Assembly (NCBI GenBank): GCA_039931685.1
Contig: JBDTRK010000003.1
Coordinates: 5,990-69,989, forward strand
DNA length: 64,000 nucleotides
Direction: 5' to 3'
DNA from: Betaproteobacteria bacterium
GTDB taxonomy: Bacteria; Pseudomonadota; Gammaproteobacteria; Burkholderiales; JACQAP01
Shown: positions 1 to 64,000 of the stretch, one piece after another
Position numbering within the stretch: the stretch's first letter is position 1
Layout: every line of letters starts with the position of its first letter
Notes under the pieces: generated by a model
Told to the model about the DNA's origin: nothing
Database searches by the model: none
What the model saw: only the letters and a program-made list of their open reading frames with translations
Made by a program: the position numbers and the translations under genes

Positions 1-459
1 ACGATCGGCGCCGTGGTGGCCTATCTCGGCGCGGCCACTCAGAACGAAGCCATGCTGCTCAAGAACGAAGCGGTGCTGAAAAAAGCCGAGGCCTCGGACC
101 AGTGGAATTTCTACCAGTCGAAAAGCACCAAGGGCCATCTCGCCGAGCTGGCTGCGCGACTCACGAAAGATCCGGCGCAGGTCGAGCACTACAAGACGGA
201 GATCGCGCGCTACGATCTGGAAAAAAAGGAAATCCGCCTCAAGGCGGAGGAACTCGACAAGGAGTCGCAAAAAGTGAATGCGAGCAGCGAGCACGCCCTG
301 CATCCCTTGCACAAGTTCGAGCAGGCACTGACGCTGATTCAGATTGCCATCGCCATGGGTTCGATCACTGCACTGACCCGCAAGCGCTGGCTGTTCGTCA
401 CCGCGCTGTTCGCCGCGGCCGGGGGCATCACGCTGCTCGGCATCGCGCTGGCAATGTGA
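1..459 (+). CDS. DUF4337-like membrane protein (5' end outside window)
   Basis: The frame is open to the window edge. It has the EASDQWNFYQSKSTKGHL motif, a charged coiled stretch and C-terminal TM helices, as I recall for DUF4337 proteins. Confidence 0.6.
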   Translation, partial: TIGAVVAYLGAATQNEAMLLKNEAVLKKAEASDQWNFYQSKSTKGHLAELAARLTKDPAQVEHYKTEIARYDLEKKEIRLKAEELDKESQKVNASSEHALHPLHKFEQALTLIQIAIAMGSITALTRKRWLFVTALFAAAGGITLLGIALAM

Positions 460-469
460 GTATCGCGCC

Positions 470-1066
470 ATGAAGGAATGGCTGTACGACTGGGGCGGAT
501 TGAATGTTGCGTTGTTCCATGCGATCAACGCCAATCATGCGCCCTGGCTCGATGAGTTGATGCTTGCCCTGACCTGGGCCGGTGACCACGATCGTTTCGC
601 ACCCTACCTTGCTGCCCTGGCTTGCGCGGCGTGGTGGCAGTTCTCGCGTGACCCCGCCGGCCCCAAGACCCGTGCATGGGTTCTCGCGCTGGCGACTTTC
701 TCGATCGGCTACGTGCTGGACGGCATCCTGATCATGACCCTCAAAGCCGCCTTCGATTTTCCGCGACCGCCTGCCCTTTTTCCAGCAGGTAGTCTGATTA
801 TCGTCGGCGTCCCGGAGTTTCATCACAGCCTGCCCAGCGGACACGCATCGTTCGCCATGCTGGTGGGCGCAGTGCTCTGGCCGTGCGCGTGCAATGCGGC
901 TACCCGCGTTGCGCTTGCGGCCTTTGTAGTCGGAGTTTGCCTGTCGCGGCCTTATCTGGGCCTGCATTTCCCGGCCGACGTGGTATTTGGCAGCCTGAAG
1001 TCGCTGCTGCTCGTCGTTGCCATCCGCGCCGTGCTGACCATGCGGCTTGCGACGGCGCGTTACTGA
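470..1066 (+). CDS. PAP2-family phosphatase (membrane)
   Basis: 198 aa and multi-TM. It carries PAP2 signature residues (KAAFDFPRP ... PSGHAS ... SRPYLGLHFPADV). Confidence 0.8.
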   Translation: MKEWLYDWGGLNVALFHAINANHAPWLDELMLALTWAGDHDRFAPYLAALACAAWWQFSRDPAGPKTRAWVLALATFSIGYVLDGILIMTLKAAFDFPRPPALFPAGSLIIVGVPEFHHSLPSGHASFAMLVGAVLWPCACNAATRVALAAFVVGVCLSRPYLGLHFPADVVFGSLKSLLLVVAIRAVLTMRLATARY

Positions 1067-1089
1067 CGCGTTCGGGCTATCATGGCAGC

Positions 1090-1575
1090 ATGCTGCCCAC
1101 GGGAACGCTCATGGTTCAGATCGTCGCTGTAACACTGCTGGTTCTCTCCAATGTCGCCGCTGCATGGGCAGCCGAGCAACAGCTCGAAGCCAGCGAATCG
1201 GGCATTACCGCCCAGGCGCGCCGCACCTACTCGCTGGATGCCAAGCCGGTCATCAATCGTCTTGATTTCGATTTTGCGGCCGGCGAATCGAGCGGCTGGC
1301 TGAACGTTGACGGGGATTTTCATGTTAATGGCTGGGTGCAGCATCGCAGCCTGCTGTGCGCCACTTACCGCACGGCTCTGCGATTCGGCATCGGCGCGCC
1401 GGGTTGCCTGAACGTCGAATGGATGTCCGATCCGATTTACGTGACGTCCCAATACCAATGCAACGGTGCACGCGTGCAACACGACGGCGGCGACAGTGCG
1501 CCGGAGATCGGCGCGCAAATCGGCAAGATCACCTGTGCAGAGCGCGTCATCCGCTGCAGCGGGTCATGCAAGTAA
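1090..1575 (+). CDS. hypothetical secreted Cys-rich protein
   Basis: ATG at 1090 gives a signal-peptide-like N-terminus (LMVQIVAVTLLVLSNVAAAWA). The mature part has six Cys. I recognise no family. The start is approximate (alternative 1111). Confidence 0.45.
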   Translation: MLPTGTLMVQIVAVTLLVLSNVAAAWAAEQQLEASESGITAQARRTYSLDAKPVINRLDFDFAAGESSGWLNVDGDFHVNGWVQHRSLLCATYRTALRFGIGAPGCLNVEWMSDPIYVTSQYQCNGARVQHDGGDSAPEIGAQIGKITCAERVIRCSGSCK

Positions 1576-2360
1576 CGCCCGTCGTCCTGCGCAATTACGC
1601 GATTGCCATTGCGCTGTGGGCCGCCCTGCAGCCGCGCCTCGCCGGCGCGGAATTGACGCTCAACGGCGGCGTAGATTACCTGCGATGGACCGAGAGCAGC
1701 GCTCCCGAAGTCCGCGAGTCCGGGCCGCTTTATACGCTGGGCATTGCTTACACGCAGGACCGGGATGCCGGCGTATTGTTCGCTTATCGCGGAAAAATGT
1801 GGGGCGGCCAGGTCAATTATGCAGGTGCCACGCTGTTCGGCGGCACGCCGGTCAGCAGCACCACGAGTTACATCGGCGCCGACAACGAAGTGCAGGCACG
1901 CTGGCGCAAACCCGGCAAAGCCGGCGGCAATCTCGATGGCGTTCTGGGCGCCGGACTCAGCACCTGGCGCAGGCAGCTGTCGAGCGTGCAGAAGGAAGAC
2001 TACGCCGTCGGTTATCTGCGCCTAGGCATAGAGTCCGGCACGGACGCGGCGGGACAGTGGACGGTGTCCATGGGTCTGAAGTACCCGCTATGGACTTATG
2101 AGAACGCGCATTTCGACCAGATCGGCTTCGACTCGAACCCGATCCTGCGTCCCGGAAGAGAGGTTTCGCCGTACGGCAGCCTCGGCTATCGCTTTACGCC
2201 GACGCTGCAGATGGTGGGCTACTACGACGGCTTGCGTTTCGGCCGGTCTGCCGCGGTCCAGACCAATGAAATCGCCAACGGGCTGGGCCCGACGACCCTG
2301 GTGCAGCCCGCGACCTCCATGTCCGTATTCGGTCTCAGGTTCGAGTACCGCCTGCGCTGA
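1566..2360 (+). CDS. putative outer-membrane beta-barrel protein
   Basis: Signal peptide (AIALWAALQPRLAGA), alternating Gly/aromatic-rich beta-strand pattern, and a C-terminal VFGLRFEYRLR. It overlaps the previous ORF by 10 nt. Confidence 0.5.
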   Translation: MQVTPVVLRNYAIAIALWAALQPRLAGAELTLNGGVDYLRWTESSAPEVRESGPLYTLGIAYTQDRDAGVLFAYRGKMWGGQVNYAGATLFGGTPVSSTTSYIGADNEVQARWRKPGKAGGNLDGVLGAGLSTWRRQLSSVQKEDYAVGYLRLGIESGTDAAGQWTVSMGLKYPLWTYENAHFDQIGFDSNPILRPGREVSPYGSLGYRFTPTLQMVGYYDGLRFGRSAAVQTNEIANGLGPTTLVQPATSMSVFGLRFEYRLR

Positions 2361-2395
2361 ACCGGCCACGTTCCGCCCCGCCAACACCTGCCCGC

Positions 2396-3388
2396 ATGAC
2401 AACGCTCGACCACCGCCTGTGCACGGCGCCGATGATGGACTGGTCGGACCGGCATTGCCGTTATTTCTTCCGGCAGCTTTCCACGCGCGCTGTGGTGTAC
2501 ACGGAAATGGTGACATGCGGCGCGCTGCTCCACGGCGACATCGGCCGGCATCTGCGCTTCGATCCGGCCGAGCATCCGGTGGCCTTGCAGCTTGGCGGCT
2601 CGGACCCGGCACAGCTCGCGCACTGCGCCCGTCTCGGCGAGCAGTATGGCTATAACGAAATCAACTTGAATTGCGGCTGCCCGTCCGAGCGCGTCCAGCA
2701 TGGCGCGTTTGGCGCGTGCCTGATGGCGGAACCGCTGCTGGTGGCCGATTGCGTAAGCGCGATGCGCGCTGCGGTTTCGATCCCGGTAACGGTCAAGCAC
2801 CGCCTTGGCATCGACTCGATCGAGGCCTACGACTTCGTGCAGCACTTCGTCGCGGTGGTCGCCGCCGCAGGCTGCGAGACCTTCTTCGTGCATGCCCGCA
2901 ACGCCATCCTCAAAGGACTTTCGCCGAAGGACAATCGCGAGGTGCCGCCGCTGAAGTACGACTACGTTTACCGGCTGAAGAACGATTTCCCCGGCTTGCG
3001 CATCGTCGTCAATGGCGGTGTGGATACACTGGAAGCCATCGAGTCGCAGCTGGCGCGGGTGGATGGCATCATGCTCGGCCGCGCCGCCTATCACGATCCT
3101 TACCTGCTCGCGCAGGCCGATGCACGGCTGTTCGACGCGACGCTGCGGTCGCGCCGAGCCATCGTCCATGACATGTTCGATTATGCGAGCGCCCAGGTGG
3201 CCGGCGGCACGCCGCTGCGCGCGATCGCGCGCCACATGCTGGGGCTTTATCACGGCCAGGCCAATGCAAGGACCTGGCGGCGCATGCTGTCCGACGCCAG
3301 CCTGCTCGCAGCCAACCGACCTGGCCTGCTGCTCGATGCCACGCAGGCAGCCGAACAAGGTGCGACCATTCTCGCCGCGGTGGCCTAG
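2396..3388 (+). CDS. dusA: tRNA-dihydrouridine synthase A
   Basis: 330 aa. The N-terminus CTAPMMDWSDRHCRYFFRQLS and the motif NLNCGCPSERV are typical of DusA. Confidence 0.9.
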   Translation: MTTLDHRLCTAPMMDWSDRHCRYFFRQLSTRAVVYTEMVTCGALLHGDIGRHLRFDPAEHPVALQLGGSDPAQLAHCARLGEQYGYNEINLNCGCPSERVQHGAFGACLMAEPLLVADCVSAMRAAVSIPVTVKHRLGIDSIEAYDFVQHFVAVVAAAGCETFFVHARNAILKGLSPKDNREVPPLKYDYVYRLKNDFPGLRIVVNGGVDTLEAIESQLARVDGIMLGRAAYHDPYLLAQADARLFDATLRSRRAIVHDMFDYASAQVAGGTPLRAIARHMLGLYHGQANARTWRRMLSDASLLAANRPGLLLDATQAAEQGATILAAVA

Positions 3389-3427
3389 GGGGCATCGGGG
3401 CCCGCATCGATGCAAAAGGAGACCGCA

Positions 3428-4414
3428 ATGGAATACGTGAATCTGGGCAGCACCGGACTGAAAGTCTCGCGCATCTGCCTGGGCTGCATGAGTTACGGTT
3501 CGCCGAAATGGCGCGACTGGGTGCTCGACTACGACGCATCAAAACCCTTTTTCAGGCGCGCGCTGGATCTGGGCATCAATTTCTTCGATACCGCCGACAT
3601 GTACTCCGACGGCGAAAGCGAGGTAGTCACCGGGCGGGCGCTGAAGGAGCTGGGCGTGGCGCGCGAGCAGGTGGTCGTAGCGACCAAGGTTCACAACCCC
3701 ATGGGCAAGGATCCCAACCAGCGCGGCCTGTCGCGAAAGCACATCATGCACGCGATCGACAACAGTCTGCGCCGCCTGGGTCTCGATTACGTGGACCTCT
3801 ACCAGATACATCGCTTCGATCGCCACACCCCGATCGAGGAAACGCTGGAGGCATTGACCGACGTGGTGAAAGCCGGGAAGGCGTTATACATCGGGGCCTC
3901 GTCGATGTACGCCTACCAGTTCGCAAACATGCTGCACGCCGCGGACAGGTACGGTTACTCGCGCTTCGTCACCATGCAAAACCACTACAACCTGGTCTAC
4001 CGGGAGGAAGAGCGTGAAATGAATCCGCTATGCCGCGAGGAAGGCATCGGGCTGATTCCCTGGAGCCCCCTGGCGCGCGGCTTCCTGGCCGGCAATCGCA
4101 GCAAGGAAAGTTGGGGCGCGACCACGCGCGCCAAGAGCGACGACTTCGCGCACAACATGTATTACCAGGATTCGGATTTCGAAGTTGTCGGTCGGGTCAC
4201 GCAAATCGCGGCGGCGCGCGGCGTGCCGAATGCCCAGGTGGCGATCGCCTGGTTGTTGCAGCAGCCCGGGGTGACGGCGCCGATCGTGGGTGCGACGAAA
4301 ATGCAGCACCTCGAAGATGCGGTCGCTGCGCTTTCGGTCAAGCTTACCGCGGAAGAACTGAAAACACTCGCCGAACCCTATAAACCGCATCCGGTGCTCG
4401 GCAACCTGAGCTAG
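3428..4414 (+). CDS. aldo/keto reductase
   Basis: MEYVNLGSTGLKVSRICLGCMSYG ... FFDTADMYSDGESE is the AKR signature. AAGGAG lies upstream of the ATG at 3428. Confidence 0.9.
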   Translation: MEYVNLGSTGLKVSRICLGCMSYGSPKWRDWVLDYDASKPFFRRALDLGINFFDTADMYSDGESEVVTGRALKELGVAREQVVVATKVHNPMGKDPNQRGLSRKHIMHAIDNSLRRLGLDYVDLYQIHRFDRHTPIEETLEALTDVVKAGKALYIGASSMYAYQFANMLHAADRYGYSRFVTMQNHYNLVYREEEREMNPLCREEGIGLIPWSPLARGFLAGNRSKESWGATTRAKSDDFAHNMYYQDSDFEVVGRVTQIAAARGVPNAQVAIAWLLQQPGVTAPIVGATKMQHLEDAVAALSVKLTAEELKTLAEPYKPHPVLGNLS

Positions 4415-4506
4415 GCACAGAGTCCGCCCGCCGAACCGACCGGCGCGCAACGCAATAACGGCGCAACCGGTCCGCCTAGCGTTGCGCCATGGCCTGCGGG
4501 ATTTTC

Positions 4507-5169
4507 TCAGGCTTCGGGGTCGCCTTGCGCGACCTTGCCAAACCAGTCCTCGATGCTGATCAGCCCACCCTCCCTGGCAGCCCGGCCCTGGTCCTTGGTG
4601 GGCAGATCTTCCTGGAGCAGGTCGATGCGCTTCCAGCCCGCCAGGGGTGTCGGTGAATCCCGTCGCGGCACGTACCGGGACGGCGTGACCTTCTCCATGC
4701 GATGGACATAGCGCGGACAGTTCGGCCAGACCTCGGTAATCGCCACACGCACCAGCATCAGTGCTTCCTTGAAGGACGGCATAAGCGGATCCCGCTCGCT
4801 CAGCGTGGCTTCGCCCTGGAGGCGCAGGCGCTGGGGGCGATCGAAGCTCATGAACAGCAATCCCACCTTGCGACTGCCGGCGATGTTGCCGGCGGAGTAG
4901 AACATGCCGTTGCCGTCGTAGAGCGGGAACACCAGCGTCTTGTTGTCGACCACCTTGACGAAGCCCGGATCACCACCCTTGTAGGAAACCGTCGGGCGGC
5001 CCTGTTCGTCGATCGTGGACAGCCAGAACATGTCCCGGCTTTCGATGAAGGAAATGTCCATGTCGCCGAGTTGCGGCTGGATGGCCAACGCCTCGAGCTT
5101 GTCTGCAATGCGGCGGGCGTCGAATCGATCCTGCAGGGCGCGCTGCTGCGCGCCATATAATCTGCTCAT
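4507..5169 (-). CDS. pyridoxamine 5'-phosphate oxidase-family FMN-binding protein
   Basis: 220 aa. The FWLSTIDEQGRPTVSYKGGDPGFV ... LFPLYDGNGMFYSAGN pattern fits PNPOx-like split-barrel proteins. Confidence 0.7.
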   Translation of the reverse strand: MSRLYGAQQRALQDRFDARRIADKLEALAIQPQLGDMDISFIESRDMFWLSTIDEQGRPTVSYKGGDPGFVKVVDNKTLVFPLYDGNGMFYSAGNIAGSRKVGLLFMSFDRPQRLRLQGEATLSERDPLMPSFKEALMLVRVAITEVWPNCPRYVHRMEKVTPSRYVPRRDSPTPLAGWKRIDLLQEDLPTKDQGRAAREGGLISIEDWFGKVAQGDPEA

Positions 5170-5292
5170 GCTCTCCTCCGGACATTATTGTTGTTGGTTC
5201 GACCGGCAAGGTGTTGCGTGCCCGGCCGTTGTCCCGTCCGGCGTTCTGTTATCGTAGCCGCCGGGCAGGAGTACGATCCACGGCGCGGACGG

Positions 5293-6138
5293 ATGAGACA
5301 TAGCGGAAGTTTACCAATGCAGGAAGGTCACGGCTTGTACGAACCTGCTGCGCCCGACGCGCTGCTCTGTGTCGGTGGCGGCAAGACGCTTTATGTAGGC
5401 TCACTGGAACAGGTGGGCTGGCATCTGCATGGCACCCCGGTGTTCATCGCGGGACTCGCCGGAGATTTTCGCTTGCGCCTGCCAGGCGGCGACTGGACGA
5501 CCTGCCGTTGCGCCGTCATCCCGGCCGGTGTCAGGCACGCACTGGATCTGGGCGGCGAGCCGCTCGCAGCATTCTATCCCGAACCGAATATCGCAGGCTT
5601 GTCAGCATTGACCCGGCTCGGCGCAAACTGGCATGAACGCGAGAAGATCCTGCTGGCGCAGCATGCCGAACTGCGCTCCTTCCGCGAACTCCACGAAAAT
5701 TCCGCCAGCGTGCACTGGAGCGGTGAAGCGCTCGATGACCTGCTTGGCTTCGCACTGCGCCGCGATGGCGGCAATCCGCTCGATCCACGGATCGCACAGG
5801 TGGTCGCATGGCTGGACGAACGTCCCGACGACCTGACTGGCGCCTGGCGGATTGCCCGCACGCAGGGCTTATCCTCCTCGCGCTTTCTGCACTTGTTCAC
5901 CGAGCAAATCGGCGTGCCCTTCCGCCGTTACCGGATCTGGAACAGGATACGCGCCGCCACGAAAGTGGCGCTGTCGGGAAACAATTTCACGGACGCAGCG
6001 ATGACGGCGGGATTTGCCGATTCCGCACATTTCACAAACAGTTTCCGGGATACCTTCGGCGTGACGCCGTCTTACGTCTTCCGCAAGATCGGCCGCTCCG
6101 GCACGATGCCCGGACTCCGGACCGCCACGCGGACATGA
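5293..6138 (+). CDS. AraC-family transcriptional regulator
   Basis: C-terminal AraC HTH (SSSRFLHLFTEQIGVPFRRYRIWNRI ... GFADSAHFTNSFRDTFGVTPS). The start is uncertain (5293 or 5317). Confidence 0.8.
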   Translation: MRHSGSLPMQEGHGLYEPAAPDALLCVGGGKTLYVGSLEQVGWHLHGTPVFIAGLAGDFRLRLPGGDWTTCRCAVIPAGVRHALDLGGEPLAAFYPEPNIAGLSALTRLGANWHEREKILLAQHAELRSFRELHENSASVHWSGEALDDLLGFALRRDGGNPLDPRIAQVVAWLDERPDDLTGAWRIARTQGLSSSRFLHLFTEQIGVPFRRYRIWNRIRAATKVALSGNNFTDAAMTAGFADSAHFTNSFRDTFGVTPSYVFRKIGRSGTMPGLRTATRT

Positions 6139-7829
6139 GCGCCATCCGCTTCGACACTTACTATCGTTACGATGAACTGGTTCGTTTCCTGACGGACTGG
6201 GCAGGGACGCACCCGGGCCTGGTCCGGCTCGAGCCGGTGGGAAAAAGTTACGAAGGCCGCGAACTCTACGTCGTGCGCGTGACCAACTACAAGACCGGCC
6301 TCGACACCGACAAGCCGGCATTCTGGGTGGACGGCAACATCCACGCCACCGAACTGGCCGGCTCGATGGCTTGTCTGCACCTGCTGCATCGCCTTATTAC
6401 CGGTTACGGCAAGGACGCGGACATCACTCGCTGCCTCGATACCCGCGCGTTTTACGTCTGCCCGCGCGTCAATCCGGACGGCGCCGAATGGGCGTTGGCG
6501 GACGCGCCAAAGCTGATCCGCTCGAGTACGCGACCGTATCCATACGACGAGGAACCGGTCGGCGGCTTGAAGCGCGAGGACATCGACGGCGACGGCCGCA
6601 TCCTGTCGATGCGCGTGCCCGATACCAACGGCCCGTGGAAACTTTGCGAACAAGACGCGCGCATCCTGGTGCGCCGCGACCCGGTCGAAAGCGGCGGACA
6701 CTATTACCGCTTGTTGCCCGAAGGCCGCCTGAAAGACTTCGATGGCATCAACGTCAGATTGCAGGCACGCAAGGAACGCCTCGACTTGAACCGTAATTTC
6801 CCCGCGTTCTGGCGCGCCGAAAACGAGCAGATGGGTGCCGGTCCGTTTCCAACCTCCGAGCCCGAGATCGCGGCGGTCACCGGCTTCATCGCTCGGCATC
6901 CGAACATCACCGGCGCCGTGGCGTTTCACACCTACAGCGGCGTGCTGCTGCGCCCGTATTCGCATTTGGCCGACGAGCAGATGCCGCCGGAAGACCTGTG
7001 GACATTCCAGAAAATCGGCGCCAAAGGCACGGACATCACCGGCTACCCGGTCGCTTCCGCGTATCATGAATTCCGCTATCACCCCAAGGAGGTCATCACC
7101 GGTGACTTCGATTCGTGGATGTACGACCATCGCGGCGTATTCGCGTGGACGGTAGAGATCTGGAGCCCGCAGCGTCAGGCCGGCATCACGGATTACAAAT
7201 ACATCGACTGGTATCGCGAGCACCCCGTCGAGGACGACCTCAAGCTGATGCAATGGAACGACACCGAGCTCAAGGGCAAGGGCTTCGTTGACTGGTACGA
7301 GTTCGAGCACCCCCAGCTGGGACGCGTGGAACTGGGTGGCTGGCAAAGCCTTTACACCTGGAGCAATCCGCCGCCGCACCTGCTGGAAAAGGAAATAGCC
7401 CCTTTCTCCCGCTGGCTGACCTGGCATGCGCTGATTTCGCCGAAACTGGAAATTTTGGAGGCGACGGCGGCCGCCCTTGGCGAAAATACATGGCGCGTGC
7501 GGCTCGCGCTGCAAAACAGCGGCTGGCTGCCCAGCTACGTGACCAAAATGGCAAAGAACAAGAAGCTCGTGCGCGGCGTGGTCTGCGAGATCGAATTGCC
7601 GGCAGGCGCCGCGCTCGAAACCGGAAGGCCGCGCGAGGAACGCGGCCAGCTCGAAGGCCGCGTCTACAAGCCGGCCGCCGCCAATACCTGGGCTGGCTCG
7701 AGCGCCGACGAAACCGACGATCGCCTGACGGTCGAATGGGTGGTGCGCGCGCCAAAGGGCACGGCGATCAAGCTCATCGCGCGCCACGAGCGCGCCGGCG
7801 TCGCAACCGCCGGCGTCACATTGAACTGA
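6135..7829 (+). CDS. M14-family zinc carboxypeptidase
   Basis: YRYDELVRFL..., then GNIHATELAG (HxxE zinc motif) and RVNPDG. The ATGA start/stop overlaps the AraC gene. Confidence 0.85.
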   Translation: MSAIRFDTYYRYDELVRFLTDWAGTHPGLVRLEPVGKSYEGRELYVVRVTNYKTGLDTDKPAFWVDGNIHATELAGSMACLHLLHRLITGYGKDADITRCLDTRAFYVCPRVNPDGAEWALADAPKLIRSSTRPYPYDEEPVGGLKREDIDGDGRILSMRVPDTNGPWKLCEQDARILVRRDPVESGGHYYRLLPEGRLKDFDGINVRLQARKERLDLNRNFPAFWRAENEQMGAGPFPTSEPEIAAVTGFIARHPNITGAVAFHTYSGVLLRPYSHLADEQMPPEDLWTFQKIGAKGTDITGYPVASAYHEFRYHPKEVITGDFDSWMYDHRGVFAWTVEIWSPQRQAGITDYKYIDWYREHPVEDDLKLMQWNDTELKGKGFVDWYEFEHPQLGRVELGGWQSLYTWSNPPPHLLEKEIAPFSRWLTWHALISPKLEILEATAAALGENTWRVRLALQNSGWLPSYVTKMAKNKKLVRGVVCEIELPAGAALETGRPREERGQLEGRVYKPAAANTWAGSSADETDDRLTVEWVVRAPKGTAIKLIARHERAGVATAGVTLN

Positions 7830-7838
7830 GGCCGCCGC

Positions 7839-8324
7839 GTGACGACGTCCCGGAGCATCGCCAATACCATCGGCTTCGCGTTCGTCGTCGCGGGACTTCC
7901 CCCGCTCGCAATCGCCTTCGGCTGGTTGATCGTCCCCGCGGAGGATTTCCCCATCGCGCTGTGGACAATGGGTTGCGGCGGTGCCGCTCTCGAATTCGCC
8001 GGACTCGCGCTGCTGACACCGGAATCGCTTTCCCGGGCGCGCGGACTGCTCGCCGCGCTGTCAATCACGGCGCTGGCGACATTATTCGACTGGATTGCAT
8101 TCGGCCACCTCCAGGGCGGTTGGCGCTTCATGCTCGACACGCTGATGAACTCGCTGGCGCTGAAGCAAAATGCCGCACACAACGTGGTGGTGCTGTTCGC
8201 GGTGCTGCTGACCCTGCTGGCATTGTTCGGCTGGACGCAATGGTTGCGCAATATCACTGAAAAGAATGGAACTCCACTGAAAAGCCCGGGTCGTAAAGGG
8301 AAGGCCAAAGAAACCGTCGAATGA
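7839..8324 (+). CDS. hypothetical integral membrane protein
   Basis: 161 aa with about four hydrophobic helices. GTG start 10 nt after the M14 stop. No family recognised. Confidence 0.5.
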   Translation: MTTSRSIANTIGFAFVVAGLPPLAIAFGWLIVPAEDFPIALWTMGCGGAALEFAGLALLTPESLSRARGLLAALSITALATLFDWIAFGHLQGGWRFMLDTLMNSLALKQNAAHNVVVLFAVLLTLLALFGWTQWLRNITEKNGTPLKSPGRKGKAKETVE

Positions 8325-8350
8325 ACATGGCATCAAAGGAGAAGCAGTCG

Positions 8351-8680
8351 ATGAAATCGAGAGCAGCACTAGTGCGTAGCATTGCGGCCGGCGCGATCGT
8401 AGCGATGTCAGCACTCGCAATGACCGCAGTCCACGCCGCGGATACGGACAAGAAATACACCAAGGAAGAATTCAAATCCGACGTGAAAGCAGCTGGCAAA
8501 GGCCTCAAGGATGCTGCCGTGGATGTCGGCCATCAGGTCGGCGCCGGCACCAAGAAGGCGTACAAAGCCGACAAGACCAAAGTCAAAAAGGATGTGAAGG
8601 ACGGCAAGCCCGGTGATGGCAGCCTGGCGAAGAAGAACGAGGGCACGCCGGCAGTAACCGAAGGCAGAAAGCCGAACTAG
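8351..8680 (+). CDS. small secreted Lys-rich protein
   Basis: AAGGAG lies 9 nt upstream of the ATG at 8351. Signal peptide MKSRAALVRSIAAGAIVAMSALAMTAVHA, followed by a Lys/Asp/Gly-rich mature part. An alternative start at 8321 overlaps the previous stop. Confidence 0.5.
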   Translation: MKSRAALVRSIAAGAIVAMSALAMTAVHAADTDKKYTKEEFKSDVKAAGKGLKDAAVDVGHQVGAGTKKAYKADKTKVKKDVKDGKPGDGSLAKKNEGTPAVTEGRKPN

Positions 8681-8720
8681 CCTCCGGTTTCAGCAAGCTT
8701 CGCCGGAATACGTATCATGG

Positions 8721-8753
8721 CCGGCATCCCGATGGGGTGCCGGTTTTTATTTT
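8721..8753 (+). terminator. rho-independent terminator
   Basis: Hairpin ccggcatccc-gat-ggggtgccgg followed by tttttatttt. Confidence 0.6.
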
Positions 8754-8778
8754 GGTAAAGCTACCCTCAAACATATTA

Positions 8779-8974
8779 TTCACCGCAAAGGACGCCAAGG
8801 ACGCGAAGGAAAAAACAAGGGCGAGAAAAGAAGAGCCGCGATGAAACGCAGCCTAACTGTTCATGGACCTGTATCGCCAACTTTCATTGCGATGGATTAT
8901 CGGTCAATGTAACGGCACCAATACGAGAATATTTTTTCGTCTTGGTCTTCCTTGGCGTCCCTGGCGGTGAGCGC
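8779..8974. repeat. MITE-like palindromic element, copy A (inverted orientation)
   Basis: Arms ttcaccgcaaaggacgccaaggacgcgaagg and ccttggcgtccctggcggtgagcg enclose about 120 nt. The internal core at 8874-8915 is the reverse complement of the core in copies B and C. Confidence 0.7.
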
Positions 8975-8988
8975 CTTTTGAGACTCAG

Positions 8989-9764
8989 ATGATCACCGAT
9001 CCTCTGTTCTATGCGCCTGCGATACCGGCGATCCTGATCACCGGCATTTCCAAGACTGGATTCGGCGGCGCGATGGGCGGCCTGGCGGTTCCGCTGCTGT
9101 CGCTGGTCATCCCGCCGGACGAAGCGGCCGGCATCATGCTACCGATCCTGTGCACCATGGATGTCATCGGCCTGCGGCGATTCGCAGGCTCCTTCGACTG
9201 GCCCAACCTGCGCATCATCCTGCCGGGCGCAGTCGTCGGCATCGTGCTGGGGACACTGTGTTTCGGCTTGCCGAACAAGGGCTGGCTGTTGCTTCTGGTC
9301 GGCGCGATCGGCGTGGGATTTCCGCTGCTCAACTGGAGCGGACTCGCGCGCCGCCAGCATCCCGCCGGTGTCTCGGCCATGAAAGGCGGCTTCTGGTCGG
9401 CGCTGTCGGGGTTCACCAGCTTCATCTGCCACAACCGCGGGGTGCCGCTGCCGGTCTACCTGATGTCACAACAGCTGGAGCGAAAATGCTTCGTGGGCAC
9501 GACCATAATGTTTTTCCTGGCGGTGATTTACGTCAAGCTCATACTCTATAATTTTCTCGGCCAGCTTCGTCCACGAATCTGCTCACTGCTTTCGTGCTGC
9601 TGCCGCCGGCTCCGCTCGGCGTCTACCTCGGCCTGTGGATGCAGCACCGCATCACGGATGCCATGGTATATCGCTGGGCCAACATCCTGTTGTTCGTCAC
9701 CGGATGGAAACTTATCTGGGACGGCATTTCGATGCTTATCGCGCACGGTGTGCCGTACGCCTGA
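8989..9764 (+). pseudogene. TauE/SafE-family anion exporter with an apparent frameshift
   Basis: The TauE-like TM pattern runs to ...KLILYNFLGQL. The plausible continuation STNLLTAFVLLPPAPLGVYLGLWMQHRI...GVPYA* lies in another frame (stop 9762-9764). The in-frame continuation is Cys/Arg-rich nonsense. Confidence 0.65.
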
Positions 9765-10019
9765 GTTGAGCGCACTGGTCGGGTGCCCACAACAGGCAAA
9801 TGCACCAGAGCGTGGCGGATCGCGCTCAAACTTGTCGCACCGATGAATCCCATCGTAATGTACGTGTTTTTCTCTTACAGACTACAGACGCAGGTGTACT
9901 ATTGCCGTGCGCAAAAATGATGGATCTCGTTCGATCCAGCACAACACGCGCGAATGGAAACGGCGTCTAAAAATCGCCGGCACTTTTTCCGGGTTGAAGT
10001 CATTTTGGGAAGGAAAACC

Positions 10020-11723
10020 ATGAAATTACGTATGTCGCACTCTGTATTGCGCAGCGCACGCACCTGGCTGCCGGCGCTTGCAATCGCCCTGACCACAGGT
10101 AATGCGCTGGCGCAAGGCGTCACCGACGAAATGCTGATCAACGCGCACAAGGAGTCAAACAACTGGCGCATGGTCGGTCGGGATTACATGAGCACGCGCT
10201 TCAGCCCGTTGAGCCAGGTCAGCACCAAAAACGTCAAGCGCCTGGTGCCAATGTGGACGTTTTCGTTCGGCGTGCTCGATGCGCAAAACACCACGCCACT
10301 TATCCATAACGGCGTCATGTATGTAACGGCGTCCCATGGTCGTACTTTTGCAGTCAACGCCAAAACCGGCGCGATGATGTGGCAGTACAACCATCCGTTA
10401 CCGGAAGACGCCGGCAAGCTCATGTGCTGCGATATCGGCAATCGCGGCGCCTCCCTGTACGGCGACAAGGTTTTCGTTACCACACCCGACGCACACGTCG
10501 TAGCGCTGGACATGAAGACCGGCAAGCCGGTATGGGACGTATCGCTTGGCGACTACAAGAACGCGTATTCGATGACCGTGGCACCGCTGATCGTCAAAGG
10601 AAAAGTGATCGTCGGCCTGTCTGGTGCGGAGTATCCGACGCGACTGTTCATCGAAGCGCTCGACGCGAATACCGGCAAACAGGTCTGGCGGCGCTACACG
10701 ATCCCCGCGCCGGGTGAAGCTGGCTCGGACAGCTGGGGAACCGACCCGGAAAATCTGAAGTTCGGCGGTGCGTCGGCCTGGATCACCGGTTCCTACGACC
10801 CGGCGCTCAACACGGTCTATTGGGGCACCGGCAACCCGAATCCCGATTGGGACGGCGTGGGACGCGAAGGCGACAATCTTTATTCCAATTCCACGCTGGC
10901 ATTGGACCCGGATACCGGGGCAATCAAGTTCCACTTCCAGTACACGCCGCACGACGTCTGGGATTTCGACGGCGTCAACGAGCACATCCTGGCGGATGTG
11001 GGCGGGAAGAAAGTTTGGCTGCACGGGGATCGCAACGGCTTCCTCTACAGCATCGATCGCACCAACGGCAAGTTCAATTACGGCAAGGAAATCTCCAAGG
11101 TGAACTGGATGTCCGGATTCACGCCGGAAGGCCGTCCCATCGTCAATCCCGACAAGGTTCCTACCTACGACTACGAAGCGAAGGACATCTGTCCTGCTTC
11201 CGAAGGCGGAAAATGGTGGAACCCGATGAGCTATAGCCCTGCCAAACAGATGGTATTCATACCCAGCCGGGAGATCTGCACCGACATCAAGAGTGCCAAG
11301 GGCGAGCGCGCCGAGGGCAAACCGCATTGGGGCATCGGCAGCATCAAGTGGAACAAGGGACACGGACAGCTGGTTGCGTTCGATGCAAAGAGCGGAAACA
11401 AAAAGTGGACCGTGGAAGCGCCGTCGCCATTCATGAGCGGCGTGCTGACCACCGGCGGTGGCTTGGTATTCGCAGGAACCCCGGAAGGCGAATTCAAGGC
11501 CTATGACCAGGACAACGGCAAGGAACTGTGGTCATACCAGACCGGCTCCGGCATTGTCGGCAGTCCGGTTAGTTATTTCATCGACGGTAAACAGTACATT
11601 GCCGTGCCCTCGGGCTTTGGCGGATGGACCGGTTGGGCAACCATCGGGGGCGGTGGTGCGCCTCAACTCAAGGACAGCCGCAAAGGCGGTTACGTGACCG
11701 TGTTCGGTCTGTTCGACCAGTAA
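10020..11723 (+). CDS. PQQ-dependent dehydrogenase, methanol/ethanol family
   Basis: Signal peptide, vicinal Cys-Cys (LMCCDIGNRG, 10425-10430), GTGNPNPDW, and W-rich propeller repeats. HDVWDFDGVNE has Asp at the position used for lanthanide binding in XoxF/PedH-type enzymes. Confidence 0.9.
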   Translation: MKLRMSHSVLRSARTWLPALAIALTTGNALAQGVTDEMLINAHKESNNWRMVGRDYMSTRFSPLSQVSTKNVKRLVPMWTFSFGVLDAQNTTPLIHNGVMYVTASHGRTFAVNAKTGAMMWQYNHPLPEDAGKLMCCDIGNRGASLYGDKVFVTTPDAHVVALDMKTGKPVWDVSLGDYKNAYSMTVAPLIVKGKVIVGLSGAEYPTRLFIEALDANTGKQVWRRYTIPAPGEAGSDSWGTDPENLKFGGASAWITGSYDPALNTVYWGTGNPNPDWDGVGREGDNLYSNSTLALDPDTGAIKFHFQYTPHDVWDFDGVNEHILADVGGKKVWLHGDRNGFLYSIDRTNGKFNYGKEISKVNWMSGFTPEGRPIVNPDKVPTYDYEAKDICPASEGGKWWNPMSYSPAKQMVFIPSREICTDIKSAKGERAEGKPHWGIGSIKWNKGHGQLVAFDAKSGNKKWTVEAPSPFMSGVLTTGGGLVFAGTPEGEFKAYDQDNGKELWSYQTGSGIVGSPVSYFIDGKQYIAVPSGFGGWTGWATIGGGGAPQLKDSRKGGYVTVFGLFDQ

Positions 11724-11741
11724 TCGCTCGTCAAGAACCGG

Positions 11742-11772
11742 GAAGCGGCGACATGTTCGCCGCTTCTTTTTT
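11742..11772 (+). terminator. rho-independent terminator/attenuator between the dehydrogenase and cytochrome c genes
   Basis: Hairpin gaagcggcg-acatgtt-cgccgcttc followed by tttttt. Confidence 0.65.
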
Positions 11773-11790
11773 GATACCGGGAAGAATTAA

Positions 11791-12174
11791 ATGCTTAGTA
11801 ATTCCGAATTGCGGTGTTACACCGCGGCGCTGTGTGCGGCGCTGCTGCTGGTGAATCCTGCGCAAGCAGAGGACGAACTGAGGAATCCATTTGCAGGGGA
11901 CGCGGCAGCCGCGGCAGAAGGAAAGCGAATTTTCCTCAAAACCGGTTGCTACGCCTGCCACGGCCATGAAGCCGAAGGCGCGGTCGGGCCTGATTTGACC
12001 GATGACGAATGGATTTACAAACCGACCGATGCGATGATTTTCAATACCATCGCCAAGGGACGCCGGGGTACGGTAATGGCTCCGTTTGGGGACCAACTCA
12101 TGCCGGAAGAAATCTGGAAAATTGTCGAATTTCTGCGTGACAAGAACCGTCAGCGGCACCTGAACGGGAAATAA
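11791..12174 (+). CDS. class I c-type cytochrome
   Basis: Signal peptide and a single CYACH haem motif, with a distal Met (GTVMAPFG). It sits directly after the quinoprotein dehydrogenase. Confidence 0.8.
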   Translation: MLSNSELRCYTAALCAALLLVNPAQAEDELRNPFAGDAAAAAEGKRIFLKTGCYACHGHEAEGAVGPDLTDDEWIYKPTDAMIFNTIAKGRRGTVMAPFGDQLMPEEIWKIVEFLRDKNRQRHLNGK

Positions 12175-12539
12175 CCCCGGCAGGCCCCCGCCCACCGTTC
12201 AGAACGGACGTCCCATCGGCAGCCGGACGTACAGACCCAGGCCGGCCGTAAGCGCGCCTTCCGGTTCGCCGACGCTCGATCGATCGACGTAAACGTGCGC
12301 ATTGATCCGCTCGAAGATCAGGCCATCACGCTGCAGGGCCGCCGGTCCGGGGTTGCGCCCTGTTCGTGGATGCGCGCCGCTAAAGCCAGCTGGATCCAGC
12401 GGTATGGGCTAATTTCCGGCTCGATGGGCAGCGCCGTGCGGGATTCCATGTTAATCCGTCGCCCGGGACAGCGCATCCAGTCCGGCTTTCGCGATGGCTC
12501 GAAGGTCCAGGGCGTCTACGCTGGGGGCACGTGCGCCGC

Positions 12540-12791
12540 TCAGCTCAGGAAGCCGACGGACCGCGGCAGCCACAACGCGATTCGCGGAAATGCAGGCATC
12601 AGCAGTAACCCGATCAGCCGCGGCACGACGAACGCAATGATGCCGCGATAGATATGTCCCATGCCGATTGAGGATGGCACGGTGCCTTTCATGTAGAACA
12701 GCGTAAAGCCGAATGGCGGTGTCAGGAGTGAGGTCTGCAGATTCACCGACATCATGATCACGAGCATGATCGACGGCGGATTCAGCGCCGT
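12540..12791 (-). pseudogene. C-terminal remnant of a TRAP-type (DctM-like) permease
   Basis: ALNPPSIMLVIMMSVNLQTSLLTPPFGFTLFYMKG...IYRGIIAFVVPRLIGLLLMPAFPRIALWLP matches only the last ~80 residues of DctM-like permeases. It starts immediately after the amidohydrolase stop codon and has no N-terminal part. Confidence 0.55.
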
Positions 12792-13655
12792 TCAGTAATC
12801 GAATCGAATAGGCTGATGCCACCAGTGTTCGAACGGATTCGAGTGCAGGATGCCTTCGATCACCTCCCCGGAGATGCGCGGCAAGCCGGTGCCCTCGACC
12901 ACCTTGTTGACGTTGCGCAAGCCGTCGATGCTCTCTTGCACACCGGAAAAGGGAAAGTCCGTTCCGAAGAATATCTTGTCGGTCATGCGGTACTCCTGCG
13001 CGCAGGCGAGGATGTTCCAGAACTGCCACGGCCGGTAGAACAGCGCGGAAATTTCGCAATACACGTTGGGCTGCTTCCTCACCACCGCAATGGTCTCCTC
13101 ATACCAGGGATGGCCCATGTGCGCACAGATCATCTTCAGGCTGGGGTAACGCAACGCGACCGGCTCGACGTGGATGGCGCGGCCCAGTTCGATCGGCGCG
13201 TTGCGCGCGAAGGTGGTGCCCATGTGCATCGTGAGCGGCAAGTCGTGCTGCACGCAGTATTCGTACACCGGCGTCATGCGCGCATCGGATAACGGCACGC
13301 CGTTGTAGATCGGCCCGTATTTGACGCCGCGCAACTTCAGGTCTTCGATCGCGTGCACCAGCCGGTCCATGTAGTCCGGGCGGCGCGGGTCGACGTAGGC
13401 AAAACCGGTGAACTTCGACGGATACCTGGCCACGCACGCAGCGCTGGTTTCATCGTCGCTTTCGATGCCGCCGCTATCGCCGTAACGGATCGGGAAGACG
13501 ATCGCCTTGCCGACGTCACGCATGGCCTCATACAAAGTGTCGGCGTCGGCGAGCAGACCCGGCGCGCCGTCCGGTCGCACCCGCGCCATCTGCTCGCGCC
13601 ACAGCGCGGCGAGCTGGTCGTGATTCCAGATGTTGACATGGCAATCCACGATCAT
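12792..13655 (-). CDS. amidohydrolase-2 family protein (ACMSD-like metal-dependent hydrolase/decarboxylase)
   Basis: MIVDCHVNIW...; HMG / AHMGHPW / GTDFPF motifs. GAGGAG lies upstream of the ATG at 13655. Confidence 0.8.
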   Translation of the reverse strand: MIVDCHVNIWNHDQLAALWREQMARVRPDGAPGLLADADTLYEAMRDVGKAIVFPIRYGDSGGIESDDETSAACVARYPSKFTGFAYVDPRRPDYMDRLVHAIEDLKLRGVKYGPIYNGVPLSDARMTPVYEYCVQHDLPLTMHMGTTFARNAPIELGRAIHVEPVALRYPSLKMICAHMGHPWYEETIAVVRKQPNVYCEISALFYRPWQFWNILACAQEYRMTDKIFFGTDFPFSGVQESIDGLRNVNKVVEGTGLPRISGEVIEGILHSNPFEHWWHQPIRFDY

Positions 13656-13734
13656 GATGGCTCCTCGCATCGCGTTACGCGCGGCAACGCCGGATTGTCA
13701 GGCTCCGGACAGCGGGCCCCGGACTCCTGGGTTA

Positions 13735-14418
13735 CTAGCGGACGACCCACCCGCCACATAGGGGGAACACCTGGCCGACGAAGCAATTCGCCGGCTCGCT
13801 GCACAGGTAGGCAGCGAATTCCGCGTCCTCGCGCGCGCCAACCAGCCGGCCGAGCGGCACTTCGCGCTTGAGCCGTTCCTGGAAGCGTGGATTGGTCTGA
13901 ACATCGGGCGGAAAGTAGGTCGGATTTTCCACGAAATTCTGCGCGATGGCATTGACCTGCAAATTATGTATAGCCACTTCCACGCCAACCGCCTGCACAT
14001 AGGCAAGTTGGGCGCCGCGCGCTGCGCTGTATGTCGAAGTACGCTTCATGCCCCGCAATGCGGACGCACTGCCCATCAGCAGAATCTTGCCGGATTGCCG
14101 CGCGATCATTTGCGGCAGAACCGCTCTCACTAGTCGAGGTAGCGGATCGACCAGGGCGGTGAACGTATCCGTCCATTCTGCGTCGGACACTTCGGTCGCG
14201 GCGGTCGTCGGCGCGGGGATCGCCAGGTTCACGACCAGTACGTCGATATGACCTGTGGCGGCCACCAGGGCGGCAGGTGCGCCAGGATCGAGCAGCAACG
14301 CGGTGCTTGCGATCACTGCAGCGCCATGCTCGCTGAACACCTCGCACAGCATCGGGCCCATGAAGGCATCGGCCTGCGTCACGAGTACGCGCTTGTCCTG
14401 CAGATTGCCGGTGGGCAT
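13735..14418 (-). CDS. SDR-family oxidoreductase
   Basis: 227 aa. Rossmann N-terminus, and STYSAARGAQLAYVQAV (YxxxA/K region) typical of short-chain dehydrogenases. Confidence 0.8.
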   Translation of the reverse strand: MPTGNLQDKRVLVTQADAFMGPMLCEVFSEHGAAVIASTALLLDPGAPAALVAATGHIDVLVVNLAIPAPTTAATEVSDAEWTDTFTALVDPLPRLVRAVLPQMIARQSGKILLMGSASALRGMKRTSTYSAARGAQLAYVQAVGVEVAIHNLQVNAIAQNFVENPTYFPPDVQTNPRFQERLKREVPLGRLVGAREDAEFAAYLCSEPANCFVGQVFPLCGGWVVR

Positions 14419-14482
14419 GGGTCGTAGCGGTCAGTGTTGTTTGCTGGAGGGTCGAGGTGAAAATAGCGTGTTTGCTCCGGAC

Positions 14483-14878
14483 TCACACCGCGGTCGTGGC
14501 TATGGCCTCGATGGCCACGAGCACGCCAGGAATGTCGGCGCCAAAGCGCGCCATCGCGCGCGCCGGCTTCGGCCCAGGAAAGAATTCCGCATAGGCCTCA
14601 TTCATCTCCTTGTACAAGTCCGTGCGCACCAGCAGGACCGTGATCTTCACAACGCGATCGAGCGAACTGCCGGCCGCTTCGAGGATCATTTGCACGTTGC
14701 GCAGCGATTGCCGCGTCTGTTCCTGCATGGTCGTGCCCACGATCTCGGTCGGGCCGCCGCCGGGGCGCACCGGGATCTGCCCGGAAACGAAGACGAAGCC
14801 GTTTGCGACGACGGCGTGCGAATAGGGGGAATGCGGCGCGGGATAGCCGGGAATGTCGGTGATGTGACGTGTTGTCAT
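14483..14878 (-). CDS. RidA/YjgF-family protein
   Basis: 131 aa. PYSHAVVANGFVFVSGQIP ... ARAMARFGADIPGVLVAIEAIA is the RidA signature. Confidence 0.85.
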   Translation of the reverse strand: MTTRHITDIPGYPAPHSPYSHAVVANGFVFVSGQIPVRPGGGPTEIVGTTMQEQTRQSLRNVQMILEAAGSSLDRVVKITVLLVRTDLYKEMNEAYAEFFPGPKPARAMARFGADIPGVLVAIEAIATTAV

Positions 14879-14931
14879 GGGATTCCTTTAACCAATTAGA
14901 TTCGTCAAGGCCGGGCGTTGATTCATCAAGT

Positions 14932-15954
14932 TTACTCGACATCCACTGCCCGGCCGCTACACAGCGATTGCGTTAGGGCGATACCGATGCGTGTTGCTTC
15001 GGTTGCATCGCGCAAGGTCAGTGGCAGCGGCAGGTCGCCGAGTACGGTATCGACGAATGCCTGGGCTTCGAGCTGGAAGGCTTCGGCGAAACGTTCGTAG
15101 AAGGTCGGCGTGCACTGGTTGCGCACGCCGTGCGCATCGGAAATTTCGACACGGTCGATGCGCGGATTCTGCCCGACCATCAGCCGCCCTTGTGTGCCAA
15201 TGATTTCGGACAAGGTCTCGTGGCCATGCGCCATGGTCCGCGATGCATAGAAACAGGCGATCTGGCCGTCGCCGAATTCGCAGATCGCCACGCCATTGTC
15301 CACGTCGCCGCACTCGGCCAGGCCTTTGTGGATGGCGATCGTGCCGGCGGCATAGACGCGTTTTGCGCCGCCTGCTCCGAGGAACCAGCGCGCGACATCG
15401 ATATCGTGCACGCTCATGTCGAGCATGGCGCCGCCACTCGTGGGGGCGAATCGCACGAAAAATCCGCTCGGATCATTCTGGTCGGCGGTCTGAGAACGCA
15501 CCAGGAAGGGCCTGCCGATCAGGCCGGCCTCAACCTTGTCGTGTGCATCACGATAGCTCGGGTCGAAGCGGCGTACGAAGCCGATCATGACCTTCAGCTT
15601 CGGGTACTTTGCCGCCTCCTGTTCCACCCGCAGGCAATCCGGGATGTTCAGCGCGAGGGGCTTTTCCGAGAACACGTGCTTGCCTGCCTGCAACCCCTGG
15701 ATGATCTGGTCGGCATGCAGCGTCGTGGGCGTCACCAGAAACACAGCATCGAGTCCCGGGTGTGCAAGGAGATCCTTGTAGTCGCGGTACTGATGGCTGA
15801 CGCCGAGTTTTTCCTTCGCCCATGCGAGTTCGCTTTCGACCGGACTGCAGGCCGCGACAAGTTGCGCGCCGAGCGTGCGATGCGCGAGATTCATGGCATG
15901 GCGCTGTCCCATACGGCCGATTCCGGCGATACCGATGCGAAGTGGAGCATTCAT
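14932..15954 (-). CDS. Gfo/Idh/MocA-family oxidoreductase (inositol 2-dehydrogenase-like)
   Basis: LRIGIAGIGRMGQRHA Rossmann motif and HVFSEKPLAL (EKP motif). 340 aa. Confidence 0.85.
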   Translation of the reverse strand: MNAPLRIGIAGIGRMGQRHAMNLAHRTLGAQLVAACSPVESELAWAKEKLGVSHQYRDYKDLLAHPGLDAVFLVTPTTLHADQIIQGLQAGKHVFSEKPLALNIPDCLRVEQEAAKYPKLKVMIGFVRRFDPSYRDAHDKVEAGLIGRPFLVRSQTADQNDPSGFFVRFAPTSGGAMLDMSVHDIDVARWFLGAGGAKRVYAAGTIAIHKGLAECGDVDNGVAICEFGDGQIACFYASRTMAHGHETLSEIIGTQGRLMVGQNPRIDRVEISDAHGVRNQCTPTFYERFAEAFQLEAQAFVDTVLGDLPLPLTLRDATEATRIGIALTQSLCSGRAVDVE

Positions 15955-15977
15955 CGAGGCGATCTCCTTAAAACAAT

Positions 15978-16178
15978 GCTCACCGCAGAGGACGCGGAGG
16001 ACGCGGAGGAAAGAAAAGGGCGATAAAGCATTGTCGTGTAAGAAGCGTTCATTGGCCTATGACCCGTTGTAGCGAAGTTGGCGGCACTATCCGTGATCAG
16101 CCACACCACCCATATCCCCAGTCTGCCCTTCCTCGTTCTTGCTCTTCCTCCGCGTTCTCCGCGTCCTCTGCGGTGAGC
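15978..16178. repeat. MITE-like palindromic element, copy B
   Basis: Arms gctcaccgcagaggacgcggaggacgcggaggaa and ttcctccgcgttctccgcgtcctctgcggtgagc match at 33 of the first 34 positions. A-tract on the left, T-tract on the right. Core at 16046-16086. Confidence 0.8.
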
Positions 16179-16200
16179 GTTTTTTTGCATTAGGACGCAG

Positions 16201-17187
16201 CTAGAGCGTGACGATGCGGCCTTCCTGCCAGGAGCGCGTCGCCGCATCGGCGAGTTCGAGCGCCTTGACGCCATCTGCAAGTGTGGTGCGTACGGGCTTG
16301 CCGTGCGCCAACGCATCGAAGAAGTGCGCAATTTCGAGCGCGTACGCAGCACGGTAGCGTTCGAGGAAGAAATGCTCGGGCTTGTCCTCACTCACGTTCA
16401 CGGCCGTATGCGCAAAAACCTGCGTAGGCTTGTGATTGCCAGCCTGCAGCTGCCCCTTCGCGCCGAGTACTTCGAAGCGCTGATCGTAGCCGTAGGCGGC
16501 GCGGCGGGAGGTATTGATCTGGCACAGGCGGCCGGCCTTCGTGCGAAGGGTCAGCGCCGTTGAATCGACGTCGCCGGCTTCGCCGATTTCCTTCTGCACC
16601 AGGCAGCTGCCGGTGGCGTAGACGCTGTGCGCCTCGTCGTCGAGTATCCAGCGAAAGACGTCGAAATCGTGGATCAGCATGTCCTTGAAGATGCCGCCGG
16701 AGACCTTGATGTAGCTGACCGGTGGCGGGCCGGGATCGCGGCTGGTGATGATGAGCATTTCGGGATTGCCGATTTCGCCAGCGTCCAAGCGCTGCTTCAG
16801 GGACGAGAAGGTCGGATCGAAGCGTCGCTGGAACCCGATCATGCACAAGACTCCGGCCTTCGCCACAACGTCGATGCACGCGCGTGCGCGATCGAGGGCG
16901 AGATCCACCGGCTTTTCGCAGAATATCGCCTTGCCCGCGGCGGCGGCCCGCATGATCAGGTCAGCGTGTGTATCCGTGCTCGAAGCAATGACGACGGCTT
17001 TGACCGCCGCATCCTTCAGAGCGGCCTCAGCATCGGCCATTTTCGCACCGTGACGTTGCGCCAGCTCGCCTGCGGCCGCGGCATTCACATCCACGACGTA
17101 GCGCATTCTGACTCCGGGTTGCGCCGCCAGGTTCGCGCCGTGGATCTTGCCGATGCGCCCGGCGCCGAACATCGCCACTTCGATCAT
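16201..17187 (-). CDS. iolG: inositol 2-dehydrogenase
   Basis: MIEVAMFGAGRIGKIHG...IFCEKPVDL...GFQRRFDP. The ATG at 17187 is preceded by GGGGGA. The longer listed ORF extension is non-coding-like. Confidence 0.8.
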   Translation of the reverse strand: MIEVAMFGAGRIGKIHGANLAAQPGVRMRYVVDVNAAAAGELAQRHGAKMADAEAALKDAAVKAVVIASSTDTHADLIMRAAAAGKAIFCEKPVDLALDRARACIDVVAKAGVLCMIGFQRRFDPTFSSLKQRLDAGEIGNPEMLIITSRDPGPPPVSYIKVSGGIFKDMLIHDFDVFRWILDDEAHSVYATGSCLVQKEIGEAGDVDSTALTLRTKAGRLCQINTSRRAAYGYDQRFEVLGAKGQLQAGNHKPTQVFAHTAVNVSEDKPEHFFLERYRAAYALEIAHFFDALAHGKPVRTTLADGVKALELADAATRSWQEGRIVTL

Positions 17188-17366
17188 GTCTCCCCCTGGA
17201 AAAGCTTGTCGTTCTGCGCGCCGATTGCTGCAATGCGATGCGAGCGCATTGTCATTTAGGGTGCCGGAAGATTGTACGAAGTTTTGGGCAAGGTGGAAAA
17301 TATCGCCAGCAACTCGACCTATCAAGCACTGCACGGTCATCGATAAAGGGCAAATGGGAGGCACGC

Positions 17367-19217
17367 ATGGCTGGAACGATCCGATTGACAGTGGCGCAGG
17401 CACTGGTGCGATATCTTGCAGCATTGCGCAGCGACCTCGAAGGCGGGCTGCCGTTGTTCGGTGGCGTTTTCGCGATCTTCGGCCACGGGAACGTGGCCGG
17501 CATCGGCGAGGCGCTTTACCAGCATCGCGACCAACTGCCAACTTTTCGCGCGCACAACGAGCAGGCCATGGCCCTGGCCGCGATTGCGTATGCGAAAGCG
17601 AACCTGCGCCGGCGCATGATGGCTTGCACGACTTCGATCGGACCGGGCGCGACCAACATGGTCACGGCGGCGGCCGTGGCGCACGTGAACCGGTTGCCGG
17701 TGCTGCTACTGCCTGGCGACATCTTCGTTTCGCGTGCGCCCGATCCAGTATTGCAGCAGGTAGAGGATTTCCACGATGGGGGCGTATCGGCCAATGATTG
17801 CTTGCGACCGGTATCGCGCTATTTCGACCGTATCGTCCATCCGGAGCAATTGCTGACCGCGTTGCCGCGCGCGATCCATGTGCTCACCGATGCGGCTTTG
17901 TGCGGCCCGGTGACGCTCGCCATGCCGCAGGACATGCAAACGACGGCGTACGACTGGCCGGAGGATTTCTTCTCGCCCCCGATCATCACGGCGCGGGCAC
18001 TCCCGCCTGCCCGCGCACAATTGCGTGAAGCAGCCGCGGTATTGAAAAACGCGAGGCGTCCACTCATCATCGCCGGCGGCGGTGTGCTCTACGGCGAGGC
18101 GACAGAAGTCCTGCGCCACTTTGCAGAGAGCCATGGCGTACCGGTGGCCGAGACCCAGGCCGGCAAGGGATCGTTGCCATGGGACCACAGGCTGCAGCTC
18201 GGCTCGATCGGCGTTACCGGCTCGACGGCGGCCAACGCGATGGCGGCAGAAACCGACATGGTGATTGCGGTCGGCACGCGGCTGCAGGATTTCACGACCG
18301 GATCCCATTCACTGTTCAAGCAGGCAAAGCTGATGAACGTCAATGTCAACGGGCTGGATACGATCAAACTGCGCGGGCTGGCATTGCAAACTGACGCGCG
18401 CTCCGGATTGCAGGCGCTCGATACCCTGCTGCCGGGCTGGAAGGCGGACGACGCGTGGACCACAAAAGCCACGGAGCTTGCCGCCGAATGGCGTACGCGA
18501 GTCGATGCGATCACTAACCGACGCGATGTCAGGCCGCCATACGAAGGCGAGGTCATTGGCGCCGTGCAGCGCTCGGCGGCGAATTCGACGACGAACGACA
18601 TCGTGGTCTGTGCCGCGGGCGGCCTGCCGGGCGAACTGCACAAACTCTGGCGAACCGCGGTCCCCGGCGGTTATCACCTGGAATACGGCTATTCGTGCAT
18701 GGGTTACGAAATCGCCGGCGGACTTGGCGTAAAAATGGCGCGCCCGGAGCGCGAGGTTGTCGTCATCGTCGGCGATGGCAGCTACCTGATGATGAACTCC
18801 GAGATCGCCACTTCGGTGATGCTCGGTCTGAAGCTGGTAATCGTGCTGCTGGACAACCGCGGCTATGGCTGCATCCACCGGCTGCAACAAGCCTGCGGCG
18901 GCGCGCCGTTCAACAATTTGTTCGATGACGGCGTGCGGGCGCCGGGCGGAGCGCCGCACGTCGATTTTGTCGCGCACGCGCAAGCCCTGGGCGCCATCGC
19001 GGAAAAGACCGATGATATTGCCGGACTGGAGGCTGCGCTCGCTCGCGCTCGCAAAGCCACTCGCACGTCGGTAATCTGCATCGAAACCGACCCGAATCGC
19101 TCGACCGGAGACGGCGGCTGGTGGTGGGAAGTCGCGGTGCCGGAAGTATCGCAGCGCAAGGAAGTGGCCGCCGCGCGCACGATTTACGACCAAGGCAAGA
19201 AAAAACAGAAAGCGTGA
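17367..19217 (+). CDS. iolD: 3D-(3,5/4)-trihydroxycyclohexane-1,2-dione acylhydrolase (ThDP enzyme)
   Basis: MAGTIRLTVAQALVRYLAA..., a ThDP-binding GDGSYLMMNSE motif, about 616 aa, adjacent to iolE and iolG. Confidence 0.9.
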   Translation: MAGTIRLTVAQALVRYLAALRSDLEGGLPLFGGVFAIFGHGNVAGIGEALYQHRDQLPTFRAHNEQAMALAAIAYAKANLRRRMMACTTSIGPGATNMVTAAAVAHVNRLPVLLLPGDIFVSRAPDPVLQQVEDFHDGGVSANDCLRPVSRYFDRIVHPEQLLTALPRAIHVLTDAALCGPVTLAMPQDMQTTAYDWPEDFFSPPIITARALPPARAQLREAAAVLKNARRPLIIAGGGVLYGEATEVLRHFAESHGVPVAETQAGKGSLPWDHRLQLGSIGVTGSTAANAMAAETDMVIAVGTRLQDFTTGSHSLFKQAKLMNVNVNGLDTIKLRGLALQTDARSGLQALDTLLPGWKADDAWTTKATELAAEWRTRVDAITNRRDVRPPYEGEVIGAVQRSAANSTTNDIVVCAAGGLPGELHKLWRTAVPGGYHLEYGYSCMGYEIAGGLGVKMARPEREVVVIVGDGSYLMMNSEIATSVMLGLKLVIVLLDNRGYGCIHRLQQACGGAPFNNLFDDGVRAPGGAPHVDFVAHAQALGAIAEKTDDIAGLEAALARARKATRTSVICIETDPNRSTGDGGWWWEVAVPEVSQRKEVAAARTIYDQGKKKQKA

Positions 19218-19219
19218 AT

Positions 19220-20119
19220 ATGAAATCCTTTGACGTGAAAATCGGCATCAACCCGATTTCCTGGGCCAACGACGACCTGCCTGAACTCGGTGGCGACACG
19301 CCGCTGCAGACAATCCTGTCCGAAGGCAGTGAAATCGGCTACCGGGGTTTTGAACTCGGCAACAAATTTCCGAAGGAGCCGGAAGCCTTGCGCAAGGTGC
19401 TCGCGCAATACCGCGTGGAGCTGGTGTCCGGTTGGTATTCCGGCGAACTGGCGCGGCGCTCCGTTGAGGAAGAGATCGCGGCGGTCGGCCCGCATCTGCA
19501 ATTGCTATCGAAGAACGGCGCCAAGGTCATGGTTTACGGCGAAGTCGCCGATTCGATCCAGGGCAAACGAGATGTGCCTTTGTCGCGTCGCCCGCAGTTC
19601 GCCGGTGACACGCAATGGCACGCCTACGCAGCGAAGCTCGACGCGCTCGCCCGCTACACGCTGTCGCAGGGCATCGCGCTCGCCTACCATCATCATATGG
19701 GCGCCTATGTCGAAACCGTCACCGACATTGATCGGCTTATGTCGCTTACCAGCCCGGACGTCGGCCTGCTTCTGGACAGCGGCCACATCACTTTCGCCGG
19801 CGGCGATCCGGTCGACGTGCTGAAACGGCACATCGCGCGCGTGTGCCACGTGCACTGCAAGGACGTGCGTGCCGCGGTCGCCGCGCAGGCCCACAAACAG
19901 GACTGGAGCTTCCTCGATTCCGTGCTGAAGGGCGTCTTCACGGTGCCCGGCGACGGTCACGTCGATTTCCGGTCACTGCTGACGCTGCTGCGCGACCATG
20001 GCTATGGCGGCTGGCTGGTGGTGGAAGCCGAGCAGGACCCGGCGCTCGCGCCGAGCTACCAATACGCGCGGATGGGTTTCCGCTATCTGTCGGAATTAAA
20101 ACACGCGCTGGAGCGCTGA
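19220..20119 (+). CDS. iolE: myo-inosose-2 dehydratase
   Basis: VKIGINPISWANDDLPELGG and the TIM-barrel xylose-isomerase-like pattern. It starts 3 nt after the iolD stop. Confidence 0.9.
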   Translation: MKSFDVKIGINPISWANDDLPELGGDTPLQTILSEGSEIGYRGFELGNKFPKEPEALRKVLAQYRVELVSGWYSGELARRSVEEEIAAVGPHLQLLSKNGAKVMVYGEVADSIQGKRDVPLSRRPQFAGDTQWHAYAAKLDALARYTLSQGIALAYHHHMGAYVETVTDIDRLMSLTSPDVGLLLDSGHITFAGGDPVDVLKRHIARVCHVHCKDVRAAVAAQAHKQDWSFLDSVLKGVFTVPGDGHVDFRSLLTLLRDHGYGGWLVVEAEQDPALAPSYQYARMGFRYLSELKHALER

Positions 20120-20139
20120 GTAAATCCTGGAGCCTGGTG

Positions 20140-20350
20140 AAATGTTCACCACAGAGGCACAGAGGACACCGAGGAAAGGCAAAGAGCTAGAAAAATTCTC
20201 GCTTAAAAGACGTTCGTCGGCCAATGATCCGTAGCAGTGAAATCTGGCGGCAATGCGCCATGCGCAACTACACCGTTCTCGTTTCTCATTCTTCTTTGCC
20301 TAAATTTTTACTTTTCCTGCGCGTCCTCTGTGTCTCTGTGGTGAACATTC
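20140..20350. repeat. MITE-like palindromic element, copy C
   Basis: Arms aatgttcaccacagaggcacagaggacaccgagg and cctgcgcgtcctctgtgtctctgtggtgaacatt. Core at 20211-20252, similar to copy B. Confidence 0.8.
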
Positions 20351-20353
20351 TTT

Positions 20354-20381
20354 AAAAAAAAGCCACCGCGATTGCGGTGGC
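20354..20381 (-). terminator. rho-independent terminator of the ABC operon
   Basis: On the minus strand, hairpin gccaccgcaatcgcggtggc is followed by tttttttt. Confidence 0.6.
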
Positions 20382-20401
20382 CGTCAGTGTGAGGTAATCG
20401 A

Positions 20402-21409
20402 CTACTTGGCGATGCAGGTCGCCGCTGTTTCCGGCTCGCACACATCCAGGCCGGTATAGATCGGATCGCCGACCTTCTTCTTTTCCTTGAGGTCCTTGAG
20501 GATGAACATGGCCTTGTAACCCATGTCGAACGGTCGCTGGCCGACTTGGCCATGGCTGTAGCCGGCTTTCATCAAATCCATCTGCACCGGCAAGGTATCG
20601 GCCACCACGAGCAGGGTCTTCTTGCTCTTGATGCGCTCCATGTTTTTTTCCACAACTTGCCGGTAGGCCTGCGGCACGAACTGCGGAAATCCGCCGGTCG
20701 GCAGGAAGGCCGTGAGGTCGGGGTACTTGGCGAGTATTTCGCCAAGCTGCCTCACCGACAACGGAAAATCGTCGTTGGTGTACAACGGGCAACCGTCGAC
20801 TTCCGTCCAGCCGCCCTGGCCGGTCAGGCGGTCTCCGGGCGGCGGTGTGCTGCTGACTTTTCCGGCAATCGTGTCGCGAATGCCCTTCATGCGCTCGTTA
20901 TGGTTTGCTGCTGCCGGACCACCCGACTGGATGCACACCGTTCCGCCCTTGGGCTTGAGCTTCATGGCGATTTTCGCGAGGTTCACGCCGATGTCGTAAT
21001 TCTTGGTGCCGACATACGCAGCGCGCAGGCCTTTGTCCTTGTCAAGCAGGTCGGAATCCCAGGTGATCACCGGAATGCCGGCCTTCTTGGCCCGCTCCAG
21101 CGCTTTCGCCATCGCCGGGGCATTGGACGGCGCCACCGCAATACCGTCGACCTTCTTGGTGATCAGATCCTGCACGACTTGGACCTGTTCTTCACCGCCG
21201 CCATGCTCGCCGGGGCCGATGTACATGCACTCGACCTTGCCGGCCAGTTCCTTCTGCGCCTTCATGCAGCCGTCTCGCGCCTGGTCGAAGAACGGGTTGT
21301 TCATGTTTTTAGGAACCAGCGCGAACACCAGCTTGCCGCCCGCCGCGCTGACCACGCCTGGCAGGCCGAACAAGGCCGCCATTGCCGCCACCATCAACGT
21401 CTTTTTCAT
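20402..21409 (-). CDS. sugar ABC transporter substrate-binding protein
   Basis: Signal peptide MKKTLMVAAMAALFGLPGVVSA and a ribose-type periplasmic-binding-protein pattern (VPKNMNNPFFDQ..., VDGIAVAP). Confidence 0.85.
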   Translation of the reverse strand: MKKTLMVAAMAALFGLPGVVSAAGGKLVFALVPKNMNNPFFDQARDGCMKAQKELAGKVECMYIGPGEHGGGEEQVQVVQDLITKKVDGIAVAPSNAPAMAKALERAKKAGIPVITWDSDLLDKDKGLRAAYVGTKNYDIGVNLAKIAMKLKPKGGTVCIQSGGPAAANHNERMKGIRDTIAGKVSSTPPPGDRLTGQGGWTEVDGCPLYTNDDFPLSVRQLGEILAKYPDLTAFLPTGGFPQFVPQAYRQVVEKNMERIKSKKTLLVVADTLPVQMDLMKAGYSHGQVGQRPFDMGYKAMFILKDLKEKKKVGDPIYTGLDVCEPETAATCIAK

Positions 21410-21443
21410 CACGTTCCTCCTCATGTCGTTATAGGCCCGGTTT

Positions 21444-22454
21444 TCAACCCGAGCGCATTCCACGGAACTTGCTCAATAACACTGCAAACACAATGAACAG
21501 ACCTACGAACGTACCTTCCCAGTTTGCGTCCACACCGGCCAGAAGCAAACTGTTCCGGATTACTTCAATCAGGGCCGCGCCGACAAAGGCGCCATAGGCA
21601 CTGCCGGCACCGCCCATCAGATCTGCACCGCCGATGACCGACGACGCGATCACGCGCAATTCGTAACCGGTTCCCATGGCATTGATCGCCGCGCCCTGCC
21701 AGCCCACCAGCAGGACCGCAGATACGCCCGCCATCAACGCGGAGAGCAGGTACACGGAGAGCTTCATGCGGTTCACGGGCACCCCGGTCAGGCGCGCAGC
21801 CTGCTCGTTGCCGCCGAGCGCGAACACCCAGCGTCCCCAGGTGGTGTAGCGGAACACGACCATGAACAACACCGTCAGCACGATCAGCAGGATGAACGGA
21901 TTGGCGATGCCGAATACCGTGCCACCGCCCAGCGCAAACAGCAGTTTTTCGTCCGGACCGAATTCGTAGATCATGTGGTTCTCGGACAACACCTGCGCCA
22001 GACTGCGCGCGATCCCGAACATGCCCAGCGTGACGATGAACGGCGACAGGCGTACATAAGCGATCAGGATGCCGTTGACCAGCCCGCACAGCAGCGCCGC
22101 CAGCAAGCCGGCGCCGACCCCGGCCCAGATGGAATGCCCCGCATTGAGTACGAGTCCGGTGACGACGCCGGAGAGGCCGACGATCGAGCCGACCGACAAA
22201 TCAATGCCGCCAGTGATGATGACCGCGGTCATGCCCATGGCGATGATGCCGATGAAAGCAAAGTTGCGCGTGACGTTGAAGAAGTTGTCCTCGGTGAAGA
22301 ACACGTTCGACACCTGCGACATCACCACGCAAATCAGCGCGAGCGCGACGGTCACCCAGAAGGGCTGGCTGCGGATCATCGCCCGCAGCGGGTTGTTCTC
22401 CCTTCTTTGCGCGATCTCTTCGTGGGTTTCGCTCATCGGGCTATTCATCCTCAT
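21444..22454 (-). CDS. sugar ABC transporter permease
   Basis: 336 aa with about 10 TM helices, RbsC/AraH-like (GGIDLSVGSI motif). Confidence 0.85.
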   Translation of the reverse strand: MRMNSPMSETHEEIAQRRENNPLRAMIRSQPFWVTVALALICVVMSQVSNVFFTEDNFFNVTRNFAFIGIIAMGMTAVIITGGIDLSVGSIVGLSGVVTGLVLNAGHSIWAGVGAGLLAALLCGLVNGILIAYVRLSPFIVTLGMFGIARSLAQVLSENHMIYEFGPDEKLLFALGGGTVFGIANPFILLIVLTVLFMVVFRYTTWGRWVFALGGNEQAARLTGVPVNRMKLSVYLLSALMAGVSAVLLVGWQGAAINAMGTGYELRVIASSVIGGADLMGGAGSAYGAFVGAALIEVIRNSLLLAGVDANWEGTFVGLFIVFAVLLSKFRGMRSG

Positions 22455-23191
22455 GCGGTTTCTATGGCGCCGGTGATCAGGCCGGTAACTTCCTCGGGAG
22501 AAGTGTCACTGATCGGCTTGTCGGCAACGACCTGTCCGCGCCGCATCACCGAAACGTGATCGCAGACCGCGAACACGTCGGGCATGCGGTGGCTGATGAG
22601 GATCACTGCCACGTTCTGGTCGCGCAGGCGCCGGATCAGGTCCAGCACCTCGGCAACCTGACGCACGCTGATGGCGGCGGTTGGCTCGTCCATCAGCACG
22701 ATGTCGGGATTCGACAGCCGCGTGCGCGCGATCGCAACGGCCTGGCGCTGGCCGCCCGACATCTGCTTCACCAGGTCGCGCGGACGCGTTTCCGATTTAA
22801 GCTCGGCGAAATGGCGCGCCGCCTCGCGGAACATGGCGGCGTAGTGGATGAAGCTGAACGGGCCGAATTTGCGCTTGGCTTCGCGGCCGAGGAAAACATT
22901 TTCCGCCGCGGTCAGGTTGTCGCACAGCGCGAGATCCTGATAGACCACCTCCACGCCCTTGTCGCGCGCGTCCACCGGGTTGTGGAACTCGACCCTCTCG
23001 CCCTTGAGCCAGATCTCGCCACTCGATGGCTTGAAGTTGCCAGCCATGATCTTGATCAGGGTGGACTTGCCGGCGCCGTTGTCACCCATCAGGCCAAGCA
23101 CCTCCCCGGCGTCGATTTTCAGGTCGACTTTGTTCAGCGCCTGGATCGCGCCGAAATTCTTTGAGATGCCACGCAATTCGAACAGGCGCAC
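22451..23191 (-). CDS. sugar ABC transporter ATP-binding protein (single NBD)
   Basis: Walker A GDNGAGKST, signature MSGGQRQ, Walker B IVLMDEP. GTG start at 23191 with GAGG upstream. ATGA-type overlap with the permease gene. Confidence 0.85.
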   Translation of the reverse strand: MRLFELRGISKNFGAIQALNKVDLKIDAGEVLGLMGDNGAGKSTLIKIMAGNFKPSSGEIWLKGERVEFHNPVDARDKGVEVVYQDLALCDNLTAAENVFLGREAKRKFGPFSFIHYAAMFREAARHFAELKSETRPRDLVKQMSGGQRQAVAIARTRLSNPDIVLMDEPTAAISVRQVAEVLDLIRRLRDQNVAVILISHRMPDVFAVCDHVSVMRRGQVVADKPISDTSPEEVTGLITGAIETA

Positions 23192-23202
23192 GGGTCTGCC
23201 TC

Positions 23203-23637
23203 TCAGTCGGGCCGGACGATGCCTTTTTTCAGGATCAGGTTGCCGTAGAGCCGGCGCTCGCCAGTGGCAATCACCGCGAAGCATTTCCTGACACGTTCGT
23301 AGAAGGCAAAGCGCTCGATGCCCTCGAGCTTTGCCATCTTTGGCTCGTACTTGCGCAGCAGTGCGCGGAACTCGTCGAAAATCGGCATCTGGCCCGCTGG
23401 ATTGTCCACCACCTGCATGTGGAAGGCCGCACAAGACACGAATTCGTCCAGCGGCATCAACGACAGCACCGCGCTCGCCACGGCAGTTACCTGGGAGCCA
23501 TCCGCGCGGATCACCGGGCGGCCGCTCGATACCGCGGGATAGTTAGCATCGACGATTGCCAGTTCATCGCCATGGCCCATCGCGCGCAGCGTGGACAACA
23601 ATTCCGGCGACAACAGCGGATCGATGTTCTTGAGCAT
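23203..23637 (-). CDS. fucU: L-fucose mutarotase (RbsD/FucU family)
   Basis: MLKNIDPLLSPELLSTLRAMGHGDELAIVDANYP ... ERFAFYERV...GNLILKKG closely parallels E. coli FucU. Confidence 0.85.
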   Translation of the reverse strand: MLKNIDPLLSPELLSTLRAMGHGDELAIVDANYPAVSSGRPVIRADGSQVTAVASAVLSLMPLDEFVSCAAFHMQVVDNPAGQMPIFDEFRALLRKYEPKMAKLEGIERFAFYERVRKCFAVIATGERRLYGNLILKKGIVRPD

Positions 23638-23813
23638 CGCGGTAAATCCCCCCGACATTTTCGTTTTGGATTTTCTTTTTGGGTGCTTCAGCTAGCATCG
23701 CCCAGCGCCCGCGCCGGGGCAAGCGCATTTCTGGTTGCGCTGCAAAAAAACAGGCGACGGAGCGCACGGAGCCGCGTGCTACCATCAATTGGAAGCTGAT
23801 CGCGGAGGCGCCG

Positions 23814-24824
23814 ATGAATCTGGATCGCAAGTCACTGGGCCGTTCAAATCTGAAGCTTTCGATGCTTGGATTCGGTGGTACCGGGCTCGGCAACATGTAT
23901 GTCGCCATGTCCGAGCGCGGCGCGATTGAGGCCCTGTCCGCGGCTTACGCCGCGGGAATACGTTACTACGACACCGCGCCGCTGTACGGGCACGGCCTGT
24001 CCGAACTGCGCACCGGCGGCGGCTTGCGGTTGTTCGCCGATCCTGGCGTCATCGTGTCAACCAAGGTGGGCTGGCGGTTGCGCGCAGCCTTCGGCAAACC
24101 AACCGAGGCCGGCCTGTTCCGCGACATTACCGCCTTCGCACGCTATAACGACTACACCTACGACGGCGCTATGCGCTCCTTCGAGGACAGCCTGCAACGC
24201 CTCGGCACGGACCGCATCGACATCCTGCTGATACACGATGTGGATCGCCGCAATCAGGGCGAGCGCTACCCGCAGGTTTTCAAGGACGCGATGGCCGGTG
24301 CCTACAAAGCGTTGCTGTCGCTGCGCGAACAGGGCGTGGTCAAGGCAATCGGCTGCGGACTGAACGAATGGGAAGCCTGCCAGGCATTCGCCGACGCCGG
24401 CGACTTCGATTGTTTCCTGCTGGCCGGACGCTACACGCTCCTTGAGCAGGCATCGCTGGATTCTTTTTTGCCGCTGTGCGAGACACGCGGTATCGGCATA
24501 ATTCTCGGCGGCCCTTACAACTCCGGCATTCTAGCCAGCGGGGCGGTCAAGGACGCCCGGTTCAACTATGCGCCCGCGCCGGCGGATGTAGTGGAGAAAG
24601 TCCGTGCGATCGAGGAAATTTGCGCTGCGCACCGCGTGCCGCTCAAAGCGGCGGCCCTGCAGTTCCCGCTGTACCATCCCTGCGTGGCGAGTGTCATTCC
24701 CGGCACCAGCAGCGCTGCGGAGCTTAACGAAAATCTGCGCATGCTCGGTATCGCGATACCGCAAGCGCTCTGGCGCGACCTGAAGTCCGCCCGCCTGATG
24801 GACGCGCGGGCCCCCACGCCGTGA
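23814..24824 (+). CDS. aldo/keto reductase (L-fucose/aldose 1-dehydrogenase-like)
   Basis: LSMLGFGGTGLGNMY ... YYDTAPLYGHGLSE ... IDILLIHD are AKR motifs. Confidence 0.8.
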   Translation: MNLDRKSLGRSNLKLSMLGFGGTGLGNMYVAMSERGAIEALSAAYAAGIRYYDTAPLYGHGLSELRTGGGLRLFADPGVIVSTKVGWRLRAAFGKPTEAGLFRDITAFARYNDYTYDGAMRSFEDSLQRLGTDRIDILLIHDVDRRNQGERYPQVFKDAMAGAYKALLSLREQGVVKAIGCGLNEWEACQAFADAGDFDCFLLAGRYTLLEQASLDSFLPLCETRGIGIILGGPYNSGILASGAVKDARFNYAPAPADVVEKVRAIEEICAAHRVPLKAAALQFPLYHPCVASVIPGTSSAAELNENLRMLGIAIPQALWRDLKSARLMDARAPTP

Positions 24825-25672
24825 TCGACGCCCACCATCATTTGTGGAAACTATCGCGCGCCGACTACGGCTGGATCGGCGACGGCCGAAATCCGGCCGT
24901 GGCACCAATCGAGCGCGATTATCTGGTTGCCGATTACCGCAGCGTTGCCGCTGCCAACGGCATCATCGGCAGCATCGCGGTTCAGGCCGCGCAAACCGTC
25001 GCGGAGACGCGCTGGCTGCTCGAGCAGGCGCGCGCCAGTGGTGGATTGATCAAGGGCGTCGTCGGCTGGATCGACATGGCCGCGCCGGACGCCCCCGACG
25101 TATTGCGCGACCTCGCGCGTGATCGGCTGCTGCGCGGCATTCGCCCGATGTTGCAGGAAATTGCGGATGTGGAGTGGGTACTGCAACCGCAACTCGCGCC
25201 AACTCTGCACACCCTCATCGAACTCGATCTGTCGTTCGACCTGCTGGTGAGGCCGCCGCACCTGAAAGCCGCGCTTGCCCTGCTCGGCCAACATCCCGAT
25301 TTGCGCGCGATCGTCGATCACGGCGGCAAACCGGATATCGCACACGGCACGTGGCAGCCCTGGGCTGACGACATCCGCCGCATCGCGCGCGAAACCGCTG
25401 CGTATTGCAAACTCTCTGGACTGGTGACCGAAGCGCGTCCCGGCTGGAAAGTAGATGACCTGCGCCGTTACGCCGAGCATTTGCTCGAGTGTTTCGGTGC
25501 GCAGCGTCTGCTGTGGGGCAGTGACTGGCCGGTCATGCTGCTCAATGCGGACTATCCGGACTGGCTGTCCGCTACCCGACAATTCCTGGCCTGGCAGTCT
25601 GCCGCCGACCGCATGGCGATCCTGAACGACAACGCGATGCGTTTTTATCGATTGCCGGTAAATTCGCCATGA
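24821..25672 (+). CDS. amidohydrolase-family lactonase (L-fucono-1,5-lactonase-like)
   Basis: MIDAHHHLWKL..., IVDHGGKP, and LWGSDWPV. 4-nt overlap with the AKR gene. Confidence 0.7.
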   Translation: MIDAHHHLWKLSRADYGWIGDGRNPAVAPIERDYLVADYRSVAAANGIIGSIAVQAAQTVAETRWLLEQARASGGLIKGVVGWIDMAAPDAPDVLRDLARDRLLRGIRPMLQEIADVEWVLQPQLAPTLHTLIELDLSFDLLVRPPHLKAALALLGQHPDLRAIVDHGGKPDIAHGTWQPWADDIRRIARETAAYCKLSGLVTEARPGWKVDDLRRYAEHLLECFGAQRLLWGSDWPVMLLNADYPDWLSATRQFLAWQSAADRMAILNDNAMRFYRLPVNSP

Positions 25673-26568
25673 ACGACAAGGCCGTCATCAGCATTTCAGC
25701 GGGCGCCCTGCACCTGGAAATCGCACCATCAATTGGCGGCTCGATCGCGCGCTTCTACAGTAAGGAAAAAGGCCCTAGCGTTGAGTGGCTGCGACCGGCC
25801 AGCGCCGAAGGCCTTGCGCAGGGCAATCCGCAGATGATGTCGAGCTTTCCGCTGGTGCCCTTCAGCGGCCGCGTGCGCGACGGTCGCTTCGTGTTTGGCG
25901 GGCGGCACATTTCGCTCGTCCACAATTTCGGCAATTCCCCGCACGCCATTCACGGCAATGCGTGGAAACTGCCGTGGAAAATAACCGCCCACGACGCAGC
26001 TTCGGCCAGTCTGGTGCTGGAACACGAGCGCGGCGACTGGCCGTTTGCCTATCGTGCCGAGCAGCATTTCGTGCTTACGCCACGCAGCCTCGAGATCGAA
26101 TTGCTGATCAGCAATACCGATGCTGCGGCGATGCCGGTGGGAATCGGTCATCACCCGTATTTTCCCTATACCGAGTCGATGACGCTGCAGGCGGAAGTAT
26201 CGCAGATGTGGGAATCGGAACATGACATGCCGGTGCGACTCACCCGCAACGACACAGTCGAATCGCTCGCGCGCGGACTGAAGATGGCGTCCGTAAAACT
26301 CGACAACAATTTCATCGGCTGGAAGCACGCGGCCACATTGCGCTGGCCGGAAACCGGGCGCCGTCTGCGCATGACGGCCCAGACGCCGCTATCCTATCTC
26401 GTGGTCTTCACGCCGCCCTCGCGCGACTTCCTTTGCGTGGAGCCGGTCAGCAACACGGTGGACTGGCTGAATCTGGGTGACCTTCCCGCCGAGCAGATCG
26501 GCGGCGCCATCCTGTCGCCGGGCGCGTCGATCTCTGGGCGGGTACGCTTCGAGCCGGACTTCGGCTAG
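25669..26568 (+). CDS. aldose 1-epimerase-family protein
   Basis: 299 aa. The FPLVPFSGRV...HGNAW...GHHPYF pattern fits the galactose mutarotase-like fold. 4-nt overlap with the preceding gene. Confidence 0.7.
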   Translation: MNDKAVISISAGALHLEIAPSIGGSIARFYSKEKGPSVEWLRPASAEGLAQGNPQMMSSFPLVPFSGRVRDGRFVFGGRHISLVHNFGNSPHAIHGNAWKLPWKITAHDAASASLVLEHERGDWPFAYRAEQHFVLTPRSLEIELLISNTDAAAMPVGIGHHPYFPYTESMTLQAEVSQMWESEHDMPVRLTRNDTVESLARGLKMASVKLDNNFIGWKHAATLRWPETGRRLRMTAQTPLSYLVVFTPPSRDFLCVEPVSNTVDWLNLGDLPAEQIGGAILSPGASISGRVRFEPDFG

Positions 26569-26669
26569 CCGGCGAGGGCCGTGACGCGTGACAAGTGACG
26601 AGTGACGGGTGCAAGGCGAGACAGGATAAACATTCTTTCCTTATTGCACGCCCTGCGCCTCGCTTTGGA

Positions 26670-27437
26670 CTACGCCCACCCGGCATCGACGACGAAATTC
26701 TGCGACGTAATCATCTTCGCGTCGTCAGACGACAGGAACAGGACCATATTGGCCAAATCTTCGGGTTGCAGCCGGCCCTTCAGGCATTGCTGCTGGTCCA
26801 TTTGTTTTTCCCCTTCCGCGGTCAGCCAGAGTTTCTTCTGGCGTTCGGTCATGACCCAGCCTGGGGAAACCGTGTTGGCGCGGATGTTGAATGGACCAAG
26901 GTCACGCGCGAGCCCGCGCGTGAGGCCATGGATAGCGGCCTTGCTGGTGGTATAGGCAGGCATGCCGCCGGTCGCGGTCATCCAGGAAATCGACCCGAAA
27001 TTGATGATCGAACCGCCGCCCAGGCTCCTCATCTGTTCGACGACGGCCTGCGCGGCGAAAAACTGGTGGCGCAGGTTGACCGCGACGCGCTCGTCCCAGT
27101 ACTCGACGGTTACGCTTTCGATCGGATGGCGATCGTCACGGGCCGCATTGTTGACCAGGACGCCAATATCTCCGAATGCCGACTGCACCGACTTGATCGC
27201 GGCGCGCAAGTTGTCGATATCGCGCACATCGCAGTGCACGAAGCGCGGTGCCGAATTCGCGCGCTCGAGCTTGTTCAACAGCGCATTGCTGGCCACCTCG
27301 TCAATGTCGACAAAGCCCACGCGTGCGCCCTGGCGCACAAAAGCCTCGACAATCGCAGCGCCGATTCCGGAGCCGCCACCGCTGACGAATACGACCTTGT
27401 CCTTGAGACTGGGATAGTTGGCGAAGCGATCTGGCAT
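26670..27437 (-). CDS. SDR-family oxidoreductase (2-keto-3-deoxy-L-fuconate dehydrogenase-like)
   Basis: VFVSGGGSGIGAA, NNAA, and YTTSKAA catalytic YxxxK. Confidence 0.85.
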   Translation of the reverse strand: MPDRFANYPSLKDKVVFVSGGGSGIGAAIVEAFVRQGARVGFVDIDEVASNALLNKLERANSAPRFVHCDVRDIDNLRAAIKSVQSAFGDIGVLVNNAARDDRHPIESVTVEYWDERVAVNLRHQFFAAQAVVEQMRSLGGGSIINFGSISWMTATGGMPAYTTSKAAIHGLTRGLARDLGPFNIRANTVSPGWVMTERQKKLWLTAEGEKQMDQQQCLKGRLQPEDLANMVLFLSSDDAKMITSQNFVVDAGWA

Positions 27438-27516
27438 GGCTGTTTCCTGGCAATTGAAAATGCTGACCATCGCCAGTATAGCCAATCGACCGCGATGGTT
27501 CGTCAACCTGCCAGAT

Positions 27517-27996
27517 TCACTGCACCAAGATCAACCAGGCAATGATGTTGCCCTTTTCCCGCATTGTGCACTGGCGTCCAATCACCATCTCGCATTTCGG
27601 TTTGAGGAATTCCTCGACATGATCGAAGTTGGTCAGGCGCTTCGGATTGGCCGAAGGCGCCAGCGGCCCGATCTTGCGCAGCTTGGCGCGTTTCGGATGC
27701 GGATTCTCGGAATCATTGATGACATGGCACTGGCGGCACAGCACCCTGGATTTGTGCGCGAAAATTTCTTCGCGCGGGTCGGCGAGGTGACAGGAAACGC
27801 AGTTGATGGCGCCAACGACCGGCAGTGCGCGCTTCTACAGGTACAGTTCATGGCAGTGCCCGGCGGAGAAACCGGTAAAGGTCGGGTTTTCCTGTTTCGC
27901 CAGTTCGGCGTAACGATCGAGAATCTGGTCCGGCGTGTCGGTTAGCAAAGGCGCCGGGCATAAGGATAGCGCGCGGGCTGCCGCGATCCGCTTCAT
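27517..27996 (-). pseudogene. DUF1924-like c-type cytochrome interrupted by an in-frame TAG
   Basis: MKRIAAARALSL... signal-like N-terminus, then ...FSAGHCHELYL, then TAG (27835-27837). The same frame continues KRALPVVGAINCVSCH...CRQCH...IGPLAPSANPKRLT...GRQCTMREKGNIIAWL. There are two CxxCH motifs (27787-27801 and 27724-27738). Confidence 0.55.
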
Positions 27997-28090
27997 TGCC
28001 CCTCCTCCGAGAGAGTACCCAATCCTTCTCGTCCAGCGATTATGCTGCCGGACCGGGACAGTGGCTAGTTCCAGGAGCACACGCCCGTCT

Positions 28091-28573
28091 TCAGTTCCGA
28101 AACCTGCGCCGCATGTCTGGATTCATTTTCTCCCAGACGATGGCGTCCAGCGAGAGCTTGCCCGGACCGTGACAAAGCACGACCAGAATCAGGGTGCCCC
28201 AGAAAACATGCTGCGCCAGCGCCGGTTCGGCCATGTTCAGAACATGCCAGTACGACACCACGGCCATGACGTTGACGAAAGTCAGGCCAAATGCCGCGAA
28301 GCGCGTCGCCAGACCCAGTGTCAGCAATACTGGCAGAACGAGTTCGCCGAGGGTGCCCATGACTGCCGCGAGCTCCGGCGGAATCACCGGCACGCGATAC
28401 TCTTCCTGGAACAGTGTCAGCGTTGTGTCCCAATCGCGGATCTTGGTCAATCCGGACAGGAAAAACACTTTCGAGACATAAAGCCGGATGCCAAGATCGA
28501 GAACGTTTCCCAGCAAGTCGAGGCTTTTGCGGCTGGTGTCGAGTAGTGGCACGAGTCTTTCGATGAGGGACAC
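28091..28573 (-). CDS. DoxX-family membrane protein
   Basis: GIRLYVSKVFFLSGLTKI ... ELVLPVLLTLGLATRFAAFGL is DoxX-like. A GTG start lies 1 nt after the upstream stop, with GGAGGA upstream. Confidence 0.8.
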   Translation of the reverse strand: MSLIERLVPLLDTSRKSLDLLGNVLDLGIRLYVSKVFFLSGLTKIRDWDTTLTLFQEEYRVPVIPPELAAVMGTLGELVLPVLLTLGLATRFAAFGLTFVNVMAVVSYWHVLNMAEPALAQHVFWGTLILVVLCHGPGKLSLDAIVWEKMNPDMRRRFRN

Positions 28574-28574
28574 G

Positions 28575-29357
28575 TCATCCTCCGTTGAGTTTGAAATTGA
28601 CAATGACCGAGGATGCGACCCACTCGTTCAAAGCGCGGCCGAGGTCGAACGAGGCATCGCAAGCCTGCGCTGCCACCAATGCCGCTTCCAGCGTGCGGCC
28701 CTCGCGCACAGCGGCCAGGAATGCCGCGTCGGCGTCACTGGCCTGCGCGACCTCAACCCGGAAGTGTGGCCGATAGACCAGCGCGTGCGAAGCGCCCGCG
28801 GAAAAATCCACGTCGAATTCACCCTCGGCCGCGTCCTGGTGCACCTGCCAGATGCGTGCAAGCGGATATTCGGAATGCAGGATGCGGCACGCCGGATGCA
28901 ATTGCGGACGCAACTGAAGTTGCGCCTCGGGCGTCAGCCCTGCCAGGCTCGCCGCGTCAAAGGAGGCGGGATCCGCCGCGTAATGGGCGCGATGCACTTG
29001 CCATTCCAGGCGCGCGATATCGGCGAGATAGGGCAGTTGCGCCGCTGGCTGAAAATCGGCGATGAACGCGGCGAAGGATTCGCCATACTCGTTGAGGTCG
29101 CCGTCTTGTGACGGGAAGCGCAAGCGATACTGTCGCGCCAGGCCGGAGAAGAATTCCACCCCCACGATTTTTGCGATGACCGGGTAAGCGGCTTCAATGG
29201 CCCTGGCGGCATTGGCCAGCGTATTGCCGCGGTAAATGCGCAATCGCCTGCCTGCCTGCTGCGAACCGCCAACGAACATCCCGAGCGCTTCGGACCCGGC
29301 ATCATTTGCATCCAGTGCGACGCCGAAGCGCGCCTGGAGTGTCTCGAGCTCACGCAT
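28575..29357 (-). CDS. DUF2063-family protein (MNIO partner, BufC-like)
   Basis: LQARFGVAL...RLRIYRGN...AYPVI...VGVEFF...LARQY...[10 protein letters not shown] is the DUF2063 pattern. The start overlaps the DUF692 stop (ATGCGTGA). Confidence 0.8.
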
Positions 29358-30195
29358 ATTCGGCCTGCAAGACACGCGCCGCCAGGGCCGCTTCTTCGAG
29401 CAACACGTCAAGCGCCGGAATCGATGTGTCCCATTCGATCAGCGTCGGCACCGGACCAAAGCGCCGACACGCCGCCTCATAGAGGCTCCACACCGGCGCC
29501 GCGACACGGGAACCGTGATCGTCGATCAGCACATCACCATCGGCGCTATGCCCGGCAAGATGGATCTCGGCGACCGCCTGCACGGGTATTTCGAGTAACG
29601 CCTCGACCGGATCGAACCCGTGATTCACGGCATTGACGTACAGATTGTTGACGTCGAGCAGGATGCCGCAACCGCTGCGCCTGGCGAGCTCGGCAAGAAA
29701 AGCGAATTCGGACAACTCCGAGGCGCGGAATTGCAGGTAGCTCGACACGTTCTCGATGAGCACGCGCCTGCGCAGCGTCTCCTGCACCTGCGTGACATGC
29801 GAGACGACCTGGTCCAACGCCTCACGGGTAAACGGCAAGGGCAGCAGATCGTTGAAATGGCGCGGCCCGATCGCGGCCCAGCACAAGTGCTCGGATACCA
29901 GCGCCGGCTCAATACGCTCGACCAGGCGTTTGAGTTTCGCAAGATGCCGCTGGCGCACCCCATCGGCGGAACCTAGCGACAACGCCACCCCATGCAGGCT
30001 GACTGGATAACGGGAACGAACTTGCTCCAGCACATGGAGGTCGTATCCGCCGGCACCGAAATAATTTTCGCTGTGGACTTCCAGCCAGCCGGCCCTCGGC
30101 TGAGAATCGAGGAGCTCGCGGTAGTGAGGAGCCCGCAGCCCGATGCCGACACCTCGCACGGCGACTTGACCTTCGGAAGAGCTAAGCAGACTCAT
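29350..30195 (-). CDS. DUF692-family multinuclear non-haem iron oxidase (MNIO; MbnB/BufB-like)
   Basis: GIGLRAPHY...WLEVHSENY...[12 protein letters not shown]...SEHLCW...IENVSSY...DVNNLYVN...EIHLAGH...LIDDHG...LIEWD is the canonical DUF692 motif series. Confidence 0.9.
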
Positions 30196-30261
30196 GCCGG
30201 AATAACACCGACGCGAGCGGTACAAACTGCCCGCGCCGATGAAGGGAGGAGACTTGGTGAA

Positions 30262-30519
30262 TTACTTCTTGTACGTTAATTTGCCGCCGAGCTTGTCGCA
30301 AGTTCCCTTGGCGACATAATTCCATTCTGCCGGCGCATTGTCGGTACTCGCCTGTCCCGCGCAGGAATGTGTTCCTGTGGCATTGGCGCAGTCGTTCTGG
30401 CCGGCCTTGGCGATGCCGTAACATTTTTCCTTGCTTTTTTCCGCTGCCAGGCCGGATCCGGCCGAGGCCAGCGCGATGAGTCCGGCCAGCGCCGTACTGA
30501 CAATGAGTCTCTGGTCCAT
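30262..30519 (-). CDS. DUF2282-family signal-peptide-bearing RiPP precursor (bufferin/BufA-like)
   Basis: 85 aa. AAGGAGG lies 4 nt upstream. Sec signal peptide, then [26 protein letters not shown]...[10 protein letters not shown] with four Cys. Confidence 0.85.
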
Positions 30520-30749
30520 ACTGCCTCCTTGGTAGATGAGAGAAAACGGTCCCGATTCCGAGTGCTGCGCGCTTGTGTCGATGCCGCATTCGAAACCTTA
30601 CAGCACAAGCGTTGTTGCCGCGCCCTGATGTGTCGACTAATACGCACAACGCGCCGGACCGGATTCAGGGAAATCGCTCCGGTATGTCCGGCATCAAAAT
30701 TCGTCGTTGGTTCCGCGAAAGCCTGGCCGACTGCCCGTCGTTCACCGGC

Positions 30750-31382
30750 TCACTGCGGCCACTTCTTCTGCAACTCGGCCACCTGCTCGGGCGTCAGGAT
30801 CTTTAGCTTGTTGCCTCGCAGCAGCAGGTACAGCCGCGCGGTTTCTTCCAGTTCCTCGGTTGCATAGACCGCACTCTCGAGATCCTTTCCGGCCACGATG
30901 GGACCGTGGTTGGCAAGCAGGATTGCGTGGTGCTTGCCAGCGACCTCCTTCACGGCATTGGCGAGCGTCATGTCGCCGGGCGCGTAATAGGGCAAGAGCA
31001 CCAGATTGCCGATTTTCATGACGTAGTAAGCGGTGATCGGCGGAATCGGCTGCTGCGGATCGACGTCGGCAAGACAGGAAACGGCGACCGAATGGGTCGA
31101 ATGCAGATGCACAATGGCGCCGGCGGCGGGCCGTTCTGCATACACCGAAAGGTGCAGGAAGGATTCCTTGGTCTGCTTGTCACCGGATAGCAGGTTGCCT
31201 TTTGCATCCACCTTCGACAGGGTTGCCGGGTCAAGCCGGCCGAGGCAGGAGTTGGTCGGCGTCATCAGCCAGCCATCGTCGGTGCGCACGCTGATGTTTC
31301 CGGAACTACCCACTGTCAGCCCGCGGTCGAACATCGACTTGCCGAGCATGCAGATTTCTTCCCTGAGTTTAGATTCGTTCAT
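30750..31382 (-). CDS. otnC: class II aldolase/adducin-family protein (3-oxo-tetronate 4-phosphate decarboxylase-like)
   Basis: GSSGNISVR...HLHS...LANHG motifs, paired with a DUF1537-type kinase gene. Confidence 0.7.
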   Translation of the reverse strand: MNESKLREEICMLGKSMFDRGLTVGSSGNISVRTDDGWLMTPTNSCLGRLDPATLSKVDAKGNLLSGDKQTKESFLHLSVYAERPAAGAIVHLHSTHSVAVSCLADVDPQQPIPPITAYYVMKIGNLVLLPYYAPGDMTLANAVKEVAGKHHAILLANHGPIVAGKDLESAVYATEELEETARLYLLLRGNKLKILTPEQVAELQKKWPQ

Positions 31383-31407
31383 GCTTTTTTATCTGTCCAA
31401 AAAACCA

Positions 31408-31616
31408 ATTGAACCACGGAGGACACGGATACCCTCGCGATAGCGTGGAGTACCCTTTTAGGACACGGAGAATCAAAAGGATTGTCCGGACGGTTGGCGC
31501 GGACAGGGAGATTCACAAAACTGAGACTCTCTCATTCCCGTGGACATTGCCGGTTAGTGATCTTCGTATCGAACGTCTTGCCTCCGTGTCCACCGTGTCC
31601 TCCGTGGTTCACCTAA
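31408..31616. repeat. MITE-like palindromic element, copy D (inverted, left arm interrupted)
   Basis: Arms attgaaccacggaggacacgg and ccgtgtccaccgtgtcctccgtggttcacctaat. It fills the otnK-otnC spacer. Confidence 0.7.
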
Positions 31617-31623
31617 TTTTGAG

Positions 31624-32889
31624 TCAAGGTTGGAGCTTGAAGGCCTTGGTGAAGAAATCCGGGGTGCCGAAGTTGCCGGATTTCAGCGCGAGGGCAAGTG
31701 AAGGTTCGCCAATGGAAAAGGTCCACGGCACGCCCGGGTCGATTTCCGGTCCTATGGCGAGTCCCTCGACACCGAGGGCGCCGACAACTGCCCCGGAGGT
31801 TTCGCCGCCGGCGACCAGCAGCCTGCGTACGCCTTTCGCGACCAGTCCCTTCGCGATCTTGCCCATCGTTTCCTCGACCATCGAACCCGCATGCTCGCGG
31901 CCGAGTTTGTCCTGCACGGCCTTGACCTGCTCCGGCGTGGCAGTGGAGTAAATGAGCACCGGCTTCTCCGAAAGCCGGCCGGCCGTCCAGTTGAGGGCAT
32001 CCTGCGCAACGTCGCGTCCGGACGCGATGGCCATCGGGTCGAGTTCGAACGTTTCGTGATCTTTTTTCATCAAGGCAACCTGGCCCTGCGTTGCCACCGA
32101 GCAGGATCCCGCAATGACGGCGGTCGGTCCCGTGACCTTTGGTAGTGCCGCTCGCTGGCCGCCCTTCATCAGCCCCTGGCGAATGAAATTGGCGGGCAGG
32201 CCCATGGCCATGCCCGAGCCGCCGGTGACCAGTTTCATGTCCGCACACGCCTCGCCCAGCGTCAACAAGTGCTCGTCGGTGATGGAATCCAGGACTGCAT
32301 GGCGAATGCCTTGCTTGCGCAATGCGTCGAATGCGCTGCGTGTAGCCGCGGCACCGGCGACGATGGCCGGATATTGCACTAGCCCGACCTTGTGCCGCGT
32401 CTGCCGTTGCAACACGCGTACCAGGGACGGATCGGTCATCGGTGTCAGTGGATGATGGCGCATGCCGGATTCGGACAGCAACTCGTCACCGACGAACAGG
32501 TAACCCTTGTACACCGTGCGCTTGTTGGTGGGAAATGACGGGTTGAATACCGTGAAGTCAGCGCCCAGCGCATCCAGCATCGCGTCGGCCACCGGACCGA
32601 TATTGCCCTTGTCCGTGGAATCAAAAGTCGAGCAATACTTGAAATAGAACTGCCGCGCGTCCTGACGCCGCAACCAGTCCAGCGCGGCGAGCGACTGGGT
32701 CACGGCGTCGGCGGCAGGGTTACTGCGTGACTTGAGCGCGACGATGATGCAGTCGGCCTCGGGAACTTTAAGTCCCTTGCGCGGCACGCCGAGCAACTGC
32801 ACGGTGCGCATGCCGGCCTTGACGAGGGTATTGGCCAGATCTGTGGCGCCGGTGAAATCGTCGGCAACGCATCCAAGCAGGATGCTCAT
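31624..32889 (-). CDS. otnK: four-carbon acid sugar kinase (3-oxo-tetronate kinase-like, DUF1537)
   Basis: LLGCVADDFTGATDLANTL at the N-terminus and a C-terminal ...LVAGGETSGAVV nucleotide-binding motif. Confidence 0.8.
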   Translation of the reverse strand: MSILLGCVADDFTGATDLANTLVKAGMRTVQLLGVPRKGLKVPEADCIIVALKSRSNPAADAVTQSLAALDWLRRQDARQFYFKYCSTFDSTDKGNIGPVADAMLDALGADFTVFNPSFPTNKRTVYKGYLFVGDELLSESGMRHHPLTPMTDPSLVRVLQRQTRHKVGLVQYPAIVAGAAATRSAFDALRKQGIRHAVLDSITDEHLLTLGEACADMKLVTGGSGMAMGLPANFIRQGLMKGGQRAALPKVTGPTAVIAGSCSVATQGQVALMKKDHETFELDPMAIASGRDVAQDALNWTAGRLSEKPVLIYSTATPEQVKAVQDKLGREHAGSMVEETMGKIAKGLVAKGVRRLLVAGGETSGAVVGALGVEGLAIGPEIDPGVPWTFSIGEPSLALALKSGNFGTPDFFTKAFKLQP

Positions 32890-33118
32890 GCCAGCGCTCT
32901 TGGCTGAGTAGTATGCTTCACGGAATTTCCTCCCCGCAGGCTGATTGTTGGTTTGGGCATAATGTTACCCAAAGCCGGTCGCGAAATCCCGTGCGATTCC
33001 GGTCGTGTGGGTTATTGCCCGGCTTGCCAGGCTGCCATCGTCCGCTCGCGGCGGGCCAAGGCTGCGCAAATACCCCTGTTCAGAAAGCAGCACACGAGAT
33101 CATTCCCGGAGGGCGCAA

Positions 33119-33433
33119 GTGACATTCGCAGACAACCTGAAACTGATTCCCGGCGTGGACGACATCGAAAAGCTGGAGTTGCTCGACGCTGGCGGCAAAG
33201 TTGTAGCCACGCTGGAGAACAAGCCCGGCAAGGCCGGGTCCCTGGCGGTCTATCGCCAGCTTCTGATACGCCATCAAAAGATCGACCGGGCGGCCGCGAC
33301 GGCCGGCCTGACACTTTTCGCCGAGCACACCCAGGATGCGCGCGAGCATCCCGGCAAGCACCCGAACATTGATCGCCTGTTCAACGTGATCGAAGACAAT
33401 CTGACTCTCACCGGAAGGCTGACCGCAAAGTGA
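33119..33433 (+). CDS. DUF2322-like small protein
   Basis: GTG at 33119 with GGAGGG upstream. PGKAGSLAVY...AEHTQDAREHPGKHPNIDRL resembles DUF2322 (from memory). Confidence 0.55.
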   Translation: MTFADNLKLIPGVDDIEKLELLDAGGKVVATLENKPGKAGSLAVYRQLLIRHQKIDRAAATAGLTLFAEHTQDAREHPGKHPNIDRLFNVIEDNLTLTGRLTAK

Positions 33434-33458
33434 ACCGTGCGGAAGCGCCGGCCTATTT

Positions 33459-34100
33459 TTATTTCCAGTGCGGCGGGTAGGTTTTTTCGTAGTAGGGCAG
33501 CGTCTCGATGCGCCGCATCCATGCCGAAATATTCGGTCCGAGCGCGGATGCGATGTTCAGGTCAGGCTTCTTTTTTTCCATGCGCAAGCCCAGCGCGATT
33601 TGCGGGTAAATCGTAAAGTCCGCCGCGGACAAATCACCGGCGAGCCAATCGCCGTCCAAGTACGTTTCAAATATGGCAAGTTCGCCGAGGAAAGCATCGC
33701 GAGCCGCGGAAATTTCCCGCATATTCCATTGCTCCTGCTTCGTGAACAGGACAAGGTCGACCATCCGCTCCAGGGCGTGCGCGAGATACTCATCAGCTTC
33801 GCGCACCTGCCGGCGGATGATCGCGCGCTGCCTGACACTTCCGGGAAACAGTACTTTTCCGGTCGAGTACTGTTCCTCCAGGTATTCCAGTATCGCCGCC
33901 GATTCATAGAGGAAAAAATCACCGTCGGCGATCGTGGGCACCTTGTGCCGTGGATTCATTGCCAGAAACTGCGGCTTGGTGAGATCGCCCGCGGAAAACG
34001 ACACCGTTTTCATTTCATAGGCGATCGCCTTGTGCTCCAGTGCCAGCCACACGCGCCATGCGTACGGGGACCCGGATCCATAATAAAAGGTCAGTGCCAT
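33459..34100 (-). CDS. glutathione S-transferase
   Basis: MALTFYYGSGSPYAWRVWLALEHK...NPRHKVPT...LYESAAILEYL is the GST N-terminal thioredoxin-fold signature. Confidence 0.85.
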   Translation of the reverse strand: MALTFYYGSGSPYAWRVWLALEHKAIAYEMKTVSFSAGDLTKPQFLAMNPRHKVPTIADGDFFLYESAAILEYLEEQYSTGKVLFPGSVRQRAIIRRQVREADEYLAHALERMVDLVLFTKQEQWNMREISAARDAFLGELAIFETYLDGDWLAGDLSAADFTIYPQIALGLRMEKKKPDLNIASALGPNISAWMRRIETLPYYEKTYPPHWK

Positions 34101-34208
34101 GTTGGTCCTGCGCGCGGGTAGTTGGGTAACAGATGGTTAGGACAAAAAGCATTCGTACAGCGCGTACAATTTTGCCGTATCGCCACATTACGTCAAATTT
34201 GCATCGCG

Positions 34209-34808
34209 ATGGACCCAATCGTTATCCAGGCAATGGCCAAGTGGCCGGCCGTCCCCAATGTCTTCGGGTGGCTGAGCCTCGATCGGCGCGGCCATTGGTT
34301 GATCAAGGGCGACAGGATTGCGAATACCGGCGTGACCGGCTTCATCGGCCGCAATTACGCCGAGGATGAGCGCGGACGCTGGTTTTTCCAGAATGGGCCG
34401 CAACGCGTGTTTGTCCAGCTCGAATACACGCCCTTCGTGGTGTACACCGCGGGCGGTGCGTCGATGTCGCTCGAGACGCACACCGGAGAGCCCATTGCCA
34501 GGATTTCCGGCGCCTGGATGGACGATACCGGCTCCCTGCTGCTGCGCTGGGCAAGCGCGATAGGGGTTGTGAACGATCGCGATCTGGCAACGATAGCGGG
34601 GCTGTTCACCGATCTTCACGCCAGGCCGGTCAGCGACTCCCTGCTCGCGCGCGCCTTCGACGCCGGGTCGCGTCGCCAGGCGACCGGCGTGTACGTCACG
34701 TATGCCGGCAATCGTGTGCCGGTCGGCCGCATCAAGGTCGGCGAGGTTGCCCAGAAGTTCGGTTTCGACCCGGCGCCCAAGGCGAAGGAAGGGCAGCCGG
34801 ATTGCTGA
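34209..34808 (+). CDS. conserved hypothetical protein
   Basis: 199 aa with coding-like codon usage (WLSLDRRGHWLIKGDRI...). Family not confidently recognised. Confidence 0.55.
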   Translation: MDPIVIQAMAKWPAVPNVFGWLSLDRRGHWLIKGDRIANTGVTGFIGRNYAEDERGRWFFQNGPQRVFVQLEYTPFVVYTAGGASMSLETHTGEPIARISGAWMDDTGSLLLRWASAIGVVNDRDLATIAGLFTDLHARPVSDSLLARAFDAGSRRQATGVYVTYAGNRVPVGRIKVGEVAQKFGFDPAPKAKEGQPDC

Positions 34809-34836
34809 ACGTTGGCAGGAGCCGGCGGCCGGCGCG

Positions 34837-35052
34837 CTAGCCCTTGACCCGCTTCGCGGTGAAGGCCTCTTCGATGTTGTCGCGGAAGTAGCTGACCATC
34901 GACGGCGCGCTCACGAGCCGGCGGTGCATTTCAGCGGAAACGCCCGGGTATTGGTTGATGCGTCCATCGCTGAACTCCATTTCGAGCAACCGGTTGCGCT
35001 CGTCATAGCCGACCGATCGGATTGAACCCGAGCTGACCTTCTTTCTATCCAT
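34837..35052 (-). CDS. KTSC domain-containing protein
   Basis: SSGSIRSVGYDERNRLLEMEFSDGRINQYPGVSAEMHRRLVSAPS is the KTSC pattern. Confidence 0.75.
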   Translation of the reverse strand: MDRKKVSSGSIRSVGYDERNRLLEMEFSDGRINQYPGVSAEMHRRLVSAPSMVSYFRDNIEEAFTAKRVKG

Positions 35053-35172
35053 GTCATCCCCTCAAATATGAATTTCGAAGCATAAGAATATGAAAAACTG
35101 GTCATTGGCGGAATAAGCGCGCTGCCGGTAAAGTGGCTGTCCGAACCAACTCAAACCCAATGGAGACCAATC

Positions 35173-35814
35173 GTGGCCACTTTACGCTTGGGCGACATCG
35201 CCCCCGACTTCACCCAGGAATCCACCCAGGGAATCATCAATTTTCATCAGTGGGCCGGCAATAGCTGGATTGTGCTGTTCTCGCATCCGAAAGACTTCAC
35301 GCCAGTTTGCACGACCGAGCTTGGCTACACCGCCAAACTCAAGGCAGAATTCGACAAGCGCGGCGTCAAGGCCATTGCGATAAGCGTGGACCCCCTCGAT
35401 TCGCACCAAAAGTGGATCGGCGACATCGAGGAAACCCAGCACACCAAGATGAATTTTCCGGTCCTTGCCGATGCGGACAAGAAGGTGTCGAACCTCTACG
35501 ACATGATCCACCCCAACGCCAACGACACCCTCACGGTGCGGTCCGTCTTCATCATCGACCCGAACAAGAAAATCCGCACTACTTTCACGTATCCCGCCAG
35601 CACCGGCCGCAATTTCGACGAGATTCTGCGCGTGATCGATTCCCTGCAGCTGACGGACCGTTACAGCGTAGCGACACCGGTAAACTGGAAGGATGGCGAC
35701 GACGTCGTCATCGTGCCGTCGATCCAGGACCCGGAAGTGATCAAGCAGAAATTCCCGAAGGGCTATAAGGCATTGAAGCCCTACCTGCGCATTACACCGC
35801 AACCGAATCGCTGA
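35173..35814 (+). CDS. 1-Cys peroxiredoxin (Prx6-type)
   Basis: LGDIAPDF...WIVLFSHPKDFTPVCTTELG. Confidence 0.9.
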   Translation: MATLRLGDIAPDFTQESTQGIINFHQWAGNSWIVLFSHPKDFTPVCTTELGYTAKLKAEFDKRGVKAIAISVDPLDSHQKWIGDIEETQHTKMNFPVLADADKKVSNLYDMIHPNANDTLTVRSVFIIDPNKKIRTTFTYPASTGRNFDEILRVIDSLQLTDRYSVATPVNWKDGDDVVIVPSIQDPEVIKQKFPKGYKALKPYLRITPQPNR

Positions 35815-35864
35815 ATGAACTGAATTTGGAGGAAGACCATGGCCGGTTTCGACCGGCCGTTTTT

Positions 35865-36053
35865 TTACAGAATGTAGCCCGCGACGAGCAGCAGTCCATA
35901 GCCCGCTATCAACAACCACTCGTGGTACTGGTTGACCAGGCCGAGCACGCTGCCAGCATAGGGAACATGTCCCAGCGGCACGAACATCCCGAGCAACGCA
36001 ACGACGAAAATCACCAGGCAAAGCAAACCGGCCTTGCGACTGGGCGCTTTCAT
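35865..36053 (-). CDS. small two-TM membrane protein
   Basis: 62 aa. The ATG at 36053 is preceded by GGGGGG. Two hydrophobic helices. Confidence 0.4.
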   Translation of the reverse strand: MKAPSRKAGLLCLVIFVVALLGMFVPLGHVPYAGSVLGLVNQYHEWLLIAGYGLLLVAGYIL

Positions 36054-36467
36054 GTCCCCCCCCCTTGTGTCATCCCACCGCATACGGCTCCAGGCTACAC
36101 AGACCGTCAATGCAAAGCGGCGTATTTGCTACGCCGACGGATAGTCCGATCATGCCTGCCTGCCGGCGACGAACGCCGATTCCCCGACCACGCCCGCGAT
36201 CCGGCAAATTCATCCCGTATTTTGAAGCGCTTGGTATCTGGTTTTCAACGGGAAAGAAATTCCTCTCACCCCTCCCGGAATGAGAAGCCAATGTCAGGAA
36301 TTTAACCCGCCTCCCGTCACTTGATCGGCAAGAGCGAACCTATAAATCCTAACCTGGCTGCACCTTCTTCGGTGCAGCTGTTATGTGTGTAACGAGAATC
36401 CCAAAGCTCGCGGCTCAGCGCCTGGTATCCCTCGCGGATGCAGATTGCCCGCGAGCATATGGGAAGC

Positions 36468-36875
36468 TTAGTTAGGCCGGTTGCCAGCTACCGGAAACGG
36501 CCAGGCCGCCGGTGCGGAAACGGGCTTCGGTGCCGCAGGCGCTGCCGCAGCAGCCGCTTTGGCGGCAGGCTTCTTCTTCGAGGCTTTCTTCGCCTTCTTT
36601 TTCGCGGGCTTTTTCGCCGCCTTCTTCGCCTTTTTCTTGGCGGGCTTCTTCGCCTTTTTCTTCGCGGCCTTTTTCTTGGCCGGGCGCTTAGCAGCCTTTT
36701 TTGCGGGCTTCTTTGCAGCCTTCTTCGCCGCTTTCTTCGCGGTCTTCTTCGCGGCCTTCTTCGCCGGCTTCTTCGCTACTTTTTTCGCTACTTTTTTCGC
36801 GACTTTTTTCGCGGGTTTCTTCTTGGCTGCTACTTTCTTAGCGGGCTTCTTTGCTGCTTTTTTCTTTGCTGCCAT
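36468..36875 (-). CDS. histone H1-like Lys/Ala-repeat nucleoid protein
   Basis: 135 aa made of (A/P)AKK(A/V/P) repeats, ending AAWPFPVAGNRPN. The DNA is a degenerate 12-15 nt tandem repeat. Confidence 0.8.
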   Translation of the reverse strand: MAAKKKAAKKPAKKVAAKKKPAKKVAKKVAKKVAKKPAKKAAKKTAKKAAKKAAKKPAKKAAKRPAKKKAAKKKAKKPAKKKAKKAAKKPAKKKAKKASKKKPAAKAAAAAAPAAPKPVSAPAAWPFPVAGNRPN

Positions 36876-37304
36876 TTCTGATTCTCCTAATTGAAGTTGA
36901 ACAAAGGTACTACCGGCACTTCGAAGAAGGATTCTTCTCCATGCCGACTACCAATGCCCGGACGCGCACTATGCGAGCCGCATGTCTGGCCATCAGGCAG
37001 TTCTGTTGGCCGCGCACCAGGTTCACCCGGTACGCGGCGCGATTCTTGAGGAAGCAATACAGGATGGCCGCAGACGACAAAACACTATCGCCGGCCGCTG
37101 ACCAAAAACGAGAGGGAAAGGAAACCTTGGGCCGGGAGTTCACGGCCCCAAGCCTGGCGCCGCGACCTGAAACAGGTCGGCGCGCGTTTCGTGATGAGAA
37201 AAATACAGCTTTGTCCGGTTTGCCCATTCAGCCTGTCAAATGCGCCGCCCCATATAAAGCCTTTGGCGGCGCGGGTTTCGCAGAAAGCTTTTCAGCCCTG
37301 AAGA

Positions 37305-38441
37305 TCAATCCCAATTCAGGGCTCCGCCCGTCTGATACTCGATCACACGGGTCTCGAAGAAATTCTTCTCTTTCTTCAAATCGACCATCTCCGACATCCA
37401 CGGGAAGGGATTATTCGCCCCGGGAAAAAGCGGATCAAGTCCGATTTGCTGCGCGCGGCGATTGGCCACGTAGCGCAGGTATTCCTTGAACATCGGTGCA
37501 TTCAGGCCAAGTACGCCGCGTGGCATGGTGTCCTCGGCGTAGCGGTATTCGAGTTCCACCCCTTTCTGGATCAGGCCGCGAATTTCGTCGCGGAATTCCG
37601 GCGTCCAGAGGTGCGGATTTTCCATCTTGATCTGGTTGATCAGGTCGATGCCAAAATTGCAGTGCATGGACTCGTCGCGCAGGATGTACTGATACTGCTC
37701 GGCGGCCCCCATCATCTTGTTCTGGCGGCCGAGCGCGAGGATCTGGGCGAAACCGACGTAGAAGAACAGCCCTTCCATGATGCAGGCGAAGACGATCAGG
37801 CTCTTCAGAAGCTGCTGGTCGGTTTCGGGCGTGCCGGTCTTGAATTCCGGGTTGGTCAGAGTCTCGATGAACGGGATCAGGAATTCGTCCTTCTCCCGAA
37901 TGCTGGAAACCTCGTGGTAGGCGTTGAAGATCTCGCCCTCATCCAGGCCCAGGCTCTCGACGATATACTGGTACGCGTGGGTGTGGATGGCCTCTTCGAA
38001 GGCCTGGCGCAACAGGTATTGGCGGCACTCGGGCGCGGTGATGTGCCGGTAGGTACCGAGAACGATATTGTTGGCGGCGAGGCTGTCGGCGGTCACGAAA
38101 AAACCGAGGTTGCGCTTGACCACCAGGCGCTCGTCATCGGTCAGACCGTTCGGGTCTTTCCACGTGGCGATGTCCCGGCTCATGTTGATTTCCTGGGGCA
38201 TCCAGTGGTTGGCGCAGCCGGAAAGGTATTTGTCCCAGGCCCATTTGTACTTGAACGGCACCAGCTGGTTGACGTCGGCCTTGCCGTTGATGATGCGCTT
38301 GTCTTCGACGCGCACGCGACGCGCCACGGCGTCGGCAGACGCGGCATTGCCGGCGGCAGGCATGCGCGCCGGCGGAATATTCACGACGGGCTGCAGTGCG
38401 GGGCCGCCGATGCTCGGAATGTAATCTTCAAATTGCAACAT
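37305..38441 (-). CDS. nrdB: ribonucleoside-diphosphate reductase subunit beta
   Basis: Class Ia R2 motifs ([33 protein letters not shown]). Confidence 0.95.
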
Positions 38442-38798
38442 CGATGGTTCCTTTATAAATGTTATCGGTGGAATGTCAAATACTTCTTTGATATTCGGTC
38501 GCAATGCGACCCCTTTTTATTCCGTTGTCGCGATGAAGGATGCATGCGTCCGCTCATCGCATCAAAAAAGTCTCAACTCCTCCTTAGCGACCACGCCACG
38601 ACGGCGGGCCGCGCGATTTCTTCACGCGTGCGGCGTAACCAGAACGTCAGACGCCGCCTCGCGGCCGCATTGACCTGGCGCGCCGCCCTCATTTTTGACA
38701 AGCCTCGCATTCCGGATTGTGACCCCGGCCGCGCTTCACACTTAACTTGGCCCCGGTCAAGTTAGCCTCCACCGCAAGCAAGAGCGCCGGCTTACCCA

Positions 38799-41669
38799 TT
38801 ACTGGCAAGCCTCGCATTCTGGATTGTCAATGCTGCAGAACTTGGCTTCCTCGTCTATCGCCTCGGCCGCGCCCATTCCGGCAACACCGCCGCCCGTGGG
38901 CACGGCGTTCAACTGTCCGCCACGCACGGTCGATTTTTCGGTCGACGTGGCGCCCAGCGTACGCAGGTAATAGGTAGTCTTGAGACCGCTCTTCCAGGCC
39001 AGCTTGTAGGTGTCGTCCAGCTTTTTGCCGGAAGCACCCGCCATATATATGTTGAGCGACTGGGCCTGATCGATCCATTTCTGGCGCCGTGATCCGGCCT
39101 CTACAACCCAGGCCGGGTCAACCTCGAAGGCGGTGGCATAAAGACTGCGGATATCCTGCGGAATGCGGTCGATCTTGGCCAGAGTGCCGTCGAAGTACTT
39201 GAGGTCGGCAATCATGACTTCGTCCCACATGCCGAGCTTCTTGAGGTCGCGGACCAGGTACTCGTTGGTCACCGTAAACTCGCCCGACAGGTTGGATTTC
39301 ACGTACAGATTCTGGTAAGTCGGTTCGATCGATGCCGAGACACCGACGATATTGGCGATGGTCGCCGTCGGCGCGATTGCCAGGCAGTTGGAATTGCGCA
39401 TGCCGAACTGACGGATGCGGGCACGCAGCGGCTCCCAATTCAGCGCCGACGACCCGTCGACCTCGACGTACCCGCCGCGCTGCTCGATCAAGAGCCGGAT
39501 CGAATCCTGCGGCAAGACGCCCTTCGACCACAGCGACCCATCATAGGTGGAGTAGCGTCCACGCTCTTCGGCAAGCTCGGTCGATGCCCAGTACGCGTTG
39601 TACGCCACCGCTTCCATCGAACGGTCGGCGAACTCCATAGCCTCTTTGGAACCGTAGGCGACGCGCATCTCGTGCAGGCAATCCTGGAATCCCATGATGC
39701 CAAGGCCGACCGGACGGTGCTTGAAATTAGCGTTGCGCGCCTTGTTCACCGCGTAATAGTTGATGTCGATCACGTTGTCGAGCATGCGCATGGCAGTCGA
39801 CACTGTGTTCTTGAGCTTTTCCTGGTCGAGTTTGCCGTCTTTGATGTGGGCGACCAGGTTGACGGAACCCAGGTTGCACACGGCAATCTCGCTCTCCGAG
39901 GTATTGAGCGTGATCTCGGTGCAAAGGTTGGAACTGTGCACCATGCCGACATGCTGCTGCGGGCTGCGGATGTTGCAGGGATCCTTGAAGGTGATCCATG
40001 GATGACCGGTCTCGAACAGCATGGTCAGCATCTTGCGCCAGATGGTCAGGGCCGGAATGCGCTTGAACAGCTTCAGCTCGCCAGTCGTGGTACGGCGCTC
40101 GTACTCGACGTAGGCGGCCTCGAATTCCTTGCCGACCTTGTCGTGCAGGTCTGGGGCGTCGGCCGGCGAGAACAGGGTCCACTCCCCGGCCTCCATGACC
40201 CGTTTCATGAACAGGTCCGGGATCCAGTTTGCGGTGTTCATGTCGTGCGTGCGGCGACGATCATCCCCGGTGTTCTTGCGCAGCTCGAGGAACTCTTCGA
40301 TGTCCAGGTGCCAGGTTTCCAGATAGGAGCAGACCGCACCCTTGCGCTTGCCGCCCTGGTTCACCGCCACGGCCGTGTCGTTCACCACCTTGAGGAAGGG
40401 AACCACGCCTTGCGACTTGCCATTCGTCCCCTTTATATGGGAACCGAGCGCGCGCACCGGCGTCCAGTCGTTGCCGAGTCCGCCGGCAAATTTGGACAAC
40501 AGCGCGTTTTCCTTGATGGCGTCGTAAATGCCCTCCAGATCGTCCGATACGGTGGTCAGGTAGCAGCTCGACAGCTGCGAGCGCTGGGTGCCGGAATTGA
40601 ACAGCGTCGGCGTCGAGGACATGAAGTCGAAGCTCGACAACACATTATAGAACTCGATGGCCCGGGCTTCGCGCTCGACTTCGTTGATGGACAGCCCCAT
40701 CGCCACCCGCATGAAAAAGGCCTGGGGAAGCTCAATGCGGCGGTCGCTCACATGCAGGAAATAGCGGTCGTAAAGCGTCTGCAGCCCCAGGTAACCGAAC
40801 TTGAAATCGCGGCGGGCATCCAGTGCCGCGCCCAGCGACCGCAGGTCGAACCGGCTCAGGCGCTCGTCCAGCAAACCGGCTTCAATGCCGTGCTTTATGA
40901 AATTCGGGAAATACTCGGCATAACGGGTATGCATGCCGGCCTGGGTGACTTCCTCGCCGAGGACTTCGAATCGCACGCTATTTAATAGCAGGCGCGCGGT
41001 GACATAGCTGTACGCCGGGTCTTTCTCGATCAGGGAACGCGCGGCCAGGATGGTGCACTTGCGCACTTCGTCCATGGGCACGCCGTCATACAGATCCTTC
41101 AGCGTCATTTGCAGAATCAGGCCGACGTCGACCGTGCGGCCCAAGCCTTCGCACGAATCCTTGATCAGCGCGGTCAAGCGCTCCATTTCGAGCGGGCGGG
41201 TCTGCCCGCTTTCGATGACGTTGATGCTCGGGATGGAACTCGCCGCGGCATGCGCCTCGCGATTCCTGGCGCGCTCGCGCGCCCGCTCCTCCCGGTACAA
41301 CACGTAGGCCCGCGCCACTTCGTGCTCGCCGGAGCGCATCAGCGAAAGCTCGACCTGGTCCTGGATGTCTTCGATGTGGAAGGTTCCGCCATTGGGCTGG
41401 CGGCGCATGAGCGCGCTGATGACGGCCACCGTCAATTTCTCGACCATTTCACGCACTCGTGCGGAGGCCGCACCCTGGCCGCCATTGATTGCCAGAAACG
41501 CCTTGGTGACTGCCACGGCGATCTTACCCGGCTCGAAAGAGACCACAGCACCGTTGCGCCGGATGACCTTGTACTGGGCGTAGCGTTGCTTTTCCTGGCT
41601 GGCGACGTCGGATTCTGCAGGGTAGCTGCCGGCCGAAACAGGTGTGGTCAGATTGGTGCCTAGTTGCAT
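38799..41669 (-). CDS. nrdA: ribonucleoside-diphosphate reductase subunit alpha
   Basis: ATP-cone N-terminus, a class I catalytic core (SNLCTEI) and a C-terminal CEAC tail. GGGAGAAAAA lies upstream of the ATG at 41669. Confidence 0.95.
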   Translation of the reverse strand: MQLGTNLTTPVSAGSYPAESDVASQEKQRYAQYKVIRRNGAVVSFEPGKIAVAVTKAFLAINGGQGAASARVREMVEKLTVAVISALMRRQPNGGTFHIEDIQDQVELSLMRSGEHEVARAYVLYREERARERARNREAHAAASSIPSINVIESGQTRPLEMERLTALIKDSCEGLGRTVDVGLILQMTLKDLYDGVPMDEVRKCTILAARSLIEKDPAYSYVTARLLLNSVRFEVLGEEVTQAGMHTRYAEYFPNFIKHGIEAGLLDERLSRFDLRSLGAALDARRDFKFGYLGLQTLYDRYFLHVSDRRIELPQAFFMRVAMGLSINEVEREARAIEFYNVLSSFDFMSSTPTLFNSGTQRSQLSSCYLTTVSDDLEGIYDAIKENALLSKFAGGLGNDWTPVRALGSHIKGTNGKSQGVVPFLKVVNDTAVAVNQGGKRKGAVCSYLETWHLDIEEFLELRKNTGDDRRRTHDMNTANWIPDLFMKRVMEAGEWTLFSPADAPDLHDKVGKEFEAAYVEYERRTTTGELKLFKRIPALTIWRKMLTMLFETGHPWITFKDPCNIRSPQQHVGMVHSSNLCTEITLNTSESEIAVCNLGSVNLVAHIKDGKLDQEKLKNTVSTAMRMLDNVIDINYYAVNKARNANFKHRPVGLGIMGFQDCLHEMRVAYGSKEAMEFADRSMEAVAYNAYWASTELAEERGRYSTYDGSLWSKGVLPQDSIRLLIEQRGGYVEVDGSSALNWEPLRARIRQFGMRNSNCLAIAPTATIANIVGVSASIEPTYQNLYVKSNLSGEFTVTNEYLVRDLKKLGMWDEVMIADLKYFDGTLAKIDRIPQDIRSLYATAFEVDPAWVVEAGSRRQKWIDQAQSLNIYMAGASGKKLDDTYKLAWKSGLKTTYYLRTLGATSTEKSTVRGGQLNAVPTGGGVAGMGAAEAIDEEAKFCSIDNPECEACQ

Positions 41670-41740
41670 TTTTTCTCCCTCGAATTTTCTTGTCGCTTGC
41701 AAGCAACAGCCGACGCCGGACAGGCAGGCAATCTACAAAA

Positions 41741-41756
41741 CCACTATATATTGTGT
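41741..41756 (-). promoter_or_regulatory. NrdR box
   Basis: The minus strand reads acacaatatatagtgg, close to the 16-bp NrdR palindrome acaCaAtATaTtGtgt. It lies 72 nt upstream of the nrdA start. Confidence 0.5.
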
Positions 41757-41778
41757 CTACACTGCTAAGTAATGACTA

Positions 41779-41806
41779 ATTCTAGTAGTCTCACCAACCC
41801 TGTCAA
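41779..41806 (-). promoter_or_regulatory. sigma-70-type promoter of nrdAB
   Basis: The minus strand reads TTGACA-N16-TAGAAT. Confidence 0.45.
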
Positions 41807-41989
41807 GAAATTTTTATATTTGGAAATCAAAATGCTCGGTCGCACTTCTGCAAAGTACGATGAGGCGAAACGCAGCGCCGCGGCGATCCGATTGAGTACG
41901 TGTGCCCGCCTGCGCGGCCATTCACTGCGACGAACGGCAGGCGTCCGCGCGGCGCGCGCAAAGTGCGCGACGGTTTCCACCTGCGCAAG

Positions 41990-42402
41990 TCAGATGTCCA
42001 CCGCGTCGCATACGGACTTCAAGTAGCCGCCCGCGATGACGGCGGCGACTACGGCACCGTCGCGGCAAAACTCCGCCAGCCTGCAGTCGCGCCCGCTCGG
42101 ATCTGCCTTCCACGGTGCGTGGCCGGGCAGAAAACACGGGTTGCAGCTTTGCAACCAATGGCACGTGGCGGACGCCTGGTTCCGTTGCATGGTGGCAACC
42201 CGCGTCGCCAGCGCCGCACGGCGGCCTCGACGTCAAAATCGCTCGATTCCTTGTGAAAGGGAAAAGTGAATGGCATCGGATCGTCAGCCGGGATCGATGC
42301 GTTGCCGACGCTCCGATGGGCGCCGATATCCGGGATTGCGGCGCGTGAGCTCAGGCCATGCTCCCGCGTCGCCAGCACGGCGATGACGCCGTCGCTGAAC
42401 AT
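41990..42402 (-). pseudogene. unknown-function gene, apparently frameshifted (or two short overlapping ORFs)
   Basis: AGGAGG lies 6 nt upstream of the ATG at 42402. High third-position GC holds in one frame to about 42210, then switches to a second frame that ends at 41990. Confidence 0.35.
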
Positions 42403-42674
42403 GCAACCCTCCTGCCGCAATCGCGCAATGCGTGATCGCCCCCGCCGCAACGTTTACGTCAATGCGGTCGCCCTACCCCATGTAAATCATCTGCCGGCGC
42501 GGAAGTGAGTGCTTCGACTTTGGAAATCAACGGCCTTCCGGCAGCGGCAAGGAGAAGCGCTCGCCTTAGAAGACTTACCCGGCGGGAAGCGTGAAACTAC
42601 CTGACGAAGGCATGAAGGGTCGAAGCACCGGCAGGCTTGTGTCGCCTGTATTCTTTTCCCTTTCACGCCTTCAC

Positions 42675-43253
42675 TCATGGATCCATTCGCGCTTTTCTCA
42701 TCAGCGCCCGCAAGCGCACCCAGTCGAAATGCGGTCCCGGATCGGTCTTGCGTCCTGGCGGCATGGCGATGTCGGAATGCCCGACGCAGTCCTGGATCGG
42801 ATACTTGGCCAGGAGCGGGATTGCCAACGCTGCAAGGGTCGCGTACTGCTGGTCGGCGAAAGGCTGATCATCGGCACCCTCGAGTTCGACACCGATGGAA
42901 AAGTCGTTGCAGCGACCGCGGCCACGCCATGTCGACTGCCCGGCATGCCAGGCCCGCAGGGTGCATGGCACGAACTGGATGAGTGAGCCGTCCCGACGGA
43001 TGAGGAAGTGGCTGGAAACCCGGAAATCGGCGATCTGCCGATAGTAAGGATGTGCATTCGGGTCAAGTCGGTTGGTAAACAGATCGACGATGCCGGGACC
43101 GCCGAACTGACCCGGCGGCAGGCTTATATTGTGGACAACCAGCAGATCGACGGCGCTACCGGCCGGTCGTTCGTCGAAATTCGGGGACGCAATAAAGTGC
43201 GCGGCGGAAAGCAGCCCTGCGTCGTCCAGGTGCCACATAGCATCGCCCGTCAT
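42675..43253 (-). CDS. ampD: 1,6-anhydro-N-acetylmuramyl-L-alanine amidase
   Basis: SPNFDERP...LLVVHNISLPPGQFGG...SSHFLIRRDG...RAWHAG...CNDFSIGVELEG...GHSDIAPGRKTDPGP parallels E. coli AmpD. The start is approximate. Confidence 0.85.
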   Translation of the reverse strand: MTGDAMWHLDDAGLLSAAHFIASPNFDERPAGSAVDLLVVHNISLPPGQFGGPGIVDLFTNRLDPNAHPYYRQIADFRVSSHFLIRRDGSLIQFVPCTLRAWHAGQSTWRGRGRCNDFSIGVELEGADDQPFADQQYATLAALAIPLLAKYPIQDCVGHSDIAMPPGRKTDPGPHFDWVRLRALMRKARMDP

Positions 43254-43329
43254 GAGATGGCGGCGGGACTGAAGGCGCGACATCGACAATACCTCCTCGG
43301 CCCCGCGCTCCTCGCCCGTCGCCCGTACA

Positions 43330-44694
43330 TCAATTCAGCCCCAGCCGCTCCATTCGGTAGCGCATCGACCGAAACGTGATGCCGAGCAACTTCGCCGCTG
43401 CGGTGCGGTTGTAACGGGTTTTCTCGAGCGCCTCCAGGATCGCCTCTTTCTCGATGCGATCGAGATAGTCCTGCAGAGGCGCCTTGCTGTCTGCGCCGAC
43501 GGCCACCGTCTGGCCGGGCAAGTCCTCGGGCGTCAACTGCAGATCTTCCGCCGTGACCTTGCCGTCGCTGCACAATGCCATCGCCCGTTCCAGGACATTC
43601 TCCAGTTCGCGCACGTTTCCCGGAAAATCATAGCGCTTGAGTTCCTCGAGTGCCTCGGGCGCGACCTCGGGTTTTCGCGTCCCGGCGTTGCGCGCCAGTT
43701 TGTCGAGCAAGGCGACGACGAACTGGGGAATATCCTCGCGCATCTCGCGCAGCGCCGGCATGCGCAGTTCAATCACGTTCAGCCGGTAGTACAGGTCGTG
43801 GCGAAACTTGCCGGCCTCGACACACTCGCCGAGTTTCTGGTGAGTGGCGCTGATGATTCGCACATCGACCGGGTCTTCCTGGGTCGCACCAACCTTGCGC
43901 ACCTTTTTTTCCTGAATTGCACGCAGCAGCTTGACCTGCATCGGCAAGGGCAAGTCCGCCACCTCGTCGAGGAAGAGCGTGCCGCCGTGGGCCGCCTGAA
44001 AAAAACCGTCCCGATCGCTGTCCGCGCCAGTAAATGCGCCCTTGCGATAACCGAAGAACTCGGACTCCATCAGATTTTCCGGGATGGCCCCGCAATTGAC
44101 CGGAACAAAGGGCTGGGTACGGCGCGCGCCCTTCTGGTGAATGAGCCGGGCCGCCAGCTCCTTGCCGCTACCGGACTCGCCGGTTACGTGCACGGGCGCC
44201 TCGCTGCGCGCGAGCTTTTCGATGAGTTCGCGCACCTGCTGGATGACCGCGGAATCTCCCAGCATCGACTGCTCGCCCGCGACCTTTGCGGCGGCAACCT
44301 GCGGCAGCGACAGGGCGGACTTGACCAGCGTACGCAGTTGCTCAAGCGAAACCGGCTTGGCCAGATAGTCAAATGCACCGGCTTTCAACGCGGCCACGGC
44401 ATTTTCGGTATTGCCGTGCGCGGTAATCACCGCAACCGGCAGATCCGACAGATTGGACGAGATGTACTGCACCAATTCGAGACCTTCACCGTCGGGCAGG
44501 CGCATATCGGTCAGGCACAGGTCGTAGTCGCCAGACTTGACCTTCTCGATCGCACCCTTGACAGTCGTCGCGCGATCGACATCCAGTCCCATGCGCAGCA
44601 GGGTGAGTTCGATGAGTTCGAGGATATCCTCCTCGTCGTCGACGACAAGCACCGAACGCGTTGTCGATCCTGCCGCCTGATCTTTGCGTTTCAC
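43330..44694 (-). CDS. pilR: sigma-54-dependent response regulator
   Basis: REC domain (VLVVDDEEDI...DLCLTDMRLPDG), AAA+ GAFTGA/ESELFGH-type region and a Fis HTH. Close to P. aeruginosa PilR throughout. GTGA overlap with the kinase stop (alternative ATG at 44712). Confidence 0.8.
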   Translation of the reverse strand: MKRKDQAAGSTTRSVLVVDDEEDILELIELTLLRMGLDVDRATTVKGAIEKVKSGDYDLCLTDMRLPDGEGLELVQYISSNLSDLPVAVITAHGNTENAVAALKAGAFDYLAKPVSLEQLRTLVKSALSLPQVAAAKVAGEQSMLGDSAVIQQVRELIEKLARSEAPVHVTGESGSGKELAARLIHQKGARRTQPFVPVNCGAIPENLMESEFFGYRKGAFTGADSDRDGFFQAAHGGTLFLDEVADLPLPMQVKLLRAIQEKKVRKVGATQEDPVDVRIISATHQKLGECVEAGKFRHDLYYRLNVIELRMPALREMREDIPQFVVALLDKLARNAGTRKPEVAPEALEELKRYDFPGNVRELENVLERAMALCSDGKVTAEDLQLTPEDLPGQTVAVGADSKAPLQDYLDRIEKEAILEALEKTRYNRTAAAKLLGITFRSMRYRMERLGLN

Positions 44695-46313
44695 GCTGAC
44701 ACTCCTTTGCATACCAGACTGAACTGTGCGCCGAGTGGCCGTTCGACATAATCGAGCGTCGCCGCATTCGCCTCGCAGATCTCGCGCGCGATGTAAAGGC
44801 CAAGTCCGGTGCCGCTCGACGCGGTGGTAAAAAACGGCTCGAACAGATGCGCCCGCAGCGACTCGGCCACGCCCATGCCGTCGTCGACGACCATCAATTC
44901 TACCGTACCCTGCCGCGGCCCTGCTCGCACACCAACGACGATGCTGCCGGGCTTCTTCTGGCAATAACGCAGCGCATTGCGGCACAGGTTCCACATGACC
45001 TGGTTGAGGTGGCTGCGGTCGAAGGAAATGGTCGCATCGATATCTTCCTGCACGTGGATGGTGTCGGTTTCTATCTTTTCGATTTCACAGAATTCCGCAG
45101 CAAAGACCTCCAGATATTCGCCCAAGTCGAAATTCTCTCGCACCGCGCGATCGCGGCGGTTCAGCTTGAGTACATCCTGGACCATGCGGTCCAGCCGCTG
45201 TGTATTGTCGTGGATGATCTGCAGCATGCGCGCGTGTGTCGGGCTGCGCAACGCGGAATCCTCGAGCAACAGCTCGGTTGCGTGATTGATTGCCGATAAG
45301 GGATTGCGGATCTCGTGGGCAATGTTGGCGGTCAGCCGGCCCAAAGATGCGAGCTTGAGTTGCTGCGCCTGTTGCTGCACCCGCGTAAGGTCCTCCAGAA
45401 AAATAACCACGCCGACATTGCGACTGGCGCCGGCCTGAACGAATCGCGCCGCAGTGGGTTTGTGGGTCTGCACGGTGCGCAATGGATCGTACCCGGAACC
45501 GCCGGGATCCCGCCGCCACTGGCCAAGTCGCGCCGCAAGTGTGGGCGCGTAGTCCTGCAGGAAGATTTCGCGATGTGCGCGGCTCAAGGGGCCAAGAATG
45601 GCTTCGGCACGGCTGTTGATCTGGCGAATGGCGCCGCGCGCGTCCACCACGACAACGCCATCCTGCATATCCTGGATTACCAGTTGATTGACCTGCGCCA
45701 AATTGGCGAGATCGATTTCCCGCTGGGCGACGATCGCCTCGATTGCAACCGCACGCTTGGCCAGCGAGTGCGCCAGCCAGCCGGTGGCAAAGAAGCCGAT
45801 GCTGAGCAATCCGGCCTGTGCGTATTGCGCGGTGGATCCACTCAGGAAAACGACCTGGCAGGTCTGCTCGGCCAGAACGGCAATGGTCGCCAATGCCGCG
45901 AAAAACAACGTCAACCTGCCCCGGCTGATCAGGCCCACGGCGGCCAGGGATACCAGCAGGAGCAGGCCCAGACCGCTGCCGATGCCGCCGCTGGCGAACA
46001 TCAGAACGGTCAGGAAGACGATGTCCGCGCAGATCTGCACGGAAAGCTGGAGCGTGAAGTAAGGGCGGCGCGGCAGGATGGCGGCGAATGCCAGCAAGCT
46101 GAACAGGATGTAGCCGGTGTCGGCGTAGACGTAAAGGCGGTGACTGTAAGAACCGAACGGGATGTCCTCGCCCAACGTCAGGACCGTCGCCATCAGCACC
46201 AGCGCGGCGGCGAGACGATAGACGTTGAAATAGAGCAGCGAGCGCCAGAAGGCGTCTCCGAACTGCCGACGCTCTGGGGAGAAGGGTTGGTCTGGGAAGG
46301 GAAAGCTGTTCAT
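44691..46313 (-). CDS. pilS: sensor histidine kinase
   Basis: Six N-terminal TM helices, PAS-like linker, H-box IAHEIRNPL, and N/G boxes. It lies upstream of pilR. Confidence 0.75.
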   Translation of the reverse strand: MNSFPFPDQPFSPERRQFGDAFWRSLLYFNVYRLAAALVLMATVLTLGEDIPFGSYSHRLYVYADTGYILFSLLAFAAILPRRPYFTLQLSVQICADIVFLTVLMFASGGIGSGLGLLLLVSLAAVGLISRGRLTLFFAALATIAVLAEQTCQVVFLSGSTAQYAQAGLLSIGFFATGWLAHSLAKRAVAIEAIVAQREIDLANLAQVNQLVIQDMQDGVVVVDARGAIRQINSRAEAILGPLSRAHREIFLQDYAPTLAARLGQWRRDPGGSGYDPLRTVQTHKPTAARFVQAGASRNVGVVIFLEDLTRVQQQAQQLKLASLGRLTANIAHEIRNPLSAINHATELLLEDSALRSPTHARMLQIIHDNTQRLDRMVQDVLKLNRRDRAVRENFDLGEYLEVFAAEFCEIEKIETDTIHVQEDIDATISFDRSHLNQVMWNLCRNALRYCQKKPGSIVVGVRAGPRQGTVELMVVDDGMGVAESLRAHLFEPFFTTASSGTGLGLYIAREICEANAATLDYVERPLGAQFSLVCKGVSA

Positions 46314-46334
46314 CGGCCGCGGCGCGGTCCGCCG

Positions 46335-46595
46335 CTATCGGCTTGCGCGTTCGCGGTCAGCCAGCTGCAGATGCTCCTTGCTGCAAAAAAAATCCCCGCG
46401 CGAGGTGACGGCCTCGCTGGTGGGCAAATGCACGCCGCAGACGCTGCATCGGACCATGTCCTCGCCATGCTTCGACGGGGAGCCGCGCGTCGATGTCGAA
46501 TCGGAAGGCGGCGCTTGGCTCGACTTCCTGGCGGCATTGCGCAGAAAAAGGTAAAAAACGATGACTACGGCGATGACGAGGAGGAATTTTGCCAT
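46335..46595 (-). CDS. PP0621-family small protein (TM + Cys motif)
   Basis: MAKFLLVIAVVIVFYLFL... then MVRCSVCGVHLP...FFCSKEH. It lies upstream of pilS. Confidence 0.65.
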   Translation of the reverse strand: MAKFLLVIAVVIVFYLFLRNAARKSSQAPPSDSTSTRGSPSKHGEDMVRCSVCGVHLPTSEAVTSRGDFFCSKEHLQLADRERASR

Positions 46596-46636
46596 GCGAA
46601 CCTCGCAGCGCGGATATGCGGATATATAGTGTGGAT

Positions 46637-46713
<77 letters not shown>

Positions 46714-46723
46714 ACGGTGAGTT

Positions 46724-47722
46724 TCAGTAATTGCGGGTCACCGCAAAGGTCGCCAATTCTAGCAAACTATCCCTGAACTTTGAATCTGGAAGTACATCGA
46801 GCGCGTCACGCGCCGCGCGCGCCGAGCGTTCGGCCTGCGAGCGCGTGTAGTCGAGGGCGCCGGTTTCCTGCATGGTTTCGAGCACGGGCGCAAAATCGCT
46901 CAATCCGCCGTTAACCAGGGCATTGCGGATAATCGCCACCTGGGCGCTGCTGCCATTACGCATCGCATGGATAAGGGGAAGCGTCGCCTTGCCTTCGGCA
47001 AGATCATCGCCGAGGTTCTTCCCCGTCTGCGCCAGATCCCCCGAGTAGTCGAGGATATCATCGACCAGTTGGAACGCCGTGCCCAGGTGCATGCCGTACT
47101 CAGCCAGCGCTCCTTCCCGCGCCGGCGCCACGCCGGCGATAATCGCGCCAAGCCGCCCCGCCGCCTCGAACAGCCTGGCGGTTTTCGAATGAATCACGCG
47201 CAGGTAGTCCTGCTCAGTGACGTCGGCATTGTGAATGTGCAACAGCTGCATGACCTCGCCTTCCGCGATGGTATTGGTGGCATCCGCCAATACCTCCATG
47301 ATCCGCATATCCCGCACTTCGACCATCATCTGGAATGCCCGGGAGTAGAGGAAATCCCCGACCAGGACGGCCGCGGCATTACCGAAAGTCGAATTCGCAG
47401 TCGCGCGTCCGCGGCGCATGCGCGAATCATCGACGACGTCGTCGTGCAACAAGGTGGCGGTATGGATGAACTCGACCACCGCGGCCAGCTCGTGATGGTG
47501 CTTGCCGGTATAGCCGCAGGCCTTGGCAGACAGAATGACCAGCGCCGGCCGCAGCCGTTTACCGCCGCTGCCGATGATGTAATCGGCCACCCGGCGGATT
47601 AGCATCACTTCGGATTTCAGGCGATCGCGGATGACGACGTCGACCTTGTCCATGTCGTCGGCAATAAGGTTTTTGATGATATCGGGTGTCACGGGCAGAT
47701 TGAAATGGCTTGCCGCAGGCAA
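46724..47722 (-). CDS. ispB: octaprenyl-diphosphate synthase
   Basis: GGKRLRPAL..., DDxxD motifs ([10 protein letters not shown] and FQLVDDILD). The start codon is uncertain (TTG at 47722). Confidence 0.85.
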
Positions 47723-47883
47723 AGGGGGCGATGGTAGAAACGGCGAATGGCGGGTGTCAAGAAGATACGCATGACAAGAGTCGGGCGCACTGCGGCTGCG
47801 GGGCCTTACGCTTTCTCTTTACTAAGCCCTTCTTTTTTTGTAGTATGCGCGGCTTTCCTCAATTGCGTACCGAGGGCACCATC

Positions 47884-48192
47884 ATGTATGCAGTCATAAA
47901 AACCGGCGGCAAGCAGTACCGGGTTGCCCCAGGCGAAAAAATCAAGGTAGAACAGTTACCTGCGGACGTAGGCAGCCAGATTACACTGGATGTCCTGATG
48001 GTCGCCGACGGCGACAAGATCTCGATCGGGGCGCCGCTCGTGGCTGGTGCTACGGTTCAGGCGACGGTCGTAGCACACGGCCGCCACGACAAGGTGCATA
48101 TTTTCAAGATGCGTCGGCGCAAGCATTATCAGCGTCATGGCGGGCACCGGCAGAATTACACCGAGATCCAGATCGGCACGATCTCGGCATAA
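47884..48192 (+). CDS. rplU: 50S ribosomal protein L21
   Basis: [14 protein letters not shown]... Confidence 0.95.
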
Positions 48193-48204
48193 GGAACCCA
48201 GAAT

Positions 48205-48462
48205 ATGGCACATAAAAAGGCAGGCGGCAGTTCCCGAAATGGCCGCGACTCGCAGTCCAAGCGCCTCGGCGTCAAACGCTACGGCGGCGAAGTGATTCCC
48301 GCAGGCAGCATCATCGTGCGTCAACGTGGCACCCAGGTGCACCCTGGCGAAAATGTCGGAATCGGCAAGGACCATACATTGTTCGCCAAGATAACCGGAA
48401 CGGTGAATTTTGCGATCAAGGGCCCGTTCAAGAAGAAGACTGTCAGCGTCGTGCCGGCGTAA
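48205..48462 (+). CDS. rpmA: 50S ribosomal protein L27
   Basis: [24 protein letters not shown]... Confidence 0.95.
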
Positions 48463-48484
48463 GGTTTCCCGCTTTCAACAAGAG

Positions 48485-48517
48485 GCCCTATCGGATCCGG
48501 TAGGGCTTTTGTTTTTT
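48485..48517 (+). terminator. rho-independent terminator after rpmA
   Basis: Hairpin gccctatcgg-atccggtagggc followed by ttttgtttttt. Confidence 0.6.
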
Positions 48518-48686
48518 CATGGCCCGATTTGCCGCGCGATCATGCCGCGGAACAGGAATTCTTTCGAAACCTGAAAGGGGCCATGGCGGGCGGGCCGTGA
48601 ACGCATCGCTGCCGCGGGCCGGTCGATGATGGCCGCGTCTTGCACCGCTGGATAGCATCGGATTACTGGGCGTCACACTCGAAACC

Positions 48687-49748
48687 ATGAAATTCATCGA
48701 CGAATCCACCATTGAAGTTCACGCCGGAAAGGGCGGCGACGGCAGCGCGAGTTTCCGGCGTGAGAAGTTCATTCCGCGCGGCGGCCCGGACGGCGGCGAT
48801 GGCGGCCGCGGCGGCAGCCTTATTGCCGTCGCTGATCGCAACATCAACACGCTTGTCGAGTACCGCTATGCCCGCATTCATCGCGCAAGCAGCGGCGAGA
48901 AGGGCCGCGGGGCCGACTGCTACGGCAAGGCGGGGGAGGACATTACACTGCGTTTCCCGGTCGGCACCGTGGTAACGGACGTCGAATCCGGTGACGTGCT
49001 TGCCGACCTTTCCGCAGACGGTCAGACCGCGGTCCTCGCAAAGGGCGGGCAAGGCGGCCTGGGCAACATCCATTTCAAGTCCAGCACCAACCGCTCCCCG
49101 CGCCAATTCACGCCGGGTACGCCCGGCGAGAGCCGCCGCCTGAAGCTGGAACTCAAGGTCCTCGCCGACGTTGGCCTGCTGGGCATGCCGAACGCGGGCA
49201 AATCGACCTACATCCGCTCTGTCTCCGCGGCGCGACCCAAGGTTGCCGATTATCCGTTCACCACGTTGCATCCGAATCTGGGCGTGGTGCGCGTAGACGA
49301 AAACCGCAGTTTCGTCATTGCCGACATTCCCGGCCTGATCGAAGGCGCGTCCGAAGGTGCCGGGCTGGGCCACCAGTTCCTGCGCCATCTGCAGCGGACG
49401 CGGCTGCTGCTGCACCTCGTCGACCTGGCGCCTTTCGACGAGGACGTTGATCCGGCCGGCGACGCACGCGCCATCGTCGAAGAGTTGCGTAAATACGACG
49501 AATCCCTGTTTCGCAAACCGCGCTGGCTGGTGCTCAACAAGGTCGACCTGATTCCGCAGGAAGATCGCGACGCGAGGATTCAGGCTTTTCTGTCGGCTTA
49601 CGCCCGCCTGGTCTCCGAGCCCGAGAAAACCTTTATCATCTCGGCGCTCACGGGCGAGGGCGGAAGCGCACTGACTTTCGCGATCATGGAGCATCTGCAA
49701 CGCACCGCCCGACCTGAGCCCACCGAGGGTGCGGAAAGCACCGGTTAG
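48687..49748 (+). CDS. obgE: GTPase Obg/CgtA
   Basis: [19 protein letters not shown]..., Gly-rich Obg fold, and G1 GMPNAGKST. Confidence 0.95.
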
Positions 49749-49768
49749 CAGAAGGCGCCGCGAAATAC

Positions 49769-50899
49769 ATGAAGTCCGAGCTGAAATCCCTCGCCGCACA
49801 GGCCAGGCGCCTGGTCGTCAAGGTCGGCAGCAGCCTGGTTACTAACGAAGGCCAGGGGCTGGACCACGCCGCGCTCGCTCGCTGGGCCGAGCAGATCGCC
49901 GAACTCAAGCGACTCGGCAAGGACGTCGTCCTCGTGTCGAGCGGCGCCGTCGCCGAAGGCATGCAACGGCTGGGCTGGAAACGCCGCCCGAAGGCGCTTC
50001 ACGAATTGCAGGCTGCCGCTGCCGTGGGTCAGATGGGGCTGGTCGAAGCCTACGAATCCTGTTTTCGCAGGCACGGCCTGCATACCGCTCAGATATTACT
50101 GACGCACGAAGATCTCGCTGACCGCAAGCGCTACCTCAATGCGCGTTCGACACTGCGCACCCTGCTCGACCTGGGCGTCATTCCGGTCATCAACGAGAAC
50201 GATACGGTTGCCACCGATGAAATCCGCTTCGGCGACAACGACACATTGGCGGCGCTCGTCACCAACCTGATCGAAGCCGATGCGCTGGTGATCCTGACCG
50301 ACCAGCCCGGTCTGTACACCAGGGATCCGCGCCGATACGCCGACGCCCAATTGATCGGCGAAGCCAGGGCTGGTGACTCCGCGCTCGAGAAAATGGCCGG
50401 CGGCGTAGGCAGCCACATCGGCAGTGGCGGCATGTTGACCAAAGTACTTGCCGCCAAACGCGCTGCGCGCAGCGGCGCCGGGACGATCATCGCCTCCGGA
50501 CGTGAAGACAACGTGCTGGTCCGGCTGGCTTGCGGCGAGGCAATCGGCACGCAGCTGACCGCCGAAACGCTAACCCTGGCGGCTCGCAAGCAATGGTTGG
50601 CGGACCACCTGCAGGTGCGCGGCAAACTCAAACTCGACGCTGGCGCAGTACGTGCGCTTAAAACCGACGGCAAAAGCCTGCTGCCGATCGGCGTCTTCGA
50701 GTCATCGGGAGAATTCGAGCGCGGCGAAGTCGTGGGCTGCCTGGACGCCGAAGGGCGCGAGATCGCACGCGGACTGGTCAACTACAACTCGGCCGAGACG
50801 CGCAAGATACTCAAAGCGCCGAGCCACGAAATCGAGTCCCGACTCGGCTATATCGACGAACCCGAACTCATCCACCGGGATAACTTGGTCCTGCTCTGA
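49769..50899 (+). CDS. proB: glutamate 5-kinase
   Basis: [10 protein letters not shown]..., an amino-acid kinase domain plus a C-terminal PUA domain. Confidence 0.95.
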
Positions 50900-51048
50900 G
50901 TTCCTCAGTGCAGGGAGCCCGTTACGGTGGACACTAATGCGGTCTGCCGCGTTACGTGGGCGCCGCAATCTTGTATTGCTGCAGCAGCGCTACGATCACT
51001 GCAGTGCCGCCCTGATGACAGCGCGCAGCGGAGCGCGATCGCCCCGGA

Positions 51049-51639
51049 TCAGCGATTGCCGTCGGTCACGTTGTTGAGTGGATTGCCTTTCAGATTGGCA
51101 ATCAGGTCTTTCGCGTTGCGACCGGCGATCGCCTCCACGTCACAGTAGTAGTCCTTGTAGAGCGCGAAGCGGAAATCCCCGGTTAAGCGCGGAATTTTCT
51201 GCCATTGCGGATCCGGCACTTTCGCCCACTGACTGCCATCGGTGCCGAACGCGTAGACCTTGTACTCCGAGGTCTTGCAACGCAACCCTTCATAACTTGT
51301 GTTGACGGCACCGGACGGCGACTTGATCAGCATGCTGTAGCGCACAACCCTGTCCTCTCCGATCGAAAGCGACTGGCCGTCGATGTAGGAATGAAATGCC
51401 GAATTGCGCCGCGGCAGGAATTCCAGCAAGCCGGCCTCCTGCGGGTAGACCGGCAATTCCGCCTCGGTTTCCTTGAAGGCCTTCTCCTCGATCACGCCGC
51501 CGATTTCCTGCGTCATGCCGCGCTGCGGCTTCTTGAGGCTCGGCGCGGTGGAAGCACCACAGCCTGGCAGCGCGACCGCGAGGACGACCGATAGGACAAT
51601 CAGGAGACGTCCGGAACAGCGAAAACCGGATGGCGTCAT
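51049..51639 (-). CDS. CNP1-like family lipoprotein
   Basis: Lipobox LPGC, then ...VRYSMLIKSPSGAVNTSYEGLRCKTSEYKVYAFG is the CNP1-like pattern. ATGA overlap with the cfa stop. Confidence 0.65.
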   Translation of the reverse strand: MTPSGFRCSGRLLIVLSVVLAVALPGCGASTAPSLKKPQRGMTQEIGGVIEEKAFKETEAELPVYPQEAGLLEFLPRRNSAFHSYIDGQSLSIGEDRVVRYSMLIKSPSGAVNTSYEGLRCKTSEYKVYAFGTDGSQWAKVPDPQWQKIPRLTGDFRFALYKDYYCDVEAIAGRNAKDLIANLKGNPLNNVTDGNR

Positions 51640-52841
51640 CGGTAGACGTGCTCGCGCGTCAGCGGGTAGGGCACGGTGCCATCGGGCATGGCCTTCGTTC
51701 CAAGTATCTGGAAAATAGAAATCCAGCCACGGTCGAAGGCATGCGCCGATCCGGCCATGTAAATGCGCCAGATACGGTACATCTTCTCTCCGACGATGCG
51801 GCGCGCCTCTTCCTGTCTCGCCTCCAGCCTGCCGACCCAATCCCACAGCGTCCTGGCGTAGTGTGGCCTGAGGCATTCGGCGTCCCACGGCTCCAGGCCT
51901 TGCGCCGACATCTCGCCGAGCACGCGCGAAACGTGAACCAGCTCGCCGCCGGGGAAAACGTATTCGTCCACGAACTCGCCTATGCCGCTGCCGAGCTCGG
52001 CGTCCTCCAGCGAATTGGTTGTGATGCCGTGGTTCATGACCATTCCGCCCGGCCTGAGCAGGCGGAAGATTTTTCCGAAATAAGCCTTCAGGTTGCGCTT
52101 CCCTACGTGCTCGAACATGCCGACGCTGGCGATCTTGTCGAATGGCCGTTCCTCGCCGACATCCCGGTAATCCATCAGCCGCACCTCGCAGCGATCCTCG
52201 AGCCCGAGCTCGCGTATTCTCTGGGTGGCATAGGCATGCTGCTCGTCGGACAGCGTGATGCCGAGCGCCATGACGTCATAGTGGCGGGCCGCCCACAGAA
52301 TCAGTCCGCCCCAGCCACAGCCCACATCGAGCAAACGCTCGCCGGGCCTGAGTTCGAGCTTGCGGCAGATATGATCGAGCTTCTGCTCCTGGGCCAGATC
52401 GAGCGTATCGTCGGGCGTTTTGAAGTATGCGCAGGAATAGACCCGGTTGCGGTCGAGCCACAAACCGTAAAAATCATTGCCGACGTCGTAGTGGTGCTGG
52501 ATATTTTTGCGATCGGCCGGACGGGTATGACGCCACCACTTCCAGAATTTCGATCGATTGTTGTAAGTGGTCAAGTCCCCGGACACCAGTTGCTCGCCAA
52601 GACGGATGGTTTCGCGAATATCGCCGTCGATGTCGAGTTGGCCTTCAACGTAGGCGCGGGCAATCTTGCCCAGGCTGGGGCTGGCAAGCGACAGCAGCGC
52701 CTGGGGGGAATTGACCGTCAGGCGCAGGTGTGCCTCCCCGTCGGGCCGAATGGTGTTGCCATTCCACAGGGTCATGCTGATGGGCAGGCCTGCGCGCTTG
52801 AGGCGGTCCTCGAGCATGCCGATCATGCGGGTTTCCAGCAT
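51636..52841 (-). CDS. cfa: cyclopropane-fatty-acyl-phospholipid synthase
   Basis: HYDVGNDFY...YSCAYF...LLDVGCGWGG SAM motif, and MFEHVG. Confidence 0.9.
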   Translation of the reverse strand: MLETRMIGMLEDRLKRAGLPISMTLWNGNTIRPDGEAHLRLTVNSPQALLSLASPSLGKIARAYVEGQLDIDGDIRETIRLGEQLVSGDLTTYNNRSKFWKWWRHTRPADRKNIQHHYDVGNDFYGLWLDRNRVYSCAYFKTPDDTLDLAQEQKLDHICRKLELRPGERLLDVGCGWGGLILWAARHYDVMALGITLSDEQHAYATQRIRELGLEDRCEVRLMDYRDVGEERPFDKIASVGMFEHVGKRNLKAYFGKIFRLLRPGGMVMNHGITTNSLEDAELGSGIGEFVDEYVFPGGELVHVSRVLGEMSAQGLEPWDAECLRPHYARTLWDWVGRLEARQEEARRIVGEKMYRIWRIYMAGSAHAFDRGWISIFQILGTKAMPDGTVPYPLTREHVYR

Positions 52842-52933
52842 TGCGTCCTCGCGATCCAGTTTCTCAAAAAACCAACGGCGTCCCGAAGGTCGCCGTTATT
52901 GTACTGGTAAGGCAGGGCCTGTAGAAAACCGCT

Positions 52934-53521
52934 TCAGAACGCCAGATCCTTGAGCAGGGAGGCCGTCGTCTGCACTGCGACCCTGTCTATCGTCGCCACA
53001 TAGTTGGTGTGATCCACGCCCAGCGACAAGGCGGCCCCGCCTTTGAGCGCCTGCTTCATCGGCGCGGCAAGTTCGAAGCGCAGGAAATGGACGGCGGAGG
53101 TCTTGTCGTCGTTTTCGCGGTCGAGGTCTTCATCGGCAATTGCAAACACACGCGGCTGGCCTTCCACCTGGACCCAGACCCGGTCCTCGACCCCGATGAG
53201 CTTTGCCAGCGCCAGGCGGCGCTCCTCCTGGTCCGGATACTCGATCAACATGGTCGCTTTCCAGTTGCCGCCGTCGGGCACCAGCGGATTGTAGGCGTCG
53301 AGCTCGTCGCGAATGCCCTGCTCCTCGAAAATGCGCTCCACGCGCAGCATCTCCTGAATCTGGTATCGCATCGTCAATTCGTCCTCGAACACCAGGGTAA
53401 TGTGCTCGCCAAGCGGCACGGTACGGCTCTTTTTGTGGACGAGGACCCGCTCGCGGAATTCCTTGCGCGCCTTTGCGTATTGCTCCAGGGACATCAGACT
53501 GTCTGCGCTAATCATGCCCAT
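52934..53521 (-). CDS. DUF3501-family protein
   Basis: SLEQYAKARKEFRERVLVHKKSRTVPLGEHITLVFEDELTMRYQIQEMLRVE resembles DUF3501. AAGAGGA lies upstream of the ATG at 53521 (alternative 53560). Confidence 0.7.
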   Translation of the reverse strand: MGMISADSLMSLEQYAKARKEFRERVLVHKKSRTVPLGEHITLVFEDELTMRYQIQEMLRVERIFEEQGIRDELDAYNPLVPDGGNWKATMLIEYPDQEERRLALAKLIGVEDRVWVQVEGQPRVFAIADEDLDRENDDKTSAVHFLRFELAAPMKQALKGGAALSLGVDHTNYVATIDRVAVQTTASLLKDLAF

Positions 53522-53563
53522 TGCAATCCTCTTGATGTGATCGTGCTCCGACGCGCGCATGGT

Positions 53564-54907
53564 TCACAATCCGTACGCAATGCGCACGAGCGTCAGCGGA
53601 TGCTGTTTCTCGGATTTGCCGGCGCCGGCCTCGCTTTCGGAAATGCCCTGCAGTATGTGGCGGCCTGCTATTGCGCAATCCGAAGTCACATAGTCCGGCG
53701 CAGTCGACGCCATCTGCCGGAATACCGGCTTGCCGATCTTCATCGATTCGGCGAAGAATTCGGTCTTCACGCCCCAGGTTCCGTCGTGGCCTGCGCACCG
53801 TTCGACCGTGTTGACTTCGGTCTGCGGCACCAGCTCGAATACCTCGCGCGTCTTCTGACCCATGTTCTGCACGCGCAGATGGCAGGGAACGTGATACGAA
53901 ACCTTGCCCAGCGGCACCTTGAAATCCTTTTTGAGCAGACCGTCGCGGTTGCGCATGATCAGATACTCGAACGGATCGAACATCGCCTGCTGAACCGCCT
54001 TGACGTCGGCGTCGTTCGGGAACATCAGCGGCAATTCCTGCTTGAACATCAGGGTGCACGAGGGCACCGCGGTAAGGATTGCGTAACCCTCCCGTGCTAG
54101 CCTGGCAAGCACCGGGATGTTCGCCTGCTTCAGTTTCTCGACCGCATCGAGGTCGCCCAGTTCGAGCTTGGGCATGCCGCAGCACGCCTCCTTTTCGACG
54201 ATGACGGACGGCACCTCGTTGTGCTTGAGGATCTTCAGCAGGTCGTGTCCGATCCCCGGTTCGTTGTAGTTCACATAGCAGGTGGAGAAAATTGCCACCT
54301 TGCCTGGCGCATTCTTGCCGTCCCGGACGGCGAACGACGCATCCGGTTTTGCGTTGCCGCGGAATCGCGCGCTGGCGTACTCGGGCAATATCCTGTCCTT
54401 GTGCACGCCGAGCACCGACTGCATTGCTTGCCGCGCCGCCGGCGTCTTGTTCACGGCATTGACCACCTGCGCCACCACCGGAATGGAAGCGAGCTTGCCG
54501 ACGGCGTCGGTACTGGTCAGCAATTTGTCGCGAAACGTCGCCCCGCCTTTCCTGAACTTGACCGCCTTGGCGCGCAACATCAGGTGCGGGAAATCGATAT
54601 TCCAGGCATGCGGCGGCACGTAGGGACACTTGGTCATGTAACACATGTCGCACAGATAGCACTTGTCGACAACCTTGGCGAAATCGTGCCTGTCGACGCC
54701 ATCGAGTTCGCCGGTCTTGCCCTCGTCGATCAGATCGAACAGGGTCGGAAACGCCGTGCAAAGATTGACGCAGCGCCGGCAGCCATGACAGATATCGAAG
54801 ACGCGGTGCATTTCCGCATGCACCTTGTCATCGTCGTAGAAATCGGCGGACTTCCAGTCGATGGGATTCCTGGTCGGCGCCTCGAGAGAACCTTCGCGGA
54901 CGGTCAT
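53564..54907 (-). CDS. (Fe-S)-binding oxidoreductase, HdrD/GlpC-like
   Basis: Two ferredoxin-type clusters (CHGCRRCVNLC and CYLCDMCYMTKCP) and C-terminal Cys-rich CCG-type segments (ACCGMP, CAGHDG). Confidence 0.85.
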   Translation of the reverse strand: MTVREGSLEAPTRNPIDWKSADFYDDDKVHAEMHRVFDICHGCRRCVNLCTAFPTLFDLIDEGKTGELDGVDRHDFAKVVDKCYLCDMCYMTKCPYVPPHAWNIDFPHLMLRAKAVKFRKGGATFRDKLLTSTDAVGKLASIPVVAQVVNAVNKTPAARQAMQSVLGVHKDRILPEYASARFRGNAKPDASFAVRDGKNAPGKVAIFSTCYVNYNEPGIGHDLLKILKHNEVPSVIVEKEACCGMPKLELGDLDAVEKLKQANIPVLARLAREGYAILTAVPSCTLMFKQELPLMFPNDADVKAVQQAMFDPFEYLIMRNRDGLLKKDFKVPLGKVSYHVPCHLRVQNMGQKTREVFELVPQTEVNTVERCAGHDGTWGVKTEFFAESMKIGKPVFRQMASTAPDYVTSDCAIAGRHILQGISESEAGAGKSEKQHPLTLVRIAYGL

Positions 54908-54914
54908 TTGTGCG

Positions 54915-55011
54915 TGAGTAGTGAAGGGTGAGGAGCGAGGGGGAAAGGCTATAGATCAGAAACGAGGGGCCCGAATCCCTCCCCTCACCCTTCACTCCTT
55001 GCCCCTCACCC
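54915..55011. repeat. intergenic palindromic element with G-rich tandem arms
   Basis: agtgaagggtgaggagcgaggggg ... ccctcccctcacccttcact form inverted arms of about 20 nt around a loop of about 35 nt. It fills the rubrerythrin / Fe-S gene spacer. Confidence 0.6.
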
Positions 55012-55016
55012 GATTT

Positions 55017-55439
55017 TCAGTCTGCCAGCGCGTCCAGTGCCTTCTGGAAACGATTGGCGTGGGACCGCTCAGCTTTTGCCAGTGTCTCGAACCAGTCCGC
55101 AATTTCGTCGAAGCCTTCGTCGCGCGCATGCTTGGCCATGCCCGGATACATGTCCGTGTACTCGTGGGTTTCGCCGGCAATCGCCGCCTTCAGGTTGTCG
55201 CGCGAGCGGCCGATGGGCAGGCCAGTAGCCGGATCGCCGACGGCCTCGAGATATTCCAGATGGCCATGGGCATGGCCGGTTTCCCCTTCAGCAGTCGAGC
55301 GGAAAACCGCCGCGACATCGTTTTGCCCTTCCACGTCAGCCTTCGCTGCAAAGTAGAGGTAGCGGCGGTTCGCCTGGGACTCGCCCGCAAACGCATCCTT
55401 CAAACTTTTTTCCGTTTTCGATCCTTTGAGTGCTTTCAT
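55017..55439 (-). CDS. rubrerythrin-family di-iron protein (no rubredoxin domain)
   Basis: [12 protein letters not shown] ... [10 protein letters not shown] ... [11 protein letters not shown] ... AERSHANRF (ExxH pairs). Confidence 0.9.
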
Positions 55440-55760
55440 CCTAGCCTCCTGAGTTCTTCTCGCAACCAGTGTCGAACAGGCAGCGAGCCTGCAATCGTCG
55501 CTGCCACCCTTTAATTAGACTGAATCTAATCTGTAAACCGAGTGTAGACATTGGCGAAAGCCAAGTCAACCAGCAACGGGTGCATGCCTGCCGCCGGATC
55601 GAACGTCGTCCGCCGCGCTGGCAAAAGCGATCGCCAGCAAGGGTTTGGGCCGGAGCGCACGCTGGCACTGGCTGTGGAAACCGTTTAGTCTTGACGCACT
55701 TTTGCCCCGGGAGAATCCCGGTATTGCGTTCCTGATCCGCACTTCGCACACGGCCATTTC

Positions 55761-56825
55761 ATGCTGACAAGAACAAACATTGGTCTGACGATAGAACAGG
55801 ACGAGCTGAAGGGGTTTTCCAGAACCATAGCCGAAATCGAGTGGCTGCTCCTTGGACTGGTCCTGATTTATCTGCTGGCCGGCGCCCCGCCGGAAGAAGG
55901 CAGAACCGCCATCCACGCCGCGCTATTCTTCTTCGCGGCGTTCATTCTCGGCCTGCATTACGTGCATTTCTACCGGCTCGAAAACCGCACCAAGCTGATG
56001 TTCGAAAGCTGGGTGATGATTGTGTTCATCACCTGGGTGATCTGGTTCACCGGACAGATCAACAGCCCGCTGCTCAACCTTTATCTGCTGCCGATCATCG
56101 CCAGCGCATTGATCTTCGGCAAACTGCCGACGGCCTTGAAGGTGGGCACCATCATCGCCTGCATCATGTTCTTCGCATATAGCCCCAAATCGAAAACGCT
56201 GCTGTCGCTGCCGTTCTGGGGTGAATTGCTGGCGATTTCCGCCCCCATGATTCTGGTGGCCTATATAACCACCATGCTCGCCGCGGACATCCGTTATGCG
56301 GTGGACAAGATCAAACAGGTGTCCGATACCGACGAACTCACCGGCATCTACAACATGCGCGCCTTTTCGTCGACGCTACAGCGCGCTTTCCGACAGTCCG
56401 TGCGCTACGGCCACGCGTTGTCGGTGGTGATGATCGACTCCGACAACCTGAAGCAGATCAACGATGCGCACGGCCACGACTCCGGCAACAGGCTGCTCCA
56501 GCACCTGGTGCGGTGCGTGCGCGAGCAATTGCGCGGCTCGGACGTCATGGCGCGCTTTGGCGGTGACGAGTTCATCGTGCTGCTGCCGGAGACCAACAAC
56601 AAAGGCGCGCTGGAAATGGCAGAGCGCATTCGCAAGGCCGTCGAACTATCACGCCTCGACATGCGCACCGGCGATGCCAGCATCACCGTCAGCCTCGGCG
56701 TGGCGAGCTATCCAGAGGATGGCGGCAATCTCGAAGTCATCCTGGAAAAAGCCGACAAGGCCATGTACCGCGCCAAGCAGCGCGGCCGCAACTGCGTCAT
56801 TGCCTATAACGACGACGCTGCCTGA
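55761..56825 (+). CDS. membrane-anchored diguanylate cyclase (GGDEF)
   Basis: About five N-terminal TM helices, then DELTGIYNMRAF...RFGGDEFIVLLPE. Confidence 0.85.
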   Translation: MLTRTNIGLTIEQDELKGFSRTIAEIEWLLLGLVLIYLLAGAPPEEGRTAIHAALFFFAAFILGLHYVHFYRLENRTKLMFESWVMIVFITWVIWFTGQINSPLLNLYLLPIIASALIFGKLPTALKVGTIIACIMFFAYSPKSKTLLSLPFWGELLAISAPMILVAYITTMLAADIRYAVDKIKQVSDTDELTGIYNMRAFSSTLQRAFRQSVRYGHALSVVMIDSDNLKQINDAHGHDSGNRLLQHLVRCVREQLRGSDVMARFGGDEFIVLLPETNNKGALEMAERIRKAVELSRLDMRTGDASITVSLGVASYPEDGGNLEVILEKADKAMYRAKQRGRNCVIAYNDDAA

Positions 56826-57646
56826 GCGGGCGCGGCACCGCCATGGCGGCCGGGCCGAAAGTAATCGGTGTCATCGTAGAAATTTTCCTGGTTACCCGCG
56901 CTCCACCAGCCCGGCACGCCCAGTACCGGCAGCGGCGACAACTCCCGGCCCTGCCTCATGTGCGCGCGGTTCCAGACGTGGGCGGCGAGCAGTCGATCCG
57001 CATCGGCAACCTGCGCCTGCTGCGGCAGGCGCGCAAATCCATCCGGCACACACAGCAAGACGGCCTTGCCGGTCATGCCGACGAAGGGGTCCAGCGCCTT
57101 GTGGTACAGCGCATGGCCGAACAGGAAAAAGCGCATTTTCTGCCTGACCTCCTCGCGCCGCCTCCAGAACAACTCCTTCCAGCGAAACGTGCGTAGCAGG
57201 TCCAGCAATGCGGCGTCGCTGGACAGCACTACTACGCCGTCTTCGTCGAACAAGGTGAGCGCATCGCGCACCGGCGGCCGGTTGCCCGCCTGCGTCCCGG
57301 CCAGCGATTCGTAATGCCGCGCATTGATCACTGCCTTGGTGGTCGGAAAGGACATCCACACCAGGGCATTGAACAAGTCGTGCCAGTCCAGCGCACGCAT
57401 TTGCACTTCGCCGGCCAGAAAGGTGCGCTGCTCGAAGCCGTCCCGGAATTCGCCGGACCGGGGCGACTGCACAACGAAGCGAACCGGCAAACCCTGGGCA
57501 TTGACCACCCTGCCGGCATCGCCGGCGAGCGCATTGAGCACGTCAGGATCGGGCCAGCCGATCTGCGGCAGGCGGGCGCCGACCGCACGTAGCGGCGCGA
57601 ACATGTCGGAGCGATGCAGCCAGTCGGTATTCCAATAATCGGCCAT
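56804..57646 (-). CDS. DUF3025 domain-containing protein
   Basis: FAPLRAVG...WHDLFNALVWMSFPTTKAVINARH is the DUF3025 pattern (from memory). Confidence 0.7.
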   Translation of the reverse strand: MADYWNTDWLHRSDMFAPLRAVGARLPQIGWPDPDVLNALAGDAGRVVNAQGLPVRFVVQSPRSGEFRDGFEQRTFLAGEVQMRALDWHDLFNALVWMSFPTTKAVINARHYESLAGTQAGNRPPVRDALTLFDEDGVVVLSSDAALLDLLRTFRWKELFWRRREEVRQKMRFFLFGHALYHKALDPFVGMTGKAVLLCVPDGFARLPQQAQVADADRLLAAHVWNRAHMRQGRELSPLPVLGVPGWWSAGNQENFYDDTDYFRPGRHGGAAPAQAASSL

Positions 57647-57711
57647 GCGGGCGCGCGAACGCGATCAGGTAACATGCGATTGTCTCAGTATAGCCAGCCG
57701 GAAAACGTATC

Positions 57712-58848
57712 GTGACCGAACAAGTGGACTGCGCCGTCATCGGCGCCGGCGTCGTCGGACTCGCCATTGCCCGCGAGCTCGCCATGGCCGGGCGCGAGGT
57801 CATCGTGCTGGAAGCCGCCGACGCCATCGGCACGCATACCAGTTCGCGTAACTCCGAAGTCATCCACGCCGGGCTGTACTATCCGAAGGGTTCGCTCAAG
57901 GCCCGTCTTTGCGTCTCCGGAAAAACACTGCTCTATGATTACTGCGCGGGGCACGGCGTGCCCCACAACAACATCGGCAAAATCGTAGTGGCGGTAACCC
58001 AGGACGAAATCACCACGCTGAAAAGCTACGTGCAAAAGGCCGAGGGGAACGGCGTTCACGACCTGCGCTGGCTCGCGCGCGCAGAGCTGCGTGAACTGGA
58101 GCCGGCGGTCGAATGCGTCACCGGCTTTCTGTCGCCCTCCACCGGCATCGTCGATAGCCACGCGCTCATGCTCGCCTATCAGGGAGACGCGGAAAACAGC
58201 GGCGCATCCGTTGTCTTCAAGAGTCCGGTCGATTCCGGAGAAATCGGCGCGGAAGGCATCCTGCTGAAGGTCGGCGGGGACGAACCCATGTCCATCTTCT
58301 GCCGGAGTGTCGTCAATTCGGCCGGCCTGTTCGCGCAGAACGTTGCGCGTTCGTTCGCCGGTCTGCCGGCGCAAAGCATTCCCCCGCAGTATTTCGCCAA
58401 GGCGCATTACTACACCCTGTCGGGCAAGCCGCCGTTCAGGCGGCTGGTCTATCCGGTGGCAAGCAATGCCCACCTCGGCGTGCACGTGACGGTGGACATG
58501 GCGGGCCAGATCCGCTTCGGACCGGATGTCTGCTGGGTCGATGCAGTGGATTACGCCTTCGATCACTCGCGCGAGCCGCTGTTCTACGCGGCAATCCGCC
58601 AATACTATCCCGGACTCAGGGACGGCCAACTGCAGCCCGGCTACACCGGCATTCGCCCCAAGGTCTCCGCGCCACAGGAAGCGGCGGCGGATTTCATCAT
58701 CAGCGGTCCGCGCCATCATGGGGTCGGCGGCCTGGTGAATCTGTTTGGCATCGAATCGCCCGGGCTGACCGCGTCCTTGGCGATCGCCGCCCACGTAAAG
58801 GCCTTGCTGCAAGGCCGGACCGTCAACGACTCGCCGAGTGGCGCATGA
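57712..58848 (+). CDS. FAD-dependent oxidoreductase (LhgO/DAO-like)
   Basis: CAVIGAGVVGLAIARELA dinucleotide motif and SSRNSEVIHAGLYYP. GTG start. Confidence 0.8.
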   Translation: MTEQVDCAVIGAGVVGLAIARELAMAGREVIVLEAADAIGTHTSSRNSEVIHAGLYYPKGSLKARLCVSGKTLLYDYCAGHGVPHNNIGKIVVAVTQDEITTLKSYVQKAEGNGVHDLRWLARAELRELEPAVECVTGFLSPSTGIVDSHALMLAYQGDAENSGASVVFKSPVDSGEIGAEGILLKVGGDEPMSIFCRSVVNSAGLFAQNVARSFAGLPAQSIPPQYFAKAHYYTLSGKPPFRRLVYPVASNAHLGVHVTVDMAGQIRFGPDVCWVDAVDYAFDHSREPLFYAAIRQYYPGLRDGQLQPGYTGIRPKVSAPQEAAADFIISGPRHHGVGGLVNLFGIESPGLTASLAIAAHVKALLQGRTVNDSPSGA

Positions 58849-60152
58849 CGACGATGGACCAGCTGGAGCACGTCGAAAAAGCCAGCGTCGACGAGTTGCG
58901 CAAGCTGCAGCTCGACCGACTGCGCTGGAGCCTGAAGCACGCCTACGAAAACGTGCCGCACTACCGTCAGAGCTTCGCTGCCGCCGGAGTCCATCCCGGC
59001 GACCTGCAAGAGCTTTCCGACTTGGCGAAATTCCCGTTCACCACGAAGACCGAGTTGCGCGAGAACTACCCGTTTGGGCTGTTCGCCGTGCCGATGAAAG
59101 ACATTGTGCGGGTGCATGCCTCCAGCGGCACGACCGGCAAGCCCACGGTCGTCGGATACACCAAACAAGACATCGAAATGTGGGCGGGCGTAATGGCCCG
59201 CTCATTGCGCGCGGCCGGCGCGCGATCGAGCGACGTCGTGCATATCGCGTACGGCTACGGCCTGTTCACCGGCGGGTTGGGCGCGCACTATGGCGCCGAA
59301 GCGCTCGGCGCCACCGTGATTCCCTCGGGAGGCGGCATGACCGAACGCCAGGTCAGGCTCATCTGCGACTTCAAGCCCGATATCATCATGTGCACGCCGT
59401 CCTATCTGCTAGTGATTGCCGACGAATTCGTGCGCCAGGGCCTCGACCCGGCAAAGTCGTCGCCGCGCATAGGCATCTTCGGCGCCGAGCCGTGGTCGGA
59501 AAGCATGCAGGCCGAGCTCGAGCGGCGCTTCGGCATCGCCGCGCTCGACCTGTACGGACTTTCCGAAGTGATCGGCCCGGGCGTGGCCGCCGAGTGCATC
59601 GAAACCCGCGACGGACTCACCATCTGGGAAGACCATTTCTATCCGGAGATCATCGATCCGCAGACCGGCGCAGTCCTGCCGGACGGGGAAAGCGGCGAAC
59701 TCGTGCTTACCTCGCTGACCAAGGTCGGCATGCCGGTCGTGCGTTACCGCACGCGCGACCTCACGCGATTGCTGCCCGGCACTGCGCGCACGATGCGGCG
59801 CATGGCGCGCGTCACCGGCCGCAGCGACGACATGCTGATCATTCGCGGCGTCAACGTGTTTCCGTCGCAGATCGAGGAAATCATCGTGCAGCAGCCGGCG
59901 CTCTCCCCGCACTATGTCCTGGAAGTGCGCCGTGACGGCCACATGGATGAACTCGACGTCCTGGTCGAACGCCGCCCGGACATTCCCGGACCACTTGCCG
60001 CCGCCGCCCGCCAAAGTGCCGAACAGGAAGTGGCCCGCCAGATCAAGGGCCTGATTGGCGTGACCACGACCGTGAAAGTGGTCGAACCCGATACCCTGCA
60101 ACGATCCCAGGGCAAGGCGGTGCGGGTCATCGACAAACGACCGAAGAATTGA
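58845..60152 (+). CDS. paaK: phenylacetate-CoA ligase
   Basis: Near-colinear with E. coli PaaK (ASVDELRKLQLDRLRWSLKHAYENVPHYR, HASSGTTGKPTVVGYT, RYRTRDLTRLLPGTARTMRRM, RSDDMLIIRGVNVFPSQ). Confidence 0.9.
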   Translation: MTTMDQLEHVEKASVDELRKLQLDRLRWSLKHAYENVPHYRQSFAAAGVHPGDLQELSDLAKFPFTTKTELRENYPFGLFAVPMKDIVRVHASSGTTGKPTVVGYTKQDIEMWAGVMARSLRAAGARSSDVVHIAYGYGLFTGGLGAHYGAEALGATVIPSGGGMTERQVRLICDFKPDIIMCTPSYLLVIADEFVRQGLDPAKSSPRIGIFGAEPWSESMQAELERRFGIAALDLYGLSEVIGPGVAAECIETRDGLTIWEDHFYPEIIDPQTGAVLPDGESGELVLTSLTKVGMPVVRYRTRDLTRLLPGTARTMRRMARVTGRSDDMLIIRGVNVFPSQIEEIIVQQPALSPHYVLEVRRDGHMDELDVLVERRPDIPGPLAAAARQSAEQEVARQIKGLIGVTTTVKVVEPDTLQRSQGKAVRVIDKRPKN

Positions 60153-60164
60153 GAGGAGCGCAAC

Positions 60165-61574
60165 GTGCCGACACATGCCGATAACGCCGACGAACCCCGC
60201 GCCCTGCAAAGTGCCGGCCTGACCCGGGAAGCCATTACCGCCTGGCAATCTTCAGCGCCGCCGGACCGCGGCGACTTTTCCGGAGACTGCGCGCGTTATA
60301 CGCATTATTGGGATAAAGCAACGGCCCTGCTGGCGAAACTCCCGGCCAAGGCGGCACGCAACGCGCAACAGACCGAAGCGGCGGAATATATAAAACGTGC
60401 CACACGCGCGTCGCGCACGCGCTTCCTGTCCGCCCACGCCGGCGCGGTATACGACCGGCTCACCCGCAACCGGACCCGCTTCGTGCGTATCGAACAGCTG
60501 GTCTACGACGCGGCCATACTCCTTCCCGGCCTCACGCCGGCGCAGGCGGTGGTCGACGCCGAACTGGCCCTCATGCAGCGCGACAAGGAGGGCCACGAAA
60601 TCGACCAGGGCATTTTTATCTCCAGCGTGCTTGCCGACGCTCGTGCGGGAACGCATCTGTGCCACGCCATGCTGCTGCCTCGCGCCGAAGCCGTGGCGCG
60701 CCTTCCCGAATACGAGAAGACCGGCCATCTCGACCTCGGCGCAGCGGAAATAACCCGCCGCGGCAAGTCATCCTGCGTCTTGCAGAAAAACCCGCGCCAC
60801 CTGAATGCGGAGGACGACACCACCATCGACGCCGCCGAGATCGCGGTGGACATTGCGATCCTGGACGCACAAACCCAGATCGGCGTACTGCGCGGGGATT
60901 ACGTGCAAGGCGGCAAATACGACGGCCGGCGCATGCTCGGCAGCGGCATCAACCTGACGCACCTGTACCACGGCAAGATTCCCTTCATCTGGTATTTGCA
61001 ACGCGACCTGGGCATCGTCAACAAATTCTTCCGCGGCGTGGCGCGCGAAGACATGACACCGGATGATTTCAACGGGCAAACCATCGAAAAACCGTGGATC
61101 GCCGTGGTCGAACAATTCGCCATTGGCGGCCACTGCCAGTACCTGCTGACCATGGACTACGTGCTGGCCGCGCGCGGCGCTTTCCTGAGCCTGCCGGCGC
61201 GCAAGGAAGGCATCATTCCGGGTGCGGCCAACATGCGCCTGCCGCGCTTCACCGGCGAGCGCATCGCCCGGCAGGCGATCATGTACGAGCGCCGGCTGGA
61301 CTGCGACAGCCCGGAAGGGCGCATGATCTGCGACGAAATCGTCGAGCCGGAGCAGATGGATGGGGCGATCGAACGCGTGGTGGAAAACCTGACCGGCTCG
61401 GGCGTCGTCAGCGCCGCCGCGAACCGCCGCGCCTTTCGCGTCACCCAGGAACCGCTGGATTTGTTTCGCCGCTATTTCGCCACCTACGCGCTGGACCAGG
61501 CTTACTGCCATTTCAGCCCTGCGCTGATTTCCAATCTCGAGCGCCACTGGAACGCCAAGAGCCGAAAGTTGTGA
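60165..61574 (+). CDS. crotonase-superfamily protein, DpgC-like (cofactor-independent acyl-CoA dioxygenase-like)
   Basis: 469 aa with a long helical N-domain. The motifs NPRHLNAEDD, GSGINLTHLYHG, KPWIAVVEQFAIGG and LPARKEGIIPGAANMRLPRF are as I recall for DpgC. GTG start. Confidence 0.65.
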   Translation: MPTHADNADEPRALQSAGLTREAITAWQSSAPPDRGDFSGDCARYTHYWDKATALLAKLPAKAARNAQQTEAAEYIKRATRASRTRFLSAHAGAVYDRLTRNRTRFVRIEQLVYDAAILLPGLTPAQAVVDAELALMQRDKEGHEIDQGIFISSVLADARAGTHLCHAMLLPRAEAVARLPEYEKTGHLDLGAAEITRRGKSSCVLQKNPRHLNAEDDTTIDAAEIAVDIAILDAQTQIGVLRGDYVQGGKYDGRRMLGSGINLTHLYHGKIPFIWYLQRDLGIVNKFFRGVAREDMTPDDFNGQTIEKPWIAVVEQFAIGGHCQYLLTMDYVLAARGAFLSLPARKEGIIPGAANMRLPRFTGERIARQAIMYERRLDCDSPEGRMICDEIVEPEQMDGAIERVVENLTGSGVVSAAANRRAFRVTQEPLDLFRRYFATYALDQAYCHFSPALISNLERHWNAKSRKL

Positions 61575-61776
61575 GCGACTCTGCGGCCTGCCGCAGGGAC
61601 GGCAACGCCAAATCCGACAGTACCTGCTTACTTCGAAATCCCCAGGCACTTGCCGGCGGTGTTCGGGTATGATGCCGCGCCGCCGCGATTCTTATTCGGG
61701 TCCGAGCCACGAGCTCTGCTTAGCCCGCGCACAAATCACGGTGTCCAACACCCTCACAAAATCAGGAGAACAAAGC

Positions 61777-61902
61777 ATGACCAGCATCATTCTGCTCGTC
61801 GGGCCACTCACCGTGATCATCGGATGCCTCTACTGGGTGATGTCGCTCGGCAAGGAGCAGGCAGCCCTCAACGCGGAACTCTGGCCCAAGCTGCGCAAGT
61901 AA
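61777..61902 (+). CDS. 41-aa hydrophobic peptide
   Basis: AGGAG lies 8 nt upstream. One TM helix (MTSIILLVGPLTVIIGCLYWVM). Followed by a strong terminator. Confidence 0.4.
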   Translation: MTSIILLVGPLTVIIGCLYWVMSLGKEQAALNAELWPKLRK

Positions 61903-61927
61903 GCCGAGCCCGCCGTTGCAAAAGAAA

Positions 61928-61955
61928 AGCCCCGGATTCCCGGGGCTTTTTGTTT
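61928..61955. terminator. bidirectional rho-independent terminator
   Basis: Hairpin agccccgg-attc-ccggggct is flanked by aaaagaaa on the 5' side and tttttgtttg on the 3' side. It lies between convergent genes. Confidence 0.65.
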
Positions 61956-62011
61956 GTCCGCGCCTGGCACCGTAAAGCAAAGCCGGCGCGGGTCGAGCCG
62001 TCCCGGATGAA

Positions 62012-64000
62012 CTATGCGGCCTTCGCCTGATTCATCGCCCGCCAGACCTTTTCCGGCGTGGCCGGCATTTCGATCTGCTTCACACCAAGGTGGCGCAGAG
62101 CGTCGATGACTGCATTCATCACCGTGGGCGTGCCGCCGACCGTGCCAAGTTCACCGACGCCTTTCGCCCCGAGCGGATTGATCTTGCACGGCGTCGTCTC
62201 GTCGGTATTGGTGTCGAAACTCGGCAAGTCGTCGGCGCGCGGCAGACAGTAATCCTGCAGCGATCCGGTGATGAGCTGCCCGGTCTCGGGATCGTAATGC
62301 GTGTTCTCGAGCAAAGCCTGGCCGACCGCCTGGGCGATGCCGCCATGCACCTGGCCGGCGACGATCAGCGGGTTGATGACGCGGCCCACGTCGTCGACGG
62401 TGGTGTAGCGCACGATGCGGGTGACGCCGGTGTCCGGATCGATCTCCACTTCGCATACATGGCAGCTGTTCGGCCACGACGGTCCGTCGACTTTCTGCAG
62501 GGTCGTGATGGCAATGCGCTTTTCCGGTTGCTTCGCCGCCAGTTCGAACAAGCCGATCCCCAGATCAGTTCCCGCCACCTGGAATCGGCCATCACGGTAC
62601 TCGATGTCCTGTCCCGCCGCCTCCAGCGCATCGCCGGCGAGTTCGCGGCCTTTCTCGATGGTCTGTTTCGAAGCGGTCAGCATCGCCGAGCCGCCGATGT
62701 ACAGCGAACGGCTGCCCATGCTGCCAATGCCCTGGGCGACATCGGTGTCGCCCTGCACGATGACGATCTTGTCGGGATCGATGTCCAGCGTCTCCGACAG
62801 GATCTGCACATAGCTGGTCTCGATGCCCTGCCCCATTGCCTGCATGGCGGTGTAAACCAGCACCCGGCCGTCGGCTTCGACGTGCAGGTTGACCGTCTCT
62901 TCATGCACCACACCGGTCCATTCCAGGAAGGTCGACAAGGCGCGCCCGCGCAGCCTGCCGCGCTTGCGCGATTCTTCGCGACGCGTCGCATAGCCCTTCC
63001 AATCCGCCTTGTCGAGGATGCGCTCGAGCATGTGCGGGAAATTACCGCTGTCGAACTTCTCGCCCATCGGCGTCTTGTATGGCATCTGCGCAGGCTGGAT
63101 GAAATTGCGCCGGCGCAATTCCGCCGGGTCCATCTTCATTTCGGCAGCGGCCTGGTCCATCAGCCGCTCCACCAGGTAGATCGCTTCGGGCCGGCCCGCA
63201 CCGCGATAGGCGCCGACCATGTTGGTGTTGGTCATCACCGCCGTGCCGCGCAGGTGCAGCGCCGGCACGTGATAGACGCCGGTTATGACCTTGGGGCCGA
63301 CCGCGACCACGATCACGGCGCCCGGGCCGCTGGCATGCGCACCGATGTTGCCGATGATGTCGACGCGAAATCCGAGGATCTTGCCGTCGGCATCGAAGGC
63401 GAGCTCGGCGTGGTTGATCTGATCGCGGCCGTGGTTGCCGCCGAGGAATTCCTCGCTGCGGCTCGCGCGCCAGTGCACCGGGCGCTTCAATTTGCGCGCG
63501 CCCCAGGCGCACACCACGTCCTCGGCATACAACTGCGTCTTCATGCCGAAACCGCCGCCGACATCGCCGACGATGACGCGCACATCCTTCATCGGCACCT
63601 TCAGGCAGGATTCCGCCAGTGTCTTCTGCAACCCGGCCGGATTCTGGCAGCTGGTACGCAGGGTGAAGCGGCCGCTGACGGCATCGAACTCGGCGATGCT
63701 GCCGCGCGGCTCCATGCTGACCGGAACCAGGCGCTGGTTGTATAGCGACAGTTTGGTAACGTGGCTGGCCTTGGCGAAGGCGGCGTCGCACAAGTCCTTC
63801 TTGCCGAATTCGGTCTGCGCGGCGATGTTGCCGGGTGCATCCGGCCACAGCAGGGGCGCGCCTTTGGCGGTGGCAGCTTCGATGGTGACGACCGCTGGCA
63901 GGTCCTGGTAATCGACCATCACCTGCTCAGCGGCATCCTCAGCCTGGATTCGGGTTGCCGCGAAGACCGCCGCCACTGGCTCGCCGACATAGCGCGCCGT
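62012..64000 (-). CDS. xanthine dehydrogenase/CoxL-family molybdopterin-binding large subunit (5' end outside window)
   Basis: GGGFGMK, GAYRGAGRPE and GQGIETSY...GSMGSRS motifs of molybdo-hydroxylase large subunits. The ORF is open to the window edge. Confidence 0.85.
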   Translation of the reverse strand, partial: TARYVGEPVAAVFAATRIQAEDAAEQVMVDYQDLPAVVTIEAATAKGAPLLWPDAPGNIAAQTEFGKKDLCDAAFAKASHVTKLSLYNQRLVPVSMEPRGSIAEFDAVSGRFTLRTSCQNPAGLQKTLAESCLKVPMKDVRVIVGDVGGGFGMKTQLYAEDVVCAWGARKLKRPVHWRASRSEEFLGGNHGRDQINHAELAFDADGKILGFRVDIIGNIGAHASGPGAVIVVAVGPKVITGVYHVPALHLRGTAVMTNTNMVGAYRGAGRPEAIYLVERLMDQAAAEMKMDPAELRRRNFIQPAQMPYKTPMGEKFDSGNFPHMLERILDKADWKGYATRREESRKRGRLRGRALSTFLEWTGVVHEETVNLHVEADGRVLVYTAMQAMGQGIETSYVQILSETLDIDPDKIVIVQGDTDVAQGIGSMGSRSLYIGGSAMLTASKQTIEKGRELAGDALEAAGQDIEYRDGRFQVAGTDLGIGLFELAAKQPEKRIAITTLQKVDGPSWPNSCHVCEVEIDPDTGVTRIVRYTTVDDVGRVINPLIVAGQVHGGIAQAVGQALLENTHYDPETGQLITGSLQDYCLPRADDLPSFDTNTDETTPCKINPLGAKGVGELGTVGGTPTVMNAVIDALRHLGVKQIEMPATPEKVWRAMNQAKAA

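Follow-up and report, generated by a model that had tools for sequence, protein, structure and literature searches.

The 64,000-nt stretch of DNA that we analysed (the window) has a gene order (ispB / rplU-rpmA-obg-proB) that fits a betaproteobacterium, and its L27 protein is identical to that of a metagenome-assembled genome at NCBI (GCA_046593555.1). The window's catabolic gene clusters, whose products include IolG/MocA-, IolD- and IolE-like proteins, a sugar-binding protein, TauE and a class II aldolase, hold four inverted-repeat elements of 190–200 bp, here called A to D, all of them in intergenic spacers. An inverted-repeat scan of the 64 kb returned 21 pairs, in which A, B, C and D ranked I3, I1, I2 and I6, respectively, and they are the strongest inverted repeats of the window. 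A sequence-only reading of the same DNA had placed four elements at these positions and in spacers of the catabolic half; the scan and a read-out of the sequence found all four there. Their inverted arms measure 35–59 nt, and each element is non-coding, bounded by terminal inverted repeats (TIRs) and smaller than ~500 bp. Element A (8780–8970, − strand, long form) has a degraded right arm, and the start of a TauE-family gene (8989) lies 18 nt downstream. Element B, our focal copy (15980–16176, + strand, long form; the pair covers 59 nt at 81% complementarity), is flanked by two − strand MocA/IolG-like genes (stop at 16201, start at 15954); its arms, at 15980–16028 and 16128–16176, enclose an interior of ~100–120 nt that carries the motif GTTGGCGGCA on the + strand and whose orientation we call forward. 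The palindrome of B extends to the left into an A-tract and variable linker (15970–15979, AAAACAATGC), the partner of which, GCGTTTTTTT, lies at 16177–16186. Element C (20146–20344, + strand), likewise a long form in forward orientation with the arm unit CACAGAGG(A)C, has convergent genes on either side (19121–20119 on the + strand, 20402–21463 on the − strand), and element D (31411–31611), with arms of the A–C kind (GAACCACGGAGGACACGG...), lies between two − strand genes, an aldolase gene starting at 31382 and an SBD_N/NBD_C gene with its stop at 31624.

The arms are internally repetitive, as had been read from the letters: Tandem Repeats Finder (TRF) reported period-9 arrays in A (8784–8810, CGCAAAGGA x3), in the left arm of B (15984–16010, CGCGGAGGA x3), in its right arm as the complement of the left-arm array (16146–16172, TCCTCCGCG x3), in C (20150–20175, CACAGAGGA x3) and in D (31584–31606, CCGTGTCCA x2.6). 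The two arms of B differ by a single mismatch (G/A) across their first ~32 nt, close to the 33 of 34 matching positions first counted. The head had been given as (G/T)(C/T)CACC(G/A)C and needs correcting, since it is (C/T)TCACC in A–C and TGAACC in D. Folding of B yielded −108.8 kcal/mol for the + strand (z = −9.4) and −105.4 kcal/mol for the − strand (z = −7.5), a stability that 0 of 200 shuffled sequences matched. An optional 31-nt module (TACCCTCGCGATAGCGTGGAGTACCCTTTTA, 31430–31460) interrupts one 9-mer unit in the left arm of D only; it has a 92% identical counterpart at the identical arm position in the metagenome locus L222, and loci L208, L256 and L241 have analogous arm modules, small stems with 4-nt loop caps (GATA, TTCG and CGAG).

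Direct alignment of A, B and C was weak in the middle of the elements; when A was reverse-complemented, however, homology ran through the ~120-nt interior, showing A to be inverted relative to B and C. A long-form HMM run with nhmmer agreed, with B scoring 182 bits forward versus 73 bits reverse, A 151 bits on the − strand versus 36 bits on the + strand, and C 171 bits. The interior of D had no relative in any of the fetched loci, and D has only the arm type in common with A–C. By these comparisons A, B and C make up one family and D is a different member of the same superfamily, so that of the single family of four first proposed, A (as its reverse complement), B and C stand, interior included, and D belongs by arm type only. 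The long form comprises at least 16 oriented full-length copies, among them A, B and C together with 13 others at separate loci, with the ~120-nt interior in common. Elsewhere in the source metagenomes we found C-type arms around an 18-nt loop, from which we conclude that the minimal element is the hairpin, whose loop the interior occupies. Candidate functions for the interior were considered and set aside: as a small ORF (MIRRSESWR...) it has 1-nt indels, a missing ATG or stops in many copies; no 3-nt periodicity of its entropy was apparent by eye; and the spacing, also judged by eye, is wrong for a sigma-54 promoter or an IHF site.

The ends of the elements were compared in 48 paired examples, whose consensus has an A-run at −9 to −6, three variable bases, (T/C)T and CACC, mirrored at the right end by GGTG-A-(A/G), variable bases and a T-run at +6 to +11. 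The A-tract before and the T-tract after each copy that had been described for the window stand out clearly in B and D and only faintly in A and C, while the 48-element consensus has both. Between the two flanks the variable bases tend towards complementarity and not direct repetition; no target-site duplication was found in the flanks of the 48 elements, the flanks of filled and empty sites being too diverged for an exact comparison. Homology among copies of the window family and their relatives ends no more than ~10 nt from TCACC or GGTGA, many metagenome contigs split exactly at the TCACC boundary, and contigs that carry the arm of B part ways at 15978–15980, with A-rich flanks beyond. Arm words reached a depth of 278 versus 6.8 in the flanks in one source metagenome (X1) and 164 versus 6 in another (X3), and the arms are thus high-copy in the source metagenomes. 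A search of the source metagenome runs for empty sites returned contigs that end within the arms and none that bypasses an element. Other public assemblies nevertheless span every junction of B and the entire C, which is intact in two of them, and since these assemblies are independent the elements are real and no assembly artefact.

A look-up of the exact MocA protein that adjoins B found no entry on record. Using this protein as a query we collected 78 orthologous loci, in which two spacers proved polymorphic. At site 1 the two IolG-like genes are separated in the window by a spacer of 246 nt, which B fills; this site is also filled in L204/L205, L241/L253 and L267, in L256 (with 1.5 copies, by partial tandem duplication) and in L222 (with a composite element). 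It is empty in L208/L210 (spacer of 23 nt, 92% amino-acid identity), in L206 (41 nt, 94% amino-acid identity) and in all distant orthologues (64–71% identity), which have 7–34 nt or overlapping genes at this position. As all distant orthologues are empty, the empty state is ancestral and the element is a derived insertion that occupies the site patchily. Site 2, the divergent spacer between IolG-like and IolD-like genes (17302–17348), is empty in the window (45 nt) and in L204, L206 and L212; L241, L208 and L256 have there a 200–260-nt hairpin element of the same superfamily, as seen from breaks in blastn synteny and a read-out of the sequence. The inserts at both polymorphic sites consist of the palindrome alone, and the empty sites contain neither a terminator-like precursor nor the A-tract and linker. 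Filled and empty lineages are only ~80% identical in DNA, so that the ends read from this comparison are approximate and precise loss looks the same as independent gain. The elements are mostly inserted between co-directional genes and leave the downstream ribosome-binding site intact.

An alignment of the 16 long-form copies showed 55% identity between copies in the interior and 78–83% in the arms, and 96.7% of the arm cells were in standard pairs, compared with 45–60% in slid-register controls. Switches from G-C to A-T on both sides occurred in 9 of 23 pairs, and double-change cells numbered 40 versus 14.7 ± 3.8 after shuffling (0 of 500 shuffles reached this), a test that ignores shared ancestry, so that a few lineage splits could underlie the excess, yet every variable unit position agrees. 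Each copy uses one variant (GCG-, ACG-, GCAAAG- or CACAGAGG-type) across its tandem units and both arms. The arms therefore change in a coupled fashion that keeps the palindrome while the interior decays. At site 1, L204 and L241b are oppositely oriented and are each other's closest interiors (70% identity versus 45–60% to others), a combination that fits inversion in place via recombination between the arms, and we believe that the interior can flip in place at this site. The interiors of two copies in one genome (L176a and L176b) are 68% identical; the long-form copies within a genome are, by this measure, old and give no sign of recent activity.

The arm motif has the general form TCACC(RCRRAGGAC)n and is widespread. 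A looser pattern (CACCRCNRAGGACRCNRAGGA) matched 84 stretches in IMG/VR, and a stricter 22-nt pattern (TCACCRCRRAGGACRCRRAGGA) matched at least 119 stretches in a species-representative genome set, with ~4 expected by chance in 1.2e12 bases on a uniform-composition estimate. Among the matches listed, an inverted partner was present for ~60% of the heads and ~40% were without a close partner; the commonest form was a near-perfect hairpin of 50–110 nt, with more size modes at ~140 and ~195 nt. The carriers among the matches listed included Acidobacteriota (some on contigs >1 Mb), Beta-, Alpha-, Gamma- and Zetaproteobacteria, Planctomycetota, Verrucomicrobiota, Gemmatimonadota, Chloroflexota, Nitrospirota, Bdellovibrionota, Clostridia and Thermotogae, as well as one archaeal metagenome-assembled genome (MAG) for which mis-binning is possible. 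The complete genomes of two Bacteroides isolates (AP027244 and NZ_CP192724) also contain copies, and the cultured strain Gemmatirosa kalamazoonensis KBS708 has one of ~80 nt on a plasmid. Bacteroides finegoldii JCM 13345 and B. hominis are, like the Gemmatirosa strain, cultured carriers. The ~200-nt long form was confined, among the matches listed, to MAGs labelled as Burkholderiales, Alcaligenaceae or Betaproteobacteria and to metagenome contigs orthologous to the window; its hosts, as found, are only Burkholderiales-type bacteria of soil and sediment. E. coli genomes and GenBank phages gave no match, although the BLAST low-complexity filter may mask some. The earlier impression that the family is not a named repeat agrees with our searches: a scan of the window and 12 further loci with Rfam 15 gave no family at the gathering score except tRNAs, only miRNA long-hairpin models appeared at E ≤ 10 (37 bits versus a threshold of 137), no paper with the arm strings was found in the searchable full-text literature, and the strings are absent from the supplements on Geobacter 'multicopy sequences'.

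The same reading had named two findings that would count against it, that only these four copies exist and that the similarity is confined to low-complexity runs. The relatives in IMG/VR, genomes and metagenome contigs dispose decisively of the former and the homologous interiors of A–C of the latter. Chance likeness of G-rich runs, or an assembly artefact, might be suspected from the simple purine-rich arms and from the breaking of metagenome assemblies at them; however, the z-scores of the fold, the homology between interiors, the junctions spanned by independent assemblies and the copies in complete isolate genomes refute both. The earlier suggestion of a structured-RNA or terminator module, as an alternative to mobile elements, found little support. 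On this account the elements would be bidirectional terminators, stabilisers of mRNA 3' ends or RNase III sites, with selection acting on structure and spread being secondary. Both strands do fold very stably, the stem is bordered by the A-tract/T-tract consensus, the arms show compensatory changes, the optional arm modules form stems with 4-nt loops (GATA, TTCG, CGAG), and A and C adjoin canonical terminators. Furthermore, where the flanking genes could be called (56 elements), the neighbours are co-directional or convergent in 51 cases; yet the full split, which like the strand comparisons below rests on strand calls from a crude codon-position GC heuristic, was 44 tandem, 7 convergent and 5 divergent (79/12/9%), near what is generally expected of bacterial intergenic regions. 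Of 46 elements between co-directional genes, 20 fold more stably as the sense strand and 26 as the antisense strand, and G-U pairs numbered 191 in sense versus 185 in antisense (Wilcoxon p = 0.45). The long-form interior occurs in both orientations relative to transcription and is flipped at one orthologous site. The T-run consensus lies 6–11 nt past GGTG, a terminator scan called no terminator within the elements themselves, and a strong terminator would be costly for B, D and the many others that lie within apparent operons. Taken together, the lack of an Rfam match (the miRNA long-hairpin models being far under threshold), the symmetry of the strands and the mixed orientation argue against a strand-specific RNA function and in favour of a palindrome that acts at the DNA level, and we consider an RNA-level module unlikely.

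Two further accounts keep the palindrome at the DNA level and deny it mobility of its own. The hairpin could be an immobile passenger carried by unrelated MITEs or by the ends of insertion sequences (IS), and in one Sulfuricellaceae MAG (JBAYVP01), where it sits within a larger repeat bounded by inverted CAGGGTAAATTTGTTCTC, it may indeed be the passenger of a larger element. The mosaic make-up of the elements, seen in arm modules that come and go, in interiors that vary and in composite or 1.5-copy forms, would also suit a passenger; nevertheless the window family and its relatives have no conserved sequence outside the palindrome, with homology ending within ~10 nt of its borders, and the inserts at the polymorphic sites hold nothing else, which makes a passenger role distinctly improbable as a general explanation. 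Still less credit can be given to a local origin, in which slippage of 9-mers and template-switch (quasi-palindrome) conversion at pre-existing terminators would have built each copy where it stands, with no transfer. Such a process would explain why units and both arms are homogenised per copy, why palindromy often reaches into the variable flanks and how the partial tandem duplication of L256 arose, but it is very hard to reconcile with a 22-nt head and unit that recurs at hundreds of unrelated sites in several phyla, with a ~120-nt interior common to A, B, C and 13 copies elsewhere, or with empty sites devoid of a terminator-like precursor.

We therefore return to the view that these are non-autonomous, foldback-like palindromic mobile DNAs that depend for their movement on an enzyme acting in trans from another locus, a view to which we assign a probability of roughly 60%. 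Non-autonomous mobility had been proposed for the four elements at the outset, and it accords with the high depth of the arms, the two filled/empty sites and the lack of a transposase in the window, where Pfam searches of 50 ORFs found no transposase or integrase domain. The minimal unit would read A-tract, linker, (C/T)TCACC, (RCRRAGGAC)n, loop, then the mirror image, GGTGA(A/G), linker and T-tract; A–C would be the ~200-nt long form of this unit, with the ~120-nt interior placed in the loop. Mobilisation would depend on a gene elsewhere in the genome: no autonomous partner with identical ends was found in the fetched loci or the window, pairs of heads 0.3–8 kb apart around an ORF turned out in the fetched loci to be only separate neighbouring elements, and recurrent neighbour genes at 203 loci belonged only to common housekeeping families (SDR, histidine kinase, acyl-CoA dehydrogenase and ABC). 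The lack of a target duplication, the hairpin over the whole length, the equivalence of the strands and the occurrence of single unpaired arms lead us to favour a route through a single-stranded hairpin or a cruciform, like that proposed for REPINs and their HUH-Y1 enzymes, over DDE cut-and-paste. The complementarity of the arms would be renewed by hairpin-templated copying or conversion, and recombination between the arms may account for the flipping. Any consequence for the host would presumably be a by-product, whether the hairpins terminate operon transcripts, expose them to RNase III or hold up exonucleases.

The elements of the window are a local long-form branch of a very widespread superfamily of hairpin repeats in which the head and the 9-nt unit of the arms are conserved, which is new, as are the coupled evolution of the arms, the flipping in place and the absence of any visible linked enzyme. 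Families of short palindromes between genes, be they REP, REPIN or MITE, are as a rule restricted to one lineage, and here a head and arm unit of 20-odd nt is constant across Bacteroides, Acidobacteriota, Planctomycetota, Gemmatimonadota and Pseudomonadota. Such constancy, together with arms that are kept complementary, points either to a very widespread mobilisation machinery or to a shared host factor that reads the sequence. We tentatively speculate, while thinking it rather doubtful, that all TTCACC-(RCRRAGGAC)n hairpins form a single, undescribed, self-maintaining superfamily across most bacterial phyla, in which the head and the purine units, spaced by a helical turn, would be recognition sites of a widely distributed mobilising or binding protein and arm complementarity would be regenerated at each copying step; if this is true, a novel enzyme, either HUH-type or structure-specific, would be a candidate for the recognising protein. 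On the practical side, the elements break metagenome assemblies and give rise to spurious ORFs (of TEDTEDTE or PPCPPC type), and hairpins of −50 to −110 kcal/mol within operons are relevant to annotation and to models of operon expression. As cultured carriers exist, experimental tests are feasible.

Several known kinds of site resemble the elements in part. With intrinsic terminators they have in common that both strands present an A-tract, a G+C-rich stem and a T-tract, and canonical terminators are often their neighbours; they differ in that their sequence is conserved across unrelated sites and phyla, and stems of 30–45 bp with loops of up to 120 nt are far beyond usual terminator dimensions. 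Integron attC sites have the inverse core RYYYAAC and the core GTTRRRY, and we rejected this identity on account of the TTCACC/GGTGAA ends and of neighbours that are ordinary catabolic operons. The head bears a partial likeness to parS, SlmA, dif and DnaA-box motifs as they are generally known, but the spacing is wrong for each.

Classical bacterial MITEs (Correia/CREE, ERIC/IRU, RUP and Nezha) have been reviewed (PMC3184786), and a census is available (PMC11602168). The elements are like them in size (50–300 bp), in their TIRs, in lacking an ORF, in their intergenic and multicopy occurrence, in possibly lying inside operon transcripts and in presence/absence polymorphism, dispersed copies and polymorphism being evident from the copy depth and the two polymorphic sites. 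They are unlike MITEs in that neither a target-site duplication nor, in the window and the fetched loci, a related IS that shares their ends came to light, in an inverted repeat that spans most of the short form and is not restricted to the tips, and in arms that are internally repetitive and co-evolve. The description as MITE-like with which the four elements were introduced is therefore apt for size, TIRs, copies and polymorphism, but not for the target duplication and autonomous partner that we looked for and did not find. In the census (PMC11602168) almost all MITE clusters keep to a single genus, and at 95% identity none spans bacterial phyla; the conservation of the arms across phyla is not accounted for by ordinary MITE biology.

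A closer parallel in mode of movement may be the REPIN/REP-BIME elements, which are mobilised by RAYT, an HUH-Y1 enzyme that is single-copy and located elsewhere in the genome (Bertels & Rainey 2011, PMC3116915; Nunvar 2010, PMC2817692; Di Nocera 2013, PMC3733652). In a REPIN two REPs stand inverted to each other, and every REP is itself a short imperfect palindrome that carries a terminal, unpaired GTAG (or CGTC) tag (PMC3733652). Like REPINs, the elements lie between genes in many copies, are short and non-coding, and fold as palindromes into a single long hairpin, without a target duplication; they occur as singlets and in clusters, mostly where the neighbouring genes are co-directional or convergent, and the 50–200-nt hairpins and the ~40% of heads without a close partner (among the matches listed) fit as well. 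In contrast, the arms here are direct arrays of 9-mers that lack self-complementarity and begin with a TTCACC head, with no GTAG or CGTC tag; each REPIN family keeps to its own lineage, whereas the arm type seen here is found in several phyla; and no RAYT or other Y1 gene was present in the 8-kb blocks around the matches. The inverted repeats of TIRYT elements (GGGGWSAS) also differ from these arms. The Foldback (FB) elements of Drosophila and other eukaryotes are of kilobase scale and make target duplications. Even so, as generally known, they have arms of tandem sub-repeats, vary in length with the number of units, carry an optional and unrelated centre and have a strong potential to form hairpins, and by this analogy, which implies no evolutionary link, they would seem to be the closest architectural counterpart of the elements described here.

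The arms of the hairpin superfamily, which consist of tandem purine-rich units of ~9 nt behind a (C/T)TCACC head, can carry an optional module of 28–31 nt that splits an arm 9-mer between 'ACGR' and 'AGG'. We identified this module in the window in element D, the hairpin repeat with an interior unrelated to those of the other three (31430-31460), in the composite element of metagenome locus L222 (c.125-162) and in three relatives: L208 (c.1180-1210), L241 (c.915-945) and L256 (c.800-830, accompanied by a mirror copy). It occupies a single arm in D and both in L256. The module forms a small stem that shows compensatory changes and is capped by a 4-nt loop (GATA, TTCG or CGAG); after the stem comes AAGTGTTyC(A)CCTT, with a second TTTCACC head inside it. 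Possible readings of the module are a nested mini-element and a protein or RNA motif. Where the window has element B, the orthologous spacer of L256 holds, at 2170-2479, ~1.5 element copies, arranged as a full element and then a second interior fragment plus right arm, which amounts to a partial tandem duplication.

In the window, canonical intrinsic terminators lie ~35 nt before element A (8719-8745, + strand) and ~17 nt after element C (20361-20382, - strand), and the pattern recurs in IMG/VR contigs such as L019, L011 and L040, where a separate GC-rich hairpin (GCGCGC..GCGCGC) comes after each hairpin element. These three contigs belong to a set of 12 mutually related contigs (L001, L011, L019, L029, L031, L034, L040, L055, L067, L074, L076 and L078), catalogued as 'viral', that have many large ORFs in common and several hairpin elements each, L019 having five in 14 kb; they may be phages or misclassified cellular DNA. 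A Bacteroides hominis locus (L143; NZ_CP192724, 3728001-3736000) has three hairpin elements within 8 kb around six clustered tRNA genes, one of the three elements being a variant richer in AT, with the arm unit CACAGATTG in place of CACAGAGGA.

Elsewhere in the window, a gene of the MbnB/TglH/ChrH family of RiPP precursor modification enzymes (29350-30225, - strand; Pfam, E = 2e-109) adjoins several ORFs with no Pfam match (26595-29111), and these may together form a small RiPP-type cluster. ORF 26595-27545, for which a Pfam scan returned no family, has at its start a 7-nt tandem repeat (GTGACGA x4.4, 26581-26611). A tRNA gene (46640-46713, - strand; 63 bits), with an anticodon loop read by eye as CGG (Pro), is flanked by an ispB-like gene and, on its other side, by an 86-codon ORF (46335-46595), past which the next gene encodes a PilS-like kinase (44691-46313).

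In the Sulfuricellaceae MAG JBAYVP01, near-identical superfamily hairpins of ~60–80 nt (L088, L093, L156, L170, L189 and L197) are enclosed by a larger repeat that has CAGGGTAAATTTGTTCTC(R)GC(R)CGGAAAAAAC, in inverted orientation, at its outer ends. This arrangement points to a composite MITE with different termini.

Follow-up and report, generated by a model that had tools for sequence, protein, structure and literature searches.

The question raised by this locus is whether a compact group of minus-strand genes forms a functional bufferin gene cluster, and which of the neighbouring genes belong to it. The preliminary description of the window (by which we mean the whole stretch of 64,000 nucleotides that was analysed) had proposed a bufferin-type MNIO RiPP operon with DUF2282, DUF692, DUF2063 and DoxX genes, followed by a cytochrome-c-like gene. 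We conclude that the bufABCD locus is very probably a functional Buf1-type bufferin gene cluster of an uncultured, Burkholderiales-like betaproteobacterium. This conclusion is carried by what the analysis shows: gene content, order and coupling, protein families, conserved catalytic and cysteine positions, the fold of the partner protein, selection, and a set of non-coding elements.

Gene content and layout of the operon

The operon proper covers positions 28091-30519 on the minus strand and consists of four genes in the order bufA-bufB-bufC-bufD, all with intact reading frames. Together with its promoter region it extends to about position 30667.

30262-30519, minus strand: bufA, Buf1 (DUF2282) bufferin precursor, 85 aa, ATG to TAA
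29350-30195, minus strand: bufB, MNIO (DUF692) bufferin maturase, 281 aa, from profile matches
28575-29357, minus strand: bufC, DUF2063 partner protein, 260 aa
28091-28573, minus strand: bufD, DoxX-family membrane protein, 160 aa

The last three genes are tightly coupled: bufB and bufC share 8 nt at the bufB stop and the bufC ATG (ATGCGTGA), and the GTG start of bufD follows bufC after a gap of 1 nt. Both junctions are as first described from the letters. For bufB, which has in-frame alternatives, we use the ATG that gene callers chose on identical contigs, and bufD is annotated as a 160-aa gene on identical contigs. Gene calling based on GC3 chose antisense ORFs inside bufC and bufD, and was therefore not used as evidence.

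In Pfam and NCBIfam profile searches all four proteins pass curated cutoffs (DUF2282, the equivalog model MNIO_BufB, DUF2063 and DoxX). BufA scores 87 bits against Pfam DUF2282, where the cutoff is 22.4. BufB reaches 365 bits with Pfam MbnB_TglH_ChrH, covering profile positions 1-262 of 263, and 385.8 bits with MNIO_BufB (cutoff 310). The scores are 66.5 bits for BufC with Pfam DUF2063 (residues 6-98) and 62.7 bits for BufD with Pfam DoxX. A Pfam check of these families had been proposed at the outset, and DUF2282, the DUF692 family, DUF2063 and DoxX were all matched. Together with the cysteines, the iron ligands and the partner fold discussed below, the profiles bear out the reading as a bufferin-type operon.

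All four genes are under purifying selection, with dN/dS of 0.09-0.23 against four relatives (bufA 0.09-0.16, bufB 0.10-0.16, bufC 0.20-0.23 and bufD 0.15-0.18). The closest relatives share the bufABCD order, as do many of 80 more distant loci.

The precursor protein

The start of bufA is preceded by a near-perfect ribosome binding site.

30524-30530, minus strand: SD sequence of bufA, AAGGAGG, 4 nt before the ATG, by direct reading

The sequence CAAGGAG is kept in most of the close relatives aligned. Residues 4-25 of BufA are hydrophobic and end in ...GSGLA|AEK, so that the Sec-type signal that had been noticed together with the SD sequence in this 85-codon gene is found again; the predicted signal peptide spans approximately residues 1-25. 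The predicted core, AEKSKEK...TYKK, is 60 aa long and has a monoisotopic mass of 6250.96 Da, with Cys at core positions 8, 19, 28 and 49. In the precursor these are Cys33, 44, 53 and 74, and the spacing is therefore C-x10-C-x8-C-x20-C. Thus the four core cysteines of the preliminary description stand, while the spacing given there (x11/x8/x21) does not.

More than 7,900 homologues of BufA were found at E<=1e-5. Among 76 homologues each of the four cysteines is at least 90% conserved, and the same holds for G35 and for the KAG, NDC and GTC motifs. The loop between the second and the third cysteine (x8) contains a conserved His. No NCBIfam model matched BufA. The AlphaFold2 model, made with 30 homologues, has a pLDDT of 57 and is unusable for the geometry of cysteines and disulfides or for loop exposure.

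The maturase and its partner

The iron ligands of MbnB used as a reference are H54, H90, E133, D163, N166, H192, D208, H210 and E239 (PMC9060507), and when BufB is aligned to MbnB all nine positions are retained, in line with the full DUF692 motif series that had been noted earlier. H103, E148, D181, N184 and H212 of BufB correspond to H90, E133, D163, N166 and H192 of MbnB, while D225, H227 and E254 correspond to D208, H210 and E239. The remaining pair, BufB H68 and MbnB H54, was read from alignment ranges only. Among GTDB species representatives the closest match to BufB is 82% identical and comes from a Betaproteobacteria MAG.

The AlphaFold2 model of BufC has a pLDDT of 88.2 and a pTM of 0.82. 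Its best Foldseek matches are TglI (8hi7_A and 8hci_A, E 1.7e-5) and NGO1945 (3DEE, E 2.6e-3), which suggests that the modelled fold resembles these known MNIO partners. It was structure comparison alone that tied BufC to TglI and 3DEE; searches of PDB sequences with BufC, both by phmmer and with a profile of 37 sequences, gave no match.

A broken DUF1924 gene beside the operon

27517-27996, minus strand: pseudogene of a cytochrome-like DUF1924 protein with two CxxCH motifs, interrupted in frame by TAG at 27835-27837
28031-28053, minus strand: imperfect palindrome around CATAAT, upstream of DUF1924 and outside the buf operon

The cytochrome-c-like gene had been counted as part of the operon, starting 10 nt after doxX (bufD). 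The ORF that starts there, with GTG at 28080, is closed by an in-frame TAG (27835-27837), and the part with the haem motifs (27517-27834) lies past this stop. Pfam DUF1924 scores 75.9 bits and matches only downstream of the TAG. The start of the homologous DUF1924 genes corresponds to an ATG at 27994-27996, 94 nt after the doxX stop. Given the in-frame TAG, the position of the haem part beyond it and this start, 27517-27996 is a pseudogene, and there is no intact fifth gene.

One could instead imagine that the haem protein is a working fifth member, made by readthrough of the TAG or hidden by an assembly error, and serving as electron partner of the maturase or of DoxX. It lies on the same strand directly downstream of bufD, the frame past the TAG is open with both CxxCH motifs intact, an intact DUF1924 gene follows bufABCD in L081 and L082, and rare fusions of Buf1 and cytochrome c exist (PMC12452194). 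However, the same TAG is present in a second assembly, L085, an independent contig from a metagenome with 100% identity across 3400 nt, while the intact 159-aa homologues and L002 have Gln (CAG) at this codon. The pseudogene also deviates at near-invariant residues (G48C and N134K), and its dN/dS against the copy in L087 is 0.49.

The relatives speak against this alternative as well. In those that carry the buf operon DUF1924 is inactivated or lost independently: it has a frameshift in L002 and a 60-codon deletion in L087, is reduced to a 27-codon stump in L001, and is absent from L003 and L004. In L083 and L084, in contrast, an intact DUF1924 gene lies between otnC and an SDR gene without any buf operon, and in the other 76 loci the gene does not occur at all (0/76).

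Finally, DUF1924 has an upstream element of its own. A promoter scan gave TAGCCA-17-CATAAT ending at 28039, and L081, L083 and L002 share the conserved element GGCCGCATAATGGCC in front of DUF1924, with or without a preceding buf operon. The palindrome marks DUF1924 as a separate transcription unit. No terminator was found after doxX, and the spacer between doxX and DUF1924 folds like its shuffled versions (z -0.18). We consider a working fifth member very improbable, and the claim of a cytochrome gene within the operon is withdrawn: the gene is broken, has its own upstream element and exists without buf genes in L083 and L084. In annotation the downstream "cytochrome" should be treated as a pseudogene and not be counted in the cluster. 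That the presence of the buf operon coincides with repeated loss of DUF1924 could point to a conflict between the two, in function or in expression.

Genomic neighbourhood

The sugar-gene context had been called unusual, but it is common to related contigs. The order otnK-otnC-bufABCD-SDR is found in L001, L002, L004, L081 and L085, and what the shorter contigs L003, L082 and L087 contain of the region agrees with it. In L081 and L082 a Mpo1-like gene follows doxX; it is absent in the window. Since the "extra haem-protein gene" is an unrelated, broken neighbour, there is nothing exceptional about the locus.

The bufABCD genes may form a cassette subject to insertion or deletion at one fixed position. 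There is no anomaly in GC or skew across 27-31 kb, and no convincing flanking repeats were found; inverted matches of 15-18 nt on either side of the cassette, among 26 such pairs, are no more than chance would give. The window has a single tRNA gene (tRNA-Pro, 46637-46713), which lies about 16 kb from the operon. The presence/absence polymorphism of the buf operon, the Mpo1-like gene and DUF1924 at one site amounts to a natural experiment, on a small scale, in how genes are gained and lost.

Promoter-like motifs and a hairpin

30640-30667, minus strand: promoter-like motif M1, TGAATCC-N16-CGTAT, beginning 148 nt before the bufA ATG
30577-30601, minus strand: promoter-like motif M2, GTAAGG-N15-CGAC, beginning 82 nt before the bufA ATG
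30206-30241, minus strand: bufA-bufB intergenic hairpin ending in a T-rich tail, from fold and covariation

By its sequence M1 resembles the ECF18-type consensus (-35 xGCATCC and -10 xxCGTATx; PMC13492112), and M2 a SigF/ECF16 site, which in Caulobacter is GTAACC-N16-CGAA (PMC3511200); the likeness is one of consensus resemblance only, and both are candidate promoters in this sense. The core of M1, CTGnATCC...CGTAT, does not vary when the window is aligned with L001-L004 and L081. Strict M1 is present in 13 of 76 bufA upstream regions, compared with a mean of 0.04 in shuffled sequences, and of the 15 sites that match it in 1.01 Mb, 13 lie upstream of bufA. For M2 the count is 21 of 76 (shuffle mean 0.21), mostly 80-100 nt before the ATG, and in six loci M2 is also found between bufC and doxX. 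Some loci have M1 or M2 alone at about -82, while both are present in tandem in the window.

The hairpin between bufA and bufB has a fold z-score of -2.3. In 7 related sequences 14 pairs are predicted, 4 of them with compensatory changes, and of 49 loci 18 have a strong hairpin (z<-2) in this place, in some cases with canonical T-runs. It is likely a partial terminator or attenuator. Rfam gave no match at E<=1 in 27000-31500.

Sigma70_r2, Sigma70_r4 and NrsF have no match in the approximately 50 window ORFs scanned, of which the large ones reach to 57.7 kb, and there is no metal-sensor gene among the same ORFs. Nor were sigma or NrsF genes found in the few flanking ORFs of L009, L017, L018 and L025. 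The reported absence of adjacent ECF, anti-sigma and metal-sensor genes is thus confirmed by the ORF scans, but the absence of a sigma/anti-sigma pair is not unusual: in a survey of Buf1 clusters such genes occur, and the core consists of precursor, MNIO, DUF2063 and DoxX only (PMC12452194).

That the adjoining gene is a pseudogene, that no regulator is linked and that the Mpo1-like gene of L081 and L082 is missing could also be taken to mean that the buf operon is itself a decaying, non-functional remnant. Four intact frames, conserved catalytic residues and cysteines, dN/dS values of 0.09-0.23 and the conservation of the promoter-like motifs, the SD sequence and the hairpin all argue against decay, which we regard as extremely improbable. 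We therefore keep to the reading of a functional cluster.

M1 (ECF18-like) and M2 (ECF16/SigF-like) may each depend on a different ECF sigma factor acting in trans, and a conserved attenuator after bufA may keep precursor levels well above those of the enzyme. That these two features and the conflict with DUF1924 jointly characterise the buf operons of this betaproteobacterial group is a tentative model, which we think is more doubtful than probable. The recurring motifs and the hairpin provide testable handles on the regulation of bufferin operons that lack a linked sigma factor, a point that recent work in Cupriavidus did not settle.

Proposed mechanism

Homology to Caulobacter Buf1 is our basis for the proposed chemistry and metal; how the operon is regulated and what the hairpin does are inferred as well, and modification, metal specificity and induction are extrapolated. 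BufA would be synthesised as an 85-residue precursor. In the cytoplasm BufC (DUF2063) would hold the iron enzyme BufB on its substrate, and with O2 BufB would convert the central pair of cysteines, core Cys19 and Cys28, into 5-thiooxazoles, a four-electron oxidation and a loss of 4 Da per ring. The product would then be exported by the Sec pathway, with the signal peptide cut after ...GLA, and a disulfide between core Cys8 and Cys49 would form. The folded 60-residue protein is expected to bind excess periplasmic copper through its two thiooxazoles; a periplasmic, Cys-derived metallophore, as had been proposed, would thus be the product. BufD (DoxX) would be a membrane accessory that is dispensable for modification. 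One or two ECF-type promoters, with sigma factors encoded elsewhere, probably drive the operon, and the hairpin probably raises the bufA transcript above that of the enzymes.

It is also conceivable that the same modified protein serves mainly against another metal (gold, cadmium, chromium or mercury), or against oxidative or sulfur stress via DoxX. Passages in PMC3511200 and in the reference list of PMC11626156 have homologous operons responding to gold, cadmium and chromate besides copper, fusions of MerC and bufferin as well as DoxX point toward other stresses (PMC12452194), and the central loop is x8 with a conserved His here rather than x7. However, all characterised members of the bufferin class bind copper, and there is no sign of another metal system in the window ORFs scanned. 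This makes a main role other than copper buffering unlikely, and copper remains the expected metal.

Comparison with known systems

The family had been described as largely unexplored, which does not agree with a literature from 2024-2026 that already spans chemistry, enzymology and genomic surveys. The locus is one more environmental example of a very large family characterised since 2024, and it therefore settles no open question.

Methanobactin MbnABC shares the enzyme superfamily, the set of iron ligands and the conversion of Cys to a copper-binding heterocycle, the last being predicted for the window. It is a peptide for copper acquisition that contains oxazolone-thioamide groups and has its own dedicated export, whereas a Sec-exported small protein is predicted here. 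Assignment to a methanobactin cluster was rejected: BufB scores 45.1 bits with the MbnB model (cutoff 325), and the cluster has no MbnA or MbnC, its precursor being DUF2282 and its partner DUF2063.

Also related are the captophorin clusters, namely those of oxazolin (HvfABC), gonophorin and fontiphorin (PMC11252979, PMC13097082), where an MNIO and a DUF2063-type partner give 5-thiooxazole and copper binding, as predicted for the window. DoxX is often present in these clusters too. Their precursors have EGKCG repeats, in contrast to BufA, which has a folded DUF2282 domain and no such repeat. An HvfB/oxazolin cluster was rejected on this ground and on a BufB score of 242 bits with the HvfB model (cutoff 360). 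BufC and BufD likewise stay below the cutoffs of HvfC (51 vs 142) and HvfX (55 vs 80).

Homologous Pseudomonadota operons that respond to copper and gold are gig (gigPABT) of Cupriavidus metallidurans and GIG of Legionella pneumophila. The Cupriavidus operon has the ECF16 sigma factor RpoQ and the anti-sigma factor RsqA adjacent and divergent, a pair not found among the window ORFs scanned; control of gig expression by RpoQ could not be demonstrated (PMC13492112).

The founding Buf1 cluster is buf1 of Caulobacter vibrioides (CCNA_03363-03366, bufA1B1C1D1; PMC11626156). Its product is found at -10 Da and binds Cu(I)/Cu(II), and BufB and BufC are required while DoxX is dispensable (PMC11626156); 5-thiooxazoles are present in the other MNIO products of the class that were examined (PMC13097082). 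In contrast to Caulobacter, the window comes from a betaproteobacterium for which metagenomes are the only source. Caulobacter buf1 is adjoined by a sigF-nrsF pair, whereas none was found among the window ORFs scanned, and two different ECF-like motifs lie in tandem upstream of the window operon. In BufA1 the spacing is x10/x7/x20, with core Cys at 12, 23, 31 and 52, so that the central loop of the window BufA (x10/x8/x20) is one residue longer and has the conserved His. Alike in both are the Sec signal, the four cysteines, an MNIO of the BufB subfamily, the DUF2063 partner and DoxX as the last gene. With the same four families in the same order, the locus is an ordinary additional member of the already described bufferin family.

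Gene layout and family matches

Four closely packed minus-strand genes, running from 30519 down to 28091 in the window, make up the bufABCD cluster:

30262-30519, minus: bufA, precursor of 85 residues (Pfam DUF2282, 87 bits)
29350-30195, minus: bufB, DUF692 MNIO enzyme (Pfam MbnB_TglH_ChrH, entire profile, 365 bits)
28575-29357, minus: bufC, partner whose N-terminal part is a DUF2063 domain (Pfam)
28091-28573, minus: bufD (doxX), DoxX protein (Pfam)

The bufC start lies within the bufB stop (ATGCGTGA), and bufD begins with a GTG one base past the bufC stop. An AAGGAGG Shine-Dalgarno sequence stands 4 nt 5' of the bufA ATG, and the BufA N-terminus, hydrophobic at residues 4-25, ends in GLA/AEK. 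These are the genes that the preliminary description had proposed: an 85-codon DUF2282 precursor gene with a near-perfect Shine-Dalgarno sequence and a Sec-type N-terminus, a DUF692 gene, an overlapping DUF2063 gene and DoxX 1 nt further on. Sequence and coordinates agree with it, and the profile check it had named gave Pfam matches to all four families.

With 385.8 bits, BufB exceeds the 310-bit cutoff of the NCBIfam equivalog 'MNIO family bufferin maturase', and it falls short of the HvfB, ApyH, MbnB and ChrH models. A methanobactin cluster and an EGKCG/oxazolin cluster were both rejected on NCBIfam model scores. Compared with four relatives, all four genes have dN/dS of 0.09-0.23, and flanking housekeeping genes are similar.

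A decaying DUF1924 gene beside the cluster

The "cytochrome-c-like" gene earlier placed 10 nt past doxX is broken. This ORF starts at GTG 28080 and ends at an in-frame TAG (27835-27837); both CxxCH motifs are 3' of this TAG, and the Pfam DUF1924 match is confined to the part past it. Judged by homologues, the start of the gene is ATG 27994-27996, 94 nt past doxX, and the product, if read whole, would have 159 residues. Metagenomes contain intact homologues of 159 residues (up to 80% identity). All those in the alignment have LYLQKR where the window has LYL-stop-KR, and the related locus L002 has CAG at this codon, so the TAG is a C-to-T nonsense change. The same TAG is present in L085, an independent 16.6-kb metagenome contig identical to the window over 3400 nt. 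Further, the window copy deviates at two near-invariant residues (G48C, N134K), and dN/dS is 0.49 between it and the copy of the closest genome (L087, BufC 94% identical), both being damaged.

Genes lying between the sugar genes in the window and related loci, with the state of DUF1924
L081, L082 (the latter starting at otnC): otnK-otnC-bufABCD-Mpo1-like-DUF1924 (intact)-SDR
L083, L084 (the latter starting at otnC): otnK-otnC-DUF1924 (intact)-SDR, buf genes absent
Window (27517-27996, minus) and L085: bufABCD, then DUF1924 interrupted by a nonsense codon
L002 (8218-8696): bufABCD, then frameshifted (+1) DUF1924
L087 (4028-4330): bufABCD, then DUF1924 that has lost 60 codons in frame, the second haem motif with them
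L001 (8349-8429): bufABCD, then the first 27 codons only of DUF1924
L003, L004: bufABCD, DUF1924 absent

None of the other 76 buf-operon loci has the gene. The type of lesion differs between the damaged copies: nonsense, frameshift, in-frame deletion or stump. In addition, a conserved palindrome, GGCCGCATAATGGCC, surrounds a -10-like CATAAT about 45-55 nt 5' of the DUF1924 start (window 28031-28053, minus; L081 ~5990-6010; L083 ~3800-3815; L002 8150-8172), and it is kept whether or not buf genes come before DUF1924. One possible reading is a promoter -10 element inside an operator-like inverted repeat. The arms of the palindrome are a perfect 8 bp in L002; by comparison the window copy is degraded.

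Given the varied lesions, the gene's own upstream element and the copies without buf genes, DUF1924 is not the extra operon member that had been claimed. It is a separate transcription unit of the resident sugar locus that is being lost.

Two side observations concern this region. A 101-residue Mpo1-like gene (PF06127) lies 30 nt past doxX, before DUF1924, in one relative only (L081 5664-5969, L082 3451-3756); neither the window nor any other locus examined has it. Further, an insertion of about 22 residues with a second CxxCH (CRQCHVIND...) marks this DUF1924 subgroup (proteins P0001-P0030; window 27520-27834, minus), of which only about 30 proteins were found. Since canonical proteins (P0033-P0035) lack it, intact subgroup members are probably two-haem variants.

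Sugar-gene context

Upstream of the buf genes are a 3-oxo-tetronate kinase and a decarboxylase, both above NCBIfam equivalog cutoffs. Downstream are an SDR dehydrogenase resembling xylose dehydrogenase, which scores below that model's cutoff, and then an aldose epimerase, an amidohydrolase, an aldo-keto reductase and an ABC sugar transporter. The sugar-catabolic flanks are thus as first described, but they are not unusual: the same arrangement recurs on related contigs.

The buf genes behave like an insertion/deletion cassette whose site lies past otnC and before the promoter region of DUF1924. The cassette showed no anomaly of composition and no flanking repeat, and no tRNA gene lies close by, so the event may have been either an insertion or a deletion.

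Putative control elements

In agreement with the preliminary description, which saw no adjacent ECF/anti-sigma or metal-sensor gene, the scan of about 50 window ORFs detected neither Sigma70_r2/r4 nor NrsF nor any metal-sensor domain. In four relatives, the small number of neighbouring ORFs covered by the scan likewise lacked all of these. Two conserved blocks lie within the 230-nt region 5' of bufA:

30640-30667, minus: M1, TGAATCC-N16-CGTAT
30577-30601, minus: M2, GTAAGG-N15-CGAC

M1 is present in 13 of 76 bufA upstream regions (shuffle mean 0.04), which hold 13 of the 15 copies found across 1.01 Mb of loci; M2 is present in 21 of 76 (shuffle mean 0.21). M1 is similar to the ECF18 consensus xGCATCC / xxCGTATx (PMC13492112), and M2 to the Caulobacter sigma-F site GTAACC-N16-CGAA, which drives buf1 there (PMC3511200). 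The two stand in tandem in the window, L002, L081/82, L073 and L078; in other loci either can be found singly, ~82 nt before the ATG. Resemblance to these consensus sequences suggests that bufABCD may be under unlinked ECF sigma factors. For Cupriavidus, RpoQ was expected to be linked to gig, but this could not be shown (PMC13492112).

Six loci also carry M2 (GTAAGG-N15/16-CGAC) between bufC and doxX (L016 7594, L018 7594, L047 7609, L067 5508, L073 7714, L078 7632), which suggests an internal promoter for doxX in these; in the window doxX is instead translationally coupled to bufC. M2 further precedes a radical-SAM/DUF3641 gene (L018 2127, minus; gene 1048-2166, minus) and a divergent second bufA copy (L026 5545, minus), hinting at a small shared regulon.

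The 66-nt bufA-bufB spacer contains a 13-pair GC-rich hairpin (30206-30241; z -2.3) followed by a T-rich tract. Compensatory changes affect 4 of 14 predicted pairs in seven related sequences, and 18 of 49 loci have strong hairpins in this spacer, some with canonical T-runs. By analogy with other peptide-precursor operons, the hairpin likely acts in partial termination, which would raise precursor over enzyme transcript.

Other arrangements

In some loci (L020, L022, L038, L042, L043, L044, L048, L054, L059, L061, L069, L077) bufB-bufC come first, followed by a BufA-like gene and doxX, in some cases ~2 kb away. Most then carry a distantly related SDR gene (26-32% identity to the window SDR); in L024 an SDR of that type follows bufABCD. 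Betaproteobacterial-type buf operons (BufB identity 64-69%) also occur in MAG records titled Streptomyces, Bordetella parapertussis, Enterobacteriaceae or Phycisphaerae (L012, L018, L023, L027, L066), where bin taxonomy or contig assignment is probably wrong. Five window ORFs whose GC3 looks like that of coding DNA matched nothing in Pfam at E<=1e-5:

1356-2360, plus: 334 aa
7839-8324, plus: 161 aa
8321-8680, plus: 119 aa
12295-12651, plus: 118 aa
42049-42450, minus: 133 aa

Comparison with known bufferins

No relative of BufC is detectable by sequence in the PDB. Its AlphaFold2 model (pLDDT 88.2, pTM 0.82) best matches TglI, which partners the MNIO TglH, and NGO1945 (3DEE), the Neisseria DUF2063 partner. 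In BufB, alignment to solved MNIOs assigns the nine iron-ligand positions, defined for MbnB as H54, H90, E133, D163, N166, H192, D208, H210 and E239, to H68, H103, E148, D181, N184, H212, D225, H227 and E254. The pairing of H68 with H54 is taken from alignment ranges, the alignment itself not being printed.

The family is very large, with >7,900 BufA homologues at E<=1e-5 among the matches listed, and is well described in papers from 2024-2026, also under the class name 'captophorins'; its variants can hardly be called largely unexplored, as they had been. The features of the locus that looked unusual dissolve on inspection. Modestly new are the two promoter-like motifs, the hairpin resembling an attenuator and the pattern of gain and loss around the decaying DUF1924 gene.

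A published survey gives precursor, MNIO, DUF2063 and DoxX as the bufferin cluster core (PMC12452194), and the gene content of the window locus matches it exactly. BufA has Cys33, 44, 53 and 74, a spacing of C-x10-C-x8-C-x20-C and not x11/x8/x21 as first read. These cysteines and the G35, KAG, NDC and GTC motifs are each at least 90% conserved in 76 BufA homologues from related loci; the BufA structure model (pLDDT 57) is too poor for use. In Caulobacter BufA1 the core cysteines are 12, 23, 31 and 52; CysII and CysIII are each converted to a 5-thiooxazole (-4.03 Da), a disulfide joins CysI to CysIV, and the product is 10 Da below the core mass (PMC11626156). The spacing there is x10/x7/x20, whereas it is x10/x8/x20 in the window. 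All sequence-testable defining features of the Buf1 bufferin family are present, and we regard the locus as a member that works like it, with its chemistry and metal binding as predictions.

Follow-up and report, generated by a model that had tools for sequence, protein, structure and literature searches.

A PaaK and DpgC-like gene cassette, and a putative oxygen-dependent side-chain route for phenylacetate

Phenylacetate is a central hub in the breakdown of phenylalanine, styrene, lignin-derived compounds and many pollutants, for which textbooks list one aerobic and one anaerobic route. In the aerobic (paa) pathway, the CoA ligase PaaK is followed by the PaaABCDE ring 1,2-epoxidase, PaaG and PaaZ; in the anaerobic route of Thauera/Aromatoleum, the ligase PadJ is followed by the molybdenum enzyme PadBCD (phenylacetyl-CoA:acceptor oxidoreductase) and by the phenylglyoxylate oxidoreductase PadEFGHI, with phenylacetyl-CoA, phenylglyoxylate and benzoyl-CoA as intermediates. 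A quite different chemistry is provided by DpgC, the (3,5-dihydroxyphenyl)acetyl-CoA 1,2-dioxygenase of glycopeptide-antibiotic producers (PDB 2NP9, 4YLH, 2PG8, 5KAG/H/J), a cofactor-free enzyme of the crotonase fold that converts its thioester to the arylglyoxylate plus free CoA. All characterised members of this family are biosynthetic. In a further biosynthetic setting, the L-phenylglycine operon pglA-E of Streptomyces pristinaespiralis is proposed to oxidise phenylacetyl-CoA at the α-carbon and to release phenylglyoxylate (PMC7089894).

Here we examine a 64,000-nucleotide stretch of a Betaproteobacteria genome (GCA_039931685.1, JBDTRK010000003.1:5990-69989; hereafter ‘the window’), in which a paaK gene directly precedes a full-length relative of dpgC. 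We found no paper describing this pairing. A preliminary description had proposed that these two genes, together with an upstream gene for a FAD-dependent oxidoreductase, form an O2-dependent route from arylacetate to arylglyoxylate (or a 2-hydroxy/2-oxo-acid), distinct from both known phenylacetate pathways.

Gene content and protein identities

The three genes are real and lie where the preliminary description had placed them (Table 1), and its observation is confirmed. The ATGA overlap between the FAD gene and paaK is present in the sequence (gcgcATGAcg), and a 12-nt spacer separates the paaK stop from the GTG start of the third gene, with GAGGAG lying 6 nt before that start. The sequence motifs that had been associated with DpgC are all found in the translation.

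Table 1. Features of the cassette and its surroundings, in window coordinates
Position	Strand	Feature	Length	Placement
56804-57646	-	DUF3025 gene, divergent partner of the FAD gene		backbone
57712-58848	+	LhgO/L2HGDH-like FAD oxidoreductase	378 aa	backbone; probably on the same transcript as the cassette but not part of the module
58845-60152	+	paaK, phenylacetate-CoA ligase	435 aa	first gene of the cassette
60165-61574	+	dpgC-like gene, two-domain crotonase-fold protein, predicted cofactor-free arylacetyl-CoA 1,2-dioxygenase	469 aa	second gene of the cassette
61777-61902	+	conserved hydrophobic ORF with its own SD, followed by a GC hairpin and T-run near 61925-61955	41 aa	backbone
62012-64000	-	molybdopterin-binding large subunit of a xanthine-oxidase-family oxidoreductase, convergent, cut by the window end		backbone

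The ligase scores 700.9 bits against TIGR02155 (curated cut-off 646.3) and carries the Pfam AMP-binding and AMP-binding_C_2 domains; it is the only PaaK in the genome to reach the cut-off. It is 61-69% identical to PaaKs that sit beside paaA in related genomes and nests among paa-operon PaaKs on short branches, with the cassette clade sister to the paa-operon PaaK of genome G209 (97% SH-aLRT; G and L denote individual genomes and loci in the comparison sets), such that it is an ordinary PaaK both by score and by tree position.

The third protein matches NF042432 (DpgC) at 422.6 bits, covering profile positions 3-407 of 412, and PDB 2NP9 at E 2e-100 over query residues 35-455, with 43% identity. 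An AlphaFold2 model (pLDDT 93.6), searched with Foldseek, aligns with 2NP9/4YLH over about 420 columns at TM 0.85 (query) and 0.94 (target), with an rmsd of 2.2-2.4 Å, whereas ordinary crotonases align over only about 260-290 columns at TM 0.42-0.48. Clustering with ordinary enoyl-CoA hydratases and absence of the DpgC N-domain had been named beforehand as grounds for rejecting the assignment; the protein is, however, a true two-domain DpgC-family member (helical N-domain plus crotonase core). Saying this, its score is below the curated cut-off of 530 bits, whilst representatives of the true DpgC clade score 576 and 534, and a split with 100% SH-aLRT support places it not among the glycopeptide-type DpgCs but in their sister superclade, so that equal chemistry is an extrapolation.

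The equivalents of Glu189, Ile235, Leu237, Arg254, Gly296, Gln299 and Ala319 are invariant in both the true-DpgC clade and the query clade, which share 51 invariant positions. In the query, Glu189, Arg254, Gln299, the oxyanion-hole residues Ile235 and Gly296, and Ala319 of the O2 pocket correspond to E216, R280, Q325, I262, G322 and A345, and the second O2-pocket residue, Val425, becomes Leu454, a conservative change; R254, A319 and V425 are amongst the residues mutated in DpgC studies (R254K, A319C and V425T in the titles of PDB entries). Clade-specific changes nevertheless sit next to catalytic elements: Gly297 to His323 (replacing a Gly invariant in true DpgCs, directly after the oxyanion-hole glycine), Ala320 to Arg346, Glu to Asp281, an invariant Cys324, and Lys428 to Asn457.

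These changes, the sub-threshold score and the position in the non-DpgC superclade, where gene contexts elsewhere are heterogeneous (TauD, MbtH and type III PKS), leave room for a different crotonase-superfamily reaction on the PaaK product, such as hydrolysis, hydration, isomerisation or decarboxylation of a CoA ester, with no arylglyoxylate made. We consider this unlikely given the full-length structural match and the shared invariant positions; moreover, a ligase followed by a mere thioesterase would be a futile cycle.

The FAD protein matches PF01266 at E 3e-59 but reaches only 207.2 bits against the LhgO profile NF008726 (cut-off 299), matching profile positions 2-268 of 389, and its best structural match is 3DME, a protein of unknown function (E 1e-141). 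The DUF3025 gene matches PF11227 at E 4e-74. The convergent molybdenum enzyme contains MoCoBD_1 and MoCoBD_2, and its best NCBIfam hit, glyceraldehyde dehydrogenase alpha, is at 522 bits, below the cut-off of 790.

Linkage and genomic distribution

The adjacency of paaK and the dpgC-like gene is far more than chance, with PaaK lying directly upstream in 28 of 32 related loci from public genomes, including an Acidobacteriota contig. The adjacent PaaKs form one clade (98% SH-aLRT) that includes the Acidobacteriota pair. In genome G010, a DpgC-like gene that nests inside the window’s genus clade sits beside paaG and a PaaK of a different lineage, which is an independent re-association. A 47%-identical relative sits between a ThDP enzyme and a classical acyl-CoA ligase, with TctC and UbiD genes nearby. 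The linkage is not universal, however: in one family (f14) the DpgC-like gene is not next to PaaK, lying 31 kb away in genome G013.

The functional unit is two genes rather than three. The orthologue of the FAD gene is present in 100 of 301 genomes of the order, against 16 with the DpgC-like gene and mostly without that gene, and it keeps its divergent DUF3025 partner in many genomes that lack the cassette. The 41-aa ORF, 68-88% identical in more than 20 related loci, directly follows the FAD gene in cassette-less genomes (loci L073, L082 and L086), and does the same in L033/L074, whilst in G202 and G285 the molybdenum enzyme follows the FAD gene directly. The FAD gene is on another contig in G013 and G010, DpgC-like genomes of other families, is missing from the pairs at L044, L045, L047 and L042, and in L033/G299 is separated from paaK by a 2.7-kb stretch. 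The pair is therefore an insert in a conserved backbone (DUF3025, FAD, 41-aa peptide, Mo enzyme), placed between the unrelated FAD-oxidoreductase gene and the gene for the small membrane peptide. The three-gene version, in which the FAD protein would oxidise a 2-hydroxy acid such as mandelate to the glyoxylate, or act on the product, draws on the ATGA overlap, on the FAD-paaK-dpgC-like order in 22 close relatives and in G159, and on the 2-hydroxyacid-oxidising LhgO/L2HGDH family to which the protein belongs, but on this evidence we regard it as very unlikely.

Of the 301 genomes, 81 carry a PaaK-level ligase; of these, 50 have PaaA, 16 have the DpgC-like gene, none has both and 15 have neither. 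PaaC, likewise, was not found in any of the 16 DpgC-like genomes. The two are complementary within families: in f14, six of seven genomes are DpgC-like-positive and PaaA-negative and the seventh is the reverse, and in family f4, G159 and G003 show the same contrast. BoxB is in 16 of 16 DpgC-like genomes, against 73 of 301 overall. It should be said that the 16 genomes come from only four families, so the counts are not independent, and that all genomes are uncultured MAGs.

The absence of paaABCDE noted in the preliminary description holds for the whole of the window’s genome, which is 98.6% complete: profile searches gave a best PaaA score of 84.6 bits (cut-off 280), no PaaC, and a best PaaZ score of 114.7 (cut-off 562.8). 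One correction to that description is needed with respect to paaG, as a PaaG-level isomerase is encoded elsewhere in the genome, at C34 (394.5 bits against 345). The genome does have BoxB (756.8 bits against 499), BoxC (800.3 against 712) and a benzoate-CoA ligase family protein (833.3 against 375), as well as a gentisate 1,2-dioxygenase (545.9 against 442).

We also considered a biosynthetic role, in which the pair would make phenylglyoxylate as a precursor of phenylglycine or another secondary metabolite, as in Dpg/Hpg/Phg biosynthesis and in keeping with the biosynthetic nature of all characterised family members and with the proposal for S. pristinaespiralis. The true DpgC locus L097 has DpgA/B/D, an aminotransferase, MbtH and an NRPS; in contrast, no aminotransferase, NRPS, MbtH or PKS was found in the window neighbourhood, where the neighbours are housekeeping backbone genes, and no type III PKS (Chal_sti_synt) was found in the genome. 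Along with the complementarity with catabolic PaaA and the co-occurrence with Box, this points to catabolism and makes a biosynthetic role very unlikely.

A proposed model and its relation to described systems

Synthesising these findings, we propose, with moderate confidence, that the pair is a catabolic cassette. In this view, PaaK activates phenylacetate, or a very similar arylacetate, to the CoA thioester; the DpgC-like enzyme would then stabilise the thioester enolate in its oxyanion hole, add O2 at the α-carbon, and release the arylglyoxylate (phenylglyoxylate) plus free CoA, as DpgC does with 3,5-dihydroxyphenylacetyl-CoA. Given the lack of PaaABCDE and PaaZ and the presence of benzoate-CoA ligase and BoxB/BoxC, we suggest that phenylglyoxylate is most likely converted to benzoyl-CoA, directly or through benzaldehyde and benzoate, and degraded by the aerobic benzoyl-CoA (Box) pathway, although no enzyme for the phenylglyoxylate step was identified and the two candidates examined are not specific to DpgC-like genomes. 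What our analysis establishes is the identity of the genes, the fold (from the model), the conservation of active-site residues, the linkage and the genomic distribution, whereas the substrate, the cofactor-free oxygenation chemistry and every step after the glyoxylate are inferred. The interpretation offered in the preliminary description is thus partly supported: a separate O2-dependent route from arylacetate to arylglyoxylate is the best reading, but the FAD oxidoreductase is not supported as a member of it.

It also remains possible, if less likely, that the same chemistry serves a different substrate, such as 3-hydroxy-, 3,5-dihydroxy-, 3,4-dihydroxy- or 4-hydroxyphenylacetate from plant phenolics, or indoleacetate, with the arylglyoxylate feeding a hydroxybenzoate/gentisate-type route rather than the Box pathway. 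Arg254 and Glu189 of DpgC reportedly contact a phenolic hydroxyl, and plain phenylacetyl-CoA is reported to be a poor DpgC substrate (Fielding et al. 2007), such that conservation of these residues could mean a hydroxylated substrate. Clade-specific His323, Arg346 and Tyr441 would add polar groups near the active-site loops, the genome has the gentisate dioxygenase noted above, and a sister-lineage cluster carries a UbiD-family hydroxyarylic-acid-type decarboxylase. Against this, the ligase passes the curated phenylacetate-CoA ligase cut-off and nests among paa-operon PaaKs, the strict complementarity is with PaaA, the phenylacetyl-CoA-specific epoxidase, and Arg254, Glu189 and Gln299 are invariant across the entire family, so they may be general catalytic rather than specificity residues.

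More tentatively still, we speculate that this represents a third route of bacterial phenylacetate catabolism, in which a mobile two-gene cassette would functionally replace the PaaABCDE/PaaZ ring-epoxide pathway in several lineages of soil Burkholderiales, and in at least one Acidobacteriota genome, and feed the Box pathway; it would be the first catabolic role for the DpgC family. If this reading is right, a cofactor-free dioxygenase known only from antibiotic biosynthesis has been recruited for catabolism, giving an aerobic side-chain route that explains the orphan PaaK genes in genomes without the epoxidase. It would also supply a simple two-enzyme, cofactor-free way to make arylglyoxylates, which are precursors of phenylglycines and mandelates, from arylacetates.

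With respect to described systems, the DpgC-like protein shares with DpgC its two-domain fold, oxyanion-hole motifs and studied active-site residues, but differs in its clade and clade-specific substitutions (His323, Cys324, Arg346 and Asn457), in a thioester supplied by a PaaK ligase rather than by the DpgA/B/D polyketide machinery, in the lack of an aminotransferase or NRPS, in a proteobacterial rather than actinobacterial host, and in its predicted catabolic role. In the pgl operon, which is biosynthetic, phenylacetyl-CoA comes from phenylpyruvate through PglB/C, a separate thioesterase (PglD) is needed, and an aminotransferase follows. The paa pathway has the same first step and an orthologous PaaK, and a PaaG-level isomerase is present here too, but the predicted attack is on the side-chain α-carbon and not on the ring. 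Finally, the predicted intermediates are those of the anaerobic route, to which this would be an oxygen-dependent counterpart: no PadEFGHI-type enzyme specific to these genomes was identified, and the α-oxidation would use O2 and a cofactor-free crotonase-fold enzyme rather than a membrane molybdoenzyme, with the aerobic Box pathway as the sink.

Gene order and the extent of the unit

The three open reading frames reported in the preliminary description are present exactly as it placed them, and its observation is confirmed (coordinates for these, and for the other features discussed, are collected in the table below). The TGA of the FAD oxidoreductase gene overlaps the ATG of paaK (ATGA), whilst a 12-nt spacer containing GAGGAG separates paaK from the third gene. 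In profile searches, the first protein is a DAO-family flavoprotein, closest to L-2-hydroxyglutarate oxidase but below the cut-off for that family (207 against 299 bits), with the uncharacterised structural-genomics entry 3DME as its closest structure; the second passes the curated PaaK cut-off (700.9 against 646.3 bits); and the third matches the DpgC model end to end (profile positions 3-407 of 412) at 422.6 bits, but under the equivalog cut-off of 530 bits. The third protein also matches the solved DpgC structure at E 2e-100, over residues 35-455.

Coordinates of the features discussed in the text
Feature	Location	Strand	Length or remark
FAD oxidoreductase gene	57712-58848		378 aa, GTG start
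paaK	58845-60152		435 aa
dpgC-like gene	60165-61574		469 aa, GTG start
Small hydrophobic ORF	61777-61902	+	41 aa, AGGAG SD
Hairpin and T-run	near 61925-61955		
Divergent DUF3025/FAD oxidoreductase gene pair	56804-58848; loci L073-L092		
PaaA-like di-iron protein, SDR and gentisate 1,2-dioxygenase row	G000:C5:10888-14535 (L003)		di-iron protein 241 aa
dpgC-like, paaG, paaK	about 5728-9302 in L042 (L042/L065, G010:C135)		
Inserted ORF in one genus member	L033 4597-6483 and G299:C1 (L074)		628 aa
Two BoxB-level genes, first f14 genome	G013:C2:23797-26629		
Two BoxB-level genes, second f14 genome	G122:C31:16491-20622		

Absence of the DpgC N-terminal domain had been set out beforehand as an observation that would count against the assignment. 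An AlphaFold model of the third protein (pLDDT 93.6), however, superposes on DpgC structures at TM 0.85/0.94, with an rmsd of about 2.3 A over about 420 columns, whereas ordinary crotonases cover only the C-terminal 260-290 columns; the N-domain is not lacking, and this is a genuine two-domain member of the DpgC family.

To establish which genes belong together, we mapped the proteins of the window (C3:5990-69989 of a 3.66-Mb, 98.6%-complete MAG of uncultured soil Burkholderiales) onto 32 related public loci. PaaK lies directly upstream of the DpgC-like gene in 28 of these, one of which is a 617-kb Acidobacteriota contig. The FAD gene behaves differently: its orthologue is present in 100 of 301 sampled genomes of the order, against 16 with the DpgC-like gene, and it keeps a divergent DUF3025 partner in many genomes that have no cassette (loci L073, L076-L080 and L082-L092). 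The DUF3025/FAD pair is a widespread two-gene unit, conserved across about a third of the order. In two genomes (G202 and G285) it is followed directly by the convergent Mo-enzyme gene that lies downstream of the cassette in the window, and in DpgC-like genomes of other families (G013 and G010) it lies on a different contig.

The small ORF that comes after the DpgC-like gene in the window is conserved at 68-88% identity, with an invariant IGCLYWVMSLGKEQ core, in more than 20 related loci; in cassette-less genomes (loci L073, L082 and L086), and also in L033/L074, it follows the FAD gene directly. In the genus member represented by L033 and L074, an ORF with weak von Willebrand/cobaltochelatase-like similarity is inserted between the small ORF and paaK, separating the FAD gene from the cassette by 2.7 kb. 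The ‘backbone’ is therefore DUF3025, FAD, 41-aa ORF and Mo enzyme, with the paaK-dpgC-like pair as a two-gene insert between the FAD gene and the small ORF. Because of the ATGA overlap, the insert is probably read from the transcript of the FAD gene, but nothing else ties the flavoprotein to it. Inclusion of the FAD oxidoreductase in the pathway, as the preliminary description had suggested, is thus not supported and was rejected, and there is likewise no support for the adjacent Mo enzyme as a pathway member (for example, as a benzaldehyde oxidase), as this is a backbone neighbour that is also present without the cassette. A scan for consensus promoters and terminators gave nothing above shuffled sequences. 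An apparent 1090-aa ‘fusion’ ORF at one locus (L062) had no Pfam hit and was a wrong-frame artefact, and the contigs of several representatives were too short to be informative.

Linkage and genomic distribution of paaK and the dpgC-like gene

The PaaKs adjacent to DpgC-like genes form one well-supported clade (98% SH-aLRT) that includes the Acidobacteriota copy, so the pair has moved as a unit; this clade nests among the PaaKs of ordinary paa operons, to which the PaaK of the window is 61-69% identical. In G010 the DpgC-like gene nests inside the genus clade of the window, but lies in an operon-like order of dpgC-like, paaG (394.8 bits, over the cut-off) and paaK, flanked by formate-tetrahydrofolate ligase and the helicase YoaA, and next to a PaaK of a different lineage; this is a second, independent association. 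PaaG-PaaK pairs without PaaA also occur in two further genomes (G072 and G290). In two MAGs (loci L044 and L045) the paaK-dpgC-like pair is found outside the FAD backbone, directly after an acetyl-CoA acetyltransferase and next to a complete leucine-catabolic set (methylcrotonyl-CoA carboxylase subunits, hydratase and HMG-CoA lyase).

More distant relatives add to the pattern. A 62%-identical relative has a PaaK-like ligase (624 bits) 1.7 kb away, whilst a 47%-identical relative, on metagenome contigs (L100/L101), sits in a catabolic-looking cluster between a ThDP enzyme (PRK07586 family, with weak similarity to benzoylformate decarboxylase) and a classical acyl-CoA ligase, with several TctC binding proteins, a UbiD-family decarboxylase and an amidase. 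In family f14, by contrast, the two genes are not adjacent, and are 31 kb apart in G013.

The genome carrying the window has only this one cut-off-level PaaK, and profile searches of it found no PaaA, PaaC, PaaZ or type III PKS. The best PaaA hit (84.6 bits, far below the cut-off) is not PaaA but a small di-iron protein on contig C5, in a row with an SDR and a gentisate 1,2-dioxygenase (546 bits); the same weak hit recurs in all genus members, and it may be a CoA-ester hydroxylase of a gentisate route. The genome does encode BoxB (756.8 bits), BoxC (800.3 bits) and a benzoate-CoA ligase family protein (833.3 bits). In two f14 genomes, two BoxB-level genes lie close together, scoring about 900 and about 758 bits, which suggests duplicated or divergent benzoyl-CoA oxygenase systems.

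Across the 301-genome sample of the order, 81 genomes carry a PaaK-level ligase; of these, 50 are PaaA-positive, 16 are DpgC-like-positive, none has both and 15 have neither. BoxB is present in 73 genomes overall, and in all 16 DpgC-like genomes, with fourteen over the cut-off and two cut by contig ends. These positives come from only four families, so the counts are not independent events; G010 is only 81% complete, and one unpublished genome (G294) is among the PaaA-, BoxB-, PaaK- and FAD-positive tallies, although no conclusion depends on it. The complementarity also holds within families: in f14, six of seven genomes are DpgC-like-positive and PaaA-negative, and the seventh (G209) is the reverse, with G159 and G003 showing the same contrast in family f4. 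A PaaG-level isomerase is present in 12 of the 16, and the copy in the genome carrying the window, on contig C34, has no pathway context. PaaG also isomerises 3,4-dehydroadipyl-CoA, which the Box pathway also produces, and its presence therefore does not imply the epoxide route.

Family placement and active site

A tree of 65 full-length representatives splits, with 100% SH-aLRT, into two groups. One holds the true DpgCs (representatives at 576 and 534 bits), one of which sits in a DpgD/DpgA/DpgB/DpgC/aminotransferase/MbtH/NRPS locus; the second superclade holds the query, and here the contexts are mixed, being ligase-linked, type III PKS, TauD and MbtH. Residue numbers were mapped from the alignment to the solved DpgC (chain index = residue number + 2), with Val425 and Arg254 falling on the residues named in the PDB titles, which checks the mapping; the roles of the residues, and the activity of DpgC on phenylacetyl-CoA, are taken as reportedly described for DpgC (Widboom 2007; Fielding 2007; Chen 2001).

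The equivalents of Glu189, Ile235, Leu237, Arg254, Gly296, Gln299 and Ala319 are invariant in both clades, among 51 shared invariant positions. The query clade differs consistently in five ways: His323 replaces the Gly that follows the oxyanion-hole glycine, Cys324 is invariant, Arg346 replaces Ala320, Asp281 replaces the Glu after Arg254, and Asn457 replaces Lys428. The catalytic scaffold is kept whilst the pocket or entrance is remodelled, which fits the same chemistry on a different arylacetyl-CoA, but does not distinguish phenylacetyl-CoA from a hydroxylated analogue.

Proposed route and comparison with known systems

Synthesising these findings, we propose that PaaK converts phenylacetate to phenylacetyl-CoA, and that the DpgC-like enzyme then enolises the thioester in its oxyanion hole, adds O2 at C-alpha and collapses the peroxide with thioester cleavage, to give phenylglyoxylate and CoA; phenylglyoxylate would in turn be converted to benzoyl-CoA or benzoate and enter the Box pathway. 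Of this, the identity of the ligase is shown by the analysis, but its substrate is inferred from orthology, the oxygenation is inferred from DpgC, and the final step is inferred from distribution only. The interpretation in the preliminary description is partly supported, in that it holds for the ligase-dioxygenase pair but not for the flavoprotein.

Two candidates for the phenylglyoxylate-consuming enzyme were considered, neither of which is specific to cassette genomes. The only ThDP enzyme that is neither ALS nor IolD (PRK08199 family, C52) is in 23 of 23 genomes, including all 7 DpgC-like-negative controls, and the KorA-like 2-oxoacid:ferredoxin oxidoreductase (C20) is in 15 of 16 positives and 4 of 7 controls; no benzoylformate decarboxylase equivalog was seen among the ThDP enzymes.

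Full-text searches found no paper connecting DpgC-type enzymes with PaaK or with phenylacetate catabolism. The enzyme is predicted to work like DpgC but departs from the DpgC equivalog in score, clade and context, whilst the ligase is an ordinary PaaK. Streptomyces pristinaespiralis is proposed to oxidise phenylacetyl-CoA towards phenylglyoxylate for phenylglycine biosynthesis (PMC7089894), but that is a biosynthetic operon with a separate thioesterase. The route suggested here would share intermediates with the anaerobic PadBCD/PadEFGHI pathway, and its first step with the paa pathway, but would differ from both at the key oxidation.
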